Assembly (NCBI RefSeq): GCF_036365525.1
Contig: NC_090409.1
Span: 40,930,437-40,994,436, forward strand
Length of the DNA stretch: 64,000 nucleotides
Direction: 5' to 3'
From: Heterodontus francisci
Taxonomy: Eukaryota
Position 1 is the first letter of the stretch; each line of letters opens with the position of its first letter. A program made the translations under genes and the position numbers. The notes under the pieces are model-generated. The model was given only the letters and a program-made list of their open reading frames with translations, searched no databases and had not been told where the DNA came from. Shown here piece after piece: positions 1-64,000 of the stretch.

Positions 1-484
1 ATAAATGTTGGAACCACGCAGTGGATCTTGAGATCGGTTGGATTCACGACAAGATCTCTCATGGTAAAGGTGAGGTGAGGCAATGATGTTTCTGCTTTTA
101 ACTGGGACAGAGATATCTCGCTAATTTCTGTCGCTTTCTACTCGGGAATTTAAGGTCAATGTTACTTTAAACATTGTTGGATGTCTTAAATATTTTGCAG
201 GAGCAATATTTAGATTTTAAGAATTGAATTGTCCACTAAGAAACAAGATTATACTTTATTTTTCCAGAACTGTTAATGTTGAGACTGTCTCTCACCATGC
301 ATTGCGTGGTCAGTTCTGAATAAACTTTGACGTAATTTCGAAATTATGTTGTCTCGAAGTCTTCTGTGTCGCAAACCCGAGAGCCCGCCTCTGTACACTC
401 TTCAGTGGGGAGGTGTGTTATTGAGGAGAGATGCTCGGACCCTGGTAATGTCCAGGTTGTTATGATCTGTCTGAAACTTGTTTC

Positions 485-1240
485 AGGTATACAGTAAATG
501 GCAGAACCCTTAGGAGTATTGACAGGCAGAGAGATCTGGGCGTACAGGTCCACAGGTCACTGAAAGTGGCAACGCAGGTGGATAAGGTAGTCAAGAAGGC
601 ATACGGCATGCTTGCCTTCATCGGTCGGGGCATAGAGTATAAAAATTGGCAAGTCATGTGGCAGCTGTACAGAACCTTAGTTAGGCCTCACTTAGAATAT
701 TGCGTGCAATTCTGGTCGCCACACTACCAGAAGGACGTGGAGGCTGTGGAGAGGGTACAGAGGAGGTTTACCAGGATGTTGCCTGTTCTGGAGGGCATTA
801 GCTTTGAGGAGAGGTTGGATAAACTCGGATTGTTTTCACTGGAACGACGGAGGTGGAGGGGCGACATGATAGAGGTTTTACAAAGTTATGAGCGGCATGG
901 ACAGAGTGGATAGTCAGAAGCTTTTTCCCAGGGTGGAAGAGTCAGTTACTAGGGGACATAGGTTTAAGGTGCGAGGGGCAAAGTTTAGAGGGGATGTGCG
1001 AGGCAAGTTTTTTTACACAGAGGGTGGTGAGTGCCTGGAACTTGCTGCCGGGGGAGGTGGTGGAAGCAGGTACGATAGCGACGTTTAAGAGGCATCTTGA
1101 CAAATGCATGAAGAGGATGGGAATAGAGGGATACGGTCCCCGGAAGTGCAGAAGGTTTTAGTTTAGGCAGGCATCAAGATCGGCGCAGGCTTGGAGGGCC
1201 GAATGGCCTGTTCCTGTGCTGTGCTGTTCTTTGTTCTTTG
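485..1240 (+). mobile_element. 5'-truncated CR1 LINE (ORF2 C-terminus and 3' UTR), frameshifted
   Basis: [25 protein letters not shown] and [10 protein letters not shown] motifs; closely similar to 60263-61010. Confidence 0.93.
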
Positions 1241-1279
1241 AGGTTGATTTTAAGAGCTCGCCACCACTCCTGTCACCTG

Positions 1280-2480
1280 TCGATGTTCCAAGAGACTTGG
1301 GTGTGTTTGTACAAGGAATGCAGACGGGTTAGCATGTGGGTGTCGCACACAGTGAGGAAGGTAAATAGCATGTTCAGCCTGATGGCAAAGGGGATTGGAT
1401 TACAGGAATAAGAGAAAGGATATACTTGCACTGGAGGTGGGTGCAGGGAAGGTTCACTGGATGGGTCACTGGGAATGAGGGCGTTGTCCTGTGTGTGAGA
1501 GGCTGAGTAAATCGGGCCTGTATTCCCTGAACATATAAGATTCTGAAGGCGTCGGATAGGGTAGAGGCTGAGAGATTATTTCCGCTGGTCGGGGAATCTA
1601 GAACGCGGGGACACGGTCTCAGGGCGATGGGGAACGGACGGGGAAAAATGGATTGAATCCTAAGATCGGACCATTCCGCTATTTCGAGTGCAACGCGAGG
1701 AAAAACGTCTTTACGCAGCGGGTGTCTGGGATGTGGAATTGGTTGCCTGAGAGCCTGGTGGAGGCAGGTTCGAGCGGGGCTTTCAAAAGGGGATTGGCTA
1801 ATTTCCTGCAGAGTGAACATTTGGAGTGGTGAGGTGGGGGGAGTGGGGACGAGGCGAATTGCTCCTGCCGAGAGCCGGCACAGGCGCGACGGGCCGAAAG
1901 GACTGCGTAACCGTTGCCCGGTTTCTGTGAATTGGTCTCTGTGTACGTTCTTTTATGACTGCTGTCTGCTGAGCCCCCCCCCCCCAGGCGCTCTACCTGC
2001 TCATCGCTTTGCAATGCGGTTGATTCAGATTCAACAAGCATTCCTCAGCTCACTTTTTGTCTGAAAAAGAAAAACACTTTTGCGTCTGATCTCACGTAAA
2101 TTGCAAAATACTTTTTAGTTTTAGAAACAATTTCAGGTGGGCGGGACACACCTTTCCGGCACAACGCTTCCCCTCAGCTGCATCATTACAATGGTGCGGC
2201 AAAAGAGTGAGTCCATTCGGCCCATTGTCCCTGTGCTAGCTCTTTGAAAGATCTATCCAGTTAGTCCCCACTCAACCACCCCCCCCGCCCCGCTGCTCCG
2301 TCCCCTGTTCGCCCTGCAAATTTTTCCCCTTCACGTATCCATCCGATTCCCCCGGGACCATTCCAGTAAATCTCCCTCCGCACCCTCTCCAAGGACACGA
2401 CACCCGTCCTGAAGTGTGTGGGGACCGGAATTGGACGCAGCGCTCCAGCTGGGGACTGACCGGGGATTTATATCTGCTCA
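1280..2480. mobile_element. Degenerate CR1 3' fragments (both orientations)
   Basis: Decayed DLGV, RRFTR, RVV..WN.LP segments and 3' UTR gggccgaagg motifs. Confidence 0.65.
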
Positions 2481-2621
2481 TTTCCCCCGGCTCTCTCCCC
2501 AGGTTCCTGCCTGTCAGGGCTTTAAAGATATGGGGTTGGGTCAAACGTAGCACTTCCCTGAGAGGACTGTCCTGAACAGCTGGATAAACGCATGAGGGAG
2601 AAAGGAATAGAATGATATGAA

Positions 2622-3295
2622 GCAGTACTGAGGGAGTGCCGCACTGTCCGAGGGTCAGTACTGAGGGAGTGCTGCACTGTCGGAGGGTCAGTACTGAGGG
2701 AGTGCTGCACTGTCGGAGGGTCAGTACTGAGGGAATGCTGCACTGTCGGAGGGTCAGTACTGAGGGAGTGCTGCACTATCGGAGGGTCTGTACTGAGGGA
2801 GTGCTGCACTGTCGGAGGGTCTGTACTGAGGGAGTGCTGCACTGTCGGAGGGTCAGTACTGAGGGAGTGCTGCACTGTCGGAGGGTCAGTACTGAGGGAG
2901 TGCTGCACTGTCGGAGGGTCAGTACTGAGGGAGTGCTGCACTGTCTGGGGTGCCATCTTTCAGATGAGACATTAAACCGAGGCCCCCGTCTGCCCTCTCA
3001 GGTGGTTGTAAAAGATCCCACGGCCCCTATTTGGAAGAGGAGCAGGGGGGGGAGTTCTCCCCGGTGTCCTGGGGACAATATTTATCCCTGAACCGACATC
3101 ATTAAAAAAAAACCAGATGATCTGGGGCATTATCACATTGCTGCTTGTGGGATCTTGCTGTGCATCAATCAGCTGCCACGTTTCCTGGATTATAACAGTG
3201 ACCACACTTCAAAAGAAGTCCTTCATCGGCTCTGAGGCACTGGGGGATGTCCTGAGGTGGTGATGTCTTTGGTGAAAGGCGCTAGAGAAATGTAA
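2622..3295 (+). mobile_element. Deu-domain SINE (SacSINE1/AmnSINE-like) with an internal 33-bp tandem expansion (2622-2945)
   Basis: Unit gtactgagggagtgctgcactgtcggagggtca about 10 times, followed by the Deu core tgcc.tctttc.gatgagac.ttaaaccgaggcccc...aaagatccca. Confidence 0.8.
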
Positions 3296-3318
3296 TTTTT
3301 TTTCCCTTTCTTGCAGAC

Positions 3319-3382
3319 ATGAACGTGATTGGAACAGTAATTGGGTTCTCTTTGATTCTCCAGACTGTTTCTGCTGCAGAAG
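3319..3382 (+). CDS. Gene A signal-peptide exon
   Basis: Acceptor tttcttgcag ends at 3316, ATG at 3319, hydrophobic MNVIGTVIGFSLILQTVSAAE, donor AAG|gtaagc (phase 1). Confidence 0.8.
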
Positions 3383-6300
3383 GTAAGCTGCTTCACCCAG
3401 TACCAGTTCACAGGTACGTCAAAGAGCTTTGTGACCGTCGGGTGGGTTGGGGGGGTGGGGGGTTCAGGTGGCACCTCAAGGTCAGAGGTTGCGGGGGTGC
3501 CCCTGCAAACGGACGGTGCAAGTGCCTCAGCATTAATAGCCTGAAAAGACAGGCAACAGCAGATGGGTTGTGAATCGAGTTCAGAGTCACTGAAGCTGCA
3601 TTATCCAGTCTGACATTCCCTATACCGGCACTGAGGAGTCACTGTACTGTCAGAGGATCAGTGGGGTTAGTTTTGGGATTGATACAGGGCTATGGGGAGA
3701 GAGCGGGGCAGTGGGATTAGTTTGGGGATTGATACAGGGCTATGGGGAGAGAGCGGGGCAGTGGGATTAGTTTGGGGATTGATACGGGGCTATGGGGAGA
3801 GAGTGGGGCAGTGGGATTAGTTTGGGGATTGATACAGGGCTATGGGGAGAGAGCGGGGCAGTGGGATTAGTTTGGGGATTGATACGGGGCTATGGGGCGA
3901 GAGCGGGGCAGTGGGATTAGTTTGGGGATTGTTACAGGGCTATGGGGAGAGAGCGGGGCAGTGGGATTAGTTTGGGGATTGATACAGGGCTATGGGGAGA
4001 GAGCGGGGCAGTGGGATTCGTTTCTTCGAATCCTTCTACAAGGTACTTTTTCAAACAACTATTAGTAAAAACGCAAGGCAAAGTGACCCTTTACAGAGGC
4101 CTCACACAGTGGAGGAGAGACAAAAGGAGAGACAAGGAGCTGACTTACAGAACAATCAAAGGGACAAAGTCTACAATCACCGTCCCCAAGTGCCATTGCA
4201 CGCTAACCCCCGAGGGGGAAACAAAACAATTGCATTCAGTCCTTCACCAACAACCGAAAGCAACATACTGAACCAGACCGCAGAGAAAATCAGACAGACG
4301 CAAGAATGTGGAATATAGCTGACCAACTCGCTGTGGGTTATCTCCAATTTAATTTACTCGAATTTTTATCTTTAACTTCAATGTTTATTCCTCTCACCCT
4401 CTCTTGCAGCTGTCGGTAATTTTTGTGTGCACAGATTAATCATTTTGAAGTGAAAAACACTCGTTTACTGAGTCCGAACTGGCTGCTGACAGTGACAATC
4501 ATGTCTGTTTTTTTGTTCTCCCTTTTTGTCCGTGTTCTGAGCACCTCACCAGCTCTTGTGCTTCGGCAGGAGATGGGTAGCACTTCCAGATTCCATCCCT
4601 TCTTTCTCATCGTTTTGATCAGTTTTTAATGCTTATCTGTTAGGTTATAGCGGAGGATGCAGAGAGGTTGCAAAGAGTTCTAGACAGGTTAAGTGAGTGG
4701 ACAAATGGAGTATAATGTAGGGAAGTGTGAAGTTGTTCACTTTGGTCGTTAAAATAGAAAAGCAGAATATTTTTTAAAAGGTGTGAAACTGGTGAGTGTT
4801 GATGTTCAGAGAGACTTGGGGGTACACGTACAAGGAACGCTCAAAGTTAACATGCAAGTGCAGCAGGCTATTCGGAAGGCAAGTGGCATGTTGGCCTTTA
4901 TGGCAAGGGGATTGGAGTACAGGAATAAAAAAGTCTTACTAAAATTGTACATGGCTTTGGTGAGACCGCATCTGGAATACTGTGTTCAGTTTCAGTCTCC
5001 ATATTTGAGAAAGGATAGACTTGTACCAGAGGCAGTGCAGTGAAGATTTACTGAATTGGTCCCTGGGATTTGTTTGGGATTGATACAGGGATATGGGGAG
5101 AGAGTGGGTCACTGGAGTTAGTTTGTGGAGAGGAATAAAGCCAAAAAGACTTGCAGGTTGGTAGGTTAATTGGCCATTATAAATTGCCCCTAGTATGGGT
5201 AGGTGGTAGGGAAATATAGGGACAGGTGGGGATGTGGTAGGAATATGGGATTAGTGTAGGATTAGTGTAAATGGGTGGTTGATGGTCGGCACAGACTCGG
5301 TGGGCCGAAGGGCCTGTTTCAGTGCTGTATCTCTAAACTAACCTAAAACTAAACAGGAGAGAGAGAAAGCTGAGGGGTGACCTGATTGAGGTCTTTAAAA
5401 TGATGGAGGGGTTTCGATCGGGTAGACGTAGAGAGGATGTTTCCACTTGTGGGGGGAGAGACCAGAACTCGGGTCCATCAATATAAGAGAGTCACTAATA
5501 AATCCGATGGGGAATTCCGGAGAAACCTCTTTCCCCAGAGAGTGGTGAGAATGTGGAACTCGCTCCCACAGGGAGTGGTTGAGGTGAATAGTATCGATGT
5601 ATTTAAGGGGGAAGCTGGATAAACACACGAGGGAGAAAGGAATAGAAGGATATGGTGATAGGGTGAGATGGAGAGAGGGGGCGGGTGGGAGGAGGCTCGT
5701 GTGGGGCAGAAACACCAGCACGGGAGCAGATGGGCCGAACGGCCTGTTTCTGTGCTGGAAATTCTTTATTACTCGATGTCCGGCATTGAGATATTGACCA
5801 GAACTGGCTCTTTCTGTTTCAGATGTGCAAAGTGCGTGCAGGGGCAACTCACTGACGATGACTTTCCGGAAATGTGTACACAACTCTACACGCCCTGTGT
5901 TGAAGAAGAAGCTGAAAACAATTTGTAGTTTTGTCACCTGCACCGATAAATCCTACAGGGTGTACTTTAACAAGTCTGAATGTTTCAATGTCGATATTCC
6001 AAAGTTTTCAGACACACATGCCGACAATTACTTCTTAGAACACGGAACAAACGAGCCGCAAATAACAAAGGGACTCCGGGTGCAAAGTGAGTGTGAAAAG
6101 AATAATCTTTAACCCAAACTCCGAGTCCTTGGAGAGGGTGCGGAGGGAGATTTACCGGAATGGTCCCAGGGATGAGGGACTTCAGTCAATGTGGAGAGAC
6201 TGGGAGAAGCTGGGATTGTTCTCCTTAGAGCAGAGAAGGTTAAGGGGGGAGATTTAATCGAGGCGTTCAAAATCATGAGGGGGTTTTGATGGAGTAAATG

Positions 6301-9300
6301 AGGAGAAACTGTCCCCAGTGGCGGGAGGGTCGGTAACCAGAGGGACACAGATTGAGGATAATCGGTAAAAGAACCAGAGAGGGGCGGGGAGAGGAGGAGA
6401 ATTTTTTTGACGCAGTGAGTTGTTGTGATCTGGAACGCGCTGCCTGAAAGGGCGGTGGAAGCAGATTCAATAGTAACTTTCAAAAGGGGGGAATTGGAGA
6501 AATGCTCCTCGTTTTCAAATAAAATCAGAAAATGCTGAAAATACTCGGGGGGTCAGACAGCAACTGTGAAGAGAAACACAGAGTTAACATTTCAGATGTC
6601 TGTAGTATTTTGCTTTTGACCTCGATGTTAAAATTCTTATCCTTCTTTTCAAATCCGTCACTGGCCTCCCTTCACCCTCTCCCTATCTCTGTAACCTCCT
6701 CCAGCCCCTACAACCCTCCCTATCTCTGTAACCTCCTCCAGCCTCCACAACGCTCCCTATCTCTGTAACCTCCTCCAGCCCATACAACCCTCCCTATCTC
6801 TGTAACCTCCTCCAGCCCCTACAACCCTCCCTATCTCTGTAACCTCCTCCAGCCCCGACAACCCTCCCTATCTCTGTAACCTCCTCCAGCCCCTACAACC
6901 CTCCCTATCTCTGTAACCTCCTCCAGCCCCGACAACACCTCCCTATCTCTGTAACCTCCTCCAGCCCCTACAACCCTCCGAGATCTCTGCGCTCCCTCCA
7001 ATTCCGCCCTCTCGCCCATCCCCCCGATTCCCATCACTCCACCATTGGCGGCCGTGCCTTCAGCTGCCTGGGGGCCCTAAGCTCTGGAATTCCCTCCCTA
7101 AACCTCTCCGCCTCTCTCTCTCTCTCTCCTCCTTTAAGATGCTCCTTAAAAAAACCGACCTCTCTGACTGAGCTTTTGGTCGCCGGTCCCTGATATCTCC
7201 TGACGTGGCTCAGGGGTCAGAATATGTCTGATTTACACTCCTGTGAAACACCTTGGGACATTTTACTACGTCAAAAGTGCAACATAAATGCAGGGTGTTG
7301 TTGTTTTGCTACTCTTCTGGTGAAATCAGTGGACGGAAAATCTGTTAGCTTCAAAAACAATCATGAAATCCAACTCATTAGATTAGCATAATATAAAAGC
7401 AAAATACTGCGGATGCTGGAAATCTGAAATAAAAACAGGAAATGCTGGAAATACTCAGCAGGTCTGGCAGCATCTGCGGAGAGAGAAGCCGAGTTAACGT
7501 TTCGGGTCAGTGACCCTTCTTCGGAACTGACAAATATTAGAAATGTAAAAGGTTTGAATCGAGTAAAGCAGGGGGTGGGGCAAGAGATAACAAAGGAGAA
7601 GGTGTTGATCGGACAGGGTCACAGAGAATAACTGACCAGAAGGTCAGAGAGTAAAGACAAACGGTATGTTAAATGTTGTGGGACTACCTTCCATGACGGT
7701 GCTTCTGATATGTCTTCCTTTTTCCTCAACCGAGGATTTCCCCCCACTGTGGTTGACAGGGCCCTCAACCGTGTCCGACCCATTCCCCGCACCTCTACCC
7801 TCATCCCTTCCCCTCCCTCCCAGAACCGTGACAGGGTTCCCCTTGTCCTCACTTTCCACCCCATCAGCCTCCACATCCAAAGGATCATCCTCCGCCATTT
7901 TCGCCACCTCCAGCGTGATGCCACTACCAGTCGCATCTTCCCTTCCCTTCCCCTGTCAGCATTCTGTCCCTCCGTGACACCCTGGTCCACTCCTCCATTA
8001 CCCCCACCACCTCATCCCCTGCCCATGGCACCTTCCCCTGCAATCGCAGGAGGTGTAATACCTGCCCATTTACCTCCTCTCTCCTCACTATCCCAGGCCC
8101 CAAACACTCCTTTCAGGTGAAGCAGCGATTTACTTGTACTTCTTTCAATGTAGTATACTGTATTCGCTGCTCACAGTGTGGTCTCCTCTACACTGGGGAG
8201 ACCAAACGCAGACTGGGTGACCGCTTAGCGGAACACCTCCGCTCAGTCCGCAAGCAGGACCCTGAGCTTCCGGTTGCTGGCCATTTCAACACTCCCCCCT
8301 GCTCTCATGCTCACATCTCTGTCCTGGGATTGCTGCAGTGTTCCAGTGAACATCAACGCAAGCTCGAGGAACAGCATCTCATTTATCGATTAGGCACACT
8401 ACAGCCTGCCGGACTGAACATTGAGTTCAATCATTTCAGAGCATGACGGGCCCCCCATTTTACGTTTAGTTATTTTTTTTCTCATTTTTTATTTTTTGTT
8501 GATTTTATTTTATTTTGTTACTACAGCGCCTACCCACTGTTTTGTTTTCATGTTTGTGCTTGGGGCTGTTCAGTTTTCTGTCAATTAACACCCTCTCTGT
8601 ACTAACGCTTTGTCTTTCAACACACCATTGACTCACCCTTTGCCTTTGCTCCATGACCTTCTGGTCAGTTATTCTCTGTGACCTTGTCCCTATCAATACC
8701 TTCTCTTTTGTTACCTCTTGCCCCACCCCCGCTTTACTTGCTTAAAATCTTGTACATTTCTAATATCTGTCACTTCCGAAGAAGGGTCACTGACCTGAAA
8801 CGTTAACTCTGCTTCTCTCTCCACAGATGCTGCCAGAACTGCTGAGTATTTCCAGCATTTCCTGTTTTTAGGTTTTTAGGTTTTAGAGATACAGCACTGA
8901 AACAGGCCCTTCGGCTGACCGAGTCTGTGCCGACCATCAACCACCCATTTATACTAATCCTACACTAATCCCATATTCCTACCACATCCCCACCTGTCCC
9001 TATACTTCCCTACCACCTACCTATACTAGGGGCAATTTATAATGGCCAATTTACCTACCAACCTGCAAGTCTTTTGGCTTGTGGGAGGAAACCGGAGCAC
9101 CCGGAGGAAACCCACGCAGACACAGGGAGAACTTGCAAACTCCACACAGGCAGTACCCGGAATCGAACCCGGGTCGCTGGAGCTGTGAGGCTGCGGTGCT
9201 AACCACTGCGCCACTGTGCTGAATAGGTTAGCACAAGGCTGTGGAGTCTGATCTGTGATCTGTTTAATGGGCACCCTTTATATTCCAGATTGCAGCCTGC

Positions 9301-12300
9301 CCTCTCCAGAAAGTACTGGAGGCACAGTAAATGAGCAGAAAAGACTCAACGCTGCTTCAGGTAAAGAACAGCTGAAGAAATCATGACTGAACTGTTCGAG
9401 GGGTTTTGACAAGACGGGACAAGTCTGTGGAGTGTAATCGAGGGGTTCAGGGTCGATAAATGCAGAATAACAGATACCCGGGAGTGAGTAAAAGACTGGA
9501 ATCTAATCGAGGGGTTCGGTGGGGTTTATATATAGAATAACAGATACCCGGGAGTGAGTTACAGACTGGAATCTAATCGAGGGGTTCGGGGGGTTTATAT
9601 ATAGAATAACAGATACCCGGGAGTGAGTTACAGACTGGAATCTAATCGAGGGGTTCGGGGGGTTTATATATAGAATAACAGATACCCGGGAGTGAGTTAC
9701 AGACTGGAATCTAATCGAGGGGTTCGGGGGGTTTATATATAGAATAACAGATACCCGGGAGTGAGTTACAGACTGGAATCTAATCGAGGGGTTCGGGGGG
9801 TTTATATATAGAATAACAGATACCCGGGAGTGAGTTACAGACTGGAATCGAATCGAGGGGTTCGGGGGGTTTATATATAGAATAACAGATACCCGGGAGT
9901 GAGTTACAGACTGGAATCTAATCGAGGGGTTCGGGGGGTTTATATATAGAATAACTGATACCCGGGAGTGAGTTACAGACTGGAATCTAATCGAGGGGTT
10001 TGGGGTGGTTTATATATAGAATAACAGATACCCGGGAGTGAGTTACAGACTGGAATCTAATCGAGGGGTTCGGTGGGGTTTATATATAGAATAACAGATA
10101 CCCGGGAGTGAGTTACAGACTGGAATCTAATCGAGGGGTTCGGGTGGTTTATATATAGAATAACAGATACCCGGGAGTGAGTTACAGACTGGAATCTATT
10201 CAAGGGGTTCGGGGGGTTTATATATAGAATAACAGATACCCGGGAGTGAGTTACAGACTGGAATCTAATCGAGGGGTTCGGGGGGTTTATATATAGAATA
10301 ACAGATACCCGGGAGTGAGTTACAGACTGGAAACTAATCGAGGGGTTCGGTGGGGTTTATATATAGAATAACAGATACCCGGGAGTGAGTTACAGACTGG
10401 AATCTAATCGAGGGGATAATATATAGAATAACAAATACCCGGGAGTGAGTTACAGACTGGAATCTAATCGAGGAGTTCGGGTGGTTTTATATAGAATAAC
10501 AGATACCCGGGAGTGAGTTACAGACTGGAATCTAATCGAGGGGTTCGGGTGGTTTATATATCGAATAACAGATACCCGGGCGTGAGTTGCAGACTGGAAT
10601 CTAATCGAGGGGTTGGGTGGGTTTATATATAGAATAACAGATACCCGGGAGTGAGTTACAGACTGGAATCTAATCGAGGGGTTGGGGGGGTTTATATATA
10701 GAATAACAGATACCCGGGAGTGAGTTACAGACTGGAATCTAATCGAGGGGTCCGGGGGGTTTATATATAGAATAGCAGATATCCGGGAGTGAGTTACAGA
10801 CTGGAATCTTATCGAGGGGTTCGGGTGGTTTATATATAGAATAACAGATACCCGGGAGTGAGTTACAGACTGGAATCTAATCGAGGGGTTCGGGGGGTTT
10901 ACATATAGAATAACAGATATCCGGGAGTGAGTTACAGACTGGAATCTAATCGAGGGGTTCGGGTGGTTTATATATAGAATAACAGATACCCGGGAGTGAG
11001 TTACAGACTGGAATCTAATCGAGGGGTTCGGGTGGTTTATATATAGAATAACAGATATCCGGGAGTGAGTTACAGACTGGAATCTAATCGAGGGGTTCGG
11101 GTGGTTTATATATAGAATAACAGATACCCGGGAGGGAGTGACAGACTGGAAACTAATCGAGGGGTTCGGGGGGTTTATATATAGAATAACAGATACCCGG
11201 GAGGGAGTGACAGACTGGAAACTAATCGAGGGGTTCGGTGGGGTTTATATATGGAATAACAGATAACCGGGAGTGAGTTATAGACTGGAATCGTATCGAG
11301 GGGTTCGGGGGGTTTATATATAGAATAACAGATACCCGGGAGTGAGTTACAGACTGGAATCTAATCGAGGGGTTCGGGGGATTTATATATAGAATAACAG
11401 ATACCCGGGAGTGAGTTACAGACTGGAAACTAATCGAGGGGTTCGGTGGGGTTTATATATAGAATAACAGATACCCGGGAGTGAGTTACAGACTGGAATC
11501 TAATCGAGGGGTTTATATATAGAATAACAAATACCCGGGAGTGAGTTACAGACTGGAATCTAATCGAGGGGTTCGGTGGGGTTTATATATAGAATAACAG
11601 ATACCCGGGAGTGAGTTACAGACTGGAATCTAATCGAGGGGTTTATATATAGAATAACAGATACCCGGGAGTGAGTTACAGACTGGAATCTAATCGAGGG
11701 GTTCGGGTGGTTTATATATCGAATAACAGATACCCGGGAGTGAGTTACAGACTGGAATCTAATCGAGGGGTTCGGGTGGTTTATATATCGAATAACAGAT
11801 ACCCGGGAGTGAGTTACAGACTGGAATCTAATCGAGGGGTTCGGGTGGTTTATATATCGAATAACAGATACCCGGGAGTGAGTTACAGACTGGAATCTAA
11901 TCGAGGGGTTCGGGGGGGTTTATATATAGAATAACAGAAACCCGGGAGTGAGTTACAGACTGGAATATCATCGAGGGGTTCGGGTGGTTTATATATAGAA
12001 TAACAGAAACCCGGGAGTGAGTTACAGACTGGAATCTAATCAAGGGGTTCGGGTGGTTTATATATAGAATAAAAGAAACCCGGGAGTGAGTTACAGACTG
12101 GAATCTAATTGAGGGGTTCGGGGGGTTTATATATAGAATAACAGATACCCGAGAGTGAGTAACAGACTGGAATCTAATCGAGGGGTTCGGGGGGTTTATA
12201 TATAGAATAACAGATACCCGGGAGTGAGTTACAGACTGGAATCTAATCGAGGGGTTCGAGGGGTTTACATAGAGAATAACAGATACCCGGAAGTGAGTTA

Positions 12301-15300
12301 CAGACTGGAATCTAATCGAGGGGTTCGGGGTGGTTTATATATAGAATAACAGATACCCGGCAGTGAGTTACAGACTGGAATCTAATCGAGGGGTTGGGGG
12401 GATTTATATATAGAATAGCAGATACCCGGGAGTGAGTTACAGACTGGAATCTAATCGAGGGGTTCGGGGGGTTTATATATAGAATAACAGATAACTGGGA
12501 GTGAGTTACAGACTGGAATCTAATCGAGGGGTTCGAGGGCTTTATATATAGAATAACAGATACCCGGGAGTGAGATACAGACTGGAATCTAATCGAGGGG
12601 TTCGGGGTGGTTTATATATAGAATAACAGATACCCTGCAGTGAGTTACAGACTGGAATCTAATCGAGGGGTTCGGTGGGGTTTATATATAGAATAACAGA
12701 TACCCGGGAGTGAGTTACAGAATGGAATCCAATCGAGGGGTTCGAGGGCTTTATATATAGAATAACAGATACCCGGGAGTGAGTTACAGACTGGAATCTA
12801 ATCGAGGGGTTGGGGGGGTTTATATATAGAATAACAGATACCCGGGAGTGAGTTACAGACTGGAATCTAATCGAGGGGTTCGGGGGGTTTATATATAGAA
12901 TAACAGATAACCAGGAGTAAGTTACAGACTGGAACCTAATCGAGGGGTTCGGGGGGTTTATATATAGAATAACAGATACCCGGGTGTGAGTTACGGACTG
13001 GAAACTAATCGAGGGGTTCGGTGGGGTTAATATATAGAATAACAGATACCCGGGAGTGAGTTACAGACTGGAATCTAATCGAGGGGTTCGGGTGGTTTAT
13101 ATATCGAATAACAGATACCCGGGAGTGAGTTACAGACTGGAATCTAATCGAGGAGTTCGGGGGGTTTATATATAGAATAACAAATACCCGGGAGTGATTT
13201 ACAGACTGGAATCTCATCGAGGGGTTAGGGTGGTTTATATGCAGAATAACAGATACCCGGGAGTGAGTTACAGACTGGAATCTAATCGAAGGGTTCGGGT
13301 GGTTTATATATAGAATAACAGATACCCGGGAGTGAGTTACAGACTGGAATCTAATCGAGGGGTTCGGGTGGTTTATATATAGAATAACAGATACCCGGGA
13401 GTGAGTTACAGACTGGAATCTAATCGAGGGGTTCGGGTGGTTTATATATAGAATAACAGATACCCGGGAGTGAGTTACAGACTGGAATCTAATCGAGGGG
13501 TTAGGGTGGTTTATATATAGAATAACAGAAACCCGGAAGTGAGTTACAGACTGGAATCTAATCGAGGGGTTCGGGTGGTTGACATATAGAAAGACAGAAA
13601 CCCGGAAGTGAGTTACAGACTGGAATCTAATCGAGGGGTTCGGGTGGTTTATATATAGAATAACAGAAACCCGGAAGTGAGTTACAGACTGGAATCTAAT
13701 CGAGGGGTTCGGGTGGTTTATATATAGAATAACAGATACCCGGGAGTGAGTTACAGACTGGAATCTAATCGAGGGGTTAGGGTGGTTTATATATAGAATA
13801 ACAGAAACCCGGGACTGAGTTACAGACTGGAATCTAATCGAGGGGTTCGGGGGGTTTATATATAGAATAACAGATACCCGGGAGTGAGTTACAGACTGGA
13901 ATCTAATCGAGGGGTTCGGGGGGTTTATATATAGAATAACAGATAACCGGGAGTAAGTTACAGACTGGAATCTAATCGAGGGGTTCGAGGGCTTTATATA
14001 TAGAATAACAGATACCCGGGAGTGAGTTACAGACTGGAATCTAATCGAGGGGTTCGGGGGGTTTATATACAGAATAACAGATACCCGGGAGTGAGATACA
14101 GACTGGAATCTAATCGAGGGGTTCGGGGTGGATTATATATAGAATAACAGATACCCGGCAGTGAGTTACAGACTGAAATCTAATCGAGGGGTTCGAGGGC
14201 TTTATATATAGAATAACAGATACCCGGGAGTGAGATACAGACTGGAATCTAATCGAGGGGTTGGGGGGGTTTATATATAGAATAGCAGATACCCGGGAAT
14301 GAGTTACAGACTGGAATCTAATCGAGGGGTTCGGGGGGTTTATATATAGAATAACAGATGCCCGGGAGAGAGTTACAGACTGGAATCTAATCGAGCGGTT
14401 CGGGGGTTTATATATAAAATAACAGATACCCGGGAGTGAGTTACAGACTGGAAACTAATCGAGGGGTTCGGGGTGTTTATATATAGAATAACAGATACCC
14501 GGGAGTGAGTTGCAGACTGGAATCCAATCGAGGGGTTCGGGGGGTTTATATATAGAATAACAGATAACCGGGAGTAAGTTACAGACTGGAACCTAATCGA
14601 GGGGTTCGGGGGGTTTCTATATAGAATAACAGATACCCGGGATTGAGTTACAAACTGGAATCGAATCGAGGGGTTCGGGGGGTTTATATATAGAATAACA
14701 GATACCCGGGTGTGAGTTACGGACTGGAAACTAATCGAGGGGCTCGGTGGGGTTAATATATAGAATAACAGATACCCGGGATTGAGTTACAGACTGGAAT
14801 CGAATCGAGGGGTTCGGGGGGTTTATATATAGAATAACAGATACCCGGGAGTGAGTTACAGACTGGAATCTAATCGAGGGGTTCGGGTGGTTTATATATA
14901 GAATAACAGATACCCGGGAGTGAGTTACAGACTGGAATCTAATCGACGAGTTCGGGGGGTTTATATATAGAATAACAAATACCCGGGAGTGAGTAACAGA
15001 CTGGAATCTAATCGAGGGGTTCGGGGGGTTTATATATAGAACAACAGATACCCGGGAGTGAGTTACAGACTGGAATCTCATCGAGGGGTTAGGGTGGTTT
15101 ATATGCAGAATAACAGATACCCGGGAGTGAGTTACAGACTGGAATCTAATCGAAGGGTTCGGGTGGTTTATATATAGAATAACAGATACCCGGGAGTGAG
15201 TTACAGACTGGAATTTAATCGAGGGGTTCGGGTGGTTTATATATAGAATAACAGAAACCCGGGAGTGAGTTACAGACTGGAATATCATCGAGGGGTTCGG

Positions 15301-18300
15301 GTGGTTTACATATAGAAAGACAGAAACCCGGAAGTGAGTTACAGACTGGAATCTAATCGAGGGGTTAGGGTGGTTTATATATAGAATAACAGATACCCGG
15401 GAGTGAGTTACAGACTGGAATCTAATCGAGGGGTTAGGGTGGTTTATATATAGAATAACAGAAACCCGGGAGTGAGTTACAGACTGGAATCTAATCGAGG
15501 GGTTCGGGGTGGTTTATATATAGAATAACAGATACCCGGGAGTGAGTTACAGACTGGAATCTAATCGAGGGGTACGGGTGGTTTATATATAGAATAACAG
15601 ATACCCGGGAGTGAGTTACAGACTGGAATCTAATCGAGGGGTTAGGGTGGTTTATATATAGAATAACAGATACCCGGGAGTGAGTTACAGACTGGAATCT
15701 AATCGAGGGGTTAGGGTGGTTTATATATAGAATAACAGAAACCCGGGAGTGAGTTACAGACTGGAATCTAATCGAGGGGTTCAAGTGCTTTATATATAGA
15801 ATAGCAGATACCCGGGAGTGAGTTACAGACTGGAATCGAATCGAGGGGTTAGGGTGGTTTATATATAGAATAACAGAAACCCGGGAGTGAGTTACAGACT
15901 GGAATCTAATCGAGGGGTTCAAGTGCTTTATATATAGAATAGCAGATACCCGGGAGTGAGTTACAGACTGGAATCTAATCGAGGGGTTCGGGGGGTTTAT
16001 ATATAGAATAACAGATACCCGGGAGTGAGTTACAGACTGGAATCGAATCGAGGGGTTCGGGGGGTTTATATATAGAATAACAGATACCCGGGAGTGAGTT
16101 ACAGACTGGAATCTAATCGAGGGGTTCGGGGGGTTTATATATAGAATATCAAACACCCGGGAGTGAGTAACAGACTGGAATCTAATCGAGGGGTTAGGGG
16201 GGTTTATATATAGAACAACAGATACTCGGGAGTGAGTTACAGACTGGAATCTCATCGAGGGGTTAGGGTGGTTTATATGTAGAATAACAGAGACCCGGGA
16301 GTGAGTTACAGACTGGAATCTAATCAATGGGTTCGGGGGGGGTTTATATATAGAATAACAGATACCTGGGAGTGAGTTACAGACTGGAATCTAATCGAAG
16401 GGATCGGGTGGTTTATATATAGAATAACAGATACCCGGGAGTGAGTTACATACTGGAATCTAATCGAGGGGTTCGGGTGGTTTATATATAGAATAACAGA
16501 AACCCGGGAGTGAGTTCCAGAGTGGAATATCATCGAGGGGTTCGGGTGGTGTCAATATAGAATAACAGAAACTCGTGAGTGAGTTACAGACTGGAATCTA
16601 ATCGAGGGGTTCGGGGGGTTTATATATAGAATAACAGATACCCGGGAGTGAGTTACAGACAGGAATCGAATCGAGGGGTTCGGGGGGTTTATATATAGAA
16701 TAACAGATAACCGGGAGTAAGTTACAGACTGGAATCTAATCGAGGGGTTCGGGAGGGTTTTGAAATAGAATAACAGATACCCGGGAGTGAGTTACAGACT
16801 GGAATCTAATCGAGGGGTTCGGGTGGTTTATATATAGAATAACAGATACCCGGGAGTGAGTTACAGACTGGAATCTAATCGAGGGGTTCGGGTGGTTTAT
16901 ATATAGAATAACAGATACCCGGGAATGAGTTACAGACTGGAATCTAATCGAGGGTTTCGAGGGGTTTACATAGAGAATAACAGATACCCGGAAGTGAGTT
17001 ACAGACTGGAATCTAATCGAGGGGTTCGGGGGGGTTGAGATATAGAATAACAGATACCCGGAAGTGAGTTACAGACTGGAATCTAATCGAGGGGTTCGGG
17101 AGTGTTTAGAAATAGAATAACAGATACCCGGGAGTGAGTTACAGACTGGAATCTAATCGAAGGGTTCGGGTGGTTTATATATGGAATAACAGATACCCGG
17201 GAGTGAGTTACAGACTGGAATCTAATCGAGGGGTTGGGGGGGGTTTATATATAGAATAGCAGATACCCGGGAGTGAGTTACAGACTGGAATCTAATCGAG
17301 GGGTTCGGGGTGGTTTATATATAGAATAACAGATACCCGGGAGTGAGTTACAGACTGGAATCTAATCGAGGGGTTGGGGGGGTTTATATATAGAATAGCA
17401 GATACCCGGGAGTGAGTTACAGACTGGAATCTAATCGAGGGGTTCGGGGGGTTTATATATAGAATAACAGATACCCGGGAGTGAGTTACAGACTGGAATC
17501 TAATCGAGGGGACCGGGGGGTTTATATATAGAATAACAGATACCCGGGAGTGAGTTACAGACTGGAATCTAATCGAGGGGTTCGGGGGGTTTACATATAG
17601 AATAACAGATACCCGGGAGTGAGTTACAGACTGGAATCTTATCGATTGGTTCGGGGGGTTTACATATAGAATAACAGATACCCGGGAGTGAGTTACAGAC
17701 TGGAATCTAATCGAGGGGTTCGGGGGGTTTACATATAGAATAACAGATACCCGGGAGTGAGTTACAGACTGGAATCTAATCGAGGGGTTCGGGGGGTTTA
17801 CATATAGAATAACAGATACCCGGGAGTGAGTTACAGACTGGAATCTAATCGAGGGGTTCGGGGGGTTTACATATAGAATAGCAGATACCCGGGAGTGAGT
17901 TACAGACTGGAATCTAATCGAGGGGTTCGAGGGCTTTATATATAGAATAGCAGATACCCGGGAGTGAGTTACAGACTGGAATCTAATCGAGGGGTTCGGG
18001 GGGTTTATATATAGAATAACAGATACCCGGGAGTGAGTTACAGACTGGAATCTAATCGAGGGGTTTATATATAGAATAACAGATACCCGGGAGTGAGTTA
18101 CAGACTGGAATCGAATCGAGGGGTTCGGGGGGTTAATATATAGAATAACAGATACCCGGGAGTGAGTTACAGACTGGAATCTAATCGAGGGGTTCGGGTG
18201 GTTTATATATAGAATAACAGTTACCCGGGAGTGAGTTACAGACTGGAATCTAATCGAGGGGTTCGGGGGGTTTATATATAGAATAACAAATACCCGGGAG

Positions 18301-21300
18301 TGAGTAACAGACTGGAATCTAATCGAGGGGTTCGGGGGGTTTATATATAGAACAACAGATGCCCAGAGTGAGCTACAGACTGGAATCTAATCGAGGGGTT
18401 ACGGTGGTTTATATGTAGAATAACAGTTACCCGGGAGTGAGTTACAGACTGGAATCTAACCGAAGGGTTCGGGTGGTTTATATATAGAATAACAGATACC
18501 CGGGAGTGAGTTACATACTGGAATCTAATCGAGGGGTTCGGGTGGTTTATATATAGAATAACAGAAACCCGGGAGTGAGTTACAGACTGGAATCTAATCG
18601 AGGGGTTCGGGTGGTTTATATATAGAATAACAGAAACCCGGGAGTGAGTTACGGACTGGAAACTAATCGAGGGGTTCGGTGGGGTTTATATATAGAATAA
18701 CAGATACCCGGGAGTGAGTTACAGACTGGAATCTAATCGAGGGGTTTATATATAGAATAACAGATACCCGGGAGTGAGTTACAGACTGGAATCTAATCGA
18801 GGGGTTAGGGTGCTTTATATATAGAATAACAGAAACACGGGAGTGAGTTACAGACTGGAATCTAATCGAGGGGTTCGGGGGGTTTATATATAGAATAACA
18901 GAAACCCGGAAGTGAGTTACAGACTGGAATCTAATCGAGGGGTTCGGGGTGCTTTATACATAGAATAACAGATACCCGGCAGTGAGTCACAGACTGGAAT
19001 CTAATCGAGGGGTTCGGGAGGGTTTAGAAATACAGAATAACAGATACCCGGGAGTGAGTTACAGACTGGAATCTAATCGAGGGGTTCGGGGGGTTTATAT
19101 ATAGAATAACAGATACCCGGGAGTGAGTTACAGACTGGAATCTAATCGAGGGGTTCGGGGGGTTTATATATAAAATAACAGATACCCGGGAGTGAGTTAC
19201 AGACTGGAATCTAATCGAGGGGTTCGAGGGCTTTATATATAGAATAACAGATACCCGGGAGTCAGTTACAGACTGGAATCTAATCGAGGGGTTTGGGGTG
19301 GTTTATATATAGAATAACAGATACCTGGGAGTGAGTTACAGACTGGAATCTAATCGAGGGGTTCGGGGGGTTTATATATAGAATAATAGATACCCGGGAG
19401 TGAGTTACAGACTGGAATCTAATCGAGGGGTTCGGGTGGTTTTATATATAGAATAACAGATACCCGGGAGTGAGTTACAGACTGGAATCTAATCGAGGGG
19501 TTCGGGGGGTTTATATATAGAATAACAGATACCCGGGAGTGAGTTACAGACTGGAATCTAATCGAGGGGTTGGGGGGGTTTATATACAGAATAGCAGATA
19601 CCAGGAGTGAGTTACAGACTGGAATCTAATCGAGGGGTTCGAATGCTTTATATATAGAATAGCAGATACCCGGGAGTGAGTTACAGACTGGAATCTTATC
19701 GAGGGGTTCGGGGGGTTTATATATAGAATAACAGATACCCGGGAGTGAGTTACAGACTGGAATCTAATCGAGGGGTTTGGGGTGGTTTATATATAGAATA
19801 ACAGATACCCGGGAGTGAGTTACAGACTGGAATCTAATCGAGGGGTTTGGGGTGGTTTATATATAGAATAACAGATACCTGGGAGTGAGTTACAGACTGG
19901 AATCTAATCGAGGGGTTCGGGGGGTTTATATATAGAATAACAGATACCCGGGAGTGAGTTACAGACTGGAATCTAATCGAGGGGTTCGGGTGGTTTATAT
20001 ATAGAATAACAGATACCCGGGAGTGAGTTACAGACTGGAATCTAATCGAGGGGTTCGGGGGGGTTTATATATAGAATAACAGATACCCGGGAGTGAGTTA
20101 CAGACTGGAATCTAATCGAGGGGTTGGGGGGGTTTATATACAGAATAGCAGATACCAGGAGTGAGTTACAGACTGGAATCTAATCGAGGGGTTCGAATGC
20201 TTTATATATAGAATAGCAGATACCCGGGAGTGAGTTACAGACTGGAATCTTATCGAGGGGTTCGGGGGGTTTATATATAGAATAACAGATACCCGGGAGT
20301 GAGTTACAGACTGGAATCTAATCGAGGGGTTCGGGGGGTTTATATATAGAATAACAGATACCCGGGAGTGAGTTACAGACTGGAATCTAATCGAGGGGTT
20401 CGGGGGGTTTATATATAGAATAACAGATACCCGGGAGTGAGTTACAGACTGGAATCTAATCGAGGGGATCGGCGGGTTTTATATATAGAATAACTGATAT
20501 CCGGGAGTGAGTTGCAGACTGGAATCTAATCGAGGGTGTAGGTAAGGTTCTTTAGGTGCGGGAAAGTCACCCGGCGGACATTAATTCCCCTTTGGTAACG
20601 GGTTATTTCTTTCCCCGATGATTGAACTGATCCAGGTCGCTCTCAGTTTAATTCAGCAAATCAGCTTCTGCCATTGGACGGGTCAGTCTGTTGCAAAGGT
20701 CTGGAGGTTCTCCTGGAAATGACGATGGCCCTCGACATCAAAACCCGATGTGGATGTAAACACTTGGGCAGGTCCTCCCTCACCTTATTCTATAGAACCA
20801 ACAGCCTTCACAAAACTAATCAAATCCCTTCATTAGCTCATCAAACTCAATCAACAGTGACTTGGCGAGCCCATGCAGCCCTCTTGAGCCTGTTCCGTCG
20901 TTCTGTGGGATCACAGCTGAGTTGTATCCCTGTTCCAGCAACTCTTTCGGCTTCAAATCCGCCAATCATTTCCAACCGGGTGGAGGCTGTCGTCGTGCCA
21001 CGTCATTGACTGTGATGATGCGTCCAACTGGGAATGGACCCTCGTCACCGAGGGTATTATCCTGCAGAGTTCAGTGTTTGCTGTGTCTCAGTGTGTTTAA
21101 TGCACTCACTCGCCTCTGATTGAGACTGCCGCAGGCTGGAGACCCCATCCCCACCCCCAACTCCAGAGACTTGAGCCCCAGAATCCGGTCAAACACTCAC
21201 AGTGCAGTGCTGAGGGAGTGCCGCACTGTCGGAGGGTCAGTGCTGAGGGAGTGCTGCAATGTCAGAGGGTCAGTACTGAGGGAGCGCTGCAATGTCGGAG

Positions 21301-22257
21301 GGTCAGTACTGAGGGAGTGCTGCAATGTCAGAGGGTCAGTACTGAGGGAGCGCTGCACTGTCGGAGGGTCAGTACTGAGAGAGTGCTGCACTGTCGGAGG
21401 GTCAATACTGAGGGAGTGCCGCACTGTCGGAGGTTCCGTCTTTCAGATGAGACATTAAACCGAGACCCCCATCTTCCCTCTCAGGTGGGTGTAAAAGATC
21501 TCACGGCCACTATTTGGAAGAAGAGCGGGGGGAGGGAGTTCTCCCCGGTGTCCTGGGGACAATATTTATCCCTCAAACAAAATCACTAAAAAAAAAACAG
21601 ATGATCTGGGTCATTATCTCATTGCTGTTTGTGGGATCTTGCTGTGCGCAAATTGGCTGCTGCGTTTCCTACATTACAACAGTGAGCACACTTCAAAAAA
21701 CAAGTCCTTGATTGGCTTTGAAGCTTTGGGACGTTCTGATGTTATTTTTACATTTTTTTTTTAGAGATACAGCACTGAAACAGGCCCTTCGGCCCACCGA
21801 GCCTGTGCCGACCATCAACCACCCATTTATGCTAATCCTGCACTAATTCCATATTTCTATCACATCCCCACCTGTCCCTATATTACCCTACCACCTACCT
21901 GTACTAGGGGCAATTTATAATGGCCAATTTACCTATCAACCTGCAAGTCTTTGGCATGTGGGAGGAAACCGGAGCACCCGGAGAAAACCCACGCAGACAC
22001 AGGGAGAACTTGCAAACTCCACACAGGCAGTACCCGGAATCGAACCCGGGTCGCTGGAGCTGTGAGGCTGCGGTGCTAACCACTGCGCCACTGTGTTAGA
22101 ACTTCCTGGAGAAATGCAAAGTATGTCTTTTCCAGAGTTTTGTTCCTACTTTTAATAAGAATTCCTTCCTGTTATTTTTACAGCACACACATTGCCGACT
22201 GGTCCGGGAGCTTTGCTGATGACTGCACTCCTTGTATGTCTGTCTGTTCAACACTAG
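3319..22257 (+). CDS. Gene A: predicted GPI-anchored single Ig V-like domain protein (CD2/CD48/Thy-1-like architecture), 157 aa; join(3319..3382,5823..6086,9289..9360,22184..22257)
   Basis: Four exons with canonical AG/GT boundaries and phase-1 introns splice to an open 474-nt frame: MNVIGTVIGFSLILQTVSAAE-DVQSACRGNSLTMTFRKCVHNSTRPVLKKKLKTICSFVTCTDKSYRVYFNKSECFNVDIPKFSDTHADNYFLEHGTNEPQITKGLRVQ-NCSLPSPESTGGTVNEQKRLNAAS-AHTLPTGPGALLMTALLVCLSVQH*. The family assignment is inferred from architecture only. Confidence 0.75.
3661..4017 (+). repeat. 50-bp tandem repeat, about 7 copies
   Basis: Unit gtgggattagtttggggattgatacagggctatggggagagagcggggca; resembles a CR1 3' UTR segment. Confidence 0.9.
4650..5760 (+). 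mobile_element. CR1 ORF2 fragments interrupted by a partial HE1-type SINE (about 5140-5353)
   Basis: [20 protein letters not shown] and QRVVRMWNSLP segments; SINE tail gggccgaagggcctgtttcagtgctgtatctctaaacta. Confidence 0.8.
5823..6086 (+). CDS. Gene A Ig V-like domain exon
   Basis: tttctgtttcag|AT ... CAA A|gtgagt; 264 nt, phase 1-1, open. Strand pattern G-N-S-L-T-M and F-N-V-D-I...D-N-Y-F-L-E resembles CD2-family N-terminal domains that lack the F-strand Cys. Confidence 0.75.
6125..6500 (+). mobile_element. CR1 3' fragment (second subfamily; also at about 43310-43715, 54240-54850 and 56243-56490)
   Basis: Shared gagagggtgcggagggagatttaccggaatggtccc...gtgatctggaacgcgctgcctgaaagggcggtgg sequence. 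Confidence 0.8.
6625..7305 (+). mobile_element. L2 LINE 3' end with a 37-bp tandem expansion (about 6678-6979)
   Basis: [20 protein letters not shown]...LRS...[16 protein letters not shown]...LLKT-type L2 ORF2 C-terminus; unit ccctatctctgtaacctcctccagcccctacaaccct. Confidence 0.8.
7392..8870 (+). mobile_element. Penelope-like retroelement remnant with GIY-YIG endonuclease and inverted pseudo-LTRs
   Basis: ORF 8117-8446 FTCTSFNVVYCIRCSQCGLLYTGETKRRLGDRLAEH and upstream RVPLVLTFHP; about 7430-7650 is the reverse complement of about 8640-8870. Confidence 0.88.
8878..9219 (-). mobile_element. HE1-type tRNA-derived V-SINE, full length
   Basis: Reverse complement reads gcacagtggcgcagtggttagcaccgcagcctcacagctccagcgacccgggttcgattcc (A/B boxes), then the V-domain gggtttcctccgggtgctccggtttcctcccac. 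Confidence 0.9.
9289..9360 (+). CDS. Gene A stalk exon
   Basis: tttatattccag|AT ... TCAG|gtaaag; 72 nt, phase 1-1; NCSLPSPESTGGTVNEQKRLNAAS, in a short unique island between a SINE and the satellite. Confidence 0.7.
9435..20537. repeat. 69-bp satellite array, about 160 copies, in intron 3 of gene A
   Basis: Unit gaataacagatacccgggagtgagttacagactggaatctaatcgaggggttcggggggtttatatata; 23-aa periodicity in the spurious ORFs. Confidence 0.97.
21125..21745 (+). mobile_element. Deu-domain SINE with 33-bp expansion (about 21205-21432)
   Basis: Same unit and core as 2622-3295, with a degenerate head. Confidence 0.8.
21760..22096 (-). mobile_element. HE1-type V-SINE
   Basis: Highly similar to 8878-9219. 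Confidence 0.9.
22184..22257 (+). CDS. Gene A GPI-signal exon with stop codon
   Basis: gttatttttacag|CA ... CAC TAG|gtgagt; spacer plus terminal hydrophobic stretch (GALLMTALLVCLSV) and no cytoplasmic tail. Confidence 0.75.
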
Positions 22258-22489
22258 GTGAGTCTGATGTATATATTATATCACACCCCACAATGTCCTT
22301 GGACCTGTGAACCTCCTTAAACAACTTCACCTGAAGACATAGAGAGACAGGGATGCACAGTGCTTAAAAGGGCCCAACATCACCAGTTCATCGCACTGGG
22401 ACGTCTAATCTGTGCTTTAGTCTTGCAGTGGGTGCACTGTCTCGGCAGAACCGTCTAGACAATAACTGGACAAGAGGCTGAGGTGGGCG

Positions 22490-25400
22490 GGGGGTTTAGA
22501 TATAGAATAACAGATACCCAGGAGTGAGTTACAGACTGGAATCTAATCGAGGGGTTCGGGGAGGTTTATATATAGAATAACAGATACCCGGGAGTGAGTT
22601 ACAGACTGGAATCTAATCGAGGGGTTCGGGGTGGTTTATATATAGAATAACAGATACCCGGGAGTGAGTTACAGACTGGAATCTAATCGAGGGGTTCGGG
22701 GGGTTCATATATTGAATAACAGATACCCGGGAGTGAGTTACAGACTGGAATCTAATCGAGGGGTTCGGGGGGTTTATATATAGAATAACAGATACCCGGG
22801 TGTGAGTTACAGACTGGAATCTAATCGAGGGGTTCGGGGTGGTTTATATAGAGAATAATAGATACCCGGGAGTGAGTTACAGACTGGAATCTAATCGAGG
22901 GGTTCGGGGGGTTTATATATAGAATAACAGATACCCGGGAGTGAGTTACAGACTGGAATCTAATCGAGGGGTTCGGGAGAGGTTTATATATAGAATAACA
23001 GATACCCGGGAGTGAGTTACAGACTGGAATCTAATCGAGGGGTTCGGGGGGTTTATATATAGAATAACAGATACCCGGGAGTGAGTTACAGACTGGAATC
23101 TAATCGAGGGGTTCAGTGGGGTTCATATATAGAATAACAGATACCCGGGAGTGAGTTACAGACTGGAATCTAATCGAGGGGTTCGGGGTGGTTTCGATAT
23201 AGAATAACAGATACCCGGGAGTGAGTTACAGACTGGAATCTAATCGAGGGGTTCAGTGGGGTTCATATATAGAATAACAGATACCCGGGAGTGAGTTACA
23301 GACTGGAATCTAATTGAGGGGTTCGGGTGGTTTATATATAGAATAACAGATACCCGGGAGTGAGTTACAGACTGGAATCTAATCGAGGGGTTTGGGGTGG
23401 TTTCGATATAGAATAACAGATACCCGGGAGTGAGTTACAGACTGGAATCTAATCGAGGGGTTCGGGGGGTTTATATATAGAATAACAGATACCCGGGAGT
23501 GAGTTGCAGACTGGAATCTAATCGAGGGGTTCGGGGGGTTTATATATAGAATAACAGATACCCGGGAGTGAGTTACAGACTGGAATCTAATCGAGGGGTT
23601 CAGTGGGGTTCATATATAGAATAACAGATACCCGGGAGTGAGTTACAGACTGGAATCAAATCGAGGGGTTCGGGGTGGTTTCGATATAGAATAACAGATA
23701 CCCGGGAGTGAGTTACAGACTGGAATCTAATCGAGGGGTTCAGTGGGGTTCATATATAGAATAACAGATACCCGGGAGTGAGTTACAGACTGGAATCAAA
23801 TCGAGGGGTTCGGGGTGGTTTCGATATAGAATAACAGATACCCGGGAGTGAGTTACAGACTGGAATCGAATCGAGGGGTTCGGGGTGGTTTCGATATAGA
23901 ATAACAGATACCCGGGAGTGAGTTACAGACTGGAATCTAATCGAGGGGTTTGGGGTGGTTTCGATATAGAATAACAGATACCCGGGAGTGAGTTACAGAC
24001 TGGAATCTAATCGAGGGGTTCGGGTGGTTTTATATATAGAATAACAGATACCCGGGAGTGAGTTACAGACTGGAATCTAATCGAGGGGTTCTGGTGGTTT
24101 ATATATAGAATAACAGATACCCGGGAGTGAGTTACAGACTGGAATCTAATCGAGGGGTTCGGGTGGTTTATATATAGAATAACAGATACCCGGGAGTGAG
24201 TTACAGACTGGAATCTAATCGAGGGGTTCGGGGGGTTTATATATAGAATAACAGATACCCGGGAGTGAGTTACAGACTGGAATCTAATCGAGGGGTTTGG
24301 GGTGGTTTCGATATAGAATAACAGATACCCGGGAGTGAGTTACAGACTGGAATCTAATTGAGGGGTTCGGGTGGTTTCATATATAGAATAACAGATACCC
24401 GGGAGTGAGTTACAGACTGGAATCTAACCGAGGGGTTCGGGTGGTTTATATGCAGAATAACAGATACCCGGGAGTGAGTTACAGACTGGAATCTAATCGA
24501 GGGGTTCGGGTGGTTTATATATAGAATAACAGATACCCGGGAGCGAGTTACAGACTGGAATCTAATCGAGGGGTTCAGTGGGGTTCATATACAGAATAAC
24601 AGATACCCGGGAGTGAGTTACAGACTGGAATCTAATCGAGGGGTTCGGGTGGTTTTATATATAGAATAACAGATACCCGGAAGTGAGTTACAGACTGAAT
24701 CTAATCGAGGGGTTCGGGTGGTTTCGATATAGAATAACAGATACCCGGGAGTGAGTTACAGACTGGAATCTAATCGAGGGGTTCGGGTGGTTTTATATAT
24801 AGAATAACAGATACCCGGAAGTGAGTTACAGACTGGAATCTAATCGAGGGGTTCGGGGGGTTTATATATAGAATAACAGATACCCGGGAGTGAGTTACAG
24901 ACTGGAATCTAATCGAGGGGTTCGGGGGGGTTTATATATAGAATAACAGATGCCCGGGAGTGAGTTACAGACTGGAATCTGATCGAGGGGTTCGGGGGGT
25001 TTATATATAGAATAACAGACACCCGGGAGTGAGTTACAGACTGAAATATAATTGAGGGGTTGGGGGGGTTTATATATAGAATAACAGATACCCGGGAGTG
25101 AGTTACAGACTGGAATCTAATCGAGGGGTTCAGTGGGGTTCAAACATAGAATAACAGATACCCGGGAGTGAGTTACAGACTGGAATCTAATCGAGGGGTT
25201 CGGGGGGGGGGGTTTATATATAGAATAACAGATACCCGGGAGTGAGTTACAGACTGGAATCTAATCGAGGGGTTCGGGTGGTTTATATATAGAATAACAG
25301 ATACCCGGGAGTGAGTTACAGACTGGAATCTAATCGAGGGGTTCGGGTGGTTTATATATAGAATAACAGATACCCGGGAGTGAGTTACAGACTGGAATCT

Positions 25401-28400
25401 AATCGTGGGGTTCGGGGGGTTTATATATAGAATAACAGATACCCGGGAGTGAGTTGCAGACTGGAATCTAATCGAGGGGTTCGGGGGGTTTATATATAGA
25501 ATAACAGATACCCGGGAGTGAGTTACAGACTGGAATCTAATCGAGGGGTTCAGTGGGGTTCATATATAGAATAACAGATACCCGGGAGTGAGTTACAGAC
25601 TGGAATCAAATCGAGGGGTTCGGGGTGGTTTCGATATAGAATAACAGATACCCGGGAGTGAGTTACAGACTGGAATCTAATCGAGGGGTTTGGGGTGGTT
25701 TCGATATAGAATAACAGATACCCGGGAGTGAGTTACAGACTGGAATCTAATCGAGGGGTTCGGGGTGGTTTATATATAGAATAACAGATACCCGGGAGTG
25801 AGTTACAGACTGGAATCTAATCGAGGGGTTCGGGGGGTTTATATATAGAATAACAGATACCCAGGAGTGAGTTACCGACTGGAATCTAATCGAGGGGTTC
25901 GGTGGGGTTTATATATAGAATAACAGATACCCGGGAGTGAGTTACAGACTGGAATCTAATCGAGGGGTTCGGGGTGGTTTATATATAGAATAACAGATAC
26001 CCGGGAGTGAGTTACAGACTGGAATCTAATCGAGGGGTTCGGGGGAGGTTTATATATAGAATAACAGATACCGGGGAGTGAGTTACAGACTGGAATCTAA
26101 TCGAGGGGTTCGGGGGAGGTTTATATATAGAATAACAGATACCCGGGAGTGAGTTACAGACTGGAATCTAATCGAGGGGTTCGGGGGGTTTATATATAAA
26201 ATAACAAATACCCGGGAGTGAGTTACAGACTGGAATCTAATCGAGGGGTTCGGGGGAGGTTTATATATAGAATAACAGATACCGGGGAGTGAGTTACAGA
26301 CTGGAATCTAATCGAGGGGTTCGGGGTGGTTTATATATAGAATAACAAATACCCGGGAGTGAGTTACAGACTGGAATCTAATCGAGGGGTTCAGGGATGG
26401 TTTATATATAGAATAACAGATACCCGGGAGTGAGTTACAGACTGGAATCTAATCGAGGGGTTCAGGGTGGTTTTTATATAGAATAACAAATACCCGGGAG
26501 TGAGTTACAGACTGGAATCTAATCGAGGGGTTCAGGGATGGTTTATATATAGAATAACAGATACCCGGGAGTGAGTTACAGACTGGAATCTAATCGAGGG
26601 GTTCGGGGGGTTTATATATAGAATAACAAATACCCGGGAGTGAGTTACAGACTGGAATCTAATCGAGGGGTTCGGGGGAGGTTTATATATAGAATAACAG
26701 ATACCGGGGAGTGAGTTACAGACTGGAATCTAATCGAGGGGTTTGGGGGGTTTATATATAGAATAACAAATACCCGGGAGTCAGTTACAGACTGGAATCT
26801 AATCGAGGGGTTCCGTGGAGGTTTATATATAGAATAACAGATACCGGGGAGTGAGTTACAGACTGGAATCTAATCGAGGGGTTCGGGGTGGTTTATATAT
26901 AGAATAACAAATACCCGGGAGTGAGTTACAGACTGGAATCTAATCGAGGGGTTCAGGGATGGTTTATATATAGAATAACAGATACCCGGGAGTGAGTTAC
27001 AGACTGGAATCTAATCGAGGGGTTCGGGGGGTTTATATATAGAATAACAGATACCCGGGAGTGAGTTACAGACTGGAATCTAATCGAGGGGTTCTGGGGG
27101 TTTATATATAGAATAACTGATACCCGGGAGTGAGTTACAGACTGGAATCTAATCGAGGGGTTCGGGGGGGGGTTTATATATAGAATAACAGATACCCGGG
27201 AGTGAGTTACAGACTGGAATCTAATCGAGGGGTTCGGGGTGGTTTATATATAGAATAACAGATACCCGGGAGTGAGTTACAGACTGGAATCTAATCGAGG
27301 GGTTTGGGGGGTTTATATATAGAATAACAAACACCCGGGAGTGAGTTACAGACTGGAATCTAATCGAGGGGTTCGGGGGAGGTTTATATATAGAATAACA
27401 GAAACCGGGGAGTGAGTTACAGACTGGAATCTAATCGAGGGGTTCGGGGGAGGTTTATATATAGAATAACAGATACCGGGGAGTGAGTTACAGACTGGAA
27501 TCTAATCGAGGGGTTCAGGGGTTTATATATAGAATAACAGATACCCGGGAGTGAGTTACAGACTGAAATCTAATCGAGGGGTTCGGGGGTTTATATATAG
27601 AATAACAGATACCCGGGAGTGAGTTACAGACTGGAATCTAATCGAGGGGTTCGGGGGTTTATATATAGAATAACAGATACCCGGGAGTGAGTTACAGACT
27701 GGAATCTAATCGAGGGGTTCGGGGGGTTTATATATAGAATAACAGATACCCGGGAGTGAGTTACAGACTGGAATCTAATCGAGGGGTTCGGGGGTTTATA
27801 TATAGAATAACAAATACCCGGGAGTGAGTTACAGACTGGAATCTAATCGAGGGGTTCGGGGGGTTTATATATAGAATAACAGATACCCGGGAGTGAGATA
27901 CAGACTGGAATCTAATCGAGGGGTTCGGGGGGTTTATATATAGAATAACAGATACCCGGGAGTGAGTTACAGACTGGAATCTAATCGAGGGGTTCGGGGG
28001 GTTTATATATAGAATAACAGATACCCGGGAGTGAGATACAGACTGGAATCTAATCGAGGGGTTCGGGGGGTTTATATATAGAATAACAGATACCCGGGAG
28101 TGAGTTACAGACTGGAATCTAATCGAGGGGTTCGGGGGGTTTATATATAGAATAACAGATACCCGGGAGTGAGTTACAGACTGGAATCTAATCGAGGAGT
28201 TCGGGGGGTTTATATATAGAATAACAGATACCCTGGAGTGAGTTACAGACTGGAATCTAATCGAGGAGTTCGGGGGGTTTATATATAGAATAACAGATAC
28301 CCGGGAGTGAGTTACAGACTGGAATCTAATCGAGGGGTTCGGGGGGTTTATATATAGAATAACAGATACCCGGGAGTGAGTTACAGACTGGAATCTAATC

Positions 28401-28525
28401 GAGGAGTTCGGGGGGTTTATATATAGAATAACAGATACCCGGGAGTGAGTTACAGACTGGAATCTAAACAACGGGTTCTGTGGTGGGTTTATGTATAGAA
28501 TTACAGACACGATGGAATCTAATCT
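22490..28525. repeat. 69-bp satellite array, about 85 copies
   Basis: Same unit and orientation as 9435-20537. Confidence 0.97.
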
Positions 28526-28597
28526 GTCTTTGATTGCCTTTTCTCCCGATGTCGCGCTTGCTCTGATTTTGATTTTATAACGAAATCCAGTCTTGTG

Positions 28598-29840
28598 GAG
28601 GTTACAGAGATAGGGAGGATTGTAGGGGCTGGAGGAGGTTACAGAGATCGGGAGGGTTGTAGGGGTTGGAGGAGGTTACAGAGATAGGGAGGGTTTTGGG
28701 GCTGGAGGAGGTTACAGTGATAGGGAGGGCTGTAGGGTCTGGAGGAGGTTACAGTGATAGGGAGGGCTGTAGGGGCTGGAGGAGGTTACAGAGATAGGGA
28801 GGGTTGTAGGGGCTGGAGGAGGTTACAGTGATAGGGAGGGTTGCATGGGCTGGAGGAGGTTACAGTGATAGGGAGGGCTGGAGGAGGTTACAGAGATAGG
28901 GAGGGTTGCATGGGCTGGAGGAGGTTACAGTGATAGGGAGGGCTGGAGGAGGTTACAGAGATAGGGAGGGTTGTATGGGCTGGAGGAGGTTACAGTGATA
29001 GGGAGGGCTGGAGGAGGTTACAGAGATAGGGAGGGTTGTATGGGCTGGAGGAGGTTACAGTGATAGGGAGGGCTGTCGGGGCTGGAGGAGGTTACAGAGA
29101 TAGGGAGGGTTGTCGGGGCTGGAGGAAGTTACTGAGATAGTGAGGGTTGTAGGAACTGGAGGAGGTTACTGTGATAGGGAGGGTTGTAGGGACCTAAGGT
29201 GGTTATAGAGATAGGGAGGGTTGTAGGTACTGGAGGAGGTTACAGAGATAGGGAGGTTTGTAGGGACTGGAGGAGGTTACAGAGATAGGGAGGGTTGTAG
29301 GGACTGGAGGAGGTTACTGTGATCGGGAGGATTGTAGGGACCTAAGGTGGTTATAGAGATAGGGAGGGTTGTAGGAGCTGGAGGAAGTTACAGAGATAGG
29401 GAGGGTTGTAGGGGCTGGAGGAGGTTACAGAGATAGGGAGGGTTGTAGGGACTTGAGGAGGTTACAGAGATAGGGAGGGTTGTAGGGACTGGAGGAGGTT
29501 ACAGAGATAGGGAGGCATAGGTGGTGATGGGTGATGAGACGGGTTTGTATCCTGAACCTCATCCCATGGAGAGATGCTTCACCGAGGTTATGAGCTGTCT
29601 GGTACAGCCGCAGGCAGTGGTCAGAAAGAGTGATGGAGTCGGTGGCGAGGGAGCAGAGTTTGTGTTGGGGACCGACGACTGTGTGAGAGGAATCGTCTGC
29701 TCGGTAATTCCTGGACGTCGGACAAGCAGCATGAACAGTTCGAGGCAGTGCAGAGGGGTCCAGAGATGTGGTAGGGATGTAGAGCTGGGTGTCTCGCGTA
29801 CAACTTGATCTGCTTGCAGATGATGTCCTCAGTGGTGTTG
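28598..29840 (-). mobile_element. L2 LINE ORF2 remnant (29520-29840) fused to a 37-bp array (28598-29515)
   Basis: Minus strand gives degenerate DII..., DTQLYI.TTSLDPS, CLSDVQ and GPQHKLCSLATDSI...CLRL.QT..NLG, typical of the L2 RT C-terminal region. Confidence 0.8.
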
Positions 29841-30035
29841 CACCAAAGGTCAACGAGATGAAGGCTGTTTATTTTAGAAACCCTGATTGATTTCCCTGAC
29901 CATCTCCCTGTTGATACGTCTTGTGTTCTCTTTATCTCTTTGCAGCTGTCTGTTGCCTTGCTCTCTTGGGCTTTCGGATATTGGAGAGATTTACAGAACG
30001 AAGGTAAAGCTTGGACAGTGGTTCTGAGCGTCATG

Positions 30036-31937
30036 TGTCACGACCGGGCGAGGAAGGGGTCTCGGGCTCCCCTCTGGCCCTTTCCCTGGTTTGGCCGTAA
30101 CAGTGTTTAACTGTTCTTTGCTTCCCCTGAGTTGAGTCCTTGCTCACTGCTCTCTGATTGTGATTGTAAATGAGCCAATCAGACGGGCTTTCTTAGGTTT
30201 AAGCAAGAAAGATGTAAGTTTGTTAAACTTAACACACTACCTCAGTTAAAATTGCTAAAAGTGAGCGACACGAGCACGCTGGCACGCCTACTCGATAAAC
30301 ACGCACACAAATAGGTACAGAGGTGGAGCAAGAATTGAAGGGGGATGGTTTGCAGTAGTAATTGGAATTCGGTTCCTGTTTTTAGTTTTGCTGTAAAGTC
30401 CTTGATTGGAGTTAAGTCTTGGCAGTTCTCGCTGGGGCCCAGTGCACACTTTCAAACTTGTTTCGTTTCGAGAGAGACAGACATGTTCGTCTTGACATTC
30501 AACTGCAGTCTCCCCAAACCTTTCTGTGAGGCGCAATTCACACTGCTCCCAGGTTGGCCAGCTCTTTGTTTGAAACAGCATCGTCTGTGAGGTTTGTTTT
30601 CAAAAGCTCTCCAGTCACACTCGGTTTGTGGGGGTGAGGTGGGCGGGGAGGGGGGGGGGAGCGCGGGTTGTGGGGGGCTGGTGGAATGCGGTCTCTTACA
30701 CAGACAGTGACCCTCAATGTCTTCTGATCATCACCACTGACCAAGCTCATCTCGCTAATTGAATCGGGGAGCACTCCCATTGTCTCTCAGAATGCAAATA
30801 GGCAGCCATGTTTTCAGCCGTTCAGCTCTCTTTAAACAAGTTATGTTCAACGTCCAGTAAAAGTTCAGATAGTGTTCCGTATGATGGAATTCATATGTCC
30901 CCATTTGGCCGGGGTGGTTTCCATCACAGATGCAGTTGCCCGAAGAATTGAACAAATCTAATTTACCTGTTACTTGAAGGCATGAAGGATGGAGAGATAA
31001 TGAAGATGCCAACCAGAGGACTGGTCCTGAATTTGGCTCCCTGCACGCCTTGCTTGGTGTTACGATGAAAACCCCACACGCCAAATGGAAAATATTAATT
31101 TCATCGTGCGGAACTTTGCCTGAGACTTTTACTGGAAATTGATACAAATAACTTTTAAAACAGAACAGCAGGCAGCCAAGATGGCCACGGACATTTGCAT
31201 GTGAAAAAGAACAAAGTATTAGACACATAGGAGACAGACATGATTGACTCAGCCTAGCCAGAACAACGGGGTGCTCTCTGATTCAGTTATCTGATATAGC
31301 CTTATCAATGTGGTGGTCAAAAGCCATCAGCACCCATTGGCTTTGAAAGAGCCAAACTGAGACCAGCACTGGAGAAAGCTGGGGATATAACCAGACAAAA
31401 TGCACAGGCAAGACACATTCATCGTTTTTCGTATTAGCTGGCGTTTAAGTTTTGAAATTGCACTGTCTAAATGAGGGAGATGACCGCCGGCATCAGGCAA
31501 ACCTCAGCAACCGGCATTCGGAAAAGGATTAATCAACTTAGCATCTATTAAGAGCACTGCAGGGCTTTGTTTTCGGAAAAGCAGGGATTGACTCCTGTTG
31601 AGGGTGTATTTCATGTTTGATGGATAGGATTTTCTCCATTTCTATTATTGTGTTTTAAGATTGTGTCCATTACATTATTGCGTTGTATGCATGAGACCTG
31701 TTCGACATGCTAACTCCCGGAAAGAGGTCTCCCTGAGATTTATGAACAATTACACAGGACTACTTTGAGTCATGATGGTTTTCAATCTCTCTTGTGGATA
31801 CAAGAAAATCTTATTGAGGGAACTTTTATGTCCTATTGAGTTCCCTCAATAAGATTTTCTTGTATCCACAAGAGAGATTGAAAACCATCATGACTCAAAT
31901 TAGTTTTCAAAACTCTACAACACATACACCGATAACA
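30036..31937. mobile_element. Possible solo LTR(s) or other unclassified interspersed repeat
   Basis: LTR-like termini TGTCACGAC at 30036, TGTTACGA at 31058 and ...TAACA at 31937; non-coding; no target-site duplication found. Confidence 0.35.
31764..31899. repeat. Perfect 61-bp inverted repeat with a 14-nt loop
   Basis: 31764-31824 is the exact reverse complement of 31839-31899. Confidence 0.97.
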
Positions 31938-31984
31938 TGACAACAGATAAACACATAACCACCACCATTTCTTGTTGATTTCAG

Positions 31985-32065
31985 GTGCCAGACTCTTTCT
32001 ACCTTGTCGGATGTAAAACAGACTGGACCACAACGTTCAATAAAAGTCTTTTGCAGTGTCAATCA
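31985..32065 (+). other. Putative non-coding terminal exon of gene A with polyA signal
   Basis: The donor right after the gene A stop needs a downstream exon. Acceptor ttcttgttgatttcag ends at 31984 and AATAAA is at 32039-32044. Confidence 0.45.
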
Positions 32066-32638
32066 TCCAACGGAGCCTCGAGTTCTTTGTCTGAACCATG
32101 GAGTTAAAGCCCGCCCACCACCGACACTGTCCATCCCCCGCGTGCTCCAAGCTCTTTCACACAAGCCCTGTCTTTGATGAATCAAGCTATTACTTCAATG
32201 TTCCCTCGTTTTTATCCTCGGCTGTTTTCCACAACTCTCCCGGGTTGTCGAGCCGGAGGTCTGAGAATGCACAGACGGAATCGCAAATGCTGAGGCTCGA
32301 GATCCAGTGCTGATCTCAAAGCTGAAGTGAGGTAAAATCCAAGAGTTTGAGAGACAGATCATGAGAAGGACAAGGGTTCACGTTTCACACGGGACGAGGT
32401 TTCTTTAACCCAAACAGTATTATCAGCAGAAGGACTGCAGCCGAATTGCCCAAGATGAGTGCATACAAGAGGATGGGATGTCTGCACGATTCTGAAAGCA
32501 GAGGGTTATTGCCTGATTATTATTACAGATCGCAAAACCCGAACTGCCTGCCCTCCTTAACTCTCCTGAACGCAGTTCCTCCTGCTCTCTTATCTAGATC
32601 CGCATTTTTCATATATGAGCACCAGAGGGTGAGGCTAT

Positions 32639-35600
32639 TCAACCTGGAGAGGAGGCAGAACAGCCAATAATATCCTGGTCCAATCTGCACCTTCTCCTTT
32701 GTTATCTCTTGCCCAACCCCCACCTCACTTGTTTATAATCTGTGACTTTTCTAATATTTGTCAGTTCCGAAGAAGGGTCACTGACCCGAAACGTTAACTC
32801 GGCTTCACTTTCCACAGATGCTGCCAGACCTGCTGAGTGAATCCAGCATTTCCCTCAGTACTGACCCTCCGACAGTGCGGCACTCCCTCAGTACTGACCC
32901 TCCGACAGTGCAGCACTCCCTCAGTACTGACCCTCCGACAGTGCAGCACTCCCTCAGTCCTGACCCTCCGACAGTTCAGCACTCCCTGAGTACTGACCCT
33001 CCGACAGTGCAGCGCTCCCTCAGTACTGACCCTCCGACAGTGCAGCACTCCCTCAGTCCTGACCCTCCGACAGTTCAGCACACCCTGAGTACTGACCCTC
33101 CGACAGTGCAGCGCTCCCTCAGTACTGACCCTCCGACAGTGCAGCACTCCCTCAGTACTGACCCTCCGACAGTGCGGCACTCCCTCAGTACTGACCCTCC
33201 GACAGTGCAGCACTCCCTCAGTACTGACCCTCCGACAGTGCGGCGTTCCCTCAGTACTGACCCTCCGACAGTGCGGCGTTCACTCAGTACTGACCCTCCG
33301 ACAGTGCGGCACTCCTTCAGTACTGACCCTCCGACAGTGCGGCACTCCCTCAGTACTGACCCTCCAACAGTGCGGCACTCCCTCAGTACTGACCCTCCGA
33401 CAGTGCGGCACTCCCTCAGTACTGACCCTCCGACAGTGCGGCAGTCCCTCAGTACTGACCCTCCGACAGTGCGGCACTCCCTCAGTACTGACCCTCCGAC
33501 AGTGCGGCACTCCCTCAGTACTGACCCTCCGACAGTGCGGCACTGCCTCAGTACTGACCCTCCGACAGTGCAGCACTCCTTCAGTACTGACCCTCCGACA
33601 GTGCGGCGTTCACTCAGTACTGACCCTCCGACAGTGCGGCGTTCCCTCAGTACTGACCCTCCGACTGTGCGGCACTCCCTCAGTGCTCACCCTCCGACAG
33701 TGCAGCACTCCCTCAGTCCTGACCCTCCGACAGTGCAGCACTCCCTCAGTACTGACCCTCCGACATTGCGGCGTTCACTCAGTACTGACCCTCCGACAGT
33801 GTCGCACTCCCTCAGTACTGACCCTCCGACAGTGCAGCACTCCCTCAGTACTGACCCTCCGACAGTGTCGCACTCCCTCAGTACTGACCCTCCGACAGTG
33901 TCGCACTCCCTCAGTACTGACCCTCCGACAGTGTCGCACTCCCTCAGTACTGACCCTCCGACTGTGCGGCACTCCCTCAGTGCTCACCCTCCGACAGTGC
34001 AGCACTCCCTCAGTCCTGACCCTCCGACAGTGCGGCACTCCCTCAGTACTGACCCTCCGACATTGCGGCACTCCCTCAGTACTGACCCTTGACAGTGTAG
34101 CACTCCCTCAGTACTGACCCTTGACAGTGCGGCGCTCCCTCAGTACTGACCCTCCGACAGTGTCGCACTCCCTCAGTACTGACCCTCCGACAGTGTCGCA
34201 CTCCCTCAGTACTGACCCTCCGACTGTGCGGCACTCCCTCAGTGCTCACCCTCCGACAGTGCAGCACTCCCTCAGTCCTGACCCTCCGACAGTGCGGCAC
34301 TCCCTCAGTACTGACCCTCCGACATTGCGGCGCTCCCTCAGTACTGACCCTCCGACAGTGTCGCACTCCCTCAGTACTGACCCTCCGACAGTGCGGCGCT
34401 CCCTCAGTACTGACCCTCCGACAGTGTCGCACTCCCTCAGTACTGACCCTCCGACAGTGCGGCACTCCCTCAGTACTGACCCTCCGACAGTGCGGCACTC
34501 CCTCAGTGCTCACCCTCCGACAGTGTCGCACTCCCTCAGTACTGACCCTCCGACAGTGTCGCACTCCCTCAGTACTGACCCTCCGACAGTGTCGCACTCC
34601 CTCAGTACTGACCCTTGACAGTGTAGCTCTCCCGCACTGGCTTATGGGACTTGTGTTTCTGCAGTGGAGCCCCAAGCAGAGAGATCCTGACTGAGTGGGG
34701 AAAGAGAGCGAGCTAAATCCAGGGCGTCACAGCGACAGCAGTGGATACCGGAGCTCAAGACCCCCGGGAAGGAGAGATAGAGAGAGAGGAGAGGGTCTCT
34801 TACCACTCAGAGCGATGTACTGCCTGCGTTCGAGGACGCCACCCGCTGTGTGGTGCAGGAGGCAGGTGTATTTCACCTCATTGTCCAGGCTCCTGGAGGA
34901 GAGCTCCAGGTGGCTTGCCAATCTGTAGGACCCATCGCTGGCAGGCAGGAGCGACAGACTCCAATTCCCGGCCGTCACCGACGCACCGTTCCTCAGCCAC
35001 TCGATGCGGGTAGCGTTCGGGTCGGGAACCCTTGTCTCGCAGGAGACACGGCGTTGCTGGGCAGCATCACAGGAGCAGTTGGAAGGAGGGGACAAGACGA
35101 GCGGTTCTGTAGGAGGAAATGTGGGTGTGGGTTAGTTATGTTGTGTTTGTCTTCAACGCCAAGCGATTCTCTTTACATAAGACCTTCAGGAATAGGAGCA
35201 GGGGGTCATATCAGGGGCCCCTCGATCCTGCGCACCCAAGATCATGGCTGATCTACCTCATCTCCCCTTCCCCACCCTATCCCTCGATTCCCTCAGCGCA
35301 CAAAAATTAATCGATTTCAGTCTGGAATTTACTCAACGACTGATCATCTACAGTTCTCTGGGTTAGAGAATTCCAGAGATTCCCAACCCTCTGAGTGAAG
35401 ACATTTCTCCTCATCTCAGTCCCCAATGGCTGATCCCTTACCCTGAGACTGCACTGTCGGAGAGTCAGTACTGAGGGAGTGCTGCACTGTCGGAGGGTCA
35501 GTACTGAGGGAGTGCTGCACTGTCGGTGGATCAGTACTGAGGGAGTGCTGCACTGTCGAAGATTCAGTACTGAGGGAGTGCTGCACTGTCGGAGGGTCAG

Positions 35601-38600
35601 TACTGAGGGAGTGCTGCACTGTCGAAGACTCAGTACTGAGGGAGTGCTGCACTGTCGGAGGGTCAGTACTGAGGGAGTGCTGCACTGTCGGAGGGTCAGT
35701 ACTGAGGGAGTGCTGCACTGTCGGAGGGTCAGTACTGAGGGAGTGCCGCACTGTCGGAGAGTCAGTACTGAGGGAGTGCCGCACTGTCGGAGGGTCAGTA
35801 CTGAGGGAGTGCCGCACTGTCGGAGTGTCAGTACTGAGGGAGTGCTGCACTGTCAAAGACTCAGTACTGAGGGAGTGCTGCACTGTCGGAGGTGCCGTCT
35901 TTCAGAAGAGACATTAAACTGAGGCCCCCGTCTGCCCTCTCAGGTGGGTGTAAAAGAACCCACGGCCACTATTTGGAAGAAGAGCGGGGGGGAGGAGTTC
36001 TCCCCGGTGTCCTGGGGACAATATTTATCCCTCGACCAACATCACTAAAAAAAATAACAGACGTTCTGGGTCATTATCACATTGCAGTTTGTGGGATCTT
36101 GCTGTGCGCAAATCGGCTGCTGCGTTTCCTACATTACAGCGGAGAGCACACTTCCCAAAAAAAAAAAGATCTTTGACTGTGAGGGGCTTGGGGACGTCCT
36201 GAGCTGGGGAAAGGCATTGGAGAAATGTCAATTATTGGTTGTCACCCTCACCGTGAACAAATAGCCTCGTCCCTTGACCTTTCTTTATGGAGCTCTGGTA
36301 ACCCACGAGAAAGGAGATGTAACAGTAATACGTCTCAGAGTCGTTCAGCTGAAGGGTGTCGATCTGGAGTGTGTAGTTACGCCTGCCGCTGTGTTTGATG
36401 AATGCCAGTCGGTCTTGGAAGCGCCCCTGTGTGTCAGGGTATATTACTGTTGGTTCTTCATTCAGCTGTCGAAACACCCAGTAGACGGAACTCCGATAGA
36501 TTTTCTCCTGGTCTGCCGTGTAGCTGCAGTTCAACGAGACAGACTGCCCCTTCAGTCGACTGACAAAGGAGGGCTCCTGTATGACCACCAGGGCACCCTT
36601 CGTACAACCTGAAAGGACACGAAGTGACCAAAAGCTCGGTCAGAGAGGTCGGTTTGTTTAAGGAGCGTCTGAGAGGAGGAGGAGAGAGAGAGAGAGAGAG
36701 GCGGAGAGGTTTAGGGAGGGAATTCCGGAGCTTAGGGCCCCCAGGGCAGCTGAAGGCACGGCCGCCAATGGTGGAGCGATGGGAATCGGGGGATGGGCGA
36801 GAGGGCGGAATTGGAGGGAGCGCAGAGATCTCGGAGGATTGTAGGGCCTGGAGGAGGTTACAGATATAGGGAAGGTTGTAGGGGCTGGAGGAGGTTACAG
36901 AGATAGGGAGGGTTGTAGGGACTGGAGGAGGTTACAGAGATAGGGAAGGTTGTCGGGGCTGGAGGAGGTTACAGAGACAGGGAGGATTGTCGGGGCTGGA
37001 GAAGGTTACAGAGATAGGGAGGGGTGTAGGGGCTGGAGGAGGTTACAGAGATTAGAATTAGAATTAGAACATTACAGCGCAGTACAGGCCCTTCGGCCCT
37101 CGATGTTGCGCCGACCTGTAAAACCATCTGACCTACACTATTCCATTTTCATCCATATGTCTATCCAATGACCACTTAAATGCCCTTAAAGTTGGCGAGT
37201 CTACTACTGCTGCAGGCAGGGCGTTCCACGCCCCTACTACTCTCTGAGTGAAGAAACTACCTCTGACATCTGTCCCATATCTATCACCCCTCAACTTAAA
37301 GCTATGTCCCCTCGTGTTTGCCATCACCATCCGAGGAAAAAGACTCTCACTATCCACCCTATCTAACCCTCTGATTATCTTATATGTCTCTATTAAGTCA
37401 CCTCTCCTCCTCCTTCTCTCCAAAGAAAACAACCTCAAGTCCCTCAGCCTTTCCTCGTAAGACCTTCCCTCCATACCAGGCAACATCCTAATAAATCTCC
37501 TCTGCACCCTTTCCATAGCTTCCACATCCTTCCTATAATGCGGTAACCAGAACTGCACGCAATACTCCAGGTGCGGTCTCACCAGAGTTTTGTACAGCTG
37601 CAGCATGACCTCGTGGCTCCGAAACTCGATCCCCCTACTAATAAAAGCTAACACACCATATGCCTTCTTAACAGCCCTATTAACCTGGGTAGCAACTTTC
37701 AGGGATTTATGTACCTGGACACCAAGATCTCTCTGCTCATCTACACTACCAAGAATCTTCCCATTAGCCCAGTACTCTGCATTCCTGTTACTCCTTCCAA
37801 AGTGAATCACCTCACACTTCTCCGCATTAAACTCCATTTGCCATCTCTCAGCCCAGCTCTGCAGCCTATGTCCCTCTGTAACCTACAACATCCTTCGGCA
37901 CTATCCACAACTCCACCGACCTTCGTGTCATCCGCAAATTTACTAACCCACCCTTCGACACCCTCATCCAGGTCATTTATAAAAATGACAAACAGCAGTG
38001 GCCCCAAAACAGATCCTTGCGGTACACCACTAGTAACTAAACTCCAGGATGAACATTTGCCATCAACCACCACCCTCTGTCTTCTTTCAGCTAGCCAATT
38101 TCTGATCCAAAGCTCTAAATCACCTTCAATCCCATACTTCCGTATTTTCTGCAATAGCCTACCGTGGGGAACCTTATCAAACGCCTTACTGAAATCCATA
38201 TACACCACATCCACTGCTTTACCCTCATCCACCTGTTTGGTCACCTTCTCGAAAAACTCAATAAGGTTTGTGAGGCACGACCTACCCTTCACAAAACCGT
38301 GCTGACTATCGCTAATGAACTTATTCTTTTCAAGATGATTATAAATCCTGTCTCTTATAACCTTTTCCAACATTTTACCCACAACCGAAGTAAGGCTCAC
38401 AGGTCTATAATTACCAGGGCTGTCTCTACTCCCCTTCTTGAACAAGGGGCCAACATTTGCTATCCTCCAGTCTTCCGGTAGGGAGAGAGGGAGGGTTGTA
38501 GGGACTGGAGGAGGTTACAGAGATAGGGAGGGTTGTAGGGTCTGGAGGAGGTAACAGAGAGAGGGAGGGTTGTAGGGGCTGGAGGAGGTTACAGAGATAG

Positions 38601-40070
38601 GGAGGGTTGTCGGGCTGGAGGAGGTTACAGAGATAGGGAGGGTTGGAGGGGCTGGAGGAGGTTACAGAGATAGGGAGGATTGTAGGGGCTGGAGGAGGTT
38701 ACAGAGATAGGGAGGGTTGTAGGGGCTGGAGGAGGTAACAGAGAGAGGGAGGGTTGTAGGGGCTGGAGGAGACTACAGAGATAGGGAGGGTTGTCGGGCT
38801 GGAGGAGGTTACAGAGATAGGGAGGGTTGGAGGGGCTGGAGGAGGTTGCAGAGATGAGGAGGGTTGTAGGGGCTGGAGGAGGTTACAGAGATAGGGAGGG
38901 TTGTAGGGGCTGGAGGAGGTTGCAGAGATGAGGAGGGTTGTAGGGACTGGAGGGGGTTACAGAGATAGGGAGGGGTTGTAGGGGCTGGAGGAGGTTACAG
39001 AGATAGGGAGGGTTGTAGGGGCTGGAGAAGGTTACAGAGACCGTGAGGGTTGTAGGGGCTGGAGGAGGTTACAGAGATAGGGAGGGGTTGTAGGGGCTGG
39101 AGGAGGTTACAGAGATAGGGAGGGTTGTAGGGACAGGAGGAGTGGAATTAATTGGATAGCTCTTTCAAAGAGCCAGCAGAGGAAATTGAATGGCCTGTTT
39201 CTGGGCTGGAGATTCGATGTAACAGGATGTGACCGTAGCAATTATCTGTAAAAATAGTGACACATCACCCCCATGGAAACATTTGCTGCTAAACTCCGCT
39301 GTGAAACCACACAGACCACTATTACAAGCTCACTCTCGTCACGGACATCACTTGTGATCGACAAGCATCGACCACAACCGCACGAAAGCACCAGGAATTG
39401 AGCAGTGGCTCCCTTACTCCTCCCCCTCCCCCACCCCGTCTGCCCCCTCAGTTGGGTGTAAAAGATCCCACGGCCACTATTTGGAAGAAGAGCAGGGGGG
39501 TGGAGTTCTCCCCGGTGTCCTGGGGACCAATATTTAACCCTCAACCAACGTCACTTAAAAACAAAAACAGATGATCTGGGTCATTATCACATTGCTGTTT
39601 GTGGGATCTTGCTGTGCGCAAATCGGCTGCTGCGTTTCCCACATTACAAACAGTGAGCGCACTTCAAAATAATACGTACCTCATTGTCTGTGAGGGGCTT
39701 GGGAACATCCTGAGTCTAATAAATGCAACTTGCACCTATTATTCTTTATCTCTTTGTCACTGTCTCTTTCTTTTTCTGTCTCTCCCCTCTGACTATGTCT
39801 CTACCTCTCCCTCTCTCTCTGTCTCTCTTTCTCTCTCTCTCTCACTCACCCTCTCTCTTGCTTTACCTCTCTGTCTCTCTTTCTCTCTCTCCCACCCTCT
39901 CTGTCTCACCCTCTCTCTCTCGGCCTCTCTCTCTCGGCCTCTCTTTCTCTCTTCACTTTATATCTCTGTTTCTCGTTCTCTTTCTGTGTGTCTCTCTGTC
40001 TTCCACTTTTTTTTCTCTTGCTGCCTCTCCCTCTCTCACTGTCTCTCTTTGTCTCTCTCACTGTCCCTCC

Positions 40071-40102
<32 letters not shown>

Positions 40103-41432
40103 GTCTCTCCCTTTTCTCCTCTTGTTGCCTCTCTCTCTGTTTCGCTCTGTCTCCCTCTCACTCTCTTTCTCTCTCTCTTTTCTCTCACTACTTCTCCCTC
40201 TATCTCTGTCTCTCTCTTTCTCTCTATCTCTCTCTCTTTTTCCCTCTTGCTGCCTCACTCTCTCGCTCTGTTTGGCTCCCCCACACACTCTTTCTCTTTC
40301 TTTTCTCTCTCACTGCTTCTCCCCCTGTCTCTCTCTCTACCTCTCTCTCTTTCTCTCTATCTCTATCTCTCTCTGTCTCTTTTTCTCTCTCACTGTCTCT
40401 CCTTCTCTCTCTGTCTCTTTCTCTCTCTCGCTATCTCTCCTTCACTCTCTGTCCCTCTCGTATTCTCTCTCTGTCTCTCTCTCTTACCCCCTTTTTCCCT
40501 CTGTCTATCTCTCTGTCTGTTTCTCTCTCGCGCTGTTTCTCCCTCTCTGTCTGACCCTCTCTTATTCTGTCTCTGTCTCTCTCCTTTGCCCCCTTTCTCT
40601 CTCTCTCTCTCTCAGTCTTTTTTCTGTCGCTGTCTCTCCCTCTCTGTCTCTTTTTCTCTCACTGTTTCTCCCTCTATCTCTGTCCCTCTTACTTTTTCTC
40701 TCTCTATCTCTCTCTCTTTCTCTGTTTCTATCTCTCTCTCTGTCTCTTTTTCTCTCTCGCTGTCTTTCCCTCTCTGTCCCTCTCATATTCTCTCTGTGTC
40801 TCTCCTGTGCCCCCTTTCTCTCTCTCGCTGTCTGTTTTTTTCTGTCGCTGTCTCTCCCTCTCTCTCTCTCTCTCTCTTTTCTCTCACCCTCTTTTCTCTC
40901 ACTGCTTCTCCCTCTATCTCTGTCTCTCTCTCTCTCCCTCATGCTGCCTCTCTCTCTCTCTCTCTTTCTTTCTCTCTGTTTCTCTCTGTCTCCCTCTCAC
41001 TCTCTTTGTCTCTGCCTCTCTCTTTTTTCTCTCACTGCTTCTCCCTCTATGTCTCTCTCTCTCTCTCTCTTTCTGTCTGTCTCTGTCTTTTTCTCTCTCG
41101 CAGTCTCTCCCTCTCTCTCTGTCCCTCACGTATTCTCTCTGTGTCTCTCTCCTTTGCCCCCTTTCTCTCTCTCTCTCTCTCTCGCTGTCTGTTTTTCTCT
41201 GTTGCTATCTCTCCCTTTCTCTCTGTTTCTCTTTTCTCTCACTGCTTCTCCGTCTATCTCTGTCCCTCTTACTTTTTCTCTCTCTATCTCTCTCTCTTTC
41301 TCTGTTTCTATCTCTCTCTCTCTGTCTCTTTTTCTCTCTCGCTGTCTTTCCCTCTCTGTCCCTCTCATATTCTCTCTGTGTCTCTCCTGTGCCCCCTTTC
41401 TCTCTCTCGCTGTCTGTTTTTTTCTGTCGCTG

Positions 41433-41463
<31 letters not shown>

Positions 41464-43801
41464 TTTCTCTCACCCTCTTNNNNNNNNNNNNNNNNNNNNN
41501 NNNNNNNNNNNNNNNNNNNNNNNNNNNNNNNNNNNNNNNNNNNNNNNNNNNNNNNNNNNNNNNNNNNNNNNNNNNNNNNNNNNNNNNNNNNNNNNNNNNN
41601 NNNNNNNNNNNNNNNNNNNNNNNNNNNNNNNNNNNNNNNNNNNNNCTCTTTTTTCTCTCACTGCTTCTCCCTCTATGTCTCTCTCTCTCTCTCTCTTTCT
41701 GTCTGTCTCTGTCTTTTTCTCTCTCGCAGTCTCTCCCTCTCTCTCTGTCCCTCACGTATTCTCTCTGTGTCTCTCTCCTTTGCCCCCTTTCTCTCTCTCT
41801 CTCTCTCTCGCTGTCTGTTTTTCTCTGTTGCTATCTCTCCCTTTCTCTCTGTTTCTCTTTTCTCTCACTGCTTCTCCCTCTATCTCTGACCCTCCTTCTT
41901 TCTGTCTCTCTCTTTCTCACTGTCTCTATCTCTCTCTCTCCATCTCTATCTCTGCCTCTCTGTTTTTCTCTCCCGCTGTCTCTCCCTCTCTCTCTCTGTG
42001 CCTCTCGTATTCTCCCTCTGTCTCTCTCCTATGCTCCCTTTCTCTCTCTCTCTCTCTGTCTGTTTTTCTCTCTTGCTGTCTCTCCCTCTCTCTTCCTCTC
42101 ACTGCTTCTTCCTCTATCTTTGTCCCTCTTTGTCTCTCTCTGTGTCTCTTTTTCTCTCTCGCTGTCTCGCCTTCTCTCTCTGTGCCTCCCTCGTATTCTC
42201 TCTCTCTCTCTCCACTCCATTGTTTGAATTGGTTACAATGGCTGGAAGGGGGAGAAAAATCAGACCATCGGAGAAACGGGAACGGCACAGATGGAGGCCA
42301 TTCGGCCCATCGCGTCTCTGCTAGTCCCATACCGCCCGGCCCTTTCCCCGTAACCCTGCAACCATTTTTTCCTCTTCAGGTGTTCACCCCCAATTCCCTT
42401 TTGAACGCGACGATTAAATTTGCCTCCATCAGCCGCTCCCCTCCGTCAGACTCCTCGACAAGGCCCAGCGGTGAACGGCGGAGAGGTCGAGGTTATTTAC
42501 CGGCGATGGTGAGAAGGATGAGGGAGGTAGTCAGCGACTTGGTGACGAGGGTGATCTGTGAGGGGAGGAGACAGGAGGCTGTTCAGTTATTGGGACAGTG
42601 TTTAAACCCCATCAGCTTCTTCTGGGAGGCTAACCATCCTTGCAGATTTTACTCCCTCACTTCCCCCTGTACTACTCTGCACCGAGTCCCGTTCACCCAT
42701 CACTCCCTGCCGCTCACCAGCTCTCGGTTCAGCAATGCCTCCGTTTTGAACTTCTGATCCTTGTTTCAAACCTCCTCCAGGCCCCGACAACCCTCTTTAT
42801 CCCCATGACCACCGACAACCCTCCCTATCTCTGTAACCTCCTCCAGCCCCTACAACCCTCCCTATCTCTGTAACCTCCTCCAGTCCCTACAACCCTCCGA
42901 GTTCTCTGCGCTCCCTCCAATTCCGTCCTCTCGCCCATCCCCCGATTCCCATCGCTCCACCATTGGCGCCCGTGCCTTCAGCTGCCTGGGGGCCCTAAGC
43001 TCTGGAATTCCCTCCCTAAACCTCTCCGCCTCTCTCTCTCTTTCTCTCTCTCTCCTCCTTTAAGACGCTCCTTAAAAAAACCGACCTCTCTGACCCGAGC
43101 TTTTGGTCGCCGGTCCCTGATATCACCTGACGTGGCTCGGGGTCAAATCTCTGTCTGATTTACACTCCTGCGAATCACCTTGGGATGCTTTACTACATTG
43201 AGGGCGCTATATAAATGCATGTTGTTGTTTCTCTCTATCTCTCCCTTCACCAATGCTACGTGGAGCATCTCCCTGGTAATCCTCATCAACGTCTCATAGG
43301 ACAACACACCAGTGTAGGGAGTCCATTCGGCCCATCGTCCCCGTGCTAGCTCTTTGAAAGATCTATCCAATTACTCACCACTCTCCCCCCACCAACTCTT
43401 TCCCCTATCGTCCTGCAAATTTTTCCCCTTCCAGTATTTCTCCAATTCCCCCTTTTGAAAGTTACTATTGAATCTGCTTCCACCGCCCTTTCAGGCAGCG
43501 CGTTCCAGATCACAACAACTCACTGCGTCAAAAACATTCTCCTCCTCTCCCCCCCTCTGGTTCTTTAACCCATTATCCTCAATCTGTGTCCCTCTGGTTA
43601 CCGACCCTCCTGCCACTGGGAACAGTTTCTCCTCATTTACTCCATCGAAACCCCCTCGTGATTTTGAACGCCTCGATTAAATCTCCCCCCTTAACCTTCA
43701 GTGCCCTGAGGAGAAGCACCTCAGATTGTTGGAGAAAGCTGTCCTACCTGCCGATATTGGACGAGAACAGGGCGACTCTGCCCAGCTTGTACCCTCTCCA
43801 T
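32639..43801 (-). CDS. Gene B: non-rearranging germline-joined VJ + C1 Ig-superfamily protein, apparently secreted (PRARP/VJC1/UrIg-like), 257 aa; complement(join(43748..43801,42501..42555,36252..36608,34804..35106,32639..32643))
   Basis: All junctions are GT-AG and in frame (intron phases 0,1,1,1): [66 protein letters not shown]...VYWVF...RFQDRL...[54 protein letters not shown]...VSCET...IEWLRNG...[10 protein letters not shown]...YTCLLHH...IALS-G*. The V and C1 exons are strong; the first and last exons are less certain. Confidence 0.8.
32672..32850 (+). mobile_element. Penelope pseudo-LTR fragment
   Basis: Similar to 8680-8862 (gaagaagggtcactgacccgaaacgttaactc...acagatgctgccagacctgctgagt). 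Confidence 0.8.
32851..34625 (-). repeat. 33-bp minisatellite (Deu-SINE-derived), about 54 copies, last intron of gene B
   Basis: Unit ctccctcagtactgaccctccgacagtgcggca; 11-aa periodicity [11 protein letters not shown]. Confidence 0.95.
34804..35106 (-). CDS. Gene B Ig C1-set exon
   Basis: ttcctcctacag|AA ... AGT G|gtaaga; 303 nt, phase 1-1. VSC, IEWLRNG, DGSY-x-x-x-S-x-L and YTC-x-x-x-H motifs characteristic of C1-set domains. Confidence 0.88.
35450..36230 (+). mobile_element. Deu-domain SINE with 33-bp expansion (35450-35891), V-C intron of gene B
   Basis: About 13 units followed by the Deu core and tail. Confidence 0.85.
36252..36608 (-). CDS. Gene B VJ-type Ig V-set exon
   Basis: gtcctttcag|GT ... 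CAC G|gtgagg; 357 nt, phase 1-1. Canonical B-strand Cys (LNC), C-strand Trp (VYW), D-S-E-T-Y-Y-C and a J-like G-Q-G-T-R-L-F-V are all in one exon. Confidence 0.93.
36625..39135 (-). mobile_element. L2 3' end plus 37-bp array, split by a CR1 insertion
   Basis: L2 tail at 36625-36835; ggaggaggttacagagatagggagggttgtaggggct units at 36833-37051 and 38480-39135. Confidence 0.85.
37052..38478 (-). mobile_element. 5'-truncated CR1 LINE with RT domain, one frameshifting deletion
   Basis: [30 protein letters not shown] and FADD motifs; (TTCTAA)n tail at 37052-37070. Confidence 0.95.
39434..39730 (+). mobile_element. Partial Deu-domain SINE
   Basis: cccgtctgcccc...gtaaaagatcccacggccactatttggaagaagagcagggg core and tail. 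Confidence 0.8.
39745..42212. repeat. (CT)n-rich low-complexity tract with internal block duplications and an N gap (41480-41645)
   Basis: Polypyrimidine tract; it explains the 1052-aa and 834-aa spurious ORFs. Confidence 0.95.
42501..42555 (-). CDS. Gene B hydrophobic leader exon
   Basis: ctcctcccctcacag|ATC ... GCC G|gtaaat; [18 protein letters not shown]; phase-1 donor typical of Ig-superfamily leader exons. Confidence 0.75.
42700..43228 (+). mobile_element. L2 3' end with a short 37-bp repeat
   Basis: Homologous to 6625-7305. Confidence 0.8.
43748..43801 (-). CDS. Gene B first coding exon
   Basis: gacATGG...CGG CAG|gtagga; 54 nt, phase 0, matching the phase-0 acceptor of the next exon; lies just downstream of a promoter-like motif cluster. 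Confidence 0.6.
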
Positions 43802-43844
43802 GTCCACACTGGTAACTCAGCTCGGTCAGGGGAGGCAGCTGTCT

Positions 43845-43970
43845 GCCACTGATAGCTTCTGAGCTGAGATCTCAATCGGCCACTGGCAGGAAACAGGGCT
43901 CGCAGCAAAACTCTTGAGTGTGGTTTCGCTTCTCGACAACTCCGCCCCCTCCGCCCCTTTACCAATCTGC
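43845..43970 (-). promoter_or_regulatory. Putative gene B promoter
   Basis: Within about 170 bp upstream of the ATG: GATA (tgatag), ETS core CAGGAA 43887-43892, RUNX TGTGGTT 43919-43925 overlapping an IRF/EICE-like GGTTTCGCTTCT, two GC boxes at 43941-43957 and CCAAT at 43962-43966. Motif matches only. Confidence 0.5.
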
Positions 43971-44109
43971 AGCAAAGCCAGTGACATGCGAGCAAAAACA
44001 AATAATCGTCGAGCATTCCACTTCAGAATCAGCCCGAACTGCCAAACCCCTGAATCGCGGAGGCAACACCAGGGGCACCCATCTCGGCTTGCTACAACCG
44101 TACGGGGCA

Positions 44110-44575
44110 TTTTGTGAGACCGCACCTGGGGCACTGTGTACCGTTCTGGTCTCCTTACTGAACGAAGGATAGACCTGCCTCAGAGAGAGTGTAGTGAAGG
44201 TTTCCCGGGATGAGAGGGTTGTCCGATGAGGGGAGATTGAGCAGAATGGGCCGATATTCTCCGGAGTTTGGAAGAATGAGAGGTGATCTCATTGAAATGT
44301 ATAAAATTCTCAGAGGGTTTGACAGGGTAGATGTTGAGAAGCTGTTTCCCCCCCATCCGGTTGAAGAGTCCTGAACTGGGTTGGGGGTGGTGGGGGGGGG
44401 GGGGGGGGGTCCCAGTCTCAGGATAAGGGGGTCGGCCATTGGGGACTGAGATGAGGAGAAATGTCTTCGCTCAGAGGGTTGTGAATCTTCGGAATTCTCG
44501 ACCCCAGAGATGCTCAGTCGTTGAGTCGATTCAAGACCGAGATCGAGAGTTTTTTTTGGGCGCTGAGGGAATCGA
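44110..44575 (+). mobile_element. Degenerate CR1 3' fragment
   Basis: gtgagaccgcacctgg, agaatgagaggtgatctcattgaa and gagggttgtgaatctt segments. Confidence 0.75.
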
Positions 44576-45523
44576 GGCCACCTTCGTGCAGCCTTACTTA
44601 GACAGCTGATGTTGTAGCTGTCCATTAATTACTGGCCCGGTCGGACTGACGGACCCCGATTGAACGGGGTCGAATTCAGCTGTTGTTGTGTCAGCGGAAC
44701 TCTCCATTGTCGACGGAGACCTTGCATTTCTCCAGCTCCGCTCACCGCCTCGGGACCCCCGAAGGCGCTTCTCAGCCAGCCAGGGACTTCTTTTCCCAGG
44801 CGCGGCCGCCGTTGTGACGTGGGGGAACGCAGCAGCCGGCCTGCGCGCACAGCAGGATCCCACAGGCAGCAATAGCGAGACTGTCCGTCTCTTTTTGGTG
44901 ATGCTCATCGCCCAATTATGTGTCTCGGTGACAGCGTTCTGCCTGTTGCGCGCTCCTGCCCAGCGCCGTGGGATGTCTTAACTCTGTCGAGGGCGCCAGG
45001 TAAGTACACCTGATCGAGGTAAGGGAGGAGATGTTATAATCTCCCTAGCCTGGTGGTGAAGGATAGAACTGGAGCCAATCTTTAGGCACTTTTATAATCA
45101 TCTATTTGCCACCAGACGACTCCAGTTTCAGTCTGTTCCTATTCATAGGGGCTCAAGTGAATCCCCAGTTAATGCCCGCCACCTGTATACAATTAAGCAC
45201 AATTAACAAGAGTCAGAGGAACTGGCAGTGTCTGAGCTGAAGTGTTTGTGTGACAATGACAGCCTCTGAGGTTCCAACACCGTGACTGCAGAAGAACGGA
45301 AGTTCAAGGTTTAGGGAAGTGGTTTCCAGGGCCACGGATCATCTCTAGGCTCGGACAGAATCAAACTGAAGCACTGACGACAAACGCAGGACTTCAGGCT
45401 TGAGTCTCCTTACTCACCCTCGCTGGGGACCAGCGTTCTGCTGTGAGTACACACTCTTCCTTAAACCTGGCGCTATGTCTTGCTGGTAAACAATGAGCAT
45501 TTCTCTCTAAGTGCTGGTGCAGT

Positions 45524-46135
45524 TTTTTTTTTAATCATTCATGGGATGTGGGCGTCACTGGCCAGGCCAGCATTTATTGTCCATCCCTAATTGTCCTTGA
45601 GAAGGTGGTGGTGAGCTGCCTTCTTGAACCGCTGCAGTCCATGTGGGGTAGGTACACCCACAGTGCTGTTAGGAAGGGAGTTCCAGGATTTTGACCCAGC
45701 GACAGTGAAGGAACGGCGATATAGTTCCAAGTCAGGATGCTGTGTGACTTGGAGGGGAACTTGCAGGTGGTGGTGTTCCCATGCATCTGCTGGCCTTGTT
45801 TTTCTAGTTGGTAGAGGTCACGGGTTTGGAAAGTGCTGTCTAAGGAGCCTTGGTGCATCTTGTAGATGGTACACACTGCTGTCACTGTGTGTTGGTGGTG
45901 GAGGGTGTGAATGTTTGAGGATGGGGTGCCAATCAAGCGGGCTGCTTTGTCCTGGATGGTGTCGAGCTTCTTGAGTGTTGTTGGAGCTGCACCCATCCAG
46001 GCAAGTGGAGAGTATTCCATCACACTCCTGACTTGTGCCTTGTAGATGGTGGACAGGCTTTGGGGAGTCAGGAGGTGAGTTACTCACCGCAGGATTCCCA
46101 GCCTCTGACCTGCTCTTGTAGCCACGGTATTTATG
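45524..46135 (-). mobile_element. CR1/L2-group LINE 3' end (distinct family)
   Basis: MEYSPLAWMGAAPTTLKKLDTIQDKAARLI ORF2 C-terminus; A-rich tail at 45524-45533. Confidence 0.85.
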
Positions 46136-46274
46136 TGGATATTGGAAATCCAAAGAGACAATGCAAGCACGTGCCTGCAAACGACCCCAGTTTCAGTCTG
46201 TTCCTATTCATAGGAGCTCAGGTGAATCCCCAGTTCATGTCTGCCAGGTTGCAGAGGTTGTGGGTTTGGAACCA

Positions 46275-46570
46275 GGTGGTGGCATAGTGTTAAGGTCACT
46301 GGAGTAGCAGTACCGAGGCCCAGGCTATTGCCCTGGGGACACGGATTCAAATCCCACCAGGGCAGCTGGACGAATTTAAATTTCAACTAATGAATAAAAA
46401 TTCTGGAATTGAAACCTAGTGTCAGTAACGGTGCTGTGAAACTCTCATCCATGGGGATTGAACAAAAACAGCTGGTTCACTAATGTCCTTTAGGGAAGGA
46501 AATCTGCTGTCCTTACCTGGTCTGGCCTACATGTGACTCCAGACCCACAGCAATGTGGTTAAATCTTAAC
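46275..46570 (+). mobile_element. tRNA-derived SINE, 3'-truncated
   Basis: A box ggtggcatagtg and B box ggattcaaatccc; body ctggttcactaatgtcctttagggaaggaaatctg...gtgactccagacccacagcaatgtggtt. Confidence 0.7.
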
Positions 46571-46749
46571 GGGGGCCTTGGTTTAAGGTCTTGTTATTGG
46601 CAGGTGCTGCGTAACCTGCTCCTGTACCAACTTGCATTACCTCAGCTCTGTCACGTCACAGCTCGAATGGGTCGTGTCAGGGTGAGGTCCGATTGGAAAA
46701 GCAGGGATGTGAGAGAGACAGACACCTTTGCACAGGTGCAGTCCTCCAA

Positions 46750-47870
46750 AAACAAACTGCATTTATATAGCTGCTTTAATGCCCCAGGGTGCTTTGCACA
46801 GGAGTGTAAATCATTCAGTAATTTGACCCCGAGCCACGTCAGGAGATATTAGGGGCCGGCAACCAAAAGCTCGGTCACGGAGGTCGTTTTTTTTTAAGGA
46901 GCGTGTTAAAGGAGGAGAGAGGGAGAGAGTGGCGGAGAGGTTTAGGGAGGGAATTCCGGAGCTTAGGGCCCCCAGGCAGCTGAAGGCACGGCCGCCAATG
47001 GTGGAGCGATGGGAATCGGGGGATGGGCAAGAGGACGGAATTGGAGTAGTGCAGAGATCTCGGAGGGTTGGAGGGTTGTAGGGGCTGGAGAGTGTTACAG
47101 AGATAGGGAGGGTTGCAGGGGCTGCAGGAGGTTACAGAGATAGGGAGGGTTGTCGGGACTGGAGGAGGTTACAGAGATAGGGAGGGTTGTAGGGGCTGGA
47201 GGAGGTTACAGAGATGGGGAGGGTTGTCGGGGCTGGAGGAGGTTACAGAGATAGGGATGGGTGTAGGGGCTGGAGGAGGTTACAGAGATGGGGAGGGTTG
47301 TAGGGGCTGGAGAAGGTGACAGAGATAGGGAGGGTTGTAGGGGCTGGAGGAGGTTACAGAGATAGGGAGGGTTGTAGGGGCTGGAGGAGGTTACAGAGAT
47401 AGGGAGGGTTGTAGGGGCTGGAGGAGGTTACAGAGATGGGGAGGGTTGTAGGGGCTGGAGGAGGTGACAGAGATAGGGAGGGTTGTCGGGGCTGGAGGAG
47501 GTTACAGAGATAGGGAGGGTTGTAGGGGCTGGAGGAGGTTACAGAGATAGGTAGGGTTGGAGGGGCTGGTGGAGGTTACAGAGATAGGGAGGGTTGTAGG
47601 GGCTGGAGGAGGTTATAGAGATAGGGAGGGTTGTAGGGGCTGGAGGAGGTTTCAGAGACAGGGAGGGTTGTAGGGGCTGGAGGAGGTTACAGAGATAGGG
47701 AGGGTTGTAGGGGCTGGAGGAGGTTATAGAGATAGGTAGGGTTGGAGGGGCTGGAGGAGGTTACAGAGATAGGGAGGGGCAAGGAGGCCATGGAGGGATT
47801 TAAAAACGATGATGTGAATTTTAAAATGGAGACGTTGTCGGACCTGGAGCCAGTGTCGGTCAGCGAGTAA
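46750..47870 (-). mobile_element. L2 3' end with 37-bp array (about 47060-47775)
   Basis: [28 protein letters not shown] runs directly into the array. Confidence 0.85.
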
Positions 47871-48071
47871 CCGACCTCTCAATACAAGTTCTCTTGAAAC
47901 AAAGCAGGGTGAAAGGAATGGAAGGGTATGGTGATAGGGTGAGATGAGGAGGGGGTATAATGAGCATAAACACTGGCACGGAGCAGATGGGCCGAATGTC
48001 CGGTTTCCGAGCTGCACAATGTTGTGTAAGTTTGGAAGACAGTCCAGAACTCCCTTCGAGGTCCCGCCTAC

Positions 48072-48680
48072 TCTCCACTGACCCTACGACAGTGCGGCAC
48101 TCCCTCAGTACTGACCCTCCGATAGTGCGGCACTCCCTCAGTACTGACCCTCCGACAGTGCAGCACTCCCTCAGTACTGACCCTCCAATAGTGCAGCACT
48201 CCCTCAGTACTGACCCTCCGACAGTGCAGCACTCCCTCAGTACTGACTCTCTGACAGTGCAGCACTCCCTCAGTACTGACCCTCCGACAGTGCAGCACTC
48301 CCTCAGTACTGACCCTCCGACAGTGCAGCACTCCCTCAGTACTGACCCTCCCTCAGTGCAGCATTCCTCAGTACTGACCCTCCGACAGTGCGGCGCTCCC
48401 TCAGTACTGACCCTCCGACAGTGCAGCGCTCCCTCAGTACTGACCCTCCGACAGTGCAGCGCTCCCTCAGCACTAACCCTCCGACAGTGCGGCACTCCCT
48501 CAGCACTGACCCTCCGACAGTGCAGAACTCCCTCAGTACTGACCCTCCGACAGTGCGGCACTCCCTCACAACATGACCCTGCGAGGCCTCAGCCCCCATT
48601 TGAGGGATCGAGTCTCGAGCGTGAGGGCTCGAATCCACCGCCCTCTGACTGGAGGCGGGTGTGCTGCCTACTGTGGCCAA
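48072..48680 (-). mobile_element. Deu-SINE 5' part with 33-bp array (48072-48567)
   Basis: About 15 units plus a degenerate tRNA-like head near 48625-48680. Confidence 0.75.
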
Positions 48681-49069
48681 CCTGCCGTCGCTGCAAGTTG
48701 AGGAGGGCGTCCCGGAGGGAACAGCGGCCTGGGGGGGGGGGGGGGCGGGGGTGGGGAGAGTCGGAGGAAGTGGCTCTGGCCGTTCGGGGAGCTGCCTCGC
48801 TGGGTGAACCCTGACGCGTTGTTCCTGGGCAGTCTCCAGTGTGGAACACAATTCCCAGGGTGGGATTCGGGAGTTAAACGTGCTCGGGATCATATTCTTC
48901 CTTCAACCCGACTTCTCCTTTGCAGCTTTGCTGAACAGCTGTGTCTATTGACCGTCTTCCCAATATCTGACAGTGTTGAGATTGTGCTGAAGCTGCCTGA
49001 TGTGACTCTCAGTCTGTAAACCCCTCCTCGTTCTGGACTCTCCGCAGCTCCCAGGAACCGCCCTGTTTT

Positions 49070-49272
49070 TGTGTCAGATTGGCCTGGAGCTGAGGGGGTA
49101 GGCTAAACGTTTCCTCCGTCTCCTGACTCCTATTTCCTGACGCTTTCTGTACCTCCCGGTCCACATTCTGCTTCCCCCCCCATCAATCCCCACCCCCGCC
49201 CCCAGCTCCTCCTCCGACTCCCTCCACTTCGCCCCGTTCACTCCTCTGCTGAGGGAGCGGTGCAAGGTAACT
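49070..49272 (+). promoter_or_regulatory. Putative VWA7 promoter and non-coding first exon
   Basis: Reverse CCAAT (ATTGG 49078-49082), GC box ccccgccccc near 49195 and a donor AAG|gtaact at 49267, upstream of the acceptor at 50488. Confidence 0.4.
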
Positions 49273-49313
49273 TGCTGAGTCTCCGCCCGGGGCTGGGGCA
49301 GCTGACTGAACCC

Positions 49314-50200
49314 TCCCCCCCGCCCCCCACCCCACCACCTCACAACTCCTCTCCCCCCACTGCTCTCCCCCTCCCTTACTCCCCCTCCCCCACTCCCTCT
49401 CTTTCACTCCCCCTCCCCTCACTCACCCTACCCCCACTCCCTCTCCTTCACTCCCCCTCCCCCACTCCCTCTCTTTCACTCCCCCTCCCCCCACTCCTCT
49501 CCCCCCACTCCCCCTCCCTCACTCTCCCCCTCCCCCACACCCTCTCTTTCACTCCCCCTCCCCCCACTCCTCTCCCCCCACTTCCCCTCTCTCACTCCCC
49601 CCACTTCCCCTTCCTCCCACTTCCCCTCCCGACTCCCCCTCCCATCTCCCCCTCCCCCAATCCCCTCCCCCTTCCATCTCACCCTCCCTCACTTCCCGTC
49701 CCCTCCCTCTCCCCCACCCCCACTCCCATTCCCCAACTCCCCCTCCCCNNNNNNNNNNNNNNNNNNNNNNNNNNNNNNNNNNNNNNNNNNNNNNNNNNNN
49801 NNNNNNNNNNNNNNNNNNNNNNNNNNNNNNNNNNNNNNNNNNNNNNNNNNNNNNNNNNNNNNNNNNNNNNNNNNNNNNNNNNNNNNNNNNNNNNNNNNNN
49901 NNNNNNNCTCACCACTCTCCGCTCCCCACTCTCCCTCCCCACTCCTCCTCCCCTCTCTCCCTCTCCACTCCTCCGCTCCTCTCCCCCTCCCCACTCCTCC
50001 TCCCCTCTCCCCCTCTCCATTCCCCTCCCCCGCCCACTCCCCTCCGTACTCCCCCTCCACACTCCCCCTCCCCAGCCCCTCGTCACTCCCCCTCTCCTCC
50101 CCCTCCCTTCTGCCTTCTTCCCTCTCTTCCTCCTCCACTAGCCCCTCGCTGGCCTTCTCCTCCCCTTCCCTCGTCACTCCCCCTTCCCCCTCCCTCACAC
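49314..50200. repeat. C-rich low-complexity tract with an N gap (49749-49907)
   Basis: Imperfect (cactcccc/ctcccc)n; G-rich on the minus strand. Confidence 0.9.
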
Positions 50201-50578
50201 ATTTCCCCCTCCGTACTGCCTCCCATTCCAGCTCCCGCACATTCTCTCTAGTCCCCTCCTGCTCTGTGTGTGTGTTATCTCTCTCTCTAATCTCTCTGTG
50301 CAGCTGCAGGAAAAGGCTGCACTGACAGGATATTCGGTGAAAGTGAAGATTACGTGCTGTAAGGCCTAGAGACATTGTTATCCACCCATGGACAGAGTGG
50401 TTCAGTAGGTTGTGGGAGGCAGATACATGCACAGACTTGCTCAGGACTTGCTTGTACAAAGTTTCCTGGTGATTTGTCCTGTTTTGCAGAGTTTCCCAGC
50501 TCCTCGCCATAGAGACTGCTCTCCATTCCTCGAGATTATCCCAGGCATTTCCAGGCTGGAGAGAGAGCACAGGAAACC

Positions 50579-50589
50579 ATGTGGCCCAG
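50579..50589 (+). CDS. VWA7: VWA7 start-codon exon (whole exon about 50489-50589)
   Basis: Acceptor gttttgcag ends at 50488; aaaccATG TGG CCC AG|gtaact; phase 2 fits the acceptor at 55989. Confidence 0.65.
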
Positions 50590-53500
50590 GTAACTGCTCC
50601 CCTTACTGTCCCTGTACCTGTGACTACAGACATTATACCAGTGAGTGTTACAGGATGGTGAGTGCGTGTGAGTGAGAGTCATAGAGTTATACAGCACAGA
50701 AACAGGCCCTTCGGCCCATCGTGTCTGTGCCAGCCGTCAAGCACCTATCTATTCTACTCCCATTTTCCGGCACTTGGCCCCTAGCCTTGTATGCTACGGC
50801 GTTTCAAGTGCTCATCTAAATACTTCTTAAATGTTATGAGGGTTCCTGCCTCGACCACCCCTTCAGGCAGAGCGTTCCAGATTCCAACCACCCTCTGGGT
50901 GAAAAAATGTTTCCTCAAATGCCCTCTAAACCGTCTGCCCCTTACCCTAAATCTATGCCCCCTGGTTGTGACCCCTCTGCTAAGGGAAAAAGTTTCTTCC
51001 TATCGAACCGATCAATGCCCCTCATAATTTTGTATACCTCAATCAGGTCCCCCCTCAGCCTTCTCTGCTCTAAGGAAAACAACCCTAGCCTTTCCAGACT
51101 CTCTTCATAGCTGAAATGCTCCAGTCCAGGCAACATCCTGGTGAATCTCCTCTGCACCCTCTCCAGTGCAATCACATCCTTCCTATAGTGTGGTGACCAG
51201 AACTGGACACAGTACTCCAGCTGTGGCCTAACTAGTGTTTTATACAGTGTGTTTGTGTGCTTTGCAGCACTCAGTCAGTGAGTTCAGTGTTACAGGATGG
51301 TGAGTGTGTGAGTGAGTGAGTGAGTGTGTGTGTGTTTTGCTGCACTCAGTCAGTGAGTTCAGTGTTACAGGATGGTGAGTGAGTGTGTGTGTGAGTGAGT
51401 GTGTGTGTTTTGCTGCACTCAGTCAGTGAGTTCAGTGTTACAGGATGGTGAGTGTGTGAGTGAGTGAGTGAGTGTGTGTGTGTTTTGCTGCACTCAGTCA
51501 GTGAGTTCAGTGTTACAAGGATGGTGAGTGTGTGAGTGAGTGAGTGAGTGAGTGTGTGTGTTTTGCTGCACTCAGTCAGTGAGTTCAGTGTTACAGGATG
51601 GTGAGTGAGTGAGTGAGTGTGTGTGTGTGTGTGTTTTGCTGCACTCAGTCAGTGAGTTCAGTGTTACAGGATGGTGAGTGTGTGAGTGAGTGAGTGAGTG
51701 TGTGTGTTTTGCTGCACTCAGTCAGTGAGTTCAGTGTTACAGGATGGTGAGTGAGTGAGTGTGTGTGTGTGTGTTTTGCTGCACTCAGTCAGTGAGTTCA
51801 GTGTTACAGGATGGTGAGTGTGTGAGTGAGTGAGTGAGTGTGTGTGTTTTGCTGCACTCAGTCAGTGAGTTCAGTGTTACAGGATGGTGAGTGAGTGAGT
51901 GAGTGTGTGTGTGTGTGTGTTTTGCTGCACTCAGTCAGTGAGTTCAGTGTTACAGGATGGTGAGTGTGTGAGTGAGTGAGTGAGTGTGTGTGTGTGTTTT
52001 GCTGCACTCAGTCAGTGAGTTCAGTGTTACAGGATGGTGAGTGTGTGAGTGAGTGAGTGAGTGTGTGTGTGTGTTTTGCTGCACTCAGTCAGTGAGTTCA
52101 GTGTTACAGGATGGTGAGTGAGTGTGTGTGTGAGTGAGTGTGTGTGTTTTGCTGCACTCAGTCAGTGAGTTCAGTGTTACAGGATGGTGAGTGAGTGTGT
52201 GTGTGAGTGAGTGTGTGTGTTTTGCTGCACTCAGTCAGTGAGTTCAGTGTTACAGGATGCTGAGTGTGTGAGTGACTGAGTGAGTGAGTGAGTGTGTGTT
52301 TTGCTGCACTCAGTCAGTGAGTTCAGTGTTACAGGATGGTGAGTGAGTGAGTGAGTGAGTGTGTGTGTGTGTGTTTTGCTGCACTCAGTCAGTGAGTTCA
52401 GTGTTACAGGATGGTGAGTGTGTGAGTGAGTGTGAGTGAGTGTGTGTTTTGCTGCACTCAGTCAGTGAGTTCAGTGTTACAGGATGCTGAGTGTGTGAGT
52501 GAGTGAGTGAGTGAGTGAGTGTGTGTTTTGCTGCACTCAGTCAGTGAGTTCAGTGTTACAGGATGGTGAGTGAGTGAGTGAGTGAGTGTGTGTGTGTGTG
52601 TTTTGCTGCACACAGTCAGTGAGTTCAGTGTTACAGGATGGTGAGTGTGTGAGTGAGTGAGTGTGTGTGTTTTGCTGCACTCAGTCAGTGAGTTCAGTGT
52701 TACAGGATGGTGAGTGTGTGATAGAGTGAGTGTGTGTGTGTGTGTTTTGCTCCACTCAGTCAGTGAGTTCAGTGTTACAGGATGGTGAGTGTGTGAGTGA
52801 GTGAGTGAGTGAGTGTGTGTGTGTGTTTTGCTGCACTCAGTCAGTGAGTTCAGTGTTACAGGATGGTGAGTGTGTGAGTGAGTGAGTGAGTGTGTGTGTG
52901 TGTTTTGCTGCACTCAGTCAGTGAGTTCAGTGTTACAGGATGGTGAGTGAGTGTGTGTGTGAGTGAGTGTGTGTGTTTTGCTGCACTCAGTCAGTGAGTT
53001 CAGTGTTACAGGATGGTGAGTGTGTGAGTGAGTGAGTATGTGTGTGTGTGTTTTGCTGCACTCAGTCAGTGAGTTCAGTGTTACAGGATGCTGAGTGTGT
53101 GAGTGAGTGAGTGAGTGAGTGAGTGTGTGTTTTGCTGCACTCAGTCAGTGAGTTCAGTGTTACAGGATGGTGAGTGTGTGAGTGAGTGTGAGTGAGTGTG
53201 TTTTGCTGCACTCAGTCAGTGAGTTCAGTGTTACAGGATGGTGAGTGTGTGAGTGAGTGTGAGTGAGTGTGTGTTTTGCTGCACTCAGTCAGTGAGTTCA
53301 GTGTTACAGGATGCTGAGTGTGTGAGTGAGTGAGTGAGTGAGTGAGTGTGTGTTTTGCTGCACTCAGTCAGTGAGTTCAGTGTTACAGGATGGTGAGTGT
53401 GTGAGTGAGTGTGAGTGAGTGTGTGTTTTGCTGCACTCAGTCAGTGAGTTCAGTGTTACAGGATGCTGAGTGTGTGAGTGAGTGAGTGAGTGAGTGAGTG

Positions 53501-56500
53501 TGTGTTTTGCTGCACTCAGTCAGTGAGTTCAGTGTTACAGGATGGTGAGTGAGTGAGTGTGTGTGTGTGTGTTTTGCTGCACACAGTCAGTGAGTTCAGT
53601 GTTACAGGATGGTGAGTGTGTGAGTGAGTGAGTGTGTGTGTTTTGCTGCACTCAGTCAGTGAGTTCAGTGTTACAGGATGGTGAGTGTGTGAGTGAGTGA
53701 GTGTGTGTGTGTGTGTTTTGCTGCACTCAGTCAGTGAGTTCAGTGTTACAGGATGGTGAGTGTGTGATAGAGTGAGTGTGTGTGTGTGTGTTTTGCTCCA
53801 CTCAGTCAGTGAGTTCAGTGTTACAGGATGGTGAGTGTGTGAGTGAGTGTGAGTGAGTGTGTGTTTTGCTGCACTCAGTCAGTGAGTTCAGTGTTACAGG
53901 ATGCTGAGTGTGTGAGTGAGTGAGTGTGAGTGTGTGTGTGTTTTGCTGCACTCAGTCAGTGAGCTCAGTGTTACGGGTTGCTGACAGTCGCTAAGTTCAG
54001 TGTTATAGAATGACAACACTCCCACGTGGTGTCCGAGATTTTGTTTGGCTCCTTCTGGCAGGAGATGTGTGTGTGTGTTTCTCGTCTGTGTTAAGAACTC
54101 CCAAATTCGGCCCATCCCTGGGACTGGTTCTGTGCAGGAATGCAATCTTTCATTTGGATACATTCCACAAAGCTTTCACTGTAAACTCCGCTGTTCGAAC
54201 AGATCCAGAGAGAATCATTGACCCGCAGAATCACAGCCCAGGAGAACGTCGTTCGGCCCATCGCCCCTGTGCCTCTGCTCTTTGAAAGATCTATCCAATT
54301 AGTCCCCAATCTCCCCCCCCTGCTCTTTCCCCCATCTCCCTGCAAATTTTTCCCCTTCCAGTATTTCTCCAATTCCCCCCTTTTGAAAGTTACTATTGAA
54401 TCTGCTTCCACCGCCCTTTCAGGCAGCGCGTTCCAGATCACAACAACTCACTGCGTCAAAAACATTCTCCTCCTCTCCCCCCCTCTGGTTCTTTTACCGA
54501 TTTTAAGGTTCTGCCCCCTTGTTCTGGACTCCCCCTCCCCCACCAGAGGAAATAGTTTCTCTCTATCGGACGTATCGAATCCTTTAATCGTCTTAAACCC
54601 CCTCGATTCGATCACCCCCTTAATCTTCCACACTCGAGGTGATGCAAGCCCAGTCTGTGCAACCCGTCCTCGCGATTTAACCCTTTCAGCCCCGGGGTCA
54701 TTCTGGTGAATCTGCACTGCACCCCGCCCCCGAGGACAGTATATCCTTCCTGAGGGGCAGGGGGCACAGAACTGAACACAGTGACTGCAGACGGGGTCTG
54801 AGCAGAGCTTTATATATCACTGAAGCATGACTTTCACCTGTTTATATTCCAGCCTCATTGTGTTAACAATCGAACGTTTGCCTGTGTTAAGGGCTCATGT
54901 CTCTAGCCTGGGTCTCGACCCTACAACCCCGTGCGTCTGAGGCAGGAGTACGACCTGCTGACTGGCGGGCAAGTCGGAGGTTTGGTACGAATTATGCTCG
55001 GGGCAAAGCTCTATTTAAACCAGGAACATGTTACAACTGGTGACGACTGAAAATGCGCAATCTTGTTTCCAAATCGTTTCATGGCCTGATTTTCCTCGGC
55101 TCTGCAGTTCCCTCCCTAAAACCTCCACGCCTCACTCTCCTGTAATGGTAAATGTTTGTTTATGTTCCCACTGCAGGTACGGAAAACAAGTAGGAAGGGT
55201 AAGGGAGGGGGTTGCAAGAGGATTGGATTACGAGGATGAGGGAGTCTCGCTGCAGTTAGACAGGGGCTTTAGTGAGACCACATCTGGAGCACAGTGCACA
55301 ATTCTGGTCTCCTTGCTTAATGACGGATAGACTTGCCTTGGATGGGGCGCAACTGCGGTTCGCTAGACCAGTTCCTGGGATGAGAGGGTTGTCCGATGAG
55401 GAGAGATTGAGCAGAATGGGTCGAGGGGAGATGACAGGAGTATTGTGTCCTGATCGGGCCACCGCAATTGAGAAAGGATGCGAGGGTCCTTGAGAGGGTG
55501 CAGAGGAGATTGAGCAGGATGGTTCCGGGGATAGGGGAATTTAGTTACAAAGGTTAGATTGGAAAAGCTGGGGTTGTTTTCCTTGGAGTAAAGGAGATTG
55601 AGTGGAGATTTGATAGAGGTGGACAAGAGTGAGACAGGTTTGGATAAGGTCGACAAAGGTAAGCTGTTTGCATTAGTTGATGGGGCGAGGACTGGGGGGA
55701 GACAGATTTAAGGGTTTGGGCAGGAGAAACGGCGGGGGGAAAGTGAGGAAGAAATTGTTTACACAGCGAGTGGTAATGAGCTGGAAATCACTGCCTACGA
55801 AGGATGGTGGATGAATGATTTCAAAAGGGAATTGAATGGGCGCTCGAGAGGAATAAACTTACAGGGGTACGGGGAGTGGGACTGACTGGATTGCACTACG
55901 GAAAGCTGGCACAGACTGGATGGGACGAATGGCCTCCCCCCTGCCCCCCGCTCCCTTTACATATCTTCCTATCTTCTTATGTTTTACAGACAGATAGCGA
56001 AACTGACCTCCCGAGGGTTTGCCAGTCTGGTGTTACTTACCGCCCACAAAGTGCTGTGCTTTCTCCCGAACTTGGGTGGTGAGAGTATCACCCACTCCAA
56101 GATCAGCAAGATGGCGGCTCTGCGTATCACTCTCAAAGTGTTCCAGGGAATTCCCAGCCCCGATGGTAAAGTGCTTCCCGCAGACGCCTTCCAGCCAGAG
56201 GTAAGGTCACGGCCCATTCAGCCAGAATCCGGGCGAAACCAGAGAGGGTGCGGAGGGAGATTTACCGGAATGGTCCCGGGGATGAGGGACTTCAGTCAAT
56301 GTGGAGAGACTGGGAGAAGCTGGGATTGTTCTCCTTAGAGCAGAGAAGGTCAAGGGGGGAGATTTAATCGAGGCGTTCAAAATCATGAGGGGTTTTCGAT
56401 GGAGTAAATGAGGAGAAACTGTTCCCAGTGGCAGGAGGGTCGGTAACCAGAGGGACACAGATTGAGGATAATCGGGAAAGGAACCAGAGGAGCAGAACTG

Positions 56501-59500
56501 TGCACAGTGCTCCGCGTGTGGTCTCACCAAGGGATATGGAGACTGGAACTGTGCACAGTGCTCCGCGTGTGGTCTAACCAAGGTATATGGAGACTGGAAC
56601 TGTGCACAGTGCTCCGAGTGTGGTCTAACCGAGGGATATGGAGACCAGAACTGTGCACAGTGCTCCGAGTGTGGTCTAACCGAGGAATATGGAGACCGGA
56701 ACTGTGCACAGTGCCCCGAGTGTGGTGTAAAAGAGGGATATGGAGACCGGACCGGTGCACAGTGCTCCAAGTGTGGTCTAACCGAGGGATATGGAGACCG
56801 AAACAGTGCACAGTGCTCCAGGTGTGGTCTAACCAAGGTGTATGGAGACCAGAACTGTGCACAGTGCTCCGAGTGTGGTCTAACCAAGGTGTATGGAGAC
56901 CGGAACTGTGCACAGTGCTCCGCGTGTGGTCTAAAAGAGGGATATGGAGACCGAAACAGTGCACAGTGCTCCAGGTGTGGTCTAACCAAGGTGTATGGAG
57001 ACCAGAACTGTGCACAGTGCTCCGAGTGTGGTCTAACCAAGGTGTATGGAGACCGGAACTGTGCACAGTGCTCCGCGTGTGGTCTAAAAGAGGGATATGG
57101 AGACCGAAACAGTGCACAGTGCTCCAGGTGTGGTCTAACCAAGGTGTATGGAGACCAGAACTGTGCACAGTGCTCCGAGTGTGGTCTAACCAAGGTGTAT
57201 GGAGACCGGAACTGTGCACAGTGCTCCCAGTGTGGTCTAACCAAGGTATATGGAGACCGGAACTGTGCACAGTGCTCCCAGTGTGGTCTAACCAAGGTAT
57301 ATGGAGACCGGAACTGTGCACAGTGCTCCGAGTGTGGTGTAACCGAGGGATATGGAGACCGGAACTGTGCACAGTGCTCCGAGTATGGTCTAACCGAGGG
57401 ATATGGAGATCGGAACTGTGCACAGTGCTCCAAGTGTGATCTAACCAAGGGATATGGAGACCGGAACTGTGCACAGTGCTCAGAGTGTGGTGTAACCGAG
57501 GGATATGGAGACCGGAACTGTGCACAGTGCTCCGAGTGTGGTCTAACCAAGGTATATGGAGACCGGAACTGTGCACAGTGCTCCGACTGTGGTCTAACCC
57601 AGGTGTATGGAGACCGGAACTGTGCACAGTGCTCCGAGTGTAGTCTAACCAAGGTATATGGAGACCGGAACTGTACACAGTGCTCCGAGTGTGGTCTAAC
57701 CAAGGTGTATGGAGACCGGAACTGTGCACAGTGCTCAGAGTGTGGTCTAACCAAGGTGTATGGAGACCGGAACTGTGCACAGTGCTCCGAGTGTGGTCTA
57801 ACCAAGGTATATGGAGACCGGAACTGTGCACAGTGCTCCGACTGTGGTCTAACCCAGGTGTATGGAGACCGGAACTGTGCACAGTGCTCCGAGTGTAGTC
57901 TAACCAAGGTATCTGGAGACCGGAACTGTGCACAGTGCTCCCAGTGTGGTCCAACCGAGGGATATGGAGACCGGAACTGTGCACAGTGCTCCGAGTGTGG
58001 TCTAACCGAGGTATATGGAGACCGGAACTGTGCACAGTGCTCCGAGTGTGGTCTAACCGAGGTATATAGAGACTGCAACTGTGCACAGTGCTCCAAGTGT
58101 GGTCGAACCAAGGTATATGGAGACTGGAACTGTGCACAGTGCTCCGAGTGTGGTTGAACCAAGGTATATGGAGACTGGAACTGTGCACAGTGCTCCGAGT
58201 GTGGTCTAACCAAGGTATATGGAGACTGGAACTGTGCACAGTGCTCCAGGTGTCGTCTGACCAAGGTATATGGAGACTGGAACTGTGCACAGTGCTCCGA
58301 GTGTGGTCTAACCGAGGATATGGAGACTGGAACTGTGCACAGTGCTCCGAGTGTGGTCTAACCGAGGTATATGGAGACTGGAACTGTGCACATTGCTCCG
58401 AGTGTGGTCTAACCAAGGTATATGGGGACCGGAACTGTGCACTGTGCTCCGAGTGTTGTCTAACCAAGGTATATGGAGACTGGAACTGTGCACAGTGCTC
58501 CAGGTGCCGTCTGACCAATGTTCGAAACAGGTTTTCGGCCCCGCATAGTTCTCCTCCGCGCACTCTGAGTTACTGAACCCCGCCTTGCGGCAGTGTGCAG
58601 GGTCTGCCGGCGCTCCAGACGGCTCCACTACCCTTCCCAATGTTCATCCTGCCCTCACTCACTCCATTTTTTTGCTTCCTCAGGGGCGCAATCTCACTGC
58701 GGAGAAACTCTTTGAGGCATATTACGGGATGGATGTGTCGGTCTCCCGTTTTAAACAGGCATTGTCCATTATTACGTTCAGTAACACAAAGGTTGATTTC
58801 CAATACGTATTTGAGGAGAAACGTCACTTTGATTCCGAGACCCTGCTGGAGGCTAAGGAGGTCCTGCTGAGCTTGAAGGCGAGCGTGATACAAAATATCC
58901 TGCAAGGAATGTATACTAGAGCCTTGAAAAATCTGGGGACAATGTTACACACTCTGCAGGTGAGTCTCACTGCACTGTCGGAGGGTCAGTACTGAGGGAG
59001 CGCTGCACTGTCGGAGGGTCAGTACTGAGGGAGTGCTGCAATGTCGGAGGGTCAGTACTGAGGGAGTGCTGCACTGTCGGAGGGTCAGTACTGAGGGAGT
59101 GCTGCACTGTCGGAGGGTCAGTACTGAGGGAGTGTCGGAGGGTCAGTACTGAGGGAGTGCCGCACTGTCAGAGGGCCAGTACTGAGGGAGTGTTGCACTG
59201 TCGGAGCGTCAGTACTGAGGGAGTGTTGCACTGTCAGAGGGTCAGTACTGAGGGAGTGTTGCACTGTCGGAGCGTCAGTACTGAGGGAGTGTTGCACTGT
59301 CAGAGGGTCAGTACTGAGGGAGCGCCGCACTGTCGGAGGGTCAGTACTGAGGGAGTGCCGCACAGTGCAGGGAGTGCAGATAGTCTCAGTCATCTCATTA
59401 TCAAAAAGGAGGAGGTGTTGGGTGTCTTGCAAAGCATTAAGTTAGATAAGTCCCCAGGGCCTGATGGGATCTACCCTAGAATACTGAGGGATGCAAGGGA

Positions 59501-62500
59501 GGAAATTGCTGGGACCTTGACAGAAATCTTTGCATCCTCATTGGCTACAGGTGAGGTCCCAGAGGACTGGAGAATAGCCAATGTTGTTCCTTTGTTTAAG
59601 AAGGGTAGCAAGGATAATCCAGGAAATTATAGGCCGGTGAGCCTTACGTCAGTGGTAGGGAAACTATTAGAGAGGATTCTTCGGGACAGGATTTACTCCC
59701 ATTTGGAAACAAACAAACTTATTAGCGAGAGGCAGCATGGTTTTGTGAAGGGGAGGTCGTGTCTTACTAATTTGATTGAGTTTTTTGAGGAAGTGACGAA
59801 GATGATTGATGAGGGAAGGGCGGTGGATGTTGTCTATATGGACTTTAGTAAAGCCTTTGACAAGGTCCCTCATGGCAGACTGGTACAAAAGGTGAAGTCA
59901 CACTGGATCAGAGGTGAGCTGGCAAGATGGATGCAGAACTGGCTCGGTCATAGAAGACAGAGGGTATCAGTGGAAGGGTGCTTTTCTGAATGGAGGGATG
60001 TGACTAGTGGTGTTCCGCAGGGATCAGTGCTGGGACCTTTGCTGTTTGTAGTATATATAAATGATTTGGAGGAAAATGTAGCTGGTCTGATGAGTAAGTT
60101 TGCGGACGACACAAAGGTTGGTGGAGTTGCGGATAAAGATGAGGATTGTCAGAGGATACAGCAGGATATAGATCGGTTGGAGACTTGGGCGGAGAAATGG
60201 CAGATGGAGTTTAATCCGGACAAATGTGAGGTAATGCATTTTGGAAGGTCTAATACAGGTGGGAGGTATACAGTAAATGGCAGAACCCTTAGGAGTATTG
60301 ACAGGCAGAGAGATCTGGGCGTACAGGTCCACAGGTCACTGAAAGTGGCAACGCAGGTGGATAAGGTAGTCAAGAAGGCATATGGCATGCTTGCCTTCAT
60401 CGGTCAGGGCATAGAGTATAAAAATTGGCAAGTCATGTTGCAGCTGTACAGAACCTTAGTTAGGCCACACTTGGAATATTGCGTGCAATTCTGGTCGCCA
60501 CACTACCAGAAGGACATGGAGGCATTGGAGAGGGTACAGAGGAGGTTTACCAGGATGTTGCCTGGTCTGGAGGGCATTAGCTATGAGGAGAGGTTGGATA
60601 AACTCGGATTGTTTTCACTGGAACGACGGAGGTGGAGGGGCGACATGATAGATGTTTACAAAGTTATGAGCGGCATGGACAGAGTGGATAGTCAGAAGCT
60701 TTTTCCCAGGGTGGAAGAGTCAGTTACTAGGGGACATAGGTTTAAGGTGCGAGGGGCAAAGTTTAGAGGGGATGTGCGAGGCAAGTTCGTTACACAGAGG
60801 GTGGTGAGTGCCTGGAACTTGCTGCTGGGGGAGGTGGTGGAAGCAGATACGATAGCGACGTTTGAGAGGCATGTTGACAAATACATGAATAGGATGGGAA
60901 TAGAGGGATACGGTCCCCGGAAGTGCAGAAGGTTTTAGTTTAGGCAGGCATCAAGATCGGCGCAGGCTTGGAGGGCCGAATGGCCTGTTCCTGTGCTCTA
61001 CTGTTCTTTGCTCTTGAGGCGTGACGCTCTGAGATGTGACGCTCTTGAGGCGCGACGCTCTGTCCGCGGATCGCGAATAACCGAGACAAACTTTGACTGA
61101 GACACTTTAACTCCCTCAGGATTTTTACAGCCACAGTAACTGGATTGAGCTCGGTTACCGAATCCCCCACAGTAACCTGATCAAACCTGGAGCGACAATC
61201 GGAACAATCGCAGGTGAGGCAGATCGAAACACGGCAGGTGTTAGGTTTGGAAAGAGACAAGAGCCATCTTTGAGGCCGGCAAGGTGTGGGTGCCGATGGC
61301 GACTCTGGGATTGTGACCAGGAGAAAAGGGAACAACAACAAAATTGTGCATTTATATAGCACCTTAAATGCGGCAACGCCTCCCACGATGCTTCACAGAA
61401 GCGATTATCAAACAAAATTTCATCCCAGGTCACCTATTAGGGACCGGTGTCCAAAAGCTCGGACAAAGAGGTCGGTTTTTAAGGAGCGTCGAAAAGGAGG
61501 AGAGAGAGAGAGAGAGAGGCGGAGAGGTTTAGGGAGGGAATTCCAGAGCTTAGGGCCCCCAGGCAGCTGAAGGCACGGCCACCAATGGTGGAGCGATGGG
61601 AATCGGGGGATGGGTGAGAGGCCGGAATTGGAGGGAGCGCAGAGATCTCGGAGGGTTGTAGGGGCTGGAGGAGGTTAGAGAGATAGGGAGGGTTGTAGGG
61701 GGCTGGAGGAGGTTACAGAGATAGGGAGGGTTGTAGGGGCTGGAGGAGGTTAGAGAGATAGGGAGGGTTGTAGGGGCTGGAGGAGGTTACAGAGATAGGG
61801 AGGGTTGTAGGGGCTGGAGGAGGTTACAGCGATAGGGAGGGTTGTAGGGGCTGGAGGAGGTTACAGAGATAGGGAGGGTTGTCGGGGCTGGAGGAGGTTA
61901 CAGAGATAGGGAGAGTTGTCAGGGCTGGAGGAGGTTACAGAGATAGGGAGAGTTGTCAGGGCTGGAGGAGGTAACAGAGATAGGGAGGGTTGGAGGGGCT
62001 GGAGGAGGTTACAGAGATAGGGAGGGTTTGTCGGGGTTGGAGGAGGTTACAGAGATGGGGAGGGTTGTCGGGGTTGGAAGAGGTTACAGAGATCGGGAGG
62101 GTTGTCGGGGCTGGAGGAGGTTACAGAGATGGGGAGGGTTGTCGGGGCTGGAGGAGGTTACAGAGATAGGGTGGGTTGTCGGGGCTGGAGGAGGTTACAG
62201 AGATGGGGAGGGTTGTCAGGGCTGGAGGAGGTTACAGAGATAGGGAGGGTTGTAGGGGCTGGAGGAGGTTACAGAGATAGGGAGGATTTGTCGGGGTTGG
62301 AGGAGGTGACAGAGATGGGGAGGGTTGTCGGGGCTGGAGGAGGTTCCAGAGATCGGGAGGGTTGTCGGGGCTGGAGGAGGTTACAGAGATGGGGAGGGTT
62401 ATCGGGGCTGGAGGAGGTTACAGAGATAGGGAGGGTTGTCGGGGCTGGAGGAGGTTACAGAGATGGGGAGGGTTGTCAGGGCTGGAGGAGGTTACAGAGA

Positions 62501-63181
62501 TCGGGAGGGTTGTCGGGGCTGGAGGAGGTTACAGAGATGGGGAGGGTTGTCGGGGCTGGAGGAGGTTACAGAGATAGGGAGGGTTGTCGGGGCTGGAGGA
62601 GGTTACAGAGATGGGGAGGGTTGTCGGGGCTGGAGGAGGTTACAGAGATAGGGAGGGTTGTCGGGGCTGGAGGAGGTTACAGAGATGGGGAGGGTTGTCG
62701 GGGCTGGAGGAGGTTACAGAGATGGGGAGGGTTGTCGGGGCTGGAGGAGGTTACAGAGATGGGGAGGGTTGTCGGGGCTGGAGGAGGTTCCAGAGATGGG
62801 GAGGTGGAGTGAGGCCTTGGAGGGATTTGAAAACGAGGATGAGAATTTGAAGATGGAGGTGTTACCGGACCGGGAGCCAGTGTAGGTCAGCGAGTGAAGG
62901 GGTGACGGGTGAACGCGACTCGGTGCGAGTTCGGACAAGGGGGAGTGAGGAGGGAGGCAAAGGTGAGAGGGAGATTGCAGCCCATGTGATGGGCAGTCAG
63001 GAGGCTGAAATATCAGCAACACTGACCTCTTAATTCATCATATTCACAGAAAAGACACAAAGGACCTGCACTGAGTGTTCCTCCAGCCGATCTTGCAACG
63101 ATAAGATACTGGAAAACATCATTCAGGAGAAGATCCTAACCACCGGATACTTTGGGCTCAACCCACACAGTAAACCCAAAG
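50579..63181 (+). CDS. VWA7: von Willebrand factor A domain-containing protein 7 (G7c), 5' part; join(50579..50589,55990..56200,58684..58959,61120..61213,63050..63181), continues beyond the window
   Basis: Spliced product [39 protein letters not shown]...[10 protein letters not shown]...[12 protein letters not shown]...RFKQAL...HFDSETL...[21 protein letters not shown]...TCTEC...C...LTTGYFG...KPK matches the recognisable VWA7 N-terminal motifs (FxPN..SITH, HFD, [13 protein letters not shown], LTxGYFG..KPxG). All junctions are GT-AG and in frame. Confidence 0.92.
50676..51247 (-). mobile_element. 5'-truncated CR1 inserted into the first unit of the following satellite
   Basis: [44 protein letters not shown]. 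Confidence 0.9.
51248..53975. repeat. About 65-70-bp compound satellite (constant core plus variable GT/GAGT microsatellite), about 40 copies
   Basis: Core ttttgctgcactcagtcagtgagttcagtgttacaggatggtgagt. Confidence 0.95.
55200..55935 (+). mobile_element. Degenerate CR1 fragments
   Basis: [14 protein letters not shown] and [10 protein letters not shown] segments. Confidence 0.75.
55990..56200 (+). CDS. VWA7: VWA7 coding exon 2 (signal peptide and mature N-terminus)
   Basis: ttttacag|A CAG ... GAG|gtaagg; [12 protein letters not shown] motif. Confidence 0.9.
56493..58518 (-). repeat. 48-bp minisatellite derived from CR1 ORF2, about 42 copies
   Basis: The minus-strand unit translates as [17 protein letters not shown], compared with CR1 [16 protein letters not shown]. 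Confidence 0.95.
58684..58959 (+). CDS. VWA7: VWA7 coding exon 3
   Basis: ttcctcag|GGG ... CAG|gtgagt; contains HFDSE and LHTLQ. Confidence 0.93.
58970..59365 (+). repeat. 33-bp minisatellite, about 12 copies
   Basis: Starts about 10 bp after the VWA7 exon 3 donor. Confidence 0.93.
59366..61012 (+). mobile_element. Young 5'-truncated CR1 LINE with uninterrupted ORF2 RT and C-terminus
   Basis: More than 500 open codons from KSPGPDG through FADD to the stop at 60938, followed by the 3' UTR. Confidence 0.96.
61120..61213 (+). CDS. VWA7: VWA7 coding exon 4
   Basis: ctccctcag|GAT ... GCA G|gtgagg; [31 protein letters not shown]. Not present in the ORF track. Confidence 0.93.
61330..62930 (-). 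mobile_element. L2 3' end with 37-bp array (about 61650-62805)
   Basis: Same structure as 46750-47870. Confidence 0.85.
63050..63181 (+). CDS. VWA7: VWA7 coding exon 5
   Basis: attcacag|AA ... AAA G|gtaaat; [44 protein letters not shown]. Confidence 0.92.
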
Positions 63182-63329
63182 GTAAATGAAGCAACACTGT
63201 GGGAGAGAATGGCAGTGAATACAATCTGGTACAATGGGCTGTACAGTGGGGGAATATATCAGAGTGGCTTTAGGAAAATTTCCCCTCACCCTGGAGGACA
63301 GCAATCAAACAACAGTGAAACATTTTACA

Positions 63330-64000
63330 GCACTGTGTACAGTTCCAGACTCCATATACCTCGGTAAGACCACACTTGGAGCACTGTGTACAGTTCCAGA
63401 CTCCATATACCTCGGTTAGACCACACTCGGAGCACTGTGCACAGTTCCAGACTCCATATACCTCGGTAAGACCACACTCGGAGCACTGTGCACAGTTCCA
63501 GACTCCATATACCTCGGTTAGACCACACTTGGAGCACTGTGCACAGTTCCAGACTCCATATACCTCGGTAAGACCACACTCGGAGCACTGTGCACAGTTC
63601 CAGACTCCATATACCTCGGTTAGACCACACTCGGAGCACTGTGCACAGTTCCAGACTCCATATACCTTGGTGAGACCACACTCGGAGCACTGTGTACAGT
63701 TCCAGACTCCATATACCTCGGTTAGACCACACTCGGAGCACTGTGCACAGTTCCAGACTCCATATACCTCGGTAAGACCACACTCGGAGCACTGTGCACA
63801 GTTCCAGACTCCATATACCTCGGTAAGACCACACTCGGAGCACTGTGCACAGTTCCAGACTCCATATACCTTGGTTAGACCACACTCGGAGCACTGTGCA
63901 CAGTTCCAGACTCCATATACCTTGGTAAGACCACACTCGGAGCACTGTGCACAGTTCCAGACTCCATATACCTTAGTTAGACCACACTCGGAGCACTGTG
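63330..64000 (+). repeat. 48-bp CR1-derived minisatellite, inverted relative to 56493-58518; runs off the window
   Basis: Unit gagcactgtgcacagttccagactccatatacctcggttagaccacactcg. Confidence 0.95.

What the first reader, a model, noticed from the sequence alone, without database searches (positions are those of the whole stretch)
3319..22257. Hidden GPI-anchored single-Ig-domain gene with a non-canonical cysteine pattern
Seen: a 474-nt coding sequence spread over 19 kb, with two of four exons invisible in the ORF track. The domain lacks the C-strand Trp and the F-strand Cys (D-N-Y-F-L), yet the mature protein has six Cys. The first (QSAC) and last (VQNC) sit like the N- to C-terminal disulfide pair of Thy-1, while the E-F region resembles CD2-family N-domains. 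Known: GPI-linked Ig proteins of this kind include Thy-1, CD160 and CD48/CD58. I do not recognise this sequence as any of them. Inference: a divergent and possibly undescribed leukocyte surface protein or ligand, encoded tail-to-tail with the VJ-C1 gene.
Basis: partly seen in the sequence, partly recalled or inferred. Interest (0 to 1): 0.78.

Follow-up and report, generated by a model that had tools for sequence, protein, structure and literature searches.

The report
Shark GPI-type cryptic Ig-domain gene
A real, spliced horn-shark gene near the MHC class III marker VWA7 encodes a small surface protein whose single antibody-like domain lacks the usual hallmark residues and belongs to an unnamed family seen so far only in sharks.

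Summary
The four + strand exons (3319-3382, 5823-6086, 9289-9360, 22184-22257) total 474 nt. All have GT..AG borders and phase-1 introns. They reproduce NCBI protein XP_067874694.1, "uncharacterized protein [Heterodontus francisci]", 157 aa, so the gene is annotated, not hidden. Spliced contigs in 4 of 4 runs (one sample, one study) carry the exon 1-2 and 2-3 joints. The exon 3-4 joint was not tested.

Pfam finds nothing in the domain. A 12-sequence AlphaFold model is confident (pLDDT 93-97 over residues 21-110) and is a V-type Ig fold (Dpr11 Z 12.8, CD2 domain 1 Z 12.7, CD48 Z 11.6). The canonical B-F cysteines and the tryptophan are absent. Co-variation among relatives suggests three other disulfides.

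Relatives occur in eight galeomorph shark species and all are unnamed. Every relative with a complete C-terminus is a transmembrane protein. Many share a stalk, membrane segment and tail with B7-like V-set paralogues. Only the horn-shark copy ends in a 13-residue hydrophobic tail of GPI-signal type. GPI anchoring, tissue and ligand remain untested.

Verdict: a new variant of a known kind.

The parts
3319..3382 (+). Coding exon 1: start codon and signal peptide (residues 1-21 plus the first base of codon 22). An acceptor-like pyrimidine tract plus AG sits 2 nt before the ATG, so a 5'UTR exon probably lies upstream.
   Evidence: Sequence. Hydrophobic core at residues 3-14. Joint 3382>5823 in 4 of 4 runs. 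Exact match to P0001 1-21.
5823..6086 (+). Coding exon 2: the whole Ig V-like domain except its last Cys (residues 22-110). It holds five Cys and the N-glycosylation sequons N42 and N71.
   Evidence: Contigs cover it with 0 other letters in 4 of 4 runs. Homologues. AlphaFold pLDDT 93-97. Ig fold.
9289..9360 (+). Coding exon 3: the last Cys (C111), a Ser/Thr/Pro stalk and the small-residue stretch N130-A-A-S that could hold the GPI attachment site.
   Evidence: Joint 6086>9289 GT..AG in 4 of 4 runs. Exact match to P0001 111-133.
22184..22257 (+). Coding exon 4: an 8-residue polar spacer, a 13-residue hydrophobic core (residues 143-155), two more residues and TAG. A donor-like GTGAGT follows the stop directly.
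   Evidence: Kyte-Doolittle scan. Exact match to P0001 135-157. The joint to exon 3 was not tested with reads.
9428..28507 (.). A 69-bp satellite array (about 275 copies) that fills almost all of intron 3 and resumes at 22488, after exon 4. It is interrupted by a non-satellite island that holds exon 4. The ORF list puts the island at about 20.6-22.5 kb.
   Evidence: Tandem Repeats Finder. Composition. ORF list.
8990..9220 (+). A SINE copy ending about 70 nt before the exon 3 acceptor. A near-identical copy at 21870-22099 ends about 85 nt before the exon 4 acceptor. The exons themselves are not part of the SINE.
   Evidence: Pairwise alignment.

Best explanation
The locus is an expressed four-exon gene for a 157-aa precursor.

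Shown:
- The signal-peptide exon, one exon for a roughly 90-residue V-type Ig-like domain, a stalk exon and a short hydrophobic C-terminal exon are joined through phase-1 introns.
- The domain belongs to an unnamed family found only in galeomorph sharks.
- The family has no Pfam model and lacks the B-F disulfide and the core Trp.

Inferred from co-variation and strand topology:
- Three other disulfides hold the domain. C27-C111 clamps the A strand to the end of G. C39-C75 ties the BC loop to the start of E. C56-C61 closes the C'-C'' hairpin.
- Hydrophobic residues (M34/F36 and L93) probably fill the place of the lost core pair.

Inferred from sequence features:
- After signal-peptide cleavage near residue 19-20, the C-terminal 25-27 residues are exchanged for a GPI anchor at N130 or A132.
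- The result is a glycosylated single V-like domain (N42, N71, N110) on a short O-glycosylated stalk in the outer membrane leaflet.
- With no cytoplasmic part, it would act as a ligand or counter-receptor for another surface or secreted protein, most likely through the GFCC' face as CD2-family and B7-family V domains do.
- The GPI-type tail most likely arose by shortening of the transmembrane exon that relatives still have.
For: Gene and splicing:
- establish the exons, the phases and the identity to XP_067874694.1.
- One search shows both tested joints in 4 of 4 runs, with depth 20-487 and silent unique intron bins.

Family:
- In one search, 11 of 1.84 billion representatives reach E<=0.001. 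Seven carry the domain. S. canicula P0002 scores E 1.1e-15 at 48% identity.
- In one search, 40 hits are all from sharks and 11 carry the domain.
- Searches show that every name is 'uncharacterized' or 'hypothetical'.
- Searches show no Pfam match above threshold on the domain.

Fold:
- One search gives pLDDT 93-97 in each 10-residue block over residues 21-110, with 86 residues at 90 or more. The five models give mean pLDDT 76.5-77.2.
- One search gives 297 Foldseek matches at E<=0.001, and every row shown is an Ig domain.
- One search gives Z 11.7 for BARF1 and Z 11.6 for CD48 (rmsd 2.0 over 85 residues).
- One search gives Z 12.8 for Dpr11 and Z 12.7 for CD2 d1 (rmsd 1.6 over 87 residues).
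- (ESM features) finds V-set clusters nearest, at 0.92.

Disulfides:
- P0016 lacks C39 and C75 together.
- The 4 of 4 subgroup-B sequences with a complete N-terminus lack C27.
- All 6 subgroup-B sequences carry a new Cys at position 79 and keep C111.

GPI-type end:
- The hydrophobic core is 13 residues long with 2 residues after it.
- Five relatives have 19-residue membrane segments followed by 54-119 residues.
Against: - No GPI predictor or release assay was available. A 13-residue hydrophobic core is at the short end for a GPI signal.
- The stop codon sits directly before a donor-like GTGAGT. In one run the contig extends 1,547 nt beyond exon 2, which is more than fits before the satellite at 22488. 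Exon 4 may therefore be internal, and the stop may be a recent truncation.
- The exon 3-4 joint was not seen in reads.
- The four runs are one sample of one study. They may be the same data NCBI used for its model.
- The disulfide pairing rests on one co-loss, one subgroup swap and topology.
- No ligand, tissue or cell type is known.
- Sequence methods do not link the domain to Ig. hhalign against 22 V-set paralogues aligns only 22 columns (P 0.058). The PDB profile search gives a best E of 0.063, to a non-Ig protein.
Confidence: 0.6

Rival explanations
1. It is a truncated transmembrane family member and not a GPI protein. A stop at the end of the former membrane exon leaves a hydrophobic stub that is too short. 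The product is then secreted, retained and degraded, or the mRNA is subject to nonsense-mediated decay. The gene would be a decaying or soluble-decoy copy.
For: All relatives with a complete C-terminus have 19-residue membrane segments and tails of 54-119 residues. The stop lies directly before GTGAGT. The 2,047-nt contig of run X4 extends 1,547 nt 3' of exon 2, which suggests further exons after the stop.
Against: The domain keeps all six cysteines and all invariant positions of the family. The transcript is present in 4 of 4 runs at depth up to 487. The small residues N-A-A-S, an 8-residue spacer and a hydrophobic end form the standard layout of a GPI signal (the layout is established knowledge). 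No tail-like exon was found downstream by tblastn at E<=20.
Confidence: 0.22
2. It is the shark orthologue or a divergent member of a named mammalian family. The candidates are Thy-1 (single V domain, GPI) and the CD2/SLAM family (CD48 and CD58, which are GPI-linked with a V domain lacking the canonical disulfide). The figure legend read in PMC10751288 says slamf genes map to the elasmobranch MHC.
For: CD2 d1 (Z 12.7), CD48 (Z 11.5-11.6), CD58 (Z 10.8-11.1), 2B4 and SLAM are among the best structural matches. The mature size of about 110 residues, the three N-glycan sites and the GPI-type end resemble Thy-1 (recalled). The slamf statement comes from passages read.
Against: No sequence search links it to any named protein. 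No Pfam V-set match was found. The CD2-family matches tie within 1 Z with Dpr, IgLON, VL and BARF1. There is no C2-set second domain, which CD2-family members have. Thy-1 keeps the canonical B-F disulfide (recalled) and this protein does not. VWA7 and the VJ-C1 gene are the neighbours here, not the Thy-1 neighbourhood (recalled).
Confidence: 0.08
3. It is a Ly6/uPAR three-finger protein like the GPI-linked LY6G6/LY6G5 genes, which lie near VWA7 in the human class III region (recalled). Alternatively, the ORFs are chance products among LINE fragments.
For: The position is near VWA7. The protein is small, cysteine-rich and has a GPI-type end. Exon 2 lies between LINE reverse-transcriptase fragments.
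Against: The model is an Ig sandwich with Z up to 12.8, not a three-finger fold. It has six cysteines, not eight to ten, and no Pfam UPAR_LY6 match. Spliced contigs and homologues in seven other species exclude chance.
Confidence: 0.01

Closest known systems
CD2/SLAM-family N-terminal V domains, especially the GPI-linked CD48 and CD58
   Same: They share a V-type Ig fold without the canonical B-F disulfide and a GPI-type membrane attachment in some members. The structural matches are CD2 d1 Z 12.7 (rmsd 1.6 over 87 residues), CD48 Z 11.6 (rmsd 2.0 over 85) and CD58 Z 10.8-11.1.
   Different: This protein has one domain and no C2-set domain. It has three extra disulfides. There is no detectable sequence similarity. 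The structural scores tie with unrelated Ig families.
Thy-1 (CD90)
   Same: Both are a single V-like domain of about 110 residues with several N-glycans, a GPI-type end and a cysteine near each end of the domain that could clamp the N- and C-termini. The Thy-1 features are recalled and were not checked with a tool.
   Different: Thy-1 keeps the B-F disulfide (recalled). Here those positions hold M34/F36 and L93. No sequence link was found and the genomic neighbourhood differs.
Shark B7/butyrophilin-like V-set paralogues, auto-named 'CD276 homolog', 'MOG-like', 'VTCN1-like' and 'CD86-like'
   Same: Eight of the other ten domain-bearing proteins share the stalk, membrane segment and Tyr-free cytoplasmic tail with these V-set proteins. 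One whale-shark protein (P0011) carries both domains.
   Different: P0001 itself has none of the shared stalk, membrane segment or tail. Its domain does not align with their V domain beyond 22 E-F columns (P 0.058).
The adjacent non-rearranging VJ-C1 gene and UrIg (Flajnik et al. 2023, as described in PMC12227049 and PMC10751288)
   Same: Both are Ig-superfamily genes of the elasmobranch MHC class III region. The VJ-C1 gene and this gene are neighbours here. They also appear to be neighbours in S. torazame, where one gene model (P0004, 68.6-kb contig) fuses them.
   Different: These are different domain types (VJ plus C1). UrIg is described as VJ plus three C1 domains, and only one C1 exon was seen here. 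I therefore did not equate the neighbour with UrIg.

Membership tests
Immunoglobulin superfamily, V-type domain | Two-sheet Greek-key beta sandwich with strands A B C C' (C'') D E F G | tested here: met
   The AlphaFold model has pLDDT 93-97 and eight strands. Foldseek gives 297 hits at E<=0.001, all shown rows being Ig. VIA-align gives Z 11.7-12.8 with rmsd 1.6-2.3 over 84-90 residues.
Immunoglobulin superfamily, V-type domain | Canonical B-F disulfide and conserved Trp in strand C | tested here: not met
   The protein has no Trp. There is no Cys in strand B (residues 32-36), and L93 stands where hhalign places the F-strand Cys of the V-set paralogues. Known Ig domains such as CD2 d1 also lack the pair, so this does not exclude the fold.
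Immunoglobulin superfamily, V-type domain | Match to a Pfam Ig model (V-set, ig, I-set) | tested here: not met
   P0001 and exon 2 give no Ig match at E<=10. Of the 10 members whose only ectodomain is this one, 1 (P0016) gives a sub-threshold V-set hit (E 0.056, 14.1 bits against a cut-off of 26) in the D-E-F register.
Immunoglobulin superfamily, V-type domain | Domain in one exon bounded by phase-1 introns | tested here: met
   The last Cys alone lies in the next exon.
GPI-anchored proteins | N-terminal signal peptide plus a C-terminal hydrophobic segment with no cytoplasmic tail, preceded by a polar spacer and small omega/omega+2 residues | tested here: met
   The hydrophobic core spans 143-155 with 2 residues after it. 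The spacer is H135-G142. Candidate sites are N130-A-A or A132-S-A. This was done by inspection and a hydropathy scan only.
GPI-anchored proteins | Positive call by a trained predictor, or release by PI-PLC | not testable with these tools
   No NetGPI or PredGPI was available here, and there is no bench.
Thy-1 | Sequence orthology and the canonical disulfide | tested here: not met
   The canonical pair is absent. No named hit appears. No Thy-1 sequence came from any tool, so a direct comparison was not made.
CD2/SLAM family | V domain followed by a C2-set domain, with family sequence similarity | tested here: not met
   The protein has a single domain. There is no sequence link. Structural similarity is present but tied with other Ig families.
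Ly6/uPAR | Three-finger fold with 8-10 cysteines | tested here: not met
   The fold is Ig, the domain has six cysteines, and there is no Pfam match.
Unnamed shark six-cysteine V-like family (this report) | Significant sequence similarity over the whole domain, with invariant C56, C61, Y66, N71, I80 and C111 | tested here: met
   phmmer gives E 1.1e-15 to 4.3e-04 for six other shark proteins. Invariant columns are listed. The tree splits two subgroups at 99/98 support, and P0001 falls in the subgroup that has C27.

The most novel reading that the evidence does not exclude
The six-cysteine V-like protein and the non-rearranging VJ-C1 gene next to it may be a co-inherited receptor-ligand pair of the shark MHC class III region. 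The lipid-anchored V-like domain would be the cell-surface docking partner of the VJ-C1 product. This would be analogous to other MHC-linked receptor-ligand pairs, such as NKp30-B7H6 (recalled from the literature). What I have is conserved adjacency in two shark orders. In the horn shark the two genes are convergent, about 12 kb apart. In S. torazame one 68.6-kb contig yields a gene model that fuses both. Nothing here tests binding.
Probability: 0.08. Interest if true: 0.78.

Novelty: new variant of a known kind. Interest (0 to 1): 0.52.

Why it matters
Sharks are the oldest living lineage with an MHC-based adaptive immune system, and their class III region holds relics of antigen-receptor origins (PMC10751288 and PMC12227049, passages read).

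This locus adds an Ig-like domain family that sequence methods miss entirely. Pfam gives nothing, and it has none of the hallmark Cys-Trp-Cys residues. Only structure prediction with a family alignment reveals it.

The family shows two things worth testing:
- A V-type sandwich can be rebuilt on three peripheral disulfides.
- Two different ectodomains appear on one stalk, membrane segment and tail in a clustered gene family.

The horn-shark copy may also be a natural case of a switch from a transmembrane to a GPI-type anchor. It sits beside a non-rearranging VJ-C1 gene whose partner is unknown. The family deserves a name and a Pfam model, and it would otherwise stay labelled 'uncharacterized' in every shark genome.

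Tried and rejected
1. AlphaFold on exon 2 alone without an alignment gave pLDDT 38.7. It was useless and I did not search with it.

2. Pfam on exon 2 and on all family members gave no domain match.

3. A profile of the family against PDB sequences gave a best E of 0.063. The match was a 24-residue motif in the fibrinogen-like domain of angiopoietin-1. I treat it as chance, because the fold is Ig.

4. hhalign of the domain against 22 V-set paralogues aligned 22 local columns at P 0.058. The global mode gave nothing.

5. The third word-indexed search, with a 10-sequence alignment, returned only 6 proteins and no new species. Neither nor one search listed P0001 itself. I cannot explain that.

6. 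tblastn of exon 2 against the window found no paralogue.

7. tblastn of 45 of the 49 stored proteins against the window found no stalk, membrane or tail exon at E<=0.01. The four repetitive proteins were left out. A laxer search of 22258-33000 with five tails gave only noise in the satellite.

8. A weak V-like hit at 46674-46949 contains stop codons and was dropped.

9. The Ly6/uPAR idea, raised by the VWA7 neighbourhood, was rejected on fold and cysteine count.

10. Papers:
- Four full-text searches found no description of this family. These included the six accession or locus names of family members.
- The UrIg paper in J Immunol 2023 (PMC10530332) is not held. I know it only through passages of PMC12227049 and PMC10751288.
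- Supplements are closed. The gene tables of PMC10751288 might list this gene.

11. I did not equate the neighbouring gene with UrIg.

Full report
WHAT IS THERE. The window is shark DNA. NCBI names the only exact protein match as Heterodontus francisci. Their lengths are 64, 264, 72 and 74 nt, 474 nt in all. Each acceptor is a pyrimidine tract plus AG, each donor is GTAAG or GTGAG, and all three introns are phase 1. I translated each exon on its own. The four peptides are exact substrings of the public protein P0001 (XP_067874694.1, 'uncharacterized protein', 157 aa) at residues 1-21, 23-109, 111-133 and 135-157. The three split codons give its residues 22, 110 and 134. The model is therefore already in RefSeq. 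It is hidden only from an ORF track: exon 3 lies in a 43-aa ORF and exon 4 in none of 30 aa or more.

IS IT TRANSCRIBED AND SPLICED. Four public runs hold exon 2 with all 23 sampled words. They come from one sample of one study, and their RNA status is only guessed by the index. I laid their contigs on 3335-9334.
- One contig per run (663, 663, 539 and 2,047 nt; depth 20, 24, 487 and 80) covers exon 2 without a mismatch.
- Each contig carries the joints 3380>5821 and 6086>9289, both with GT..AG ends. The first reads equally as 3382>5823.
- The unique intron bins 4135-4334 and 4335-4534 have depth 0-1 in all four runs, so the runs behave as RNA.
- This counts as one independent observation, not four. 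It may be the same data behind the NCBI model.
- The exon 3>4 joint lies 12.8 kb away, outside the 6,000 letters allowed, and was not tested.
- The X4 contig runs 1,547 nt beyond exon 2. That is more than exon 3, exon 4 and the 230 nt before the satellite at 22488 can hold. The donor-like GTGAGT directly after the stop may therefore be used, and I could not resolve this.

RELATIVES. phmmer with exon 2 against 1.84 billion representatives gave 11 proteins at E<=0.001.
- I read all of them. Four (P0003, P0005, P0006, P0010) are repetitive proteins matched in 4-12 short stretches, and I set them aside.
- Seven carry the domain: P0001 itself, plus proteins of Scyliorhinus canicula (E 1.1e-15, 48% identity), S. 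torazame, Chiloscyllium punctatum (two), Cetorhinus maximus and Rhincodon typus.
- A profile search then gave 40 proteins, all from sharks. Of these, 11 carry the domain. By their precomputed Pfam, 26 carry a V-set domain instead; I read 23 of them and did not fetch P0041-P0043. Three have no ectodomain.
- Hemiscyllium ocellatum and Carcharodon carcharias were added, making eight species in all.
- I looked up four of the eight species. They fall in four orders (Heterodontiformes, Carcharhiniformes, Orectolobiformes, Lamniformes), all in Galeomorphii. The orders of the other four species are recalled and add no further order.
- No ray, chimaera, bony fish or tetrapod protein appeared. The deep search was single-sequence, however, and the profile searches are word-indexed and length-limited, so absence elsewhere is not shown.
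- Every source name is 'uncharacterized' or 'hypothetical'.
- Four full-text searches, one of them on six accession or locus names, found no paper on the family. Supplements were closed.

THE DOMAIN. Pfam finds nothing in it. Among the 10 members whose only ectodomain is this one, 1 gives a sub-threshold V-set hit (E 0.056) in the D-E-F register. AlphaFold without an alignment failed, with pLDDT 38.7.

With the 12-sequence family alignment (A4, first row P0001) the five models agree, with mean pLDDT 76.5-77.2. Residues 21-110 score 93-97 in every block of ten. The strands lie at 23-27, 32-34, 47-50, 53-56, 67-70, 76-80, 90-94 and 102-109. The fold searches gave these results:
- Foldseek finds 297 PDB chains at E<=0.001. 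Every row shown is an Ig domain.
- The Foldseek-independent search of 48,161 chains gives Z 11.7 for BARF1 (rmsd 1.6 over 84 residues) and Z 11.6 for CD48 (rmsd 2.0 over 85). DIP/Dpr, CD4, B7-1, CD166 and CD58 follow.
- The re-ranking of Foldseek's list gives Dpr11 Z 12.8, rat CD2 Z 12.7 (rmsd 1.6 over 87) and CD2 d1 Z 12.5.
- These rows tie within 1 Z. The fold is V/I-type Ig, but no one family is singled out.
- ESM features also place V-set clusters nearest, at 0.92. That is a lead only.

CYSTEINES. The precursor has no Trp. It has Cys at 27, 39, 56, 61, 75 and 111, and at 152 in the tail. The local hhalign alignment to the V-set paralogues is not significant (P 0.058), but it puts L93 on their F-strand Cys.

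The family splits into two subgroups at 99/98 support.
- In the subgroup of P0001, one gene (P0016/P0017) has lost C39 and C75 together.
- In the other subgroup, the 4 of 4 sequences with a complete N-terminus lack C27.
- All 6 sequences of that subgroup have a new Cys at position 79 and keep C111.

Standard V-domain topology is established knowledge. It puts the BC and DE loops at one end, and the AB loop, the EF loop and the C-terminus at the other. With that topology the evidence points to C39-C75, C27-C111 (C79-C111 in the other subgroup) and the C56-C61 hairpin. This is inference, because I had no model coordinates. N71 is invariant in 12 of 12 sequences, and 9 of 12 keep the glycosylation sequon there.

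THE C-TERMINUS. After C111 come a Ser/Thr/Pro stalk and the small residues N130-A-A-S. An 8-residue polar spacer follows, then a 13-residue hydrophobic core (143-155) and two last residues. Five relatives scanned the same way have 19-residue membrane segments followed by 54-119 residues. P0001 is thus the only member read here with a GPI-type end. I had no GPI predictor. The core is short, however, and the stop sits just before a donor-like site. A recent truncation of a transmembrane exon is therefore the main rival.

FAMILY ARCHITECTURE. Eight of the other ten domain-bearing proteins share a stalk, membrane segment and Tyr-free tail with the V-set paralogues. Those paralogues are auto-named CD276-, MOG-, VTCN1- or CD86-like. 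One whale-shark protein has both domains in series. In six other species the family members listed likewise share one contig length per species.

NEIGHBOURHOOD.
- V-set (E 6.9e-14) and C1-set (E 3.9e-09) exons lie on the minus strand at 36588-36232 and 35095-34727. They are convergent with this gene.
- Two consecutive VWA7_N pieces lie on the + strand at 58549-58992 (E 4.8e-17, profile positions 1-91) and 61111-61356 (E 1.8e-11, profile positions 91-126).
- VWA7 is an MHC class III gene in humans (established knowledge).
- The S. torazame model P0004, from a 68.6-kb contig, fuses a VJ part (63% identical to the window's), a C1 part (45%) and this domain (47%), all read in one direction. The two genes are therefore neighbours there too, but apparently in tandem and not convergent.
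- Passages of PMC10751288 and PMC12227049 describe UrIg as a non-rearranging VJ gene with three C1 domains in the elasmobranch class III region. I saw one C1 exon only, so I do not equate the two.

VERDICT. The Ig reading, the odd cysteine pattern and the lack of a named relative are supported. GPI anchoring is likely but unproven, and leukocyte expression is untested. The gene is a member of a shark-restricted, unnamed, structurally cryptic Ig-like family. I class it as a new variant of a known kind, of moderate interest. The untested possibility that raises it is a receptor-ligand relation with the adjacent VJ-C1 gene.

Noticed in passing
window 9428-28507: A 69-bp satellite of about 275 copies fills nearly all of intron 3 and resumes after exon 4. 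A 140-bp higher-order period runs from 22488 to 28507. Exon 4 sits on a non-satellite island of about 2 kb inside it.
   Followed up: partly
window 8990-9220 and 21870-22099: Two near-identical copies of a SINE of about 230 nt end 70-85 nt upstream of the acceptors of exons 3 and 4. The exons are not derived from it.
   Followed up: yes
window 22258 onward; run X4 contig: The stop codon of exon 4 is followed directly by GTGAGT. One spliced contig extends 1,547 nt 3' of exon 2, which is more than fits before the satellite. There may be further 3' exons, perhaps former cytoplasmic exons now untranslated.
   Followed up: no
window 36588-34727 (-), and P0004 of S. torazame: The VJ-C1 gene next door is 63% (VJ) and 45% (C1) identical to the front part of a catshark gene model that runs on into this family's domain. 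The two genes are linked in both species but oriented differently.
   Followed up: partly
window 58549-58992 and 61111-61356 (+): Two consecutive pieces of the VWA7 N-terminal domain (Pfam PF25107, E 4.8e-17 and 1.8e-11) confirm the MHC class III marker at the right end of the window.
   Followed up: yes
family proteins P0009, P0014 and others, around residues 61-80 of P0001: The stretch from the fourth Cys through strand E resembles a 24-residue motif of the angiopoietin-1 fibrinogen-like domain (E 0.063-0.09). It is probably chance, since the fold differs.
   Followed up: no
family proteins P0022, P0027, P0047: Some annotated isoforms of the B7-like paralogues have a signal peptide, stalk, membrane segment and tail but no ectodomain. 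This suggests that the domain exon can be skipped.
   Followed up: no
window 4783-5622, 6087-6538, 37133-38445 (-), 59157-60938 (+): LINE reverse-transcriptase fragments flank exon 2 on both sides, and longer copies lie elsewhere in the window.
   Followed up: no
The two profile searches did not list P0001 itself, although it was a row of both query alignments and its length is within range. I have no explanation.
   Followed up: no
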